A stretch of 43,991 nucleotides of DNA, counting the filler, from Jimgerdemannia flammicorona (taxonomy: Eukaryota), in the NCBI GenBank assembly GCA_003990765.1. It is 2 parts of 2 records of this genome, joined end to end, with 100 filler letters (N's around TTAATTAATTAA, not from the genome) between each part and the next. Parts side by side here need not be neighbours in the genome. Positions count along the whole stretch, not along the records: positions 22,050 to 43,991 come from RBNJ01001361.1; 1 more part is not named here. The stretch is one strand, 5' to 3'. Every line of letters begins with the position of its first letter. Within the stretch, counting starts at the first letter, position 1. Both the position numbers and the translations under genes were made by a program. Under the pieces are notes generated by a model. The model was not told the DNA's origin. It ran no database searches and saw nothing but the letters and a program-made list of their open reading frames with translations. Below, in pieces: positions 1-43,991 of the stretch.

Positions 1-289
1 CACGAAATTTCCTAATTGGGTATTGTCTGCAGCGATACGCCAATTCAACTAAGCTGGTCTTAGTTTCTCGAACTTCCTGAAATACGGAAAATCCTGAACA
101 TCCAGAACTAGTCCGAAAAAGGACTTTGGTTGAGACGTCAACCCAATCTTGAAATCAATAAGCGTAGAGGACGTACTCCATACGAAATTGATCTTGACCA
201 TAAGAAAACGGTCTTCCAGAATATCCAGAACTTCCAGAAAACCCTTCCAGAACTACGTAACGGTTACCCTAAAAAGCAACCCTCTTACA
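1..289 (+). mobile_element. 3' end of a family-E TG...CA element (runs off window start)
   Basis: Near-identical to the reverse complement of 38938-39226; homology stops exactly at ...CCCTCTTACA (289), the E terminus; retains many CpGs. Confidence 0.85.
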
Positions 290-1810
290 GTTAAGGAATA
301 AATGAAGATCTAAACACCTTTTATATCCAAATCTGCTATTAGATAATCTTGGTAGATTATGCTATATAATGCTATTAAAGATTAAGTAGCTAAAATAACT
401 CTTATCCCTAGAGATAGCTATGATAATCTGATTAATACTAATAGTCCTAAACTTAGTATAGAAGGTGACTTATCCTCATTAATATTGGATAGCTAGATAC
501 TCTCAAGACTATATAATAAAGAGAGTTATAGAAGTTAGAATTGAAGTACTCAAGATGACTAGAATAATTTTTACAACTATAATCAATTGAAATATATCTC
601 AACCAAAGACTATAGAGTAGTAGAGAAATAGTAATCTCAAAAAGAAACTTATCATGAAGTTTACCAAAATAACTATCTATCTGAGAGATATAGTAAAGAA
701 AATTTGAGAAAAAGATTATTATCTAGTTTAGAAGTTTACTATCACTATAGATAAGAAGAGAAGAATCTATAAAGTAGAAAGAGAATATGAATACTTTAAG
801 CTGAAGTATCTTACAGTTATCTGAGCTATAGAAAAGTTCCACTACTATCTTGTCAGAAGATACTTTACCATCTTGACTTGTTATTCAGATCTTATCTAAT
901 TATTTACCATCTGTCAATAAAAAGGAATATTTGTTAAAACTGCAAGCCTATGATACAACTATATATACTGCTTAGAAAGAACCAATACTAATATAGATAT
1001 ACTCTTATAAATACTTCAAAGAACCTATAATTAGTAAAATTAAAATAAATAAGAAACTCTACTATAGAATCATCATCTATCCAAGATAGTAAAAGATTCT
1101 TCATTATCTGGAAGAATGAAGAAAAACAATTTGAAACTAATAGAGAAATACCGAAGAAAGAAAAACTACTAGTTATACTAAAGCATAAGAAGGAATAAGT
1201 AATGGAATTAGTATACAAACTCAGTTATTCTAGGAGGAATAAATTTTTATGATAAAGCCAGAAGAACAATGTAGTGGTCTGGAATAGAGAAAGATATTAG
1301 ATGATTTGTCAAGATCTGTAGTAATATCAGGAATAGAAGCAAAATTAGTAAAACCAGATATCAGAATCAGTAGATATAAAACCAGTACTATTTTTCCACA
1401 TTGTAATAGATATAATTAGTTCACTCTCTTGACAATAACTGGTGACTAATATATCATTATCATTATAGACCTCTTTATGAAATAGATAGAAGCAGTACTT
1501 CTTAAGGAAGTCAATATATAGTTAATTGCTAATTTCTTCTATAGAGAAACTATCTGTCAATTTAAGACCTCAAAGTAAGAAACAACAGAGAGAGGAACTA
1601 AATTTGTAAAGCAGTGCTTTAAGGATCTATATAAAAAATATAAGATTAAGTACATTTGAACTATAGCTTATTATATATCTATAGAGAAATAGACAGACTG
1701 AAAGAATCTATAAGATACTTAAGAATATTATTACTAAGATCTATAATAACTCTAAAAATTAGGACTACTATCTGTTAATATTATTATCTACTATTTGGAA
1801 TATATAATCA
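290..1810 (+). pseudogene. Heavily mutated Gypsy pol remnant (RT end, RNase H, integrase) of the A/B family
   Basis: Colinear with B pol, e.g. 1378 AAACCAGTACTATTTTTCCACATTGTAATAGATATAATT vs B AAACCAGTACCATTTGCCCACATAGCAATAGATGTAATT; riddled with stops; boundaries approximate. Confidence 0.8.
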
Positions 1811-2333
1811 AGACAATGGTATTGGGAAATGGGTTAGTGGGAGGAGATATCATTGGAACAATTATCTTTACAAGAGAGGTGGTGAGATATTTGGATATCT
1901 TTCTTTCAGTAAATAGTTCTGTCTTACTACAGTTGTGGTGGGAGAGGAGGGTGGCTATCTGGAGAGGCTCTTAGAGGCTGGGGAGGTCTACATCTCTCTG
2001 GTAGACTGGATATCGATTCTGAATATCTATTGGTTTCCTAAGTTATGATATATGGCTTATTACTTGAACTTTTCTGCTTGGGAGGTGAAGAGGCTGATGA
2101 AACTGGCTAGGGCTAGGATTTGGACTGAGAGGTAGTCCTAGATTAGTTGGGATACCCCTTTAATGCCAGTAGTTTGAGTAGAGCTTGGACTGGTGGATTT
2201 TCTAAGAAGATATACTGTCTGAGAGCTTAGTGGTTGAAGTGAGCTGTGGAACTGAGGAGAGGGGGATGGGTGCCACTGATGCAGAAGGTATGGGAGATGA
2301 GATTCTCCCCAAAAGAGTCCTCAAGAGATTTGC
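1811..2333 (+). mobile_element. Fragment of the L1/Tx1-like LINE (post-RT region)
   Basis: Aligns with 42510-43020 and with the reverse complement of ~13090-13620 (GGAGATATCATTGGAACAATT...GAGATGAGATTCTC). Confidence 0.75.
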
Positions 2334-3388
2334 TGTAAGTGCACAACCTCCAAGCTACTGAAATTACACATCCCCCTCTGAACAAGCCACTGAAATCATA
2401 TATAACCTTTGAACAAATCCAGAAATCACATGCAAGATCATGAAGCTGAGTCAAACTAAAGTCACAGTACACAAAGCTGAGTCAAACTAAAGTCACAGTG
2501 CACAAAGCTGAGTCAATATGAAGTCATGGAACACAAGATTTACACAAATAGAATCTTACTAATTAGAACAAAATGTATATATACTGAGTATTGAGACATG
2601 TTGAAACAGAGAACTAAAACAAACTAAACAAATAACCCCAACTCCTGAATATACACAAACATAACCACTGAGATCTACAACTACATCTGTACTGATATTT
2701 GGAATATCATTATCAACTGAGCCACACCCCTTATGAATATCTATAGCCTAGTATCCCTCTACTTCATGGAAGTCTGATGGAATGCCCTGAACATGCTTAG
2801 TAAGACCCACTGAATTGGACAAATCTCAAGCTACTACCAGATCAGCCACCTCCTAGAAGTCATAGTTGAATACTACCATGATAAGACATTACCCAGATAT
2901 CTTAACATCAGAAACTCATTGCCTATAAACATTGAGAACTCTTCTATGAGTATAGTACTGTTATTTTCCATCTCTGAGTTACTACTACCAAAATGGTGAC
3001 TACTCTGTCTTATGGCCAAATAGATGATATGATATAAGAACTCAACTATAAGTATCTCGAGTATGTGCAGACCACAGATAGAACCTTCTCACACCCTGAT
3101 GACCATATCCTGCAAATGTCTCAAGTTGGATATACCATAAAGGACATCTATGATATAATCCGATTTGATGAAGATGAAGCAGATGACAATAATCCCACTA
3201 ATGCTGATATGACCTCCAGCCAAGGATCCCTACCAACCCTGATTACTCTGCCAACCTTGCCAATGAACTTACAATAGTTCATAACTACCTACAAGACTTA
3301 TTGAGACAATAACTACTGGCATAAGTACTAACCTGCATTTATGCCTGATTACTTCAACTACAATGAAGAGACTGGAGAATACAATCTG
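2334..3388 (+). mobile_element. 5' half of a family-E element (3'-truncated), with pseudo-ORF from 2661
   Basis: Starts TGTAAGTGCACAACCTC, exactly where homology to the minus-strand copy at 40983 starts; ORF track 3065-3277 matches 40074-40784 protein (SSQGSLPTLITLPTLP). Confidence 0.85.
2443..2530 (+). repeat. 31-bp tandem repeat (~3 units) in E 5' region, each with TGAGTCA
   Basis: AAGCTGAGTCAAACTAAAGTCACAGT(A/G)CACA units starting 2443, 2474 and partial 2505; about 2 units in the 40983 copy. Confidence 0.8.
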
Positions 3389-3869
3389 AATTCAAATCAA
3401 ATTTAAATTGAATTAGTTATTGATTTGATTCTATTGTAAAGAGAGAGGCATTTTTATTAAAGTTATATAGGTCATATATTTCCCATTACTAATGAATGAT
3501 ATAAAACTAATGGAATAGCATAAGTTATTTACTGATATATTGAGTTGCCATTCCAACACTTCTGCTCAATGAGCTATATAACTAAAAAGACTGTAATTTT
3601 GTAGTAAAAATATTACTAGAGTAAAAAGGCAATGCAATATATGCTTAAACTGAAACTTCATATAACTCAAATTACTATTATATAAAATCCTATATCTAAG
3701 GAATTTTCATGAGTTCAAAATATCTGAAATGTTAGAAATATCTACAAAATATAATATATGTATGTAATCTACTTATAGATAAGAGATATCAGTAATGTAT
3801 ATGTAAATATAGCATAGTAAGGAAGACTTTTTACAATCTGAAAAATATCCAAATATTGGTATACTGCTC

Positions 3870-5032
3870 ATAAGACTCATTTTATTAATATATTGCTTGA
3901 ACTTCAGCTTTAGAAAAACTTTTGTAAGTAAATCAGTAATTATGTACTCTATGGAGATATAATTTAAGTTTTTAATACTATTTTCTATATATTCCTATAC
4001 AATATGATATCATTTCATTTTACTATAATATATTGGATTCTTGGTAAATACTATCATTGACTGATTGTCTTTCTTGATCAGTATAAGATTCTTCTGAGTA
4101 AAGCTGAGCTCTTTTAATAGTTTATAGAGCCATATAGTTTCTTTTGTTACCAATGACAATATCTGGTACTCTATTTATATTAATGATATTGCCATGAAAC
4201 TCTGCTCATACATCTACTATATGATAACAGACCTTTCTCTAATGTAGAAGAGATATCTAGTCATATATCAGCAGTCATCCAAATCATCTACCAAATTAGT
4301 ATCATATATATCAGATAGCTAAATGACATTTCTGTTATTATTTCTCCTGCTCAATCTAATATTGCCATCACTTAATATAAGTATATAGTATATCATACCC
4401 TTAAGATATCAGAATATTCTCTTGACAGTACTCTAATGTAAATTATTATAATAGGAAGAATACTGCACTACCTTATTTATATTGTATAATATGTTGAGTC
4501 TTATTTCTAATAGGAGATATATAAGAGAACTGATTTCTTGCTAATAGGATATATCTTTGGTATTGTTTTTAGCTAGTATATTGTCATCATCCTTAAGCAT
4601 AGAGTCTGGCTTTCTTAAAATTACAGAAGTATTTATAGGAGTGCCAACAGGCTTGCATTCATTTATATTGAAATATTTATAGATTATTTGAAAATATATT
4701 ACTTGTGAGAGGTATATAGTATATATGACTATTTCTATTATATATAATAGATATCCCAAAAAGAAGAATGTGTCACTTATATCTATCATCTTAAACTCTT
4801 AACATAGAGCTTTTTTGACTTTATTAAGCCTATTATTATTTTCACTAATGATTATATAGTACTAACCTAAATACTATAAATACTATGTTTTTATTATTAT
4901 AATTATATATATATATATAATTGTCTGTCTTTGCAAAATATGAATCTATCATTAAGAAGATATTTATTAATTCTTTGTTCTATAATCATACTGCTTGTTT
5001 GATCCTATATAGTCTCTTAATAATTTATATAT
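3870..5032 (-). pseudogene. Ty1/Copia pol remnant: RT C-terminus and RNase H
   Basis: Minus-strand translation gives decayed Copia motifs (EYQILSLVTKETIWL..KLLKEL, KDNQS, DLLTK, CKPVGTP, FFLG); continues at 11704 across Gypsy A. Confidence 0.75.
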
Positions 5033-5504
5033 TGTAACATAGTGGATGCTTACTCTTGAAAGTATGTCGGATTTCTGTATCTTGAAAACTTGATCTTCTC
5101 TGACTCTCGCAGAGTCTTTTGAAGTTGCAGGGGAGGGTGGGTGAGTTCGAAGTGTATCTGCCCACAGGCTTACTAGTTCCTTTGCTATCTCTTTGCTTTG
5201 AACTATTTCGATCTGAGGTTTATTCACTCAAAGATACTGGGTTATTTATACAAGTTTGCTGGCTATGAGATGGTTACTGGGTTATGTGGCTAAGTTATGA
5301 GTCATTTAACACTTTGTGAAATATTTTGCCAGTTGTGAAATACTATACTATATCGAGAAGCTCGATCTCGCACTTTGCGAAATATTTAGCAAGTGGCAAA
5401 ATTGAGGACTACTAACTATGTGGCTATACTACTTTGGGACTGGGTGTGATCAAGTGTCTGTTCCCTATTTCCTTCTTCCGAATCTGGCTATACATACCAT
5501 CATA
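5033..5504 (-). repeat. 3' LTR of Gypsy A
   Basis: Direct repeat of 11234-11699; abuts PPT; has TATAAATA and AATAAA on minus strand. Confidence 0.93.
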
Positions 5505-5541
5505 ACTTCCCCCTGAATAGATGATCTTGCCCCTGAAGCAT

Positions 5542-6003
5542 CTATTTAAACTCCCAGGCTTCAATGGTCTGTAAGGTCTTGTATTGTACGATTTGTTGCA
5601 TTACTGTTTCCCAATGGTATCACCTGACTCAGTTGAAGTCTGAGGGAGTCACTCCTCGCAGGTGGGCTAGTGCTGGTTCATCTTCACAGAATAGCTTGTG
5701 GATTCTCTTAGCAATGATGATCTGGGAATAGGAGAGCTGGCATTCTGCGATCCAATTTTCTTTGGTCATTTCTGGGTCTTGGTTGAGTACTTGGCCAAGT
5801 TTGAAGTACTCTTGAAATTTGTTTCAATGCTGATAGGCCTTGAAGTGTGAGATTCGAGAGAGATGAGTCTGCACAATGCTTTGGATACTGTCATAAGACG
5901 CCTCTATGGTCAGAGGCTTGGTGGTGCACCATTGTCTCTCGATGGCTCTTTGGACAGTGCTAGTGATCTTGAGTACCATTGCAGTACTTTTGTTAATGGC
6001 CAT
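5542..6003 (-). pseudogene. ORF3 of Gypsy A (153 codons, unknown helical protein, env position)
   Basis: MAINKSTAMVLKITSTVQRAIERQWC...QEYFKLGQVL...IAKRIHKLFCEDEPALAHLRGVTP...EAWEFK; 3 internal TGA; same length and position as B ORF3. Confidence 0.8.
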
Positions 6004-9000
6004 GATATTTCTTGAGTTGGTTTCGGTAAATGGTGGTGGAGATTATTGTATCTGAGCGTTTTTATAGAAAAGGTGGTCTCTTTTATATCTTGCACCAGGT
6101 AAGGTCCTTCACACTTGGGCTTCAGTTTTCATGACCATGAAGCTTCTACCATATTCCGATACACTAGGACTTTATCTCCTATCTTGATAATCTCCAAGGG
6201 TTTGTGGATCTTTTCTGCATTCCTCTATTGTAGTGTCTGCACCATGGTTATGTAATCCTCAGCCTTCTTTCTGATTTGGTGTAGTCTCCATATTTCCATG
6301 TCTACATGTTTCTATACAGCTCTCATGATAGGGTTCTCCGAGAACATTCTTCTCTGAACACAGCATTTCTCGAGGGATAAAGTGGGTACTTTGTGATCAG
6401 ATATCCTGGAGAGTGGATAATGCTATTGGTAGATAGTGATCCCAGTTTTCATAGTTATCACAGATCTTGATGATAACATTCTTGAGGGTCTTGTTGGTCC
6501 TTTCTGCTTATCCGTTTCCTTGGGGGTAATAGGCTGTAGTCCAAATGTGCTGGATCTTGTACTTCTTGTAGAGAACCTCAAAGAGCTGGTTCATGAATTC
6601 TGTTCCTCTATCTGTAGTTACTTGTGTTGGGTCTTGAACTGGCAGATGATTTCTTTATAGAGGAAATTGGTGATTAACTGTGCATTGGCTTCCTTAAGAG
6701 GTCCTGCTTCTATCCACTTCGTAAAAAGGTCTATGATGACAATGATATATCAGTTACCAGTCAGGGCCAAGGGTAGAGGGCCGATTACATCCATTAATAT
6801 GTGGGCAAATAGTACTGGTTCTATGCATACTGATCCTGGGGCCTGGTTTCATTAGTCTTGTTTCTGTTTCTGGTATTTGTCTCAGGTTTTGATGAATTGT
6901 CTGATATCTTCCTTCATCCCTGGCCACCATATTGTTCTTCTTGCCTTGTTATATGTATTCGTTCCTCCTAGATAGCCAAGTTCATGTACTGATTTCATTG
7001 CTTGCTCCTTCTTGTGTTCTGGAATGACTAGTAGTTTTTCTTTCTTCAGTATTTCTCCATCAGTTTCGAATTGTTTCCATGTTCTGTTGATAATCATTTG
7101 TGTCCATTCTTTCAGATGTTGGGGCATCTTTTACTGTCCCAGGTATGTGATAATTCCATAGTAGAGCTCCTTATTCATGATTGATTTGTTGGTTGGAGGT
7201 AGTTTGGAGTGTCCATGAGAGAGCATCTGCATTGGAATTTGTTCTTCTAGGGCAGTGTACAATGGTTACATTGTAGGCTTGTAGCTTCATTATCCATCTG
7301 GCATAGATTCCTTTGGGTTGTCCAGTTATCAGTAGCCAGGTGAGAGCTGAGTGGTCCATTTGGATGGTGAAGTGTCTTCCAGCCAAGTAGTAGTGGAACT
7401 TTTCTATGGCCCAGATGACTGCGAGGCATTCCAACTTGTAGGATTCATAATCTTTTTCAGCTCCTCAGGTTCTGCAGCTGAGGTATGCAATGACATACTC
7501 TACTTTATCTTTCTTTTGAGCTAGGACTGCTCCTAGTCTTTGTGGACTTGCATCAGTCTGTAGGATGAATTCTTGAGTCCAGTCAGGTCTTCGGAGGATA
7601 GGTATCTGGGTCAGTCTGACCTTGAGTTCATCAAATGCTTTTTGTTGTCTGCCGGTCCACTGGAACTTGGTATCCTTCTTGTTAAGTTCGTAGATTGGTC
7701 CCGCAATATTAGAAAATCCTCTAATATATCTGCGATAATAGGAGGCAAGTCCCATGAAGGCTTGGGCTTCTGTAACAGTGGTGGGTCTTGGGTATGCTGC
7801 CACTTCTTGTATCTTGAGTGGGTCTGTGTGTGTTCCATCTCAGTTGATGATGTGGCTAAGATAGGAGATCTCAATTTCTGCGAATTTGTATTTTTTGGGC
7901 TTGATATATAGGCCATGCTTTCTCAGTCTTTCCATTATCTGCTGGATGTGCTGTAGGTGTTCTTCTGGTATCTGGCTGTAGATGATTACATCATCAACAT
8001 AGACCATTATCCATCTTCCCATGTCATAGTGGAAGATTTTGTTCATCATTCACTGGAAACTTGCTGGTGCATTGCACATTCCAAATGGCATTCATAGGTA
8101 GACGTGGGTTCCATCTGGGATGACAAAAGTTGACTTTTCACTTACCATGTCTGTGAGTCTGATTTGGTGGAATCCTGAGTATAAGTCCAAAGTGCTGTAG
8201 TACAGTGCTTCATCTCCCAGTGTTATGAGGATGTCATTGATGAGGGGCAGTGGTTGGCGATCCTTTTTGGTAACCATGTTGAGCTTTCTGTAGTCAACAC
8301 AGAGTCTTGGGGCAAATTCTCCAGGCTTGCTGCCCTTTTTTAGTACTAGTACAATAGGTGAGGACCAGAGGCTGCTGGCTTCTTTAATGAAGCCAGCTTC
8401 TTCCATCTGCTTGATTTCTTCTCTGAGCCATTCTTGGTAGGATGGCAGGACAGGTCTTGCCTTCTGATAAATTGGTTTGGTGTTTCCAGTATCTACTTCA
8501 TGATAGTAGTGTGGGGTCTTTCCTTTGATATCCTTGAAATCTGTGGCAAGGATATCTTCGAATTCGTGGAGTATTTTCTTGAGTTCTTTCTTGAGTGGAA
8601 ATTCATTTCTGATGGTGTAGCTGTGCTTGCTTGTGTTTTCCTCCTTCTTATGCTCAAGTTTGGTGATCTTGGTACTGGTGAATACTCCTCTTCCTGTGGA
8701 TCCAAATCCTTTCTTTCCTCTTTTCATTTCCTCCAGATTCTTGACTTCTATAATCCTTGGTTGTATGATCAGAAAGATCAACATTTGCGTCAATCAGTCC
8801 TTCTTCTTGACTGGAAATGGGATTGTAGGATTGTGATTCCTAGCAATGAGTAGAATTTCTCCAGTATAGTCTGAATCGATGACTCCTCCTTTGATTGTGA
8901 TTTCACTTCTAGCCAGGCTGCTTCTTGTCTTGAGAATCCCAATATGATCCTTTGGGATGGTCATTTCCAGTCCAGTTGTAAGTAGGGTGGTTGTCTGGGG

Positions 9001-11113
9001 TTCCAGTACAGTCTCTTCTACTGTAGCGATGTCCATTCTGGCTGTATTTTCTGACTTATATTCTGGCAAGACTGCATCAGAGTGGATCTTTCGAATCTTG
9101 ACCTTGATTTCTTCTTTATCATCACTGTCCTCTAGGAGGGCTGGTGGTTCATCATATTCCTCCTTCTCTTCTTCTCTGATCTGTTTTTCGAGAGCTTTCT
9201 ACCTTCTTTCCTGGTGGATCTTCTTGATTCCAATGGTGCACTGGTAGCAATCATTGACATGCTCCATACAGTACATCTTGATCCCATGAGGACAGACTCC
9301 TTGTGGGGTATAACCTTCTGTGATCTTCTTGCACCATTCTTCTTTACTTATCCATCCAACTTTCTTCCTCTTTGGAGTAGTCACCATATAAGCTTCCTCT
9401 TGCTCACTCTCTTCTTCCTCTATGTTGGGCAGGACTCCTTTATTGACATTGATGGGAATTCGTACCTTCTGTCCCCAGTAGGTGATCTGCATCTTCTGGG
9501 CATTGAGATCGATTACTGCCTTGGCTTTGTGAAGCCATTGATTGCCGATGAGGATGTCATAGTTGGTGGCATTGGTTACAATTACATCTACTGGGATGGT
9601 TGCTCCTCCAATCTTGATAGAAACATCTCAGATCTTTCCCAGAGGTGTGGCTCTTGTGCCATTGACTGTGACGAACACCAGCTTAGTTGCTTCTTCCACA
9701 TCCCAACCTAGGTGGTCCACTGCCTTCTTGCTGAGGAGACATCCTTCTGCTCCCATATCAATGATGGCTTCAAAAATTCTATCTTCAATTTGGCATGTTG
9801 CATAAGCAGAGGTTTTGCAATTGTCCTCACTTTCTTCTCCTGAGTCCTCTTGAATGTTATTGGCCTCAGTTATCTTCCATCCTTGTTCCTTAGTTGTTTT
9901 GGCAAGTCCAAACCTCATTTTCTGTCTGAATGTTGGGATTTCTGCGAGCTGACCAAAGGTTGCATTGATTGGTCTTGCAAAGCTTCTTTTCTTTTTCTCC
10001 TTCACTGTCTGGAGTGGTTCCTCAGATGATATCTTGAACTGCTTGCTCCAGCTCCATATCTTGGTCCATCTCTTTGCCTTGGCTTTCTGTGGCAGTTTCT
10101 ATCTGCTTTTCCACTGGGCTCTTCTTGGGTCTTCCTGGTAGTCTCTTGAAGGGTTCTTTGCGAACATCCTTCTTGGTGGTCTGAGCAGAATAGGCCTCCC
10201 ATTCCTCTTCATCAAATTCTCTGATTTCTTCAAAGGTGATTGTATTGGCCTGCTCCTTGATTCGTATAGCATTGCTTGGTTGAGCCTTATGCTTGGTTTC
10301 GCTCATGCATTCATAGGAGTAGTGGCCTTCTTCTCCACAGCTGTAGCAGGTACCTTTCTTCTTATCTGAGGTGGTGGCAAACTTCTGAACAGAGCAGTGG
10401 TCTCTTCCTCAAATTTCCTTTACCACATCTCCCAGGTGGGCAGTCATTTCGGCAAACCTTTTGGTGAGTTCCTCCATAGGGTCACTGTTCTTTTACTGCT
10501 CTATAGCTTTTGGCTGAGGTGTGTTTCAATTGATCATTATGGTAGGGATCACACTGGTTGCCTTGGGTGCTTCGATTTTGACTCCCATGACCCTTTCCAT
10601 TGTATGGTCTTGTGGATGTCTGGCTATCCAGTATCACTGAGCATAGGTGACCTTCTGTGGCAGATCCAGAATCACTGGTGATGAGCAGATGACCATGGCT
10701 ATTTCTGGATGGACTCCTTTCATGAAGGTTGCTTTGGCTACTTGATCTCGGATAGCAGTAGCATAATCTGCATGGATTATCTGATATTGAATTCTGGTAT
10801 AGAATGTGTTTGGATCCTCGCTCATTCCTTGGCATATTATATTGAGCTGATCTTTCAGGGCTTGCTTGATCTCGTCTGTATAATATGTATTTTGGAGCCA
10901 GGTCTTCTGTGCTGTCAGTATAGCATCAGCATCATTTCCTGCATGGGTTGCAGCTGTGAATGCTGCTCTGGCAGGACCTTGTAGGCTGAAGGGCATGAGG
11001 GCTACTTGCTGTGCTGCTGTCAGGGTCCTTACAGCAGCATACTGCTTGAAATTATCAATGAAGGTGATGATTGATTCATCTGAGATATATCCATGGAATA
11101 CTGGTGGTCTCAT
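5993..11113 (-). pseudogene. gag-pol of Gypsy A (Gag, CCHC knuckle, protease, dUTPase, RT, RNase H, integrase)
   Basis: MRPPVFHG gag start; CYSCGEEGHYSYEC; IIDMGA (decayed DTG); RLCVDYRKLN, LDLYSGFHQI, YVDD; LQTDAS, ECLAVIWA; integrase core and GPY motif; many stops/frameshifts. Confidence 0.93.
8692..9105 (-). pseudogene. dut: dUTPase domain inside pol of Gypsy A, between protease and RT
   Basis: Trimeric dUTPase motifs: A(R/G)MDI, RSSLA, GGVIDSDYTGEI, (R)LTQML, RGKKGFGSTG. Confidence 0.92.
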
Positions 11114-11233
11114 ATCTATCTTGTCTGGGTATTGGGGCTCGGTTTGTATGGTTGTTCAGGTAGTGGCGGTTGTTCATTGTTCAGCTTGAAAGTGAGGGAT
11201 TCGTCTTGAATCACCAGCCAATGGGCACCAAGT

Positions 11234-11699
11234 TGTAACATAGCAGATGCTTACTCTTGAAAGTACATTAGATTTCTGTATCTTGAAAACTTGATCTTCT
11301 CTGACTCTCGCAGAGTCTCTTGAAGTTGTAGGGGAGGGTGGGTGAGTTCAAAGTGTATCTGCCTGCAGGATTACTAGTTTCTTTGCTATCTCTTTGCTTT
11401 GAACTATTTCGATCTGAGGTTTATTCATTTGAAGATACTGGGTTATTTATACAAGTTTTAGCTATGAGATAGTTACTGGGTTACGTGGCTAAGTTATGAG
11501 TCATTTAACACTTTGCAAAATATTTCACTAGTTGTGAAATGCTATACTATATCAAGAAGCTTGATCTCGCACTTTGTGAAATATTTAGCAAGTGGCGAAA
11601 TCGAGGACTGCTAAATATGTGGCTATACTACTTTGGGACTGGGTGCAATCAAGTGTCTGTTCCCTATTTCCTTCTTCCGAATCTGGCTATACCATCACA
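11234..11699 (-). repeat. 5' LTR of Gypsy A
   Basis: TGTGATGG...TGTTACA on minus strand, followed after 3 nt by the PBS. Confidence 0.93.
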
Positions 11700-11703
11700 A
11701 TAT

Positions 11704-12107
11704 ATATAAACTCACTATTTTTATATTCTTGTTGTTGATAGATATATAGTTTAGTATCTACATTATCATTTTGGGAATACTGTCTTTATATCTATTTGAT
11801 GGATTTTCAGATCATTTAGTATACTGATTGCAAGGAGTATTCTAAGCAAAGTAAGCTTGAATATTGATAAAAATATCTCATTATAGTCTATGATATAATT
11901 CTGTAAGTATCTCTTAGTAATAAAATATGCTTTATATTACTCTATGCTTTTATTGATATTATACTTTATCCCATAGACCCACTTGGATCTAATTATTTAG
12001 TAATTTGATAGAAGGGATATAAGATCTCATATACTATTCTTGATGAGAGAATCATATTTCTCATCTATTATGTATTTCTATTTTTCACTATCTGGAAATT
12101 GCATTCC
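11704..12107 (-). pseudogene. Ty1/Copia RT N-terminal remnant (same element as 3870-5032)
   Basis: Decayed YDSLIKNS.WDL, LRILLAI, IHQIDIKT motifs on the minus strand. Confidence 0.75.
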
Positions 12108-15100
12108 TTTTTTTATAGTCACTCAGACTTAGCCATTTATTACCAGTTTATATATAAATTTACACAATCTCCTCTTACTACCCAATCTCTATAGTGGAAC
12201 CCCCCCCCCCTCACCCACTCTTTTACTCTTAAAAATCACTCTATCACCCATGACCCCAACCCTCCCCCCACTCTGTCCATATATCTTTTCCACCAAATAA
12301 TGCCACTGACCCCCCTGCAATCTCCACCTAAGCCACCAATCCATCAGAGTATCCTTTATCAGCATTTACTATCTCAACAGTCTTACTCCTAAGCCCAGAT
12401 ATCTTCCATCATCAAACATATATAGCTAGTGACCTACTAACCCTACTCATACAGCCAGTACCCACCCCAAAGTAAGCCACTCCCTCCCAACCCCTCCCAC
12501 CAATCTGTCCTACAGATCCTCCCACTGACCCCTCACACCATCCCCCCTCTATACAATATCTAACCTCTCTCCAACTGCTATCCAGAAGTCACTGAGCACC
12601 TCATACTCCCCTAGCCAATATTCAGGCATCTATACCAAACCTCCTTTCTATCCAACATTATGACACTCCTCACAGTCAAAGGATCCCCCTCCCACTAGAT
12701 GGCCAGAGCAAATGTTGAGCATGATATTTCTCCTCAATATGTGCCACCAGACCATCCAATACTTTGGTGATAGCTACTGCTGAACCTCAGCACTCCAGTT
12801 CCAGATTCTGTTCCAGTCTCACTCTTTACCAATACTCACCAACTGCTATCTACTGGGTCACAAATTCTGCCCCAACCCCCACTGACACTCAACCCTATCA
12901 CTAATATTAAAGTCTCTTAGGGGAATACCCCCTAGCAACACTTGGTCCCATCCCACATCACTGGGCCCCAAGGCCTTTCTCTCTCATCTCTCTGCTAACA
13001 AATGCTAATTCAGTATGCCCCATCAGTAACTCCACACCAGAAGCCCTTAAACCACATGTATCTATTGTTTTGAAGCCCAACCAAAGACAGAAGATCTCTC
13101 ATAGAGTCTGTTGGCAAGGTCTTCATCTTCCAGACCTTCTCCAATAGAAAGACCCAGCTGCTGCCCCCCAACTCAATAGCCCTCTTTAGCCACTATGCTC
13201 TCAAGCAGTATAACCTCTTCAGGAAGTCAACCAGCCCAAGTCCCCCTCTAGTCACTGGTAAGGACAGAATTTCTCAGCTAATCTGACTCCTCCTTCCTGC
13301 CCAGATCCACCCCTTGACCAGGTTTAGCAGCCTCTTCACCACCCAGACTGGGAAGACCAGATGATATGTCAGATACCATAGTTTCGGCAGCCAGTAAGTA
13401 TTCAAGATGGAAACATGCCCTGCCAGAGATAGGTGGCAGTCTTCCCAGCTCTGCAGAACCTCTCCCCAGATAACCACTCACTGCTCCCACCAATGTCTTG
13501 ACAGAATGGACCCATACACTAACAGATAGATGTCCAAGTACCTCACCACCTCTCCAGCTAGGACAATTGTTCCAATGACATCCCCCCTCCACCAGGCCAT
13601 TATTCAACACTATTATTTCACACTTGTGCCAGTTGAGTCTAGCCCCAGAGTACACCTCATACCACTCCACAGTCTTCTTAAGTTTCTCAATATCATCAAT
13701 CAAACCCAGGCCAACCCCTATATTATCTGCAAAATTATCAACTTTCCACTCAATGTCATAAACTGAAAGTTCTCCTATTTACCACTGAATCCTATCCATC
13801 AAGAGCTCCAAAGAGGGTGTATACAAAATGGAGGACAGAAGGTCCCCCTGGGGCACACCTCTACCCAGAGAGAATGGCACCCCTCAATGCCTATTATACA
13901 TGAGTACAGCCCTGCTCTCTTCTAGTAGGCTGACCATTACCCCTCAGAACTATTAAGAGACTCTAATCCTGTCAAGTACCTTTGCCAACCAGACTCTCCA
14001 AACACAGTCAAATGTCTTCTCCTGATCCAAGAAGATCAGGCACTCATCTAATCCACAGGTCCATGACTCTTCAATAACACTATGGACCCAAGCTGTACTA
14101 TCCCAAATAAGTTAGCCTCTGACAAATCCCTGCTGCTCTACCCCTAAGACCTGTTGGGCCACCTTCTGCAACCTCACTACTACAACCTTAGTTATCAACT
14201 TTCTGTCTATATCCAGTAGCATAATTGGCCTCCAGTTCTTCCAGTTCTCCCTCCTACTCTTGTTCTTATACAGCAGTATCACCAGTCTCAGATTCTGCTC
14301 CCCTACCTATCTCTCAGTCTGCAGTACCAAGTCACAGAGAGCCCTCAGCTCTCTCAGCACACTAGGGACATCCACCATCTTCTTTCAGAAATCTCAGAGT
14401 AGGCCATCCTTACCTGGTGCCATCTCCAGTACAGTTGTGGCAAGAATCTGGTAAATCTCCTCCTCCAGCACTAGCATTACCAGGTCACCCAGCCCTTCTG
14501 CTGGAGGTGGGTACCAATCCTCTAATACAATACCAATGGTGGCATCTTCTGTCCCACCATCCTCCTCACTCTACAAGCCACTCTACTGCTCCTTCAGTGA
14601 TCTGAGAATGTCTTGTATACTATGCACCAATGTCTCCTCCAAATCAATAACTCCCTCCTACCTCTGCTAAACCCTCCTTACTCAAAGGACTCTTGTGAGA
14701 AACTTAAAGGACCTCTCACCTTCCTCCAGCCTCTACCAATGTAGCCATACTGCTATACTCTCTACCTGTGCTTCTTCCTCCTTCTGTAATACCAGTTGTA
14801 GCTCCATAACTATCTTTCTCACTCTTAGCAGTCTTCAATCCTCTACCCTCTCCAGAGCAAACAGATCTGCCCAATCTTCCAACAGCCTTGTCAATCTAGC
14901 AGAGGCCCACAACCTCTTCTTCCTTCTCTATCTCCCAACTACTGTACCTGCCTCCCTCCAATAGACCCTAGCAATCTCCTTCAGCCATATATATCTATTG
15001 CCAACTGAGGCACCTTCTCATATCCACCCCTTGACCCTCTGCTGAATATCTGCAGCCTACTTGTCCCACAGTATCTTATTGTCTAACAAGAAGGAGTTGA

Positions 15101-17877
15101 GATGCTAATGTCCTGATCCATCCCCACTCTCCCCAAAATGGCCCTGTCCCAGCAGTCCCCAATGATTAGATAACAGACACTATTCTGCCTCCAGGGACCT
15201 CCAAACATCCAAAGCCCAGCAGTCCACCATCAAAATCCAGTCAATCCTTGTCCCTAGGCCACTTGCCCAATATGTATACACCCTTCTGTCACTCCACAGC
15301 TCCCTGCTAGTATCCACGAAAGCACTCAGCCTCTTTACTTCCTCCTATGTCTCCAAGCCTCCACTACTCCCTACTGTCCCCCACTCTCCATCAGTTCTAT
15401 CCACCAGTGTATCTCTAACTATATTAAAGTCCCCACTAAGCACATTCACTCCAGCCTCTACCAGTGGCCCTTCCTCCAAGAGCCTCTTCACCCACTCTAC
15501 ACACTCACTCCACACCACAGGATAGTAGCAGGATCCCACTGTAACTGGTTTCTGACCAGTTCGAATCCACTTACCCCAAACCAATCTGTCTTCCCCGTTC
15601 TGTACATCATGTATCCCCCCTCTCCTTCTGACCAGAATTCCAACCTTGTCTTTTCAAATCACCTCTCCTCTCCATTTCTTCATCCATTCCAGTTTATTCA
15701 AATCATCCTTACACCTGACATCCTGCAAAAGAAACTGATTGGCCTCCAATCTTTTCAGCTAAGCAAAAATATATCCTCTACTGCTCCATATATATCTCAT
15801 CCTGTGCCAGGTCCAGACCATGTTCCACATCTTCCTCCTCCTCTTCAGTCCTCTTAGCCTCCAATCTAATCAGAAGTTCCTTGAGCTTCCCATTCTTCTT
15901 CTTCTTGAATTTTTTGTGATATTTCAGGCAGGCCTTCTGTCAGATCTGCAATCCATGCCACGCTGCCCAATAGAAAGCCCTCTCACTAGCAACAACTGCC
16001 AGTCTAGCCTCTCCCTTCTATTCAACCTCATAACCTTCCTCCTCTAGGAAAACTACAAAGATCTCTGCCATCAGTGCCTCCACCACTCTCTCACCCTGTA
16101 GGATATACACCCAATACAAATCACTCATCACTCACAGGTCCACCTCTCCCAACTCCTCCACTGCAAAGTTGTTCATTATCTTACTAATTTATAATAAATT
16201 TTCCACCTCCATTCCCCCAGAAGTTGCTGGCTGCCCTCCATCTAGCATTGATATATTAGTCCCAGTACTTGCAGTCTTATCCCACCTCTCCTCCTGAACA
16301 TCCACCAGTTCATCCTCACCCACTGCCACCATCTGCTCTCCCTTTACTACCTCAGGAACTCCAAAGTATACTCTCTGGACTCCCTGCATGTATACATCTT
16401 CTGCCACCCTACCCCTCAAAGCTGGACCTCATCTAATAAGTTGTGTAGGGGTTAGAGATGGCATTCAGACTCAAAGGTACCATCTGTATAAGGGTTACTA
16501 CTCTTTGCCTCCTCTCCTCCTCCTGGTCCCTTCTCTGCATTCCCTCCCTCCTTGCCAGCCCAAATACTCTCCTTGGCTTCCCCTATGATTTCAATGCCAC
16601 CAGCATCCTCCTTTACTCTATTTTCCAGTTTCACCAACAGCTCCCTCTGTCTCTTGTATCCTTGGAATCTCTCTCACCACCTCTTATCCACCTGAATCCT
16701 CTTTCCATCCACTATTTCCAAATGCATTGACTTGACATACACCTTCTAAGCCTTAGCCCTCCTCTCTATAGCTCTGCTCAGCTCTTCCAGCACCTCCAGC
16801 AGATCCTCTTCCTCCTCCTTACTCCCCTTCACCTTCATCACCTTACACAAGAAAGCCCCCCAGATCATCACTAAGGGCCAGTCTCTTATCTTCTCAGTAG
16901 CTTTCTTCTCTGCCAACCAAACTCAAACATCAATATCCCCAGTTCTGAATGAGGTCTCCTCCCAGACCTGGAACCCAACATCTATTATCTCACCATACTT
17001 GGCCAGGACTTCCTCAACTCTCCTCCTCTTCTCCTCAGCAGTCACCATAGGCACTCCCTTTACCAGTAATTGCATTACTCTGGGGTCTCACCTCAAGCAG
17101 TGTACCATCAGAACACACACCTCTCTAACTATCAACTCTACCTTCAGTGCCTCCTTCAATAGTCCAGCCTCCTCAAAGCTAACCTCTACTCCTTCCAATC
17201 TCTTCACAAACTTCATGGATGCTACTTCTACCAACTGCTTCACAATCAGCCCCAGGACCATTTTTGCCATCACCACTAAGCCCCAGAGGTGACTGCAAAC
17301 TCTGAGATAGACTTCTTGAGTAATTGTGCCACCACCAGCACATTATATCATCCACCAGATTGCTAGGCCTCATGCCTTTCCTACTGCTCAGTCTACTATC
17401 AATAGTTCCATCTAGATTTTTTTCCTAATTACCCATCATGCTCTCATCAGCAGTCACTCCCTCAGCCCCTATACTACCAGCCCCACTACTCTGGCCCCCC
17501 AGAGAGACTCCTCCTTGAGGCTGCTGTCCTGCAGCCTTCATTGTCTCCTTGCCTCTCCTCAGGTAGCCCTCCAGCTTAGCTCTCTGCTGACCCCCCTTCA
17601 TCTTGTCTGCAAAGCTCACCCTCCTAGTCCTCTGACCTCCAGCACCACCCCCTCTCTGACCACATCCTCCCACCAGCAGACCCCTCATGCTTCCTCCCAA
17701 GCCAGGGCTCCTCCCTACATACTGCCAGTTGAATTCACCCAGACCACTCTGCCCAGTATACATCTTGGAATACTCAATAGTTGCTATGATACTAGTAGTT
17801 TTTCTTCAGAAACAGTATTGAAAGTGTTGTCAAAAGATTGTTAAACCTGAATGTTACTAGAGAAAGGACTGAAACTG
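12108..17877 (-). mobile_element. Near full-length L1/Tx1-like LINE (ORF1, APE endonuclease, RT), inactivated
   Basis: APE motifs VLSGDFN, RIDWIL (~15150-15600); RT motifs KNWRPIMLL, FLDQEKTFD, GVPQGDLLS, ADN (13730-14250); A7 tail at 12108-12114; degenerate ~14-bp TSD 12094-12107/17878-17891. Confidence 0.85.
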
Positions 17878-19160
17878 GGGAATTATATTGCTTTGTCATA
17901 TGTATTTTACTTATCAGATATTGCAATATATATATATTCAAATACTTCAGCATAGCTCATATGGTTCTATCATTGCTATCTAGGGCTTACTGGTACATTT
18001 CAATAACTTTCTAAATCAGAATGAGTTCTTAGTGAATGTTGGAGTATTTTTGTATATATTTACCCTTTATGAAGAATCTCTCATTACTGGAGATTTCATA
18101 GTTATCTTCATCTTTAATCTCTGTTATTCTTGGCATAAGTAATTCTAGTATAGGAATATATAGTAGTTGAAAATAATTTTGATTGCTGGAGAGATTGATG
18201 ACAGTTGTTACTTTATTTGCTATATTAATGCTATCAGATATATAAATATAGAGGTCTTAACTAGTATATCTATATAGATCTGCAAACCATTTTCTCTCTT
18301 TTCACAAAACTATATATTATATAATATATCTATATACTACTTACATAGATTCCAGAGTCTATATGCTATGCCAAAATACTTAAGAAATATATTCTTACTG
18401 GCTTTCAGTTTGCATTTATACTGCTTGATATTACTCTTATTGAGAACATATATCTTGCAACTAAATATTCATAGATGGGATATATCAGGCTTAGTTCTGC
18501 TCTATAATTCTTTAGGAATGAGATCATTATCTCTATACTTGTTATTGTTACTGCAATTCTTGCTTAGTATCTGAGAAATATATTAATTACAGATATATAT
18601 ATACTACTGTATTAATGACTTTAACCTAATAAGAATATGATAATCTAGCTATATTAATTATCATTCAAGTTATTTTAATAATTATATAGTTAAATTGCTT
18701 TGTCATACCATTCTGCTAAAGTATAGAGAGCTGTCATTTAATAGAATATATTATATTTCACAGAAACTACCTGAATATATTATCAATATATTCATATCTA
18801 TTATCTCATCAAATAATACATACTCTATGTTCTATGTTATTCTCACTGATTATTTTGAATTGTTGAATTTTTCAAAGACTTGGCTCTTTGCCAATAAGAA
18901 ATATAATATACTTTATATATATAATTATTGATAAATATGATGAAATACTATTTTCCAGAGTATAATAATATATACATAGAACCACATATATTAGTATAGA
19001 TAAGATCCTGGATTCCTGATATATGTTTTAATTATTCTATAAATAGATATTAGGATGCTTTATTTGCTATATAATCCTTATAGAAGAAATGGTTTCTAGA
19101 GTATATATTTGATAGTAATCTGCTGACAGATTCACTTCTTAACATATATTTGAGGCTTGT

Positions 19161-19165
<5 letters not shown>
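17878..19165 (-). pseudogene. Ty1/Copia remnant, integrase side (continuation of the disrupted Copia)
   Basis: Rejoins 12107 at the IN-RT linker (..TYDKA./.FPDSEK.K..); very decayed integrase-like sequence upstream. Confidence 0.55.
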
Positions 19166-19214
<49 letters not shown>

Positions 19215-21666
19215 TATGAAATGAGTAGAGAATAGAGGAATAGTTTAGAGTGAGATGTGATAATGTTACAGTGGATATGAAGATTGGTGGTAAAGGTCAA
19301 GCAGTTAAAATAATAAGCTTATGTGAATTTTCATTATGGAATAAGCGGAATAAAGTATTTTCTGAAGCAAGATGCAATAGATCTGCAACCCACTCTCAGT
19401 ACCACAATACATGGTGGTCTTTATTCAATTTTAAGAACAAAGTTTGAGTAAACAAAGACATAGATCTAACCCCAGAATTCCGGAATCAGACAGGTGCATA
19501 AGTACCTGGACCTTGCTCCGATCTAAACAAAATGTCTGAATCGGGCTTTATTGATCTATACACATAATGGGCCATTAAAAACCCAATATAGAAACAATCG
19601 GGAAAAGGTACTGGTCATGTGATCTAATGTTTCACAATCAATAAACAATGCCAAAAATGGAACTAGACCAGTGATGTATCACATATCATCACATGATTAT
19701 CTCTTATAGATTTAAAACCCTAAAAATCATTGGCACCCAAAGGTGCAGGTATCATGCCTAGAGCCTTGCAACCAGAGTGGAGTAGAGCCTCGGAGCCACA
19801 GCAAGCAAAGCGAGCAGAGGTAGACAGGTGTCACAGAGTATAGGTATGTAGGCATCAGGCCTAGAGCCTCATGCCAGAGGTTGTCTAGCAATTTTTCATG
19901 TTTTTAAATATTGCACAGCATGTACGGGCAGTGTGGCCTTCAAGGAGGACTTAGAGCAAAGCTGGTATTTGAGACAGCATTAAGAATGGTAAAACCATTC
20001 TTCTGGGTGATGATTGGTCATCAGACAGTTGCAGGAAAACCAAAATGAAACAAAATGGTACATAGAGTCTTATTGGGCTGTTGATGTAGCCATTGGGCTA
20101 TATTGTGTTGAATAACAAGCAATAGAGGAGGAAAAGCAGAGTGGGGAATGGGGGGGTGGAAAATAAGGAGAGGTGTGAGAAGTGAAGTTCGAACCTCAAG
20201 TCAGTCAACCAAACTCAATTGAGCAGTTACAACATCAACAGGGTATCCTTTCCTGTGAACCAGGAACTCAGCCAAGGACTGACACTCATCAAGCCAGTCA
20301 TGGTGAGATGAGCAGAGTAGTGAAAGGCAGTGGGCCTCATTCACAATACATAGATGCCGTGTCTTCCTAGGATAATTGCTCAACCAGTCAACAAACTGAG
20401 TACTATGTGGGAATTTGGCAAAGTGGCCTATGCGGAATGGTGCAACTCAGATTTCCAGGTCTAAGTAATGGCATGGTACAGTGGATAAGACTTCTCATTC
20501 AATGTGATGGTGCAGAGAATACACAACACCAAAGATTGAGGCCAAGTCCATGATTGCAGGCATCAAGATGATAAGATCATCAATATACTGGCAGAATGTT
20601 AGCCCAGCAGCAATGGCTCAGCTGAGCAGATGATTGGGTGCTTGTAAGACATGCAATTCATGAGCAAAACCAATAAGATTGGTAAGATCTGGAGCACAAT
20701 TAGTGCCTATAGCAATATCAGTCATAGAGCAGAAGGAACTGATGGTAGATGTGAACATTGTATGAGTCATGACTATACAGACAAGGCCGAGGATGGCATC
20801 AAGTGGCAAAGAGCCAGGGGGGAAAAGGCCACTATTGACAAGAAGGTGAGGCAGTTGATGCACTCATCTAAAATGATCCTAGTGTAGAAGGTGGCAAAAT
20901 CCCCAGTAGCAATGTAGCTATAATCTACCATGTCTAGATAATCTGATTGAACCAACTGAAGCAGTTCTAATATATCATGTAAAGTTAAATAGCATGAGTA
21001 ATCCACATTATGGTGCAGATGGACTGACTACAGGTGGAGAAAGCAAGATAGGAAATGTGAAATCTCAGTCATGGGAGAGTTAAAAGCACCTATGATTGAG
21101 TGCCATGCCACATGTGCCCCTTTGTATACCTTGGGCAGCACATGAAACATAGGTAACTTATAATTATTGGGCTCCATAAGGTGTTCCCAAATTGGCATAC
21201 AACTCTGGTCACCAACACAAAACTCAAGTAGACCCAGTAGGTCTAGCCTCACTGATTCCTTTACATCATCAATTGTAGAGAAATCATTCATGTATGCAGG
21301 ATCATGAAGAAGGAACTAAAGACTGTCTAGATACAGAGCACACGGAATAATAGTGAACCCCAGATTTTTGTTGGTAAGACAGACAGTAAAGTCATCATGA
21401 GTGCAGATGCCTTTAAGATGACAATGGAACTTCTTTGGTACAAGCGTGCCAGACACATTCATTGTGGGTCAGACTGCTTGATTCAACACAGCACTCATAT
21501 GAAGCATAATTTGCATATTTTCCATACAATGTGGTGGTTGCCATTTAGATGGCATCCAGACATAGATCTCTGGGATGTTATCAGGATTACCCATAGAGGT
21601 CCAGAAGGTGGCAAGGTTGAGATGCCATTGGAATGACAACAATGAAATCAGGTCTATGGTACTGTT
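19166..21666 (-). mobile_element. Penelope-like retroelement remnant (RT, no visible GIY-YIG), 5'-truncated, adjacent to 47-nt poly(A)
   Basis: PLE-type RT motifs: PSKWQPP, NKNLG, FHVLPKVYK, TGDFATFYT, IAIGTNCAPDLTNL, QYIDDL, YLDLEI (20300-21600); T47 at 19166-19212. Confidence 0.75.
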
Positions 21667-21949
21667 TAGTGCTCCGAACAAGTCAATCCGGATGGGATTC
21701 GGATGGATTCGAATCCCATCCGGATGGATTCGAATCGGATTCGAATCGGATTCGAATCAACCATTGTTTTGATTTCCAAATTAGACAATTAAATGTTTAC
21801 ATCAATAACTTGATGAATAATCATCCAAACTTGATGATCTTGGTGTCATTTGAAAGCCCTTAATAAGGCCTTTCTAATGATACTAAGAACATTAATATCG
21901 GATTACGTGTTGCCGAGATATTAAGGAAAACGTTCCATTTGACGAAATT
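21667..21949. mobile_element. Terminus of a young DNA-transposon/MITE-like repeat with GATTCGAATC subterminal repeats (cut by contig end)
   Basis: Starts TAGTGCTCC; four palindromic GATTCGAATC units 21706-21758; 17-bp-arm hairpin 21846-21880; CpG-rich; superfamily (hAT-like) is a guess. Confidence 0.5.
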
Positions 21950-22049
21950 NNNNNNNNNNNNNNNNNNNNNNNNNNNNNNNNNNNNNNNNNNNNTTAATTA
22001 ATTAANNNNNNNNNNNNNNNNNNNNNNNNNNNNNNNNNNNNNNNNNNNN
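21950..22049. other. Artificial contig linker N44-TTAATTAATTAA-N44
   Basis: Exactly 100 bp, symmetric; the 12-mer has stops in all six frames. Confidence 0.97.
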
Positions 22050-22545
22050 TTTTTTTTCATAAAAAATTAAAAATAAATAACTTAAATATAAAAAATATTA
22101 TATATTTATATATTATAATAATAAACTTAGAGATATATTCTTTTTTTAATATAGTTTTATAATAATCTTTTGATTTATATATTATTTTATATTTTAAAAT
22201 ATAAAATTTATTTTTGAACTATATTATTATTTTTATAGATTTAATATTTTTAAAATTATATTTATAATAAAGAAATTACTAAAATATTTAAATATATAAT
22301 ATTAGTTCAATTTATATTAAGTTAATATTTTTATTAAAGATAGATAAATATCTTTTAAAATATATTTAAAAATACTTTTATATAAATAAATAATATAATT
22401 TTATTACTATTTATCTTTTAATAATTATTACTTATTTTATATAAAAAATAAAAGATTATATAAAATTTATAAAATTTATTATTTCTAGTAAATTTTATAA
22501 ATATAGTACTAAATATTATTATTATTTCTTGTATCTCTTTAAATA

Positions 22546-22815
22546 TATCTCTTTATCTGTTTCATTCTTATATTTAGAGATAAGATTTTAAAAGTTCATA
22601 TCTTTTAAAATTATAATAGTCTTTAAATAAAAAAATTACTTATAATTTTTTATATAATAATTCTATCTTGGTAAAAATATTTCAAAAAAAATTTTTTTTT
22701 TTTTTTTTAATATATATTTAATAGAAAAATAATATTTTAGAAAATTATTTTTTCAAACTTTAATTTATCTGCTAAATAATTTTAAAAGATGATCTTATCT
22801 ATAGTCAAAGAGATA
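22546..22815. mobile_element. Decayed MITE-like element, copy 1
   Basis: Imperfect TIR TATCTCTTT.../...AGTCAAAGAGATA; direct repeat of 23264-23544. Confidence 0.6.
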
Positions 22816-23263
22816 GTATTTAAATTAAATTAAATTAAGATTAAATTAATTTAAGTTTTAATTATAATCTTAATTTTCAAAATTTAATAACTTTATAAAA
22901 ATATATCTAAATTTAATAAATTTTAACTTATTAAATTTATTAAAATAACTTAATATATTAGTATATAATTTTATAATATTCTATAAATTTTATATTATTT
23001 ATTAAGTAATATATAAAATATATAATCTATATGAGTTTAATAAAAATATCTTTAATACTATAAATATTATAAGTTCTATTAGTATTCAGTAGCTATAATA
23101 TCTCTAATATATACTATACTATATATATTATACTATAATAAGTCAAGATCAGACTAATAATATAAATATACTAATTATGAGTATTTCAGCAATAGCAGAA
23201 GCAGTCTCTATTACAACTATAGATATAACTAGCATAGATATAGAAGACTCTATATAATTAATA

Positions 23264-23544
23264 TATCTCTTTGACTGTTTTGCACCTATATTTAGAGGCA
23301 ATATTTTAAAAGTTTATAACTTTTAAAATTATAATAGCTTTTAAAAAAAAATTTACCAATAATTTTTTATATAATAATTCTATCTTTGGTAAAAATTTTA
23401 TAAAAAAAAATATATATATATTTTTAAATAAATTGAGATATATTTTTAACAGAAAAACAATGTTTCAAAAAATCATTTTTTTCAAACTTTAATTTGTCTG
23501 CTAAATGATTTTAAAAGATGATCTTATCTATAGTCAAAAGGATA
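23264..23544. mobile_element. Decayed MITE-like element, copy 2
   Basis: TATCTCTTTGACT...AGTCAAAAGGATA; internal sequence shared with copy 1 (TTTTAAAAGATGATCTTATCTATAGTCAAA). Confidence 0.6.
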
Positions 23545-24479
23545 TAGATATCTATATTAAATTAATTTTTTCTGAAATTACAGCTATTCTATCTATAAAT
23601 AAAGCCTAAAGAGTATATTTACACCTATATCAATTATATCAATAATTTAGTAAATTAAGTGAATTTTCTCAGTATATTTGTAGATTATATTAATAATAAA
23701 GATAAAGTCATTATACTTATAAGAGAGCTCCTAAATATATATAATATAGTAGTAATAGCTATATATAAGAGCAGAAGACTTATAGACTATACCTATATAA
23801 TTATAAGCCTTATGAATAAGAAAATATATCTAGGAAATACTAATAAAGAAAATGATAAAAGAGTGTTATAAATATCCTATAGATATAGTAGTAGCAAATA
23901 AGATTAAAGCTAATATAGTCAATAAACTAAGACTAAAAAGAGTAAATCCAAACTCAAAATTAATATAATTATAGCCAGTAAGATAAGTTTGAGAGCTATT
24001 ACAGATACTATAGCTAGTATAAATATAAGAAAAGTAATTATTATCATAGAGAAAATAAGATAAAGATAGTACAAAAAATAAGTATAGAAAGAGTAATCAA
24101 TATATAAATAAATGAGAAAATAGTAAAAAAAATATAATAATATAAATATTGCAAAAAATGATAATAATAGTGATTTATTCTTTACTCAAGCAATATCTTT
24201 ATAAATAGATAATAATAATATAATTACAAAAACTACCATTAGTACTAGTTCTACTAGTATAAGATCTATAAGTAGTTCTATTACCAAATCTAGTAACAAC
24301 TGGTTATCTATAACTGGTTGAAAAAATACTTTTAGATTAATAAAAAGTAGTAATATCAGTATCTTCTGTAGTATGAGAACTATTAATATCTTCAATAGTT
24401 TTAATGATAAATTAAAATTATTTTATACTGTTTTATATTTCTGAGTCTAAGAAACTCAGAATATATAATAGAAATCAAA

Positions 24480-24884
24480 GATAAGAATGATACTGTTGAG
24501 AGGAGAATAGGTACTATTGATATAGAGTATCTGAGAGACAAGTTTCTCTCCTAGAGATTTCTTTAGTAATTTTCTATCTATGGTTGAATTGTGAGATAAT
24601 AGAAACCTATAATACTAGATATTCTGATAGAGAGTAGTAGAGGATACTCACTATATAGACTTATACTGATATAGTGATGAGGATAAAGCCCAATAGAGTT
24701 CTATAAGATAGAGATAAGATGGGCTTCTTTTGGATAATATACTACTAATTGACTTTAATATTGTTAAAGGTGTCAAGTATCAGTAGAGGGTAGATCAGAA
24801 TCTGTAGCTAGTAGATTGCAGATAGTAGATATTGATAAGACTTAAGACTGGGCTGGAGTCTGATCTTAGAGTATTGCTATATAG
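24480..24884 (+). mobile_element. LINE 3' fragment, left of Gypsy B insertion
   Basis: Aligns with ~42920-43335 (CTAATTGACTT(T/C)AATATT); continues at 31591; left boundary approximate. Confidence 0.65.
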
Positions 24885-25348
24885 TGTGACAGCTGATCCG
24901 AATTAGTAACATGAAATAGGGGAATTAGACATTTGATCACAGTACCTAAATCTGATTCCCAATATAGTATAGCCACATAAATAGCAGTCATATTCTGCAA
25001 AGTACAGAAACTTTAACATTTGCAAAGATTTAGGAGATGTTAGAATCTTTGCAATCAGTGAAATCTTAGCAAATGTTAAAAGATTCAGTACTTGTGAAAT
25101 GAGCCATTACTTAGCCACCTTATAGCTAGCAAACTTGTATAAATAACCCAGCATCTTAGAATGAATAAACCTCAGATCAAAATAGTTCAAAGCAAAGAGA
25201 TAGCAAAGGAACTAGTAAGTCTGTGGACAGATATACTTCGAATTCATCCACCCCTGCATCCCAAGGACTCCGAGGAGTCAGAGAAGATCAAGTATTTAAG
25301 ATATAGAAATCTGACATACTTTCAAGAGTAAGTGTCCACTATGTTACA
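24885..25348 (+). repeat. 5' LTR of Gypsy B
   Basis: TGTGACAG...TGTTACA; TATAAATA at 25138, AATAAA at 25164. Confidence 0.93.
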
Positions 25349-25468
25349 ACTTGGTGCCCATTGGCTGGTGATTCAAGATGAATCTCTCACTTTCAAGCTG
25401 AATAACGAACAACCACCACTACCCAAGCAACCACACAAACCGAGCCACAATACCCAGACAAAATAGAT

Positions 25469-28400
25469 ATGAGACCACCAGTATTCCATAGGTATACCTC
25501 AGATGAATCAATCATTACCTTCATTGATGATTTCAAACAGTATGCTGCTGTAAGGACCCTGACAGCAGCACAGCAAGTAGCCCTCATGCCCTTCAGTCTA
25601 TGAGGTCCTGCCAGAGCAGCATTCATAGCTGCAACCCATACAGGAAATGATGCTGATGCTATACTGACAGCACAGAAGACCTGGCTCCAAAATACATATT
25701 ATACAGATGAGATCAAGCAAGCCCTGAAGGATCAGCTCAATACAATATGCTAAGGAATAAGTGAGGATCCAAACACATTCTATACCAGAATTTGATATTA
25801 GATAATCCTCATGGATTATGCTGCTGCTATCCGAGATCAAGTAGCTGAAGCAACCTTCATGAAAGGAGTTCACCCAGAGATAGCCATGGCCATCCATTCA
25901 TCACCAGTAGTCTTGGATCTGCCACAGAAGGTCACCTATGCTCAGCAATATTGGACAGCCAGACACCCACAAGACCATACAATGGAAAGAGTCACAGGAG
26001 TCAGAATCGAAACACCCAAGGCAACCAGTGTGATCCCTACTATAATGATCAATCGAAACACACCTCAGTCAAAAACTACAGAGCAGCAAAAGAACAGTGA
26101 CCCTATGGAAGAACTTGCCAAGAGATTCGCTGAAATGACCGCCCACCTGGGAGATGTGATAAAAGAAATCCAAGGAAGAAACTGCTGCCCAGTTCAGAAG
26201 TTTGTTGCCACCTTGGACAAGAAGAAAGGTACCTGCTATACCTGTGGAGAAGAAGGCCACTACTCCTATGAATGCATGAGCAAAACCAAGCACAAGGCTC
26301 AACCAAGCAATGCTATACAAAACAAAGAGCAAGCCAATACAATTACCTTCGAGGAAATTGGAGATTCTGATAAAGAAGAATGGGAGGCCTATCTTGCTCA
26401 GACTATTAAGAAGGATGTTTGCAAGGAACCCTACAAGAGACCACCAGGAAGACCCAAGAAGAACTCAGTAGAAAAGCAGATGGAAATGGCCACCAAAAGC
26501 CAAGCCAAAGAGATGGACCAAGATATGGAGCTGGAGCAAGCAGTTCAAGATATTATCTGAGGAACTACCCCAGCCAGTGAAGGAGAAAAAGAAAAGAAAC
26601 TTTGCAAGACCAAGACTTTCAAGTACAATATCTTCAAGGACCTTAGCCAATAAAAGGTCAATGTAACCTTTGGTCAGCTCGCAGAAATCCCAACATTCAG
26701 ACAATAAATGAGGTTTGGACTTGCTGAAACAACCAAGGAGCAAGGATGGAAGATAACTGAGGCCAATAATATTCAAGAGGACTCAGGAGAAGAAAGTGAA
26801 GACAATCGCAAAACCTCTGCCTATGCAATATGCCAAATCGAAGATAGAGTCTTTGAAGTCATCATCGATACTGGAGCAGGAGGATGTCTCCTCAGCAAGA
26901 AAGCAGCAGACCGCCTAGGCTGGGAAGTTGAAGAAGCAATCAAGTTGGTTTTTATCACAGCAGATGGCACAAGAGCCACCCCTCTGGGAAAGATCCGAGA
27001 AGTCCCCATCAAGATTGGAGGAGCAACTATCCCAGTAGATATAATTGTAACCAATGCCACCAACTATGACATCCTCATCAGCAATCAATGGCTCCACAAA
27101 GCCAGGGCAGTAATCAATCTTAATGCCCAGAAGATGCAAATCACCTACCAGGGACAGAAGATATGAATTCCCATCAATGTCAACAAAGGAGTCTTGCCTG
27201 ATATAGAGGAAGAAGAGAGCGAGCAAGAGGAAGCTTATATGGTGACTACTCTGAAGAAAGTTGGATGGACGAATGAAGAAGAATGGTGTAAGAAGATCGC
27301 AGAAGGCTATATACCACAAGGAGTCTGTTCTCATGGGATCAAGATGTACTGTATGGAGCATATCAATGACTACTACCAGTGCACTATCAGAATCAAGAAA
27401 ATCCACCAGGAAAGAAGACAGAAAGCTCTTAAAAAACAGGTCAGAGAAGAGAAGGAGGAGAAAGATGATGAACCACCAGCCCTCCTGGAGAATAGTGATG
27501 ATGAAGAAAAAATTAAGGTCAAGATTCGAAGGACCCACCCTGATGCAGTCCTGCCAGAATATAAGTCAGAAAATGCAGCTGGAATAGACATCACCATAGT
27601 AAAAGCTGTACTAGAACTCCAAACAACCACCCTACTCACAACTGGACTGGAGATGACTATCTCAAAGACCATGTCAGGATCCTCAAGACAAGAAGCAGCC
27701 TGGCCAGAAGTGAAATTACGATTGAAGAAGAAGTCATCGATTCTGACTATACTGGAGAAATCCTACTCATTGCTAGGAATCACAATCTTACAATCTTATT
27801 CCTGATCAAGAAGAAGGACTGATTGGCACAGATGTTGATCTTTCCAATCCTACAACCAAGGATCATAGAAGTCAAGAATTTGGAGAAAATGAAAAGAGGA
27901 AAGAAAGGATTCGGATACACAGGAAGAGGAGTATTCACCAGTACCAAGATCACTGAACTGGAGCATAAGAAGGAGGAAATCACAAACAAGCACAGTTACA
28001 CTATTGGAAATGAATTTCCACTCAAGGAGGAACTCAAGAAAATACTCTACAAATTCGAGGATGTCCTTGTGATGGATTTCAAGGACATCAAGGGAAAGAC
28101 CCCACACTACTATCATGAGGTAGATACTGGAGATACTGAACCAATTTACCAGAAGGCAAGACCTATCCCACCAGCCTACCAAGAATAGCTCAGAGAAGAA
28201 ATCAAGCAGATGGAAGAAGCCAGTATTATTAAAGAAGCCAGCAGCCCCTGGTCTTCACCAGTTGTACTAGTCCCAAAAAAAGGAAGCAAACCTGGAGAAT
28301 TTGCCCCAAGACTCTATGTCAACTACAGAAAGCTCAATGCAGTTACCAAGAAGGATCACCAACCACTGCCCCTCATCAGTGACATCCTTATAATACTGGG

Positions 28401-30639
28401 AGATGAAGCACAGTACTACAGCACTCTGGACTTATACTCAGGATTCCACCAAATCGGACTCACAGAAATGGCAAGTGAAAAGTCAGCCTTCATCACCCCA
28501 GATGGAACCTACATCTACCTACGAATGCTATTTAGGATATGCAATACACTAGCAAGCTTTCAGCAAATGATGAATAAAATCTTCTGCTATGATATGGGAA
28601 GATGGATGATGGTCTATGTCAATGACATAGTCATCTACAGCAAGACACCTGAGGAACACCTGCAGTACATATAGCAGATAATAGAAAGACTGAGAAAGCA
28701 TGGCCTGTATATCAAGTCCAAGAAATGCAAATTTGCGGAAGTTGAGATCTCCTACCTTGGCCATATTATCAATCAAGATGGAATGCACACAGACCCCCTC
28801 AAGATACAAGCAGTAACAGCATACCCAAGGCCCACCACTGTTATAGAAGCCCAAGCCTTCATAGGACTTGCCTCCTACTATTGCAGATTTATCAGAGGAT
28901 TCTCCAATATTGCAGACCCAATCTATGAACTCAACAAGAAGGACACTAAATTCAACTGGACCAGTAGACAACAAAAGCATTTGATGAACTCAAGGTCAGA
29001 CTGACCCAGGCACCCATCCTCAGATGACCCAATTGGACCCAAGAGTTTATCCTTCAGACAGACACAAGTATACAGAGACTAGGAGTAGTTCTAGCTCAAA
29101 AGGAAGACAAAAAAGAGTATGTCATTGCATACTTAAGCTGAGGAACCTGAGGAGCTGAAAAAGAATATGAATTCTACAAGTTGGAATGCCTCACAGTCAT
29201 CTGGGCTGTGGAAAAGTTCCACTACTATCTGGCTGGAAGACACTTCACCATTCAGACAGATCACTCAGCTCTCACCTGGCTACTGACAACTGGACAACCC
29301 AAAGGAATCTATGCCAGATGGATAATGAAGTTACAAGCCTATGACATAACCATTGTACACTGTCCTGGAAGAACAAATTCCAATGCAGATACTCTCTCAC
29401 AGACACCTCGAAAAACCTCCAACCAATAAATCAATTATGAATAAGGAGCTCTACTATGGAATCATCACATATCTAGGACAGTGAAAGATGCCCCAACATC
29501 TGGAAGAATAGATGCAAATGATTATCAACAGAACATGGAAACAATTCGAAACTGATAGACAAACACTGAAGAAAGGAAAACTACTAGTCATTCCAGAACA
29601 CAAGAAGGAGCAAGCAATGAAATCAGTACATGAACTTGGCCATCTAGGAGGAATGAATACATACAACAAAGCAAGAAGAACAATATGGTGGCCAGGAATG
29701 GAGAAAGATATCAGACAATTTGTCAAAACCTGCGACAAATGCCAGAAACAGAAACAAGACCAACAAAACCAAGCCCCAGAATCAGCACATATAAAACCAG
29801 TACCATTTGCCCACATAGCAATAGATGTAATTGGCCCTCTACCCTTGACCCTGGTAGGTAACCAATATATCATTGTCATCATAGACCTTTTTATGAAGTG
29901 GATAGAAGCAGGACCCCTCAAGGAAGCCAATGCACAGTCAATCACTGATTTCTTCTACAAAGAAATCATCTGCTGGTTCAAGACCCCAATGCAAGTAACT
30001 ACAGATAGAGGAACAGAATTTGTGAACCAGTTCTTTAAGGTTCTCTACAAGAAGTACAAGATCCAGCAAATTTGGACTACAGCCTATCACCCTCAAGGAA
30101 ATGGACAAGCAGAAAGAACCAACAAGACCCTCAAGAATGTTATTGCCAAGATCTGTGATAACTATGAAAACTGGGATCACTATCTGCCAATAGCATTATC
30201 TGCTCTCCGAGACATCAGATCACAAAGTACCCACTTTACCCCTTGAGAAATGCTGTTTGGAGAAGAAAGTTCTCAAGAAACCCTATTGTCCAATGGGGAT
30301 GCTGTATGGAAACATGTGGATGGAGAAATGCGGAGACTACACCAAATCAGGAAGAAGGCTGAGGATTACATAATGAAGGCACAGGCACTACAATGGAAGA
30401 ATGCAGAAAAAACCCACAAACCCCTGGAGATTATCAAGATAGGAGACAAAGTCCTGATGTATCGGAACATGGTAGAAGCCTCATGGTCACGAAAACTGGA
30501 GCCTAAGTGGGAAGGACCTTACCTTGTACAAGATATAAAAGGAACCACCTTTTGGCTACGAAAACTCTCAGGCACAATCATCCTCACTACTTTCCACCAA
30601 AACTGACTCAAGAAGTATCATGACCAGTTAATGAAATAA
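25469..30639 (+). pseudogene. gag-pol of Gypsy B
   Basis: CYTCGEEGHYSYEC, IIDTGAG, dUTPase, LDLYSGFHQI, YVND (decayed YVDD), ECLTVIWA, H-x3-H...CDKC, IDVIGP, TDRGTEF, NGQAERTN, KWEGPY; gag and protease in one frame; no chromodomain seen. Confidence 0.93.
27517..27925 (+). pseudogene. dut: dUTPase domain inside pol of Gypsy B (frameshifted)
   Basis: AGIDI, VIDSDYTGEI (shifted frame), AQML, RGKKGFGYTG. Confidence 0.9.
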
Positions 30640-31081
30640 TACTGCTGCCCTCAGAATTACTAGCATGGCCCAGCGAGCCATTGAAAGACAGTAGTGTTCT
30701 ACTGAGCCACCAACAATGGAAGAATTCTTTGACAGCATCCAGAGTATAGTGCAAACATACTTGTCACAAATCTCACATTTCAAGACCTACCAGAACTGAA
30801 CCGAGTTCCAGAAATACTTCAAGTTGGGACAGCTACTGAATTCAAGACTGAAGATGGGAAAAGAAGACTGGATCAGAGAATGTTAGCTCTCCTACATTCA
30901 GATCACAATTGCAAAAAGAGTGCACAAGTTATTCAAAGATGATGAGTCAGCCTTAGCCCACTTCTGAGGAGTAACCCCAGAAGACTTTGGATATATCAAG
31001 AGACAATATTAGAAGGACGTAATGACACAAATCACACAGTATAAGGAAATACAAATTGTAGAAGCCTGGGAATTTGAGTGA
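30620..31081 (+). pseudogene. ORF3 of Gypsy B (153 codons)
   Basis: ATG overlaps pol end as in A; QRAIERQ...DSIQSIVQT...QKYFKLGQLL...IAKRVHKLF..DESALAHF.GVTP...EAWEFE; internal stops are consistent with C>T/G>A changes. Confidence 0.8.
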
Positions 31082-31122
31082 ATAGGATGCTCCAGAGACG
31101 AATCACCTATTCAGGAGGAAGA

Positions 31123-31586
31123 TGTGATGGCTGATCTGAATTAGTAACATGAAACAGAGGAATTAGACATTTGATCACGGTACCTGAATCTGATTCCCAA
31201 TATAGTATAGCCACATAAATAGCAGTCATATTCTGCAAAGTACAGAAACTTTAACATTTGCAAAGATTTAGGAGATATTAGAATCTTTGTAATTAGTAAA
31301 ATCTTAGCAGATGTTAAAAGATTCAGCACTTGCAAAATGAGCCATTACTTAGCCACCTTATAGCTAGCAAACTTGTATAAATAACCCAGCATCCTAGAGT
31401 GAATAAACCTCAGATTGAAATAGTTCAAAGCAAAGAGATAGTAAAGGAACTAGTAAGTCTGCAGGCAGATACACTTCAAACTCATCCACCCCTGCATCCC
31501 AAGGACTCCAAGGGGTCAGAGAAGATCAAGTATTCAAGATACAGAAATCTGACATACTTTCAAGAGTAAGCATCTGCTATGTTACA
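31123..31586 (+). repeat. 3' LTR of Gypsy B
   Basis: Direct repeat of 24885-25348, preceded by PPT. Confidence 0.93.
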
Positions 31587-31590
31587 ATAG

Positions 31591-32275
31591 TGATAGCTTT
31601 CTTCTAAGTTCTAAGTAATGTGGTGGTATATCTTGAGGAGAAATTTTATATTGAACTTTCTATCTAGATATCTAGTAGTAAGTAGAAATTTTAAGTATAA
31701 GAACTGCTTTAATATAGGACAGAAGAGGGAAATTATACAGTTATCTGAATATTGACTAAGTGAGTATAAGATACTTGATAACTTTTAAAGAGAGATTGGG
31801 GGCTATCTGGGAGTAAGGTGATATATTAATAAGAGAGAGTAGATGAGAGGATTTGAAAGAGAGGTTAGTAGAATATATTAGTAATAAGTAACTTACTGTT
31901 AGATAGATATTGGTAATATGAGTAAAGTTGACTAGATACTGGCTATATATATTTAAGAATAAGGAATAGATGATCTTGGGGAAAAAGATCTAATAGTGGG
32001 CATTATGTCTAGTTGGTAGAGGGAGTGGGGCCCTCAGGGTTGTCACTATAAGTACTTAGTAAAAAGGATTTATAAGAAGACTCATAGATAGATTATAGTA
32101 ATTAATAGTATAGTTATATTTAAGAGAGTAAGAGTAGGAGAGAGAGTGTATATTAGAGTAGAGTAGAGTAGAGTAGATTGGGTTAGACTCTTGGTATAAT
32201 ATAGAGACTATGTGTTTATTATAAATTAGTTTAAAGTGAGTCTGAGTAACTATAAAAATAAAAATAAAATAAAGA
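31591..32275 (+). mobile_element. LINE 3' end with A-rich tail, right of Gypsy B
   Basis: Ends GTCTGAGTAACTATAAAAATAAAAATAAAATAAA, matching the 3' end of the 12108 LINE (GTCTGAGTGACTATAAAAAAA). Confidence 0.65.
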
Positions 32276-33290
32276 TGACAAAGTCTCTAATAATGAGATA
32301 TTCTTTACAAAAGCCAAATAAAGATATTCCAATATTTACTAAGAAATCTATTCTAAATTAGAAAGCTATTGAAATATATCAGTAAGCTCAAGATAGTAAT
32401 ATATATAGAAACTATATAAACTACATATATTAATATATATATATAAATATATATATTACAATATTCAACAAGCTATATATATAATAAAGCTATATATAAC
32501 TAATCTAGATAATATAAAAATAGAAGTATATATTTAATAAATGAGAAATACAACTTACTTATTAAGAATAGTATACATATGAGATCAAGTATTTCTTTTG
32601 CTAAATTGTTAAGCAATCAGATCAAAGTAGGTATATAAGATTAAATACAATACTAATTGAAATATAGAGCAGTATAAAGCTTATTTGTTACTAATAGTTA
32701 TTTATAAGATTATAGTATATATTATAATAAAATATTCTTATCAATATTCAAGCTTATTTAGTTAGAATACTTCTTATAATTAGTATACTATATAATCTAG
32801 AAATCTATCAAATAGATATAAAGTAGCATTTCTGAACAGTAATATAAATACTGAACTCTATATCTATCAACTGTAAGAATATGATAATAACAAACTTATA
32901 TATAAATTATATAAGAGATTATATAGTATTAAGTAAGAACTATAAAATAAAAAAATTGATAAATATCTTCTTAATAATGGTTTTATATACTATAATATAG
33001 ATAATTATATATATGTCTAATGTTAATGATATAGTATTCATTAATATATGGGTAAATGATATTATTATTATTATTAGTAAAAATTAATATAATAGAATAA
33101 AGAAAGTTCTATACTAAGAGTTTAAAATAATTAATATTGGTAATATATTCTTCTTTTAGAGATATTAATTATATATAAGAGAAATATATATACTATATAC
33201 CTCTTGCAAATAATATACTCTTAGACTATTCTTAAAAGATTTAATATAAATAAATATAAATCTGTTGGTACTCTAATAGAGACTTATATG
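32276..33290 (+). pseudogene. Second, more decayed Ty1/Copia RT remnant
   Basis: Colinear with reverse complement of 11704-12090 and 4620-5032 (CAATATTCAAGCTTA...CTATCAAATAGATATAAAG), uninterrupted at the A insertion site. Confidence 0.7.
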
Positions 33291-35299
33291 AATATGCTTC
33301 TTTTTCTATTACTATATTGATTATAAGATTTTAGTAGGTAATCTTCTGAGTCTCTTTCCTTTAACTTATTCTCTCTTTATCTCAGATTTTTTTTTTTTTT
33401 CAGTTTTAAGATTAAGGATAAGGGATTGACTCTTTTTCAAGAGACTGAAACCACTCTTTAGATTTATCACTACTCAGGGTTTCCCCAGTAGTAGCCTGAC
33501 TTTATTCACAGAATATATTTTTACAAAATAATACTGTCACTATCAGTACATTGGCCAGTACTTGATAAATATGATATGTTACTCATGGTATGAACTACTG
33601 TATTTGTCATAATAGGTATGAACTCCAGTGTTGCTTGAGGTATAAACTCATCACATGAACTGCAGACTTGCTTAGTTGTCTATATTGCTCTGATCATTCT
33701 TAGGCAGATAATTTATGGGTGATGCCATATATACACTGTGTCTTCATTCTCTTTTTTTTTTTTTTAAAAAAAAAAAAGCTATGACAGAGAGGCTTGAGAT
33801 GAGATAGAATTGGATGGGAGTGGTCAAGGACACCCCCAATCCTATCCTGCCCCCCTGGAGTAGTGTGTGTTTGTAAAGAGTATATGTGTTATAAAGAGAG
33901 CCCTCCAATACTCTTCTCTCAGTGAATTACTACAGGTACTGTACACTTTGGCAGGACTGTCTTTATCTCAGATTAGTTTACTATATCTATTATAGAATAG
34001 TGAGAGAGAGGCAATAGTGATGAGTTGTCTTTATATTAGTATCAGATCTGTACTTTCTCTACTTTTTATAGTTTCTGGTACCTCTGGCTATATCTGTTTT
34101 TAATATAATACTTTCTTCCTTTTACTGTCATTAATATGATATTATCTTAGTATATCATAGACTATATAGAGAGTCAGCTGACCTAGGATATCAAGTACTA
34201 GTATAGGTTATCTGTAGGTCTCTAGTATCTGTAGTAGAGCCCTCTGAGCTTTGGTGAGCTTCTTAGTGAGTATGGTTCTGACATAGGTGACTGTTTTTTA
34301 GATAGAGTCAGAATGAGAGAGAAGATGACTATCACAGATAAGAGAAAGAGTAATTACAGTAGACCAGTAGAGTGTCAGACTAATGATAGTTATCAGAGCT
34401 ATTGTAGGAGCTACTTTAGTAGAGTCTACTGTTTAGTCCAGAATAGTTAAATAGTAGATATTACTCTTAGCAGCTCTTAGTAGTATGTGAGATTAGGATT
34501 TAGTTATTGGAGATTATTAGGGGACTTAAGGCTACCTAGATCAGATATCTTAGCTATATGTAACTAGAACTGAGAGCTGATATGGCAATATTATTGAGAC
34601 CTATAGACTTGAGTAATTGAGTATTAAGGGTCTCCTTCTGTCTTATATATAAGCTCTTTAGAGAGAACTAGATTTTATCTACTGTTCTGTTTTTTTAGAA
34701 GGGATTTTTTTATCTGTTGCTTTATTTAGAGTAGTAGGGGCTTTTTAAATTAGCTTGAATATAGTTTTGTATATATATCTTTAGTCATGAGTATATAGTT
34801 ACTTTCTCTCTAGTAATAAGAAGAGTATAGTATACAGAATGAGATGCAGGCTATTATAAGCCCTGCTGTACCTAGTATAGTCAAGCTACTAGACAATAGC
34901 TAGCCTATATCTTTCTCTAGTATAATTCACATTATACAAACTTCTTACAATACTTTTTACATAGTTCTTTAAAAAAATGTAATAGTAATATAATAATATA
35001 AGTAAGTTCTGACAGATATACTAAGTTGAGCAGATCTGGGGCCTTCAGATAGTAGTATGTTAAAAGAGATTACAGTATGAGATTGGGCTTTTTCAGAGAT
35101 AAGAATAGTTAAAGAGAGTCTGGTGAATATCTAATATCTGATAGGAGTAGTGGCAAGTAGGGTCTTATGAGCTTTACTGATAAGATAAAGCAAGAGATTG
35201 ACCTGATGATACTCAGAGCAATAAGATAAGAGTATAGAAAATAGTAAGTACTAAGAGAGCTGACAGACTGTTAACTGACAGAGAAGATATAGGGGCTGA

Positions 35300-36832
35300 T
35301 AGAGCTATAGCTAGGAGTAGAGATAAGACTACTGTTAGCTATATAACTGAAGATCTGGAAAAAAAAAATCCAGATATAACTACTGATAGTAGAACTAAGC
35401 AGATAGGATGCAGAGAGAAGGGAGATCTGACTGATAATATAATAGGCCTGACAGTGGCTCTATTACTTAAAAAATCAATCTTAGAATTTGTTATCACATT
35501 ATACTTCTGGAGACTAGTGGTAATAGCAAAGATAGTACTGAGACTAATCTTAAAGCAGATGGCTGGAATGGCTTCAGTGAAGTTCTTAAGGGGGAGAGAG
35601 TGGAGGTGGACTTTGAGGAGGCAGAGTTCTTGAAGACAGCCTTGGAGACTAGGTTGGTGATTAGAGAGATAGTGATACCAATAATATACTGCTTGAGGTG
35701 AGACCCCAGAGTGGTGCAGCTCTTGGTAAAAGAGATATCTATAGTAATAATGATTGAGATAAGAAGGAGAGTGGAAGCAGTGATAGCAGAATATGGCAAT
35801 ATAATAGATATTGGATTCAGAGTCTGGGAGGGGATGATGTTCTAGACTGAAGATATGGATGGCTATCTCAGGCTTACTGAGTGAAAGACTACTAAGAAGA
35901 CTTATAACTGACTCTCAGTGATGATGTAGAGAGTATTTATTTGTAAGATAACAAGGATAAAGAGTAGTGAGAAGAAGAAGAATCTATTAAAGGTCCTGAA
36001 GGAGCTTAGTAGAGTAGTAGAGTATAGAGCAGCAGTATAGTAGGCTTATATAGTATTAATATACTTAGAGATAGTGAATGAGAAGAGAATATATATAGAC
36101 AAAGTATTGTGAAAGAAGGCTCAGAGGTACAAGAGATAGTAGAACCTGTTGGTGAGTTTGGCAAATAGGCTTGCAGCATTAAATATGAGCACTTGGGCAG
36201 ATAATAGAGCTAGAGGATTACTGGGAGGTTGCTAAGCATGTGGTGGAAAGTCAAGAGACTAGAGATCAGTGGCTCTATGATGAAGGTATACTTGAAGTTC
36301 AGAAAGAGGAAGAGAAGCTAGAGGTGAGGGCTGATGCTCAGAACAAAAAGAGTATGGAGGATATAGAGATAAGAAGTATATATAGAATTCAGTTTAGAGT
36401 ATCTGATATAGTAAAGAAGAGACAGATGGTTGGTATTATAGAGGATGGACTACAGAATGTCCTAAAGAAAGAGTGGGATGAGTTAGTAAGTATAAGTGTA
36501 GATATTATTATTAGGGGGGGGGGGGAGACTATTGATCCCTAGTGGGAAGTATATTAGAGACTTTTGATAGATAATTAAGATGATGGATGACTTGGCTGCT
36601 GAGGAGCTGGAAGAGGTAAACTTGAGAGTAATCAGTGAGGAATAATGGGTATGAGTGTTGAGAGATAACAGACTAATAGAAAAACTAAAGGCTGAGATAC
36701 TAGCTATCGTTTTAGAGAAGGAAGATTATAAGGTTAATAAGATAAAAGAGACTGAATTAATGATTATAGCTAGATATTAAGCTACTTTCTAATCTAAACA
36801 GCAGCAGGATTTATAACTTTGGCAAGAGATAT
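35300..36832 (+). mobile_element. LINE ORF1 region (diverged subfamily), left of element C
   Basis: Aligns with reverse complement of ~15930-17470 (TGCTTGAGGTGAGACCCCAGAGT); continues at 41043; left boundary approximate. Confidence 0.75.
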
Positions 36833-37038
36833 TGTGACATGCGTAATTGACAACAGAGTACTGGTGACTGCTAAGATCAGATGACATAATGGCATGATAA
36901 TCGAATAGACAACCTGACCCATTAGGTGATCATCCCAAAAGGAGCAATGATAATCTGAGCCAAAAGGAAGACTATGTTATTTAAAGAACCATACTCTGCC
37001 TCAGGAATCAGCACCAAAGAACAAGTACCCACCACACA

Positions 37039-37965
37039 ATGCCTCCTATCCACTGCCCCAACCAGACCTCCCGCCACTCTTCCCCCTTGCCTAGCCCAAA
37101 GACTCTAATCCTTGAAGCTATCAAGAAGGCTATTTGGCACCCAGACACCTCTGAACATCTGAACTTCTACACCAAGGACCTTGGACACTTCATCAATTAC
37201 CAGTATATAATGACCCAACAGCTCAAAGATACCACTGAATGAATGACCCTCTGGCATGATTATGAAATTGGACACCACCTTTGTAATGAAACCCAAGAAG
37301 ACAACCAAGAAGACCTCATTGCCGAAATGTTAACCACCAGCTAGCTAATCAAGAGAGCCCTCTGTGTCTACCAAATCTTCTGCCATATTCCCTGAGCTAT
37401 AGCACACTTACAAGGAGTGACTGCTGGAAGTCTTGCCTGTCTCTCAACTGAAGTTGCAGACTGGATAGAATCAGAAGTAGCCAACTCTATTGGTAGTAAC
37501 TGGGTCACTGTAGGAAGCCAACAAACTGAGCCCACTCAACCAGGCTTTCACACTACTCTACTCTGAGACAACCATCAAGAGCACCTAATGAGTTTCATAG
37601 AAATCTTTGAAGGACCACCCATTACCATTACAATACCTGTTGGAGCAACCCCAACTACTCACCACCCTGTCAGCTACAATTTGCACCTCATCATTTGGGA
37701 ACCAAATCAAGAAGTCTCAGAAGTCTCTACCAATACAGAAACTGAAGGATCTAAGGAAGAAGAAGAGGAGGAACAAAGAATCTACTAATCCTCTGTCCAC
37801 CTTCAAGCAGTCCAAGGGTTGGAGAATGTCATTGAAGATGATTGGCCACAATTCTACCCCCTCACCTCCTGGCCAGCACTCCCACTCTTTGAAGAATAGA
37901 ATGAAGAAGTCACAACCCAGCAAGATGATTGGTTCACTGATGAAGGGTACTTTACCATTCAGTGA
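37039..37965 (+). pseudogene. Element C ORF (~308 codons; ORF3-like domain plus acidic tail)
   Basis: Single frame with 6 internal stops consistent with C>T/G>A changes; HDYEIGHHL...ALCVYQIFCHIP.AIAHLQGVT resembles ORF3 EYFKLGQVL...AKRIHKLFCEDEPALAHLRGVT. Confidence 0.7.
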
Positions 37966-38209
37966 TCCAACATCCGTTTCCTCAGTCTGGTCAGCCAATA
38001 TTTATCAGCAAGTCAGTAACATCCGTTTCCAGTGATATCACCCCCAACAACCGAATCCAGCACTGGTACTCACCTTATCCCAATTCAGTGATCTAATGTC
38101 TGTTTCCTCAGTCCAGTCAGCCAATGTTTGTCAGCAAGTCAGCAACATCCATTTTCAGCGATACTACTCACAACATCCTTATCCAGCACTAGCACTCATC
38201 TTATCCCAA
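37958..38209 (+). repeat. Two 126-bp tandem units upstream of the element C TATA box
   Basis: Units start TTCAGTGATC at 37958 and 38084, with a third start TTCGGTG at 38210. Confidence 0.85.
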
Positions 38210-38283
38210 TTCGGTGCAAACAATTGTCACACCCATATTCAGCAATTAAACCACCACAACGTAGTATACCTTAGCCCCCCCCC

Positions 38284-38337
38284 ATAGCTAGCAGATTTGT
38301 ATAAATAACCCTATATCTTAGAGTGAATAAACCTCAG
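38284..38337 (+). promoter_or_regulatory. LTR-type TATA plus polyadenylation block shared with A/B LTRs
   Basis: TAGCTAGCAGATTTGTATAAATAACCCTATATCTTAGAGTGAATAAACCTCAG vs B LTR TAGCTAGCAAACTTGTATAAATAACCCAGCATCCTAGAGTGAATAAACCTCAG. Confidence 0.75.
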
Positions 38338-38937
38338 TTAGTTTGTGTTTAAAGTAAAAAGGATTACAGAGAAACCTCACTGCCTCCAAGAGACCGGATA
38401 AATTCTGAGAATAAGATAACTAGAGCAATGATTGCTTAAGGTTTGAGTTAAAGAATTTTCTCTTGCCACAGAAAACATTCAAGATTCGCCGCTAAGAAAA
38501 GCCACACGAAAAGTCATTCAGTTCAGTTTAAGACCTGCTGCTAAAGGAAAGTCATACAAAAAACCACCAACCGCCACTGAGATCCCACCAGCCCAACTGT
38601 CATGCATTCGACCCAACTGTCATACATTCGGAGCCAACCGCCATGCATTCGAGACACGCCATTCAAGTGTTAAGACCCCAGCCAAGGAATCCAAGGATAC
38701 TTAGCTTAGGAAAGCCAGCACCATCATCATTCACCTAACAAGCCAGACGGACGAGTTACCCTTTACCCGCTGCGCCACGAACTGTATATATTCAAGAAGT
38801 AATTCACTGCTAGGAAAATTCATCAACCACTAAACAACTGAGCCTTCACCATACGAATCGGATGAACCGATCATATAACCATTGACCCGCAACCATTGCA
38901 AATGCACACAGTCATATACCACATGCTCCACTAAGTG

Positions 38938-40983
38938 TATAAGAGGGTTACTTTTTAGGGTAACCATTACGTAGTTCTGGAAAGGTTTTCTGGATATTCT
39001 GGATGTTCTGGAAGACCGTTTTCTTATGGTCAAGATCAATATTGTATGGAGTACGTCCTCTATACTTATTGATTTCAAGATCGGGTTGACGTCTCAACCA
39101 AAGTCCTTTTCTGGACTAGTTCTGGATATTCAGGATTTTCTGTATTTCAGGAAGTTCAAGAAACTAAGACCAGCTTAGTTGAATTGGCGTATCGCTGTAG
39201 ACAATACCCAATTAGGAAATTTCGTGATGGGGTTAGGAGTGGGACCTAACAGGGAGCAAGAGCGGATTTACTTAAGAGTGGTTTGTGGGTTATGGAATAG
39301 GTTTATTTGCTATTCATGATATTGCTATACTAAGAGTATTTGTGTGAAGGGATATTGTGGGGAAGTATTCAGGAATGTTCTTGTGTGTTCAAGTCTGTTC
39401 AAGTCTGAGATTCTGAGGTCTGAGAGAGGGAGTATTTATACTGGTGAGGGGCTATCTGGACTATGCTAAATATGGATGTAGCACTAAGTGCTTTGCTGAG
39501 TCGGAATGCAGTCCCGTAGTACAAGTGTGATCTGACATGTCAAGAGATCATCTGACTGCTGAGTCAGTTCACAGTCACATCGTACAAGGCTAATCTAACT
39601 ATACTATGACTGCTAGGCTATTTATGGGTTTAGGCACTGTCTGGGTAGTCCTCGATGACATCACCATCGATTGCATCATCTCTGATAAAGTAGTCATCTA
39701 GAAAGAGTGGTTCGCGGATTACTTCTCCTTGTTCGCTGAGGTAATAATACATTGGAACTTCATCACCATTCCACAGGATAGCATCATCCGTCTCATATGC
39801 TGGATAAGGTGTTGGTGGGCGAAGGAGGGGTGCATTGTTTTCACTTTCGTCAGATTCGCTGTCTGTATACCTTCTGTAGGTTATAACACTATGAGTCGCA
39901 GGGTTATAGTAAGCTGGTGGCTGTGGTTCATGTTGCTCACACTCAGGTGGTGGAGTGGTTGGTTTGATCTCGAGGGTTGTCTGGAGGTATAGGTTGTGTT
40001 CTCCAGTCTCTTCATTGTAGTTGAAGTAATCGGGGGTGAATGCAGATTGGTATTCATGCTAGTGGTCATTGTCTCAATAAGTCTCGTATGTAGTTATGAA
40101 CTGTTGTAAGTTTATTGGCAGAGTTGGTAGAGTGATCAGAGTTGGCAGAGATCCTTGGCTAGAGGTCATGTTGGCATCAGAGGGATCATTGTCTTCTGCT
40201 TCATCTTCATCGAAGTGGATTATATTGTAGATGTCCTTCATAGCGTATCCAACTTGGGGCATTTGCAGGATTTGATCATTGGGGTGTGGGAAGGTTTTGT
40301 CTGTGGTTTCGATGTACTTGAGGTACTTGTGGTTGAGTTCTTGTATCATGTCATCAATTTGGCCATAGGACAGGGTAGCAACCATTTTGCTGGTAGTAAC
40401 TCGGAGGCGGGAAATAATGGTACTGTACTCATAGAAGAGTTCTTGATGTTTGCAGGCAATGAGCTTCTGGTGTTGAGACATCTGGGTAATGTCTGTATCG
40501 TGGTGGTGTTCGACCATGTCTTCCAGGAGGCGGCCGATCTGGTAGTAGCTTGAGATTTGTCCGATTCGGTGGGCCTCGCTAAGCATGTTCAGAGCATTCC
40601 ATTGGGCTTCCACAAAGTAGAGGGGTGCTAGGCTATGGATATTCATGAGGGGCAGAGGGAGTGTGGCTCGGTTGACAATGGCATTCCAAATGTCAGCACA
40701 GATATGGTTGTAGATCTCAGTGGTCATATTTGTGTGTTTGGAAGTTGTAGTTGTTGTTTGTTTTGATTCTCTGATTTGACACATCTCGGTGCTCAGTATA
40801 TATGTATTTAGTCCTGATTGGTAAGATTCTGTTTGTGTAAATCTTGTATTCCGTGACTTTGTATTGACTCAGCTTTGTGTGCTGTGACTTCAGTTTGACT
40901 TAGCTTCGTGATCAAGCAGATAATTTCCAGATTTGTTCAGAGGTTGCGTGTAATTTCGGTGGCTTAGAGGTTGTGTACTTACA
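38938..40983 (-). mobile_element. Element E: complete 2046-bp TG...CA element with one ORF, nested in C
   Basis: Minus strand TGTAAG...CTTA(T/C)A; 5-bp TSD AAGTG (38933-38937/40984-40988); both ends confirmed by independent copies (2334 start; 289 end); TATAAATA at 39433-39440 and AATAAA at 39302-39307 downstream of ORF. Confidence 0.85.
39630..40727 (-). pseudogene. Element E ORF (365 codons; ORF3-like N-domain, acidic/Pro-rich tail)
   Basis: MTTEIYNH...SSYYQIGRLL...QKLIACKHQELFYEYSTIISRLRVTT; only two internal stops (TGA 40074-76; TAG 40059-61, which is TGG in the 2334 copy), then 142 open codons to TAA 39630. Confidence 0.75.
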
Positions 40984-41042
40984 AAGTGGCACATTGAGCT
41001 GTGCTTGAAGCAACTAGAGATACAAACCACATGCCACAATAT

Positions 41043-43991
41043 ATACTAAATATAAAGAGAAGATAGGCCAAGAATAATGAGATAATTACTGAGATATTGG
41101 CTGGTCCAGAGGTAAAGAAGATTGAGATGATAGAGACTATTGTAGAGTATAGTCTGGACTTGGCTTGAAAGGAGATAAGTGTGGAACTATGAGAAAGTTG
41201 GGCTTATTCTCTAATATTATTTCCTATAAACAATATAACTAACATTTTCTCACTAAATATAAATAGTTTAAGGAGCTCTGTGAGATATGGAAATATTTTT
41301 ACTTAGCTAAAAAGATTGGATACCAATCTTTTCTTACTGCAGGATATATATTATAAGAGGGATTTAGATGAATAAGAGTAGACAAAAGAATGAGATAGTA
41401 TAGTAGTTTAGAGAAACAAAGTGGAAATCTTAATGCAGAATAGTAGAAGAGATTTTAGTGAGATTAGAGGTTAGAAGAACTACTTGGTTTGGAGAGAGTA
41501 GTAGAGGTCTGAGTAGAAGCTAGTAGTTGTCAGCTCTTGCTACTACTCTGTAGATTATAGAAACTGAGTAGAGTATATAAATAGTCTTTGTAAGTGTGGG
41601 GCTCTGGCTGAGACTAGAGTAGATATGCTTAGTGGGAACTTCAACATGGTATAGAGTATACTGTTGGATAGAACTAATAGTGAATAAGATACTGGAGGCA
41701 GAAGTAGTGATCTGAATATCTGGGAGGAAGTAGAATAGTTGAGTTCTTTAGTAGATACTAGCAGAGTATTATAAAGAGACAAGAGGGTCTATATCTACTG
41801 AATGAATAGTTTTATTATAAGAATTGACTAGATGCTAATAACTGAATACTGGGGGATAGATATCTAGATTAATCTGGAGGTTAAGTAGTCTCATTTTATA
41901 TATCTTCTGACCTATCTATAGAATTTGCTTCTATTTTAGGTATTATCTCTCTTTAACTTTATAATTGATTTGAAGTCTACTTATATCAATATACCTATAC
42001 ATATCTATACTGGTAGTCTCTACTCAGAAATCAACTCTCTTCTTTAATTTCTCAACTCCTGTCATATCTCTAAGCAAACAGTCTTTTCTTTGACTGATAA
42101 TATCCTCAGTTAATAAGTATTATAGATAGCTAATGATAAGAAGCTCTCTATAACTATAAAGAACTACTTCTATAACCTAGTTACTTATTAGGTGACCTAC
42201 TAGTGGGGCCCTACTCTTCAGTATACTAATTTTCCTCTATTTAACATAGTTTTAAAGAATATTACCACTAACCCTCCTCTCAATATCTCATCACTCAAAT
42301 ATCTTCCTATTATCTACTTATACCTCTAGTATATTTATCTTTACTTATATCTTAACTCTCTACTCAGTACTATAGTCTAGGCTATTATTATATAGTCTTC
42401 TATAATCTCATAAGAATAGGTAAATTAATAATCCAGAATGGTTAGGTTTTTAATTTATTCTATACTCTGGGGCTAAACTCAACTAATATAAGTATGAAAT
42501 GATAGTATTAGGTAATGACCTGATGGGAGGGGATATCATTAGAACAATTGTCCCTGTAGGAGATACTGTGCAGTATTTGGGTATTTATCTTTCAATTTAT
42601 AGATCAGTCTTACTAAGATCTTAGTGGGAGCAGTAGGTGGCTATTTGGAGAGAGGCCCTGTAGAGTTAGAGAGGCAGTCACATCTCTTTAGTGAGTTATG
42701 TTTCAATTTTGAATATCTACTAGCTGCTGAAGCTGTGGTATTTGGTATATCATCTGGACTTTCTAGTTTGAGTGGTAAAGAGACAATTGAAGTTGGCTAA
42801 AGGTTGGATCTAGGCTAGGAAGAGAAGTCAGATTAGCTGAGAAATTTTGTCATTACCAATAGCTAGAGAAGGCCTTTGGCTGGTTAACTTCCTGAAGAGA
42901 CTATATTATTAGAGAGCTTGGTGGTTGAAGAGAGCTGTGGAACTGAGGGGTAGTAGCTAGACTTCTCTGATAAAAAAGGTCTGAGAGATGAGATTCTCAC
43001 TAAGAAGCTCTACAGGAGATCTACTCTCTTTAGTTAGACTTCAGAATAGTGGGTGTATGCAGTATAAGAGCTTCTGATAGGGAGTAGTTGATAGAATATA
43101 CTACATTGATATCTGCTAGCAGAAGGCTGAAGGAGAGATATATTGGGGCCTAATAATGTAGAGATATAATCAAGTATTATTGGGGGGTACTCTTCTAATT
43201 GACTTCAATATTAGTGATGGGGTTGAGTGTCAGAGAGAGTTGAGATAGGATATATTGCCTATTAGCTAGCAGATGGTGAGTATTGAAAAGGAGTGAGACC
43301 GGAATAGGGTTTGTATCTAGAGTGCAGAGATATGGCATTGGCTACCACCTAAGTACTGAGTGGTTTGGTGGTATATATTGAGATAGAATATCATGCTCAA
43401 TTTTCATTCAGATTACCTTATAGAGGAGAGTAGCTTTAATTGTAAGAAGTATTATAATATATGACAGAAATGGAGATTTGTGCAGATATTAGAATATTGA
43501 CTGAGAGAGTGCAAGATACTTAGAGACTTTTAGTTAGAGATTGGGAATTGATTGGATATTGTGAGAAGGGGGGATAGTGAGAGGGGTCAATGAGAGAATC
43601 TGAGAGATAGATTGGTGGGGGGGATTGAAAATGAGTAGCTTACTGTTGGTTGAGTTTTAGCTATATAGGTAGGGCTAGCTGATTATTTATTTTTAAGAAA
43701 GAGAGATATGGGAGTTTGGGAGAGTGGCTGACAAAATGAGAATGGTTGGTGGTGGATGTCTTGATAGGCTGGTGGCTGGAATGAGGTCTGCAGAGAGGTT
43801 GATGATATTGTTTGATAGAGAAGATTTGAGAGTAAAGTAGAGAGAGGGCTGTGATAATAGGTAATAAAGTGGTATTCAAGAATGAGAGTATAAAGATAGG
43901 CCCTCTAAGGGGGATTGGATAGTGGGATGGGGTACTGAATTTATATTTAATAAACTGATAATAAATAGTGAAGTCTAAGAGATAATAAAAA
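41043..43991 (+). mobile_element. LINE continuation: endonuclease remnant, RT core missing/replaced (~41900-42420), C-terminal part and 3' end
   Basis: GNFNMV (decayed GDFN), RID.ML; 42470-43991 aligns with reverse complement of 12108-13650; ends in an A-rich 3' terminus. Confidence 0.75.

Follow-up and report, generated by a model that had tools for sequence, protein, structure and literature searches.

A helical protein family without a name, common to three types of decayed retrotransposon piece

Three decayed retrotransposon pieces, referred to here as the A, C and E types, encode one common helical protein that has no name, and all lie in a single 43,991-nt window (the whole stretch of DNA analyzed, from Jimgerdemannia flammicorona assembly GCA_003990765.1; Table 1). 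The explanation toward which we lean overall is a nameless ORF3 family of a Ty3/Gypsy lineage, proposed to act as an LTR-directed activator. To our knowledge, hardly any work exists on accessory genes that LTR retrotransposons carry in hosts other than animals and plants; the family is defined here by its profile, a confidently modeled all-helical fold and intact members from varied environmental data. The gene occurs in two settings, ahead of the PPT or within an LTR-like unit of 2 kb.

Table 1. Positions of element, gene and motif features in the window (bits refer to the HMM of eight relatives described in the text)
Feature	Position	Strand	Details
Gypsy A copy 1 (A1)	5033..11699	-	LTR pair; Pfam domains
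A1 LTRs	about 5033-5504 and 11233-11699	-	pair 92% identical, TGTGATGG..TGTTACA
A1 PPT	5506-5515	-	CAGGGGGAAG; directly before 3' LTR
A1 ORF3	5544..6003	-	153 codons; 62 bits
A1 ORF3 natural stop	5544-5546	-	TAG
A1 HMM match	5566-5988		62 bits
A1 ORF3 motif AHLRGVT	5647-5667	-	
A1 ORF3 motif EYFKLGQVL	5785-5811	-	
Gypsy A copy 2 (A2)	24885..31586	+	LTRs 24885-25348 and 31123-31586
A2 ORF3	30635..31081	+	start codon lost; 67 bits
A2 HMM match	30734-31051		67 bits
A2 ORF3 natural stop	31079-31081	+	TGA
Element C	36833..38936	+	starts TGTGACATG; single copy in window
C ORF	37039..37788	+	249 codons, 4 internal stops; 45 bits at 37216-37485
C HMM match	37216-37485		45 bits
C ORF motif HDYEIGHHL	37255-37281	+	
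C ORF motif AHLQGVT	37402-37422	+	
C tandem repeat	37957..38216	+	two copies of 126-134-nt unit, 83%; between C ORF and TATA box
C promoter core	38270..38361	+	homologous to Gypsy A LTR positions 226-315; 78%
C TATA box	38300-38307	+	TATAAATA
C AATAAA	38326-38331	+	
Element E copy 1 (E1)	38937..40983	-	discrete 2,047-bp TG..CA unit, TGTAAGTAC...CTCTTATACA
E1 AATAAA	39307-39302	-	motif presence only
E1 TATA box	39440-39433	-	TATAAATA; motif presence only
E second open frame	39630..40058	-	142 aa, acidic, Pro-rich; same frame as E ORF
E1 ORF	40074..40727	-	217 codons, ATG 40727, TGA 40074-40076; no internal stop
E1 HMM match	40290-40649		38 bits
E1 ORF motif SRLRVTT	40392-40412	-	
E1 ORF motif SYYQIGRLL	40524-40550	-	
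Element E copy 2 (E2)	2340..3387	+	5' part only; 82% identical to E1
E2 HMM match	2888-3091		14 bits
Third E copy, tail	1..287	+	94% identical to E1 38940-39226; ends ..CTCTTACA, then unrelated sequence

Gypsy A is a Ty3/Gypsy (Metaviridae) LTR retrotransposon, as its paired TG..CA LTRs, target duplication and domain order fit. The LTR pairs of both copies are 92–93% identical, with ends TGTGA..TGTTACA; A1 is flanked by ATAT/ATAT, and A2 has a 4-bp target duplication (ATAG), a PBS-like TGGTGCCC 3 nt past its 5′ LTR and a PPT (AGGAGGAAGA) directly before its 3′ LTR. The coding order in A1 is gag(CCHC)-PR-dUTPase-RT-RNaseH-IN, the dUTPase of this lineage lying between PR and RT, and the Pfam order is zf-CCHC, RVP_2, RVT_1, RT_RNaseH_2, Integrase_H2C2 plus rve. 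The ATG of A1 ORF3 is 8 nt upstream of the pol stop codon (ATGGCCATTAA), and ORF3 of Gypsy A ends ~30 nt upstream of the PPT; the accessory gene that an earlier, sequence-only reading of this DNA had assigned to a retrotransposon lineage, between pol and PPT, is thus seen in Gypsy A. Divergence within the element is fastest in ORF3 and the LTR, whose nucleotide identities between A1 and A2 are 69 and 80%, respectively, vs. 87–89% for gag, PR-dUTPase, RT-RH and IN. Extra ORFs of “unknown function” have been noted in fungal Ty3/Gypsy elements, as has the PR-dUTPase-RT arrangement (Novikova et al., 2010, PMC2864245); in the portion of that paper relevant here the extra ORF has no sequence family, fold or function, and the likeness to our ORF3 is by description only. 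The elements treated there are mostly chromoviruses, whereas in the C-terminal 130 aa of the Gypsy A integrase no chromodomain (PF00385) was found at E ≤ 0.01, possibly through loss in a decayed copy, and SH3_Tf2-1 was the only Pfam match (E 1.6e-4).

The common protein was detected with an HMM built from eight metagenomic relatives, none of them of A, C or E type; since these eight had been recruited with a profile containing A, C and E, the HMM is not fully independent. In a six-frame search of the window it gave exactly five matches and no more (A1, A2, C, E1 and E2; Table 1), and by type its scores were 64–67 bits for A, 40–45 for E and 38–42 for C. Protein identity between types is only 15–25%, and BLASTP between the window ORFs gave values of 2e-6 for A–C, 7e-4 for A–E and 0.22 for C–E. 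Profile–profile alignment of shallow family profiles with hhalign gave 7.9e-5 for A–C, 9.8e-4 for C–E and 0.072 for A–E, and every motif quoted in that reading was found where it had been put. The C–E BLASTP and A–E hhalign values, each taken alone, would suit a chance likeness of decayed low-complexity reading frames, but we give that explanation practically no probability: it is refuted by HMM scores of 38–67 bits against 11.5 bits for the top of 2000 shuffled decoys, with only five matches in the window, and the databases contain intact relatives of each type. The single protein pattern claimed for A, C and E is therefore beyond chance.

Among 1.84 billion representatives, a profile search returned 18 matches (E ≤ 1e-3); intact proteins among them were of A type (P0004, P0006), E type (P0005) and C type (P0007, P0008), and undamaged versions of all three types are present in metagenome assemblies. 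Members of the family are 150–340 aa long. The window copies of the A and C ORFs are dead through transition stops, whereas E1 is open. Ten of the 12 internal stops across the A1, A2 and C ORFs are R, W or Q in the nearest intact relative, one transition away, as expected from the C>T/G>A origin proposed earlier, and the other two, both in C, are ambiguous. For each of the two A ORF3 variants there is an intact relative of 153 aa, P0023 and P0055, respectively (110/153 identical): the three internal stops of A1 ORF3, all TGA, are each R in P0023, to which it is identical at 109 of 153 positions, and five in A2 fall where P0055 reads W, R, Q, R and W. The description of the domain as uncharacterized also stands, with no Pfam or PDB name for the family. 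For 19 members no Pfam family was found at E ≤ 0.01 (the best strays, at E 0.013, were mutually different), the three window ORFs had no Pfam match at all, and the known retroviral and retroelement accessory families in Pfam (Tax, Tas/Bel, Rev, Tat, Nef, Sag, env and others) gave no significant match; a PDB sequence search yielded a single marginal match, to a mitoribosomal protein (E 0.0094), outside the family core. An env-like ORF3 of errantivirus or Athila type was rejected, given that 17 of 17 members have no membrane segment (maximum 19-residue Kyte-Doolittle hydropathy ≤1.14) and that the model is soluble and helical.

The E unit is bounded by ends that recur in different flanks, the 5′ end TGTAAGT in E1 and E2 and the 3′ end ..CTCTTA(TA)CA in E1 and the copy at 1–287; comparison of E1 with E2 moved the 5′ end from 41038, where the sequence-only reading had set it, to 40983 (TGTAAGTAC). 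Its gene lies within the 5′ 1.5 kb of the unit, upstream of the unit's own TATA box. The E1 ORF, whose open frame extends back to 40868, carries the common domain and is identical to metagenomic P0005 at 115 of 128 positions. The second open frame comes after a TGA common to E1 and E2 and a TAG (TGG in E2), and has neither a Pfam match nor any likeness to C-type tails. E2 is frameshifted, contains stops and adjoins a LINE-like fragment, and the depth of E1 in soil metagenome X1 is very high. Most likely, E is a long LTR with a gene in U3, and E1 a long (solo) LTR. The window contains no gag-pol with a PBS that is flanked by two E or C units, the sequence collections searched for E pairs around gag-pol gave one short contig only, and clear target duplications were not found for E and C.

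Element C abuts the end of E, and its 3′ end is therefore not defined. Soil-metagenome depth rises from 0.36 at 36523–36793 to 85 at 36794–37064. The C ORF runs from the common domain through a QDN..FEGPPI region to an E-rich tail ending QRIY*, a terminus that agrees with intact P0007, and it sits upstream of a 90-nt promoter core with a homologous counterpart in the Gypsy A LTR (local alignment score 48 vs. a shuffle mean of 13.1, z = 28). Element C may be a long LTR or, alternatively, an element's 3′ end (ORF3, a PPT-like run and an LTR from 37796), and the gene inside an LTR-like TG..CA unit that had been read from the sequence holds for E, with its own TATA box, whereas in C an ORF3-PPT-LTR layout fits equally well.

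That C, and less likely E, is a 5′-truncated Gypsy-type 3′ end, with ORF3, a polypurine run and an LTR from ~37796 (TGTCCACC), is quite possible, though somewhat short of probable. The C ORF closes in a purine-rich run (AAGGAAGAAGAAGAGGAGGAACAAAGAA) with TG 8 nt past the stop, a layout like that of A (AGGAGGAAGA followed by TGTGATGG) and of metagenome contig L001 (stop, then GGAGGGAGGAT followed by TGTAATAAG), and the 5′ end of this single-copy element at 36833 has no confirming second copy. Yet its start, TGTGACATG, resembles the Gypsy A LTR starts (TGTGACAG / TGTGATGG), pol sequence is absent upstream of the ORF and metagenome depth is close to zero just upstream of 36794. Truncation is unlikely for E because the 5′ ends of E1 and E2 agree against different flanks. 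As to how the three carriers are related, the sequence-only reading had taken them for three different mobile-element families, which looks overstated given the promoter core common to C and A, the common TGT start and the LTR-like anatomy; on these grounds the simpler reading is that the A, C and E genes would be homologous, each the ORF3 of a related Gypsy-type lineage. Separate capture of the domain by three unrelated families through modular exchange has a precedent in the dUTPase-bearing LTR retrotransposons of bdelloid rotifers, which carry varied ORF3s, one type occurring in several retroelement groups (Rodriguez, Kenefick and Arkhipova, 2017, PMC5408684), and it would suit the low protein identity between types and the failure of E DNA to align with the A LTR (z = −0.2) or with C (z = −0.8) in local alignment, which also bears out the earlier view that conservation is at the protein rather than the DNA level. 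In the part of that study that concerns us, however, the bdelloid ORF3s are env-like, GDSL esterase or DEDDy exonuclease and their carriers are different groups, whereas here a small helical protein is carried by what look like relatives. We consider modular exchange quite unlikely: besides the core common to C and the Gypsy A LTR, A, C and E all start TGT, A and E end ACA, TATA and AATAAA are placed as in LTRs, within the window neither C nor E is linked to a pol of another class, and vertical descent with fast divergence accounts for the data.

The full-length AF2 model consists entirely of helices (pLDDT 86.7, pTM 0.78), and the core-only model has a pLDDT of 77.1. The predicted core helices are YYxIGxxL, a short helix and a long, conserved basic helix xIAxR(I/V)(H/Y)xLF. 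Among the 50 VIA matches listed for the core model, 31 are HTH-type DNA-binding domains by title, including SopB/KorB, sigma region 4, LuxR-type, CENP-B and DeoR; the best listed is a SopB-DNA complex (Z 5.4, 80 residues aligned), below the reliable level, and SigW domain 4 follows the core at Z 4.7 and rmsd 3.2 over 50 of 53 residues, values that by VIA's own caution (Z < 8) may mean merely a common helical arrangement. Foldseek placed a ParB-DNA complex in the top row for the core at a non-significant E of 6.2, and for the full-length model it gave no PDB row at E ≤ 1e-3, with a best VIA Z of 4.6 and a best BFVD E of 0.61. Matches to HTH domains arise readily with small three-helix bundles. 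The family core superposes, weakly (Z ≤ 5.4), on ParB/SopB/KorB, sigma-70 region 4, LuxR-type and CENP-B domains, which lack its long flanking helices and acidic tail and give no profile match. The pI is 4.2–6.6 in 14 of 16 members and the net charge −11 to −27 in seven of 16 (whole protein, core and tail together), with acidic tails on the longer members. Such overall acidity, seen in many members, is unusual for a DNA binder.

Retroviruses carry regulatory genes at the 3′ LTR: foamy-virus Tas/Bel1, HTLV Tax, MMTV sag in U3 and HIV nef overlapping U3. Tas works on its own LTR as a DNA-binding activator whose activation domain is acidic, and in MMTV a complete ORF lies in the U3 of a long LTR. 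Like Tas, Tax, sag and nef, the gene described here is a small accessory gene at the 3′ end, beside or inside U3; unlike them it belongs to a host that is not a vertebrate, it shows no sequence or fold likeness to any of them (Pfam; BFVD), and it is not their homologue. It is possible, if rather unlikely, that the protein binds DNA by its HTH-like core and activates the U3 of its own element. The three-helix core would contact DNA, and the variable acidic/hydrophobic C-terminal tail would switch on transcription from that U3; an LTR boundary shifted upstream of the gene (in E, perhaps in C) would place the gene in both LTRs, and solo LTRs would carry it too. Self-U3 activation would account for the joint divergence of ORF3 and the LTR, and in function it would bring the protein close to foamy-virus Tas or HTLV Tax. 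A host arms race or recombination is an equally possible source of the fast ORF3/LTR divergence. We think it unlikely, but conceivable, that a lineage of LTR retrotransposons in a soil eukaryote (fungus or protist) encodes its own sequence-specific transcription activator, a functional Tas/Tax counterpart outside retroviruses, with the whole gene brought into U3 in some families by a shifted LTR boundary, in which case thousands of solo LTRs would each hold a regulator beside its target promoter, and regulator and promoter would co-evolve quickly toward family-specific activation. Should the protein prove to bind DNA and activate its own LTR, a simple retrotransposon would possess a regulatory gene of retrovirus style, which would offer a handle on how such elements evade silencing; otherwise the family would serve as a marker for annotating the lineage in genomes and metatranscriptomes from soil eukaryotes.

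Two other roles compete with the proposed activator. A host-directed factor, for example a silencing suppressor (against RNAi, DNA methylation or RIP-like mutation) or an integration tether, is unlikely in our judgment, though an arms race predicts just such an ORF3, the most divergent part of Gypsy A; C>T mutation at CpA/CpG is heavy on the elements, an integrase C-terminus with SH3_Tf2-1 and without a chromodomain would fit a tether, and mostly acidic proteins suit protein-protein contacts. Under this role neither the HTH-like matches nor the conservation of the basic helix is explained, and no likeness to a known silencing suppressor or tethering domain was found in Pfam, Foldseek, VIA or BFVD. 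Action on the element's RNA, with the helical core binding RNA for Rev/Rex-like export or stabilization of unspliced transcripts or as a packaging or translation cofactor, seems to us more doubtful still: the 3′-end position is that of retroviral post-transcriptional regulators, the protein is all-helical with a basic conserved helix and the tight pol/ORF3 overlap suggests special control of expression, but the Pfam search found no arginine-rich motif or known RNA-binding family, and the fold matches are to DNA-binding rather than RNA-binding domains.

The closest named relatives of the integrase are animal proteins, at ≤40% identity. The C>T mutation in the elements is CpA-biased, a pattern that hints at a fungus and is the only pointer to one.

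The 44-kb window consists of nested decayed mobile elements, and no host genes were recognised within it. Two copies of a Ty3/Gypsy element, A1 and A2, have LTRs of ∼464 bp with the ends TGTGA..TGTTACA, which are 92–93% identical between the two LTRs of one element. A 4-bp target duplication, ATAG, flanks A2; TGGTGCCC lies 3 nt downstream of the 5′ LTR, and a PPT (AGGAGGAAGA or CAGGGGGAAG) immediately precedes the 3′ LTR. Pfam assigned zf-CCHC, aspartic protease, RVT_1, RNase H and Integrase_H2C2/rve domains to the element, together with an SH3_Tf2-1 module at the integrase C-terminus, where it detected no chromodomain. A dUTPase (E 1.4e-15) sits between protease and RT, a placement on record for basidiomycete Gypsy elements (PMC2864245). 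By protein search, the closest relatives of the integrase are metagenome proteins (best 74% identity), and the named relatives are animal proteins with at most 40% identity.

The two Gypsy copies carry a third gene, ORF3, whose domain recurs in two other places: the single-copy unit C, which starts with TGTGACATG at 36833 on the + strand, and E, a unit present as E1, E2 and a tail copy (positions 1–287). All of the motifs by which the sequence-only reading had recognised this domain were found where it had placed them. Its description of the gene's position, either between pol and PPT or within an LTR-like unit, also agrees with what we observed: in A1 the ORF3 start codon lies 8 nt upstream of the pol stop codon (ATGGCCATTAA) and only 28 nt separate the end of ORF3 from the PPT, while the E gene lies inside a discrete LTR-like unit.

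Coordinates of the elements and open reading frames in the window
Feature	Position	Strand	Remark
Gypsy A1	about 5033–11699	−	Ty3/Gypsy copy
Gypsy A2	24885–31586	+	Ty3/Gypsy copy
A1 dUTPase	8794–9198	−	Pfam PF00692
A2 dUTPase	around 27400–27800	+	Pfam PF00692
A1 ORF3	5544–6003	−	Shared domain
A2 ORF3	30635–31081	+	Shared domain
C ORF	37039–37788	+	Shared domain
C tandem repeat	37957–38216		Two copies of a 126–134-nt unit, 83% identical; between ORF and TATA box
E1 ORF	40077–40868, ATG 40727	−	264 codons without a stop
E second open frame	39630–40058	−	142 codons, acidic, proline-rich; same frame as domain ORF
E2	about 2340–3387	+	Frameshifted second E copy
LINE-like partial copies	1815–2336; 35362–36168; 42463–43678

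The ORFs were translated with X at stop codons. A1, A2 and C together contain 12 internal stops; at ten of these the nearest intact relative carries W, Q or R (CGA to TGA in the case of R), a single transition away. Changes in two comparisons (an old Gypsy copy at 292–1810 vs. A2, and E2 vs. E1) are dominated by C>T and G>A. Among copies, C>T changes favor CpA (64/103 in one comparison and 40/68 in another), 35 of 58 G>A changes fall in CpA/TpG context, and CpG is strongly depleted (observed/expected 0.02–0.47). The transition-type stops, the CpA bias and the CpG depletion therefore justify reading through C>T/G>A stops, as had been done in the initial reading. In its sequence signature, the CpA-biased pattern resembles RIP; this likeness and the dUTPase placement hint at a fungal host, though no more than that. 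GC content in the old copy at 292–1810 falls to 26%.

The homology test supported a single domain. Pairwise BLASTP gave E-values of 2e-6 for A-C, 7e-4 for A-E and 0.22 for C-E. Profile-profile comparison by hhalign, with very shallow family profiles, supported A-C (7.9e-5) and C-E (9.8e-4 over 127 columns) but was weaker for A-E (0.072). As a stronger test, a profile HMM was built solely from eight distant metagenomic members that lie outside the window and outside types A, C and E, although the profile by which these eight had been found did include all three types. It scored A-type proteins at 64–67 bits, E-type at 40–45 and C-type at 38–42, vs. a top score of 11.5 bits among 2000 shuffled decoys, and a six-frame scan of the window returned exactly five matches: A2 (67 bits), A1 (62), C (45), E1 (38) and E2 (14). 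Chance resemblance is excluded by the scores relative to the 2000 shuffles and by the five-match window scan.

When 1.84 billion representative proteins were searched with a profile built from the four ORFs of the window, 18 passed E ≤ 1e-3, all of them from ENA, JGI or SRC metagenome assemblies (contigs of 0.5–4.8 kb) and none with a name beyond “hypothetical protein.” Intact A-type relatives comprise P0004 and, from the clusters, the full-length 153-aa proteins P0023 and P0055; the E-type relative P0005 (128 aa) is identical to E1 at 115 of 128 positions; and C-type relatives are P0007 (200 aa, with the same ending as the window ORF) and P0008 (342 aa). A further nine members are more distantly related. 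The E ORF had no match at E ≤ 0.01 in a word-index search of proteins of similar length, P0005 being too short for the length range searched. No relatives were returned by viral-contig searches with the A, C and E types and two further members (P0017 and P0014), or by genome-contig searches with the E and A types.

The gene and its neighboring LTR diverge faster than the rest of the Gypsy element. At the nucleotide level, A1 and A2 are 89% identical over gag, 88% over PR-dUTPase, 87% over RT-RNaseH and 88% over IN (gag-pol, A2 25400–30600), vs. 69% over ORF3 (30620–31085) and 80% over the LTR (31123–31586). Both ORF3 variants have intact 153-aa relatives (P0023 and P0055, identical at 110 of 153 positions), and thus ORF3 has been kept while evolving rapidly together with the LTR; the sequence comparison suggests fast co-evolution or recombination of this 3′ module.

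Pfam identified no family for the window ORFs, nor for 19 family members at E ≤ 0.01, and a PDB sequence search gave a single marginal match, outside the core. In the ESM Atlas, E1 matched no family (best 0.83, under the lead level) and P0023 matched only unnamed clusters (0.94), with structure rows at TM < 0.5. AlphaFold2, given a 19-sequence alignment, predicted the 153-aa A-type protein confidently as all-helical (pLDDT 86.7, pTM 0.78), with helices at 2–22, 40–75, 81–88, 92–105, 109–114, 121–124 and 128–152. This full-length model had no Foldseek match in PDB at E ≤ 1e-3; the best VIA-wide Z was 4.6 and the best E in BFVD 0.61. A model of the core, the C-terminal 92 residues (pLDDT 77.1), gave weak fold matches, among which 31 of the 50 listed are helix-turn-helix DNA-binding domains, judged by titles; they include SopB-DNA (Z 5.4, 80 residues) and SigW domain 4 with −35 DNA (Z 4.7), both below the tool’s reliable level, along with KorB, LuxR-type, CENP-B and DeoR. 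Foldseek ranked a ParB-DNA complex first for the core, but at E 6.2 the match is not significant. Because the Z values lie below the reliable level, we treat a helix-turn-helix core as a lead from the model rather than a result. In the aligned core, a YYxIGxxL helix is followed by a short helix and then by the best conserved helix, xIAxR(I/V)(H/Y)xLF, whose A and F are nearly invariant. No membrane-like segment was found in any of 17 members, so the protein is not env-like. Whole-protein net charge is −11 to −27 in 7 of 16 members, and acidic/hydrophobic stretches close the C-termini of several. Homodimer predictions for two copies of P0023 scored 0.16 and 0.17, vs. a mark of 0.32, and speak neither for nor against a dimer.

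Element E is a discrete TG..CA unit of 2,047 bp because each of its ends is common to copies with different flanks. Its 3′ end, ..CTCTTA(TA)CA at 38937, is common to E1 and the tail copy, which adjoins sequence quite unlike the 3′ flank of E1. A 5′ boundary at 41038 had been proposed earlier, but comparison of E1 with E2, whose flanks differ, moves it to TGTAAGTAC at 40983. With this start, CACTT flanks E1 on both sides only if the final CA is counted as flank. The ORF begins 256 nt inside the 5′ end of the unit, and E1 carries TATAAATA at 39440–39433 and AATAAA at 39307–39302; no terminal direct repeats were found within E. A TATATA sequence ∼78 nt 5′ of the E ATG is a candidate internal promoter. 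E is most economically read as a long LTR that occurs here in solo form and harbors the gene in its U3. A TGA (in E1 and E2 alike) and a TAG (TGG in E2) separate the domain ORF from the second open frame. An ancestral E protein of ∼365 aa is one possibility, and readthrough of the TGA another. The second ORF has no similarity to C-type tails (E 0.52). The DNA of E resembles neither the A LTR (z = −0.2) nor C (z = −0.8), the latter as the sequence-only reading had stated. The sequencing runs that matched the window comprised one soil-metagenome DNA run and no RNA run. In that metagenome, where contigs are short, LTR and internal parts are not separable and no joints were reported, summed depth reached ∼900–2350 over E-like DNA vs. 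50–190 over C, and the unique flank at 35981–36522 had a depth of 0; by this measure E exists in soil somewhere as a high-copy repeat.

In element C, the ORF is followed by two tandem repeats and then by a core of 90 nt that contains both TATAAATA and AATAAA. Retroviral U3 regions harbor enhancer repeats, and the C repeats, between ORF and TATA box, are in a like position. An alignment of this core with Gypsy A LTR positions 226–315 scores 48 vs. a shuffle mean of 13.1 (z = 28), and the C promoter core is clearly homologous to that LTR. C runs directly into the end of E, which leaves its own 3′ end undefined. Its ORF terminates in a purine-rich run, then TG at 37796, a layout that mirrors ORF3-PPT-LTR in Gypsy A and in L001, the single locus returned by a metagenome-contig search with the C-type sub-alignment. 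L001 contains a complete 291-aa C-type ORF whose stop codon is followed by GGAGGGAGGAT abutting TGTAATAAG. The 375 nt upstream of that ORF hold no integrase frame and have no DNA similarity to the region 5′ of the C ORF. A weak, short 33-nt motif (GTCAGGCGGAAC..TCAGAACA) lies on either side of the L001 ORF, at 170–202 and 1481–1513, 1311 nt apart, near the two ends of the contig; it may mark a repeat unit or a binding site. C is therefore compatible both with a gene inside an LTR and with a gene that precedes an ordinary one; under the latter arrangement C would not be an LTR but the 3′ end of a truncated element. Using the boundaries first proposed, ATAT at 36829–36832 and 41039–41042 flanks the tail-to-tail C(+)/E(−) pair, which could be chance in AT-rich DNA.

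The domain is thus a real, uncharacterised one, as originally claimed, but its distribution over “three different mobile-element families” is less exotic than that wording implied, given the homologous promoter cores of C and A. The same homology opposes the alternative in which unrelated elements each captured the domain independently. What we observe is a single accessory protein family, as yet unnamed, that belongs to a Gypsy-type lineage. Foamy-virus Tas and HTLV Tax activate retroviral LTRs, and MMTV sag is embedded in U3; these are analogies only, and no homology to the present family was found. On that analogy the protein could be a DNA-binding activator of its own element’s U3, which is the role we favor, though with low confidence. 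Competing roles are that of a host-directed factor, acting in anti-silencing or targeting, and that of an RNA-acting cofactor. LTR retrotransposons with additional ORFs have been described before (PMC2864245, PMC5408684), but literature searches turned up no account of the shared-domain family; the novelty lies in this family and in the proposed embedding of its gene in the U3 of E.

The remainder of the window contains further decayed sequence. Broken frames with reverse-transcriptase-like motifs (e.g., ..VLPKVYKG..) at 20200–21700 on the − strand had no Pfam match and are probably the decayed remains of a further retroelement, one of a different class. Positions 21950–23600 are extremely AT-rich (7.9% GC at 22001–23000), with direct repeats spaced ∼720 nt apart, and include two 44-N runs (21950–21993 and 22006–22049). 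A protein search with the ORF of a 6-kb LINE-like region (12001–18000) gave no match. The + strand of this region has an extreme GC skew of −0.34 to −0.56 per kb and a CpG observed/expected of 0.02, and its coding (−) strand is very poor in C, as if mutation there had been strand-biased.

What the first reader, a model, noticed from the sequence alone, without database searches (positions are those of the whole stretch)
38938..40983. Element E: 2-kb TG...CA unit with 5-bp TSD, own ORF and LTR signals but no gag/pol
Seen: both termini are defined by independent copies in this window, the AAGTG TSD is perfect, and the order is tandem repeats, TATATA, 365-codon ORF, TATAAATA, AATAAA, terminus. 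That is the layout of an LTR with a gene in U3, analogous to MMTV sag (established for retroviruses, unusual for fungal Ty3/Gypsy). Three pieces within 44 kb suggest high copy number. Inference: a giant gene-carrying solo LTR, or a self-contained non-autonomous element using an integrase in trans.
Basis: partly seen in the sequence, partly recalled or inferred. Interest (0 to 1): 0.78.

Follow-up and report, generated by a model that had tools for sequence, protein, structure and literature searches.

The report
Gene-carrying LTR of a fungal retrotransposon
This 2-kb unit is the leftover end repeat of a very abundant fungal jumping gene; unusually, the repeat carries a conserved protein gene of unknown family and what look like two promoters sharing one control motif, so it may help switch the element on.

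Summary
E is the solo LTR of a ~10.6-kb Ty3/Gypsy chromovirus (gag, dUTPase, PR, RT, RH, IN, chromodomain), not an independent unit. Of 37 full-length copies, 16 abut a tRNA-iMet PBS, 17 a PPT, 3 are solo; 6 of 7 two-LTR elements share a 5-bp TSD; empty paralogous sites confirm the insertion. U3 holds a 365-codon gene: broken here (2 stops), open in other copies, under purifying selection (shared-transversion omega 0.18), no known family. New here: one 21-bp box sits twice before each of two TATA boxes (2+2 in 32 of 37 LTRs), and the protein's tail is acidic and aromatic like an activation domain. Two other Gypsy families in this window carry a probably related helical domain (their mutual kinship firm, link to E borderline). 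Best guess for function: an element-encoded transcriptional booster with its own U3 promoter (about 0.35); its few basic residues argue against direct DNA binding, and no expression is shown. The scan reported LTR-borne genes, including a 365-residue one, on other DNA of this genome. Corrections: the left end reads TA, not TG, and the frame is interrupted.

The parts
38938..40983 (-). Solo LTR of family E (2046 bp; sense = minus strand; begins TGTAAG at 40983, ends TA at 38938 where other copies end CA)
38933..38937 (+). Left copy of the 5-bp target-site duplication AAGTG
   Evidence: empty sites in 9 of 9 paralogs
40984..40988 (+). Right copy of the 5-bp target-site duplication AAGTG
40853..40904 (-). 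Two copies (31-bp spacing) of the 21-bp box GTGACT-n6-TGACTCAGC upstream of TATA 1 (40853-40873, 40884-40904); holds an AP-1/Gcn4-like TGACTCA (motif name recalled)
   Evidence: 2 or 3 boxes in 37 of 37 LTRs
40797..40802 (-). TATATA, candidate TATA box of the internal (U3) promoter, about 70 nt before the ATG
   Evidence: 34 of 37 LTRs; 48-50 nt from the proximal box in 34 of 37
39630..40727 (-). U3 accessory gene, 365 codons plus stop; in this copy interrupted by stops at codons 218 and 223; helical N-terminal domain (about 1-145) and acidic, aromatic, proline-rich tail
39495..39578 (-). Two more copies of the same 21-bp box (39558-39578, 39495-39515), opposite orientation, upstream of TATA 2
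   Evidence: 2 boxes in 33 of 37 LTRs, 1 in 4
39433..39440 (-). TATAAATA, candidate TATA box of the genomic-RNA promoter
   Evidence: 37 of 37 LTRs; 54 nt from the proximal box in 33 of 37
39302..39307 (-). AATAAA, candidate poly(A) signal
   Evidence: 36 of 37 LTRs; use not shown
1..289 (+). 3' end (R-U5 side) of another family-E LTR, 94% to E, cut by the window start
2334..3387 (+). 5' half of an older, heavily mutated family-E LTR (79-82%), with three boxes at 2445-2527
36833..41038 (+). Host of the insertion: solo LTR (about 2.15 kb without E) of a second Gypsy family (F) that also carries a gene inside its LTR (308 aa in natural copy L121)
30620..31081 (+). Post-integrase ORF3 of a third Gypsy family (D), about 150 aa, homologous to the family-F LTR gene and probably to the E N-terminal domain (start approximate)

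Best explanation
Shown (about 0.97): E is a solo LTR, left by recombination between the two LTRs of a ~10.6-kb Ty3/Gypsy chromovirus of a fungus; the family copied itself by ordinary tRNA-iMet-primed reverse transcription and integrase insertion with 5-bp duplications. Shown (about 0.95): its U3 carries a real 365-codon accessory gene that was kept by selection while the family was active and was later broken copy by copy by C-to-T/G-to-A decay. Inferred (about 0.7): the LTR has two promoters, one before the gene and one for the genomic RNA, controlled through the same 21-bp box, and the gene's message ends at the LTR's own poly(A) site, so each LTR, solo or paired, is a complete small transcription unit. 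Inferred (about 0.35): the protein is a transcriptional booster of the element, working like foamy-virus Tas in logic: an acidic activation-type tail brought to the shared boxes, more likely by docking on a host AP-1/Gcn4-type factor than by binding DNA itself, giving positive feedback on both promoters. The confidence below is for the whole chain, function included.
For: Flank classes 16 PBS / 17 PPT / 3 solo / 1 internally deleted of 37; TSD in 6 of 7 two-LTR elements; Pfam dUTPase, protease, RVT_1, RNase H, rve, Chromo over their cut-offs; PBS pairs 12 nt with the host tRNA-iMet; fungal host by Chitin_synth_1 over cut-off. Gene: ATG and TAA in 37 of 37, 3 distinct indels in 1095 nt of ORF against 32 in about 975 nt outside, 107 of 110 stops at CGA/CAA/CAG/TGG codons; shared transversions omega 0.18, p 2e-7, off-frame controls 0.67 and 8.5; a 64%-identical homolog from another sample keeps the frame. 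Promoters: boxes 2+2 in 32 of 37 LTRs, none elsewhere in the LTR or in the rest of the window, best diagonal 18/21 reached in 0 of 200 shuffles; box-to-TATA gap 50 nt and 54 nt. Tail 151-365: net charge -39, 22% D/E, 4% K/R, 14% W/F/Y, 52 of 177 acidic-aromatic 39-aa tiles against 0 of 771 in pol and 0 of 312 in integrase; the tail itself is under selection (omega 0.13) and the family-F gene has a similar tail. No transmembrane stretch.
Against: The E protein is poor in basic residues (N-domain net -10, at most 2-3 K/R per 10 aa, no basic cluster), which argues against direct DNA binding and a classical nuclear signal. Acidic-aromatic tiles are not specific: the N-terminal extension of the same element's Gag has 45 of 387. 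The family-D relative has no tail (153 aa), so the shared domain cannot depend on it. Family F shows no motif shared between its two candidate promoters above shuffles. TGACTCA is explained by a host bZIP factor alone (recalled). The upstream TATATA lies in a genome where C-to-T decay makes TA-rich words. No structure (pLDDT 31 and 50) and no named homolog support any function.
Confidence: 0.35

Rival explanations
1. Same anatomy, but the protein acts on the element's RNA: nuclear export of unspliced genomic RNA (as CERV of Cer1 or HIV Rev) or read-through of the poly(A) signal in the 5' LTR.
For: A Ty3/gypsy precedent exists (PMC10309623, abstract). The tail-less family-D form sits right behind integrase, where a splice-expressed RNA factor would fit; its domain has net charge -1 and a small basic patch. 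AATAAA lies downstream of TATA 2, so the 5' LTR must suppress it.
Against: E's protein is strongly acidic with no arginine-rich motif; no similarity to any known export factor was found.
Confidence: 0.2
2. The protein is an anti-silencing factor that shields the element from the host's methylation or RNAi; placing it in the LTR lets thousands of LTRs supply it in trans.
For: The family has been hit hard by cytosine decay (CpG 0.32, CpA 0.12 per site) yet reached thousands of candidate places; three Gypsy families of two distant lineages carry a probably related domain.
Against: No similarity to a known suppressor; D and F also carry the domain and are as decayed; the link is circumstantial.
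Confidence: 0.2
3. The gene is an ordinary sense 3' accessory ORF (ORF3) with a structural or chaperone role in the particle; its place in U3 is a by-product of the PPT having moved upstream, and it is expressed only from the 3' LTR by splicing or reinitiation.
For: In family D the related ORF lies between integrase and the PPT, in E and F inside the LTR; sense 3' aORFs are common (PMC7264820, parts 1-2 read; PMC5408684 passages).
Against: The box-TATA arrangement before the ATG is conserved with the same spacing as at the main promoter, which a passive shift would not create.
Confidence: 0.2
4. E is a self-contained non-autonomous element that moves as a 2-kb unit with an integrase supplied in trans.
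For: 3 of 37 copies are single units with a perfect TSD.
Against: 34 of 37 copies are 5' or 3' LTRs of longer elements; E holds no internal PBS/PPT pair; LTR:gag candidates about 2:1. Solo LTRs with TSD are the expected recombination product.
Confidence: 0.02

Closest known systems
Fungal chromodomain Ty3/Gypsy elements (chromoviruses) with dUTPase and occasional 'add. ORF' (Novikova et al. 2010, PMC2864245; section 5 and passages read)
   Same: gag with CCHC knuckle, PR-RT-RH-IN-chromodomain, dUTPase at the front of pol (as PosPlaTy3-3 there), PBS, PPT, TSD.
   Different: LTR of 2.04-2.10 kb with a whole gene in U3; the text read does not place any additional ORF inside an LTR (the figure and supplements were not seen).
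MMTV sag (PMC12548423, passages)
   Same: Coding gene inside U3, duplicated with every LTR and present in solo LTRs.
   Different: Retrovirus of mice; Sag is a superantigen acting on host immunity; E's protein has no transmembrane stretch and no detected similarity.
Foamy-virus Tas/Bel1 (PMC517496, passages)
   Same: Second promoter for an accessory gene, response elements at both the internal and the LTR promoter, C-terminal acidic activation domain (in E: composition only).
   Different: Tas's promoter is internal to the genome, not in U3; Tas binds DNA directly, whereas E's protein lacks basic clusters; no homology; activity untested in E.
Sense additional ORFs between pol and the 3' LTR (aORF-3S; PMC7264820 parts 1-2 of 3 read) and shared ORF3s of bdelloid elements (PMC5408684, passages)
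   Same: Family-wide conserved extra ORF at the 3' end; one ORF type found in distant lineages of one genome.
   Different: Those lie in the internal region; in E and F the gene lies downstream of the PPT, wholly in the LTR.
CERV of C. elegans Cer1 (PMC10309623, abstract and outline only)
   Same: Novel accessory protein of an LTR retrotransposon with a regulatory role.
   Different: Made from a spliced mRNA, acts on RNA export; no similarity detected.

Membership tests
LTR of a Ty3/Gypsy chromovirus | Two direct copies flank an internal coding region | tested here: met
   7 contigs with both LTRs; internal 6.2-6.5 kb in 8 of 8 mapped, 1.3 kb in one deleted copy
LTR of a Ty3/Gypsy chromovirus | TG...CA termini | tested here: met
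   34 of 37 (one search printed 35; the window copy was mis-ended by the script and reads TG...TA); 3 differ by one transition
LTR of a Ty3/Gypsy chromovirus | PBS complementary to a host tRNA next to the 5' LTR; PPT next to the 3' LTR | tested here: met
   12-nt match to the host tRNA-Met(CAT) of initiator type; purine tract before 17 of 37 LTRs
LTR of a Ty3/Gypsy chromovirus | Order PR-RT-RH-IN, chromodomain at the end of IN | tested here: met
   Pfam hits over cut-off incl. Chromo E 5.6e-18
LTR of a Ty3/Gypsy chromovirus | 4-6 bp TSD around whole elements and solo LTRs | tested here: met
   6 of 7 two-LTR elements, 3 of 3 solo LTRs
LTR of a Ty3/Gypsy chromovirus | Clade placement by RT phylogeny (Tcn1, MarY1 etc.) | not tested
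   No reference RT set was fetched
Independent non-autonomous element (TRIM/LARD/MITE-like) | Copies are mostly single TSD-flanked units with their own terminal structure | tested here: not met
   3 of 37
U3-encoded accessory gene (MMTV sag-like layout) | Whole ORF downstream of the PPT, inside both LTRs, under coding constraint | tested here: met
U3-encoded accessory gene (MMTV sag-like layout) | Transcribed from a promoter within U3 | not testable with these tools
   Only conserved motifs; contigs cannot show starts
Foamy Tas-like transactivator | Shared response element at both promoters | tested here: inconclusive
   A shared box exists; what binds it is unknown; absent in family F
Foamy Tas-like transactivator | C-terminal acidic activation domain | tested here: inconclusive
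   Composition fits; activity untested; Gag N-extension scores alike
Foamy Tas-like transactivator | Sequence-specific DNA binding | not testable with these tools
   Low K/R content argues against
env-like ORF3 | Transmembrane segment | tested here: not met
   Highest 19-aa Kyte-Doolittle mean 0.86
Shared D/F/E helical accessory domain | Detectable homology of E's N-domain to the D and F proteins | tested here: inconclusive
   D-F firm (hhalign 82-88%, 0 of 25 shuffles); a D+F profile ranks E's N-domain first among 3384 non-member segments but at E 0.017-0.22; hhalign D+F vs E reached by 4 of 25 shuffles, D vs E 0 of 25, F vs E 8 of 25

The most novel reading that the evidence does not exclude
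A fungal chromovirus has turned its LTR into a self-contained autoregulatory gene cassette: a U3 promoter and the genomic promoter share one response box, and the U3 gene encodes an activator of an undescribed helical family that several unrelated Gypsy lineages of this genome have traded, so that thousands of LTRs, solo ones included, could drive the family in trans. It would be a Tas-like circuit evolved independently outside the Retroviridae.
Probability: 0.25. Interest if true: 0.82.

Novelty: new variant of a known kind. Interest (0 to 1): 0.52.

Why it matters
Solo LTRs are treated as non-coding debris; here each one carries a selected gene with its own candidate promoter and poly(A) signal. 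The family is large (about 2100 gag and 4300-4500 LTR first-look candidates; if these were whole elements, near a tenth of the assembly), so an element-encoded regulator could help explain how some fungal genomes inflate despite cytosine-based defence. The shared box and the acidic tail make the function of a retrotransposon extra ORF, a long-open question, testable with simple yeast reporters.

Tried and rejected
Family libraries: no Pfam, NCBIfam or PHROG match over cut-off for the E, D or F proteins (best E about 0.003-0.008, unrelated names). Homolog searches: only P0002 and P0003 for E (P0004 is a repeat protein, chance); the pooled profile found 13 short unnamed proteins, all close to D, F or E; none among 351-2000-residue proteins (weak). 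PDB sequences: nothing under E 0.6. AlphaFold2: pLDDT 31 full length, 50 for the N-domain, all helical; fold searches gave only generic helical bundles, best Z 6.9, and no viral match under E 0.1: uninformative. ESM Atlas: unnamed clusters only (0.91 with low recognition for E; 0.95 unnamed for D): leads not pursued. Metagenome, viral-contig and phage scans: nothing for E; for D one real locus, L147, of 2 returned, phage hits chance. A recalled likeness of the helical domain to DUF3102/DUF1016_N found no support in the Pfam scans and could not be tested by profile. Expression: no RNA holder listed; contigs of two runs only guessed to be RNA cover parts of E including pieces of the ORF, with summed depth concentrated at 39036-39371; contig depth cannot rank parts or show starts, so this is not used as evidence. 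First tRNA pattern found nothing. A shared promoter box in family F was sought and not found. Literature: 10 searches found no paper describing a gene wholly inside the LTR of a fungal retrotransposon; the library lacks most subscription papers, and figures and supplements of PMC2864245 were not seen. PMC3248453 and PMC10085805 passages held nothing on LTR-borne genes. No complex prediction was sent.

Full report
1. Observation. The unit spans 38938-40983 (2046 bp) between two AAGTG copies. The flank is itself a repeat, and 9 of 9 paralogous copies examined show one AAGTG/AAGTA at the junction, so the duplication is a true insertion scar. The element reads on the minus strand. Its left end is TA in this copy, TG in others. 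The 365-codon frame (40727 to 39630) has stops at codons 218 and 223 here. Two other pieces lie at 1-289 and 2334-3387.

2. What E is. A genome search gave 6132 first-look candidates; 40 were scored and 30 loci fetched, then 16 flanking stretches. These best-scoring loci held 37 full-length copies of 2038-2100 bp. Sixteen are followed by a PBS, 17 preceded by a purine tract, 3 (the window copy among them) are solo with a 5-bp TSD, and 1 closes an internally deleted element. Seven contigs hold both LTRs; 6 share a 5-bp TSD at the outer ends, C6610 does not. The internal region is 6508-6519 bp in 6 of 8 and about 6230 bp in 2 of 8 and encodes Gag with a CCHC knuckle, then dUTPase, protease, RT, RNase H, integrase and a chromodomain. 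The PBS pairs over 12 nt with the 3' end of the genome's initiator-type tRNA-Met. Chitin_synth_1 matches over cut-off mark the host as a fungus. First-look candidates are 4310 for R-U5, 4462 for the ORF's N-part and 2126 for gag; they are not copy numbers, but a ratio near 2:1 fits mostly paired LTRs. LTR pairs are 93-94% identical against a mean of 91% between all copies; differences are mostly C-to-T/G-to-A, highest at CpG (0.32) and CpA (0.12), so part of the divergence is post-insertion decay and LTR dating would overstate age.

3. The gene is real. It is open over 365 codons in 2 of the 37 copies and in 8 further loci picked by protein score. ATG and TAA are kept in 37 of 37; there are 3 distinct indels in the ORF against 32 in the slightly shorter rest of the LTR; 107 of 110 stops fall at CGA, CAA, CAG or TGG codons. 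Using transversions only, to avoid the decay signal, alleles shared by several copies give omega 0.18 (p 2e-7), singletons 0.53, and the two other frames 0.67 and 8.5. A 64%-identical protein from another sample keeps residues 115-364. No library names it (see Tried and rejected). It has a predicted helical N-domain (low confidence), no transmembrane stretch and few basic residues, and a tail with net charge -39 rich in aromatic residues and proline that is itself under selection (omega 0.13).

4. Two promoters with one box. The 21-bp box GTGACT-n6-TGACTCAGC (pattern read from these copies) occurs 2+2 times in 32 of 37 LTRs, 2+1 in 4 and 3+2 in 1, nowhere else in the LTR and only in E pieces within the window; the best cross-match (18 of 21) was reached by 0 of 200 shuffles. 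The proximal box lies 48-50 nt before TATATA in 34 of 37 and 54 nt before TATAAATA in 33 of 37. It contains TGACTCA, the AP-1/Gcn4 site (recalled). This is sequence evidence for co-regulated promoters; no start site is shown. Family F has no such shared box.

5. Relatives in the same window. After earlier scan notes pointed to similar genes in other families, I translated the 3' ends of the two other Gypsy families here. Family F, whose solo LTR (36833-41038) hosts E, carries a 308-aa gene inside both LTRs, also with an acidic tail. Family D carries a tail-less ORF of about 150 aa between integrase and the 3' LTR, open in a little-mutated metagenome element. D and F are homologous (hhalign 82-88%, 0 of 25 shuffles). 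The link to E is collinear by eye and a D+F profile ranks E's N-domain first among 3384 segments, but only at E 0.017-0.22, and profile-profile scores are borderline (4 of 25, 0 of 25, 8 of 25 shuffles). I put it at about 0.7. E's RT is only 36-40% identical to those of D and F, yet E and D share a 50-residue Cys/His mini-domain at 41-46% and all three have dUTPase, which suggests module exchange between lineages (inference).

6. Mechanism. Replication is ordinary Ty3/Gypsy; solo LTRs arise by LTR-LTR recombination (established knowledge). Because the gene lies downstream of the PPT it is copied into both LTRs at each cycle. The most likely expression route is a U3 promoter with polyadenylation in the same LTR. 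For function I favour a transcriptional booster (0.35): shared boxes plus an activation-type tail match the logic of foamy-virus Tas (PMC517496, passages), but the low basic content points to tethering by a host factor rather than DNA binding, the Gag extension has similar acidic tiles, and D lacks the tail. RNA export or read-through (0.2), anti-silencing (0.2) and a passive ORF3 (0.2) remain open.

7. Known and new. Chromoviruses with dUTPase and extra ORFs are known in fungi (PMC2864245, section 5 and passages). Extra 3' ORFs are reviewed for plants (PMC7264820, parts 1-2 of 3) and rotifers (PMC5408684, passages) and lie in the internal region. A gene in U3 is known from MMTV (PMC12548423, passages). 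Ten searches of the open library found no fungal retrotransposon with a gene wholly in its LTR; this is a limited library. The scan noted LTR-borne genes in this genome before, one of 365 residues; those notes are not independent support. The shared promoter box and the tail composition are not mentioned in the few lines of them that I saw.

8. Verdict. Real feature, mostly explained: a solo LTR of a canonical element with an unusual, selected U3 gene and a striking two-promoter design. New variant of a known kind; interest 0.52; the autoregulatory-cassette reading has probability about 0.25 and would merit about 0.82.

Noticed in passing
window 36833-41038 (+), without E: Solo LTR of family F, about 2.15 kb, with its own internal gene and 126-bp tandem repeats before the TATA; many copies sit in (AT)n tracts and its PBS looks like tRNA-Pro (recalled).
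   Followed up: partly
window 24885-31587 (+) and 5030-11692 (-): Two full family-D Gypsy elements (465-bp LTRs, PR-Cys domain-dUTPase-RT, no chromodomain seen) with an ORF3 right behind integrase.
   Followed up: partly
L041:3715-3865 and window about 27270-27415: A 50-residue Cys/His mini-domain shared by families E and D at 41-46% identity, on different sides of the protease; no Pfam match; possible zinc binder.
   Followed up: partly
L041:1423-2300: Family E Gag has an N-terminal extension of about 300 aa with no Pfam match and an acidic-aromatic stretch.
   Followed up: no
window 39036-39371: Contigs of two runs guessed to be RNA pile up here far more than over the rest of E, while DNA candidate counts are flat; a lead for short R-region transcripts only, since contig depth cannot rank parts.
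   Followed up: partly
L004, L005, L009, L013, L018, L026, L052: Family-E LTRs often lie next to or inside other E LTRs, usually in opposite orientation; with thousands of copies this may be chance or chromodomain-guided targeting.
   Followed up: no
window 38289-38330 and 31380-31420: Families D and F share a TATA-to-AATAAA module in otherwise unrelated LTRs.
   Followed up: no
G000:C5259:5073-10495: Family-E element deleted from mid-gag straight to the 3' LTR, PPT lost, outer TSD intact.
   Followed up: yes
window 12400-17800, 35300-36600, 41500-43700: Decayed LINE-like (endonuclease/RT) pieces by translation; not examined.
   Followed up: no
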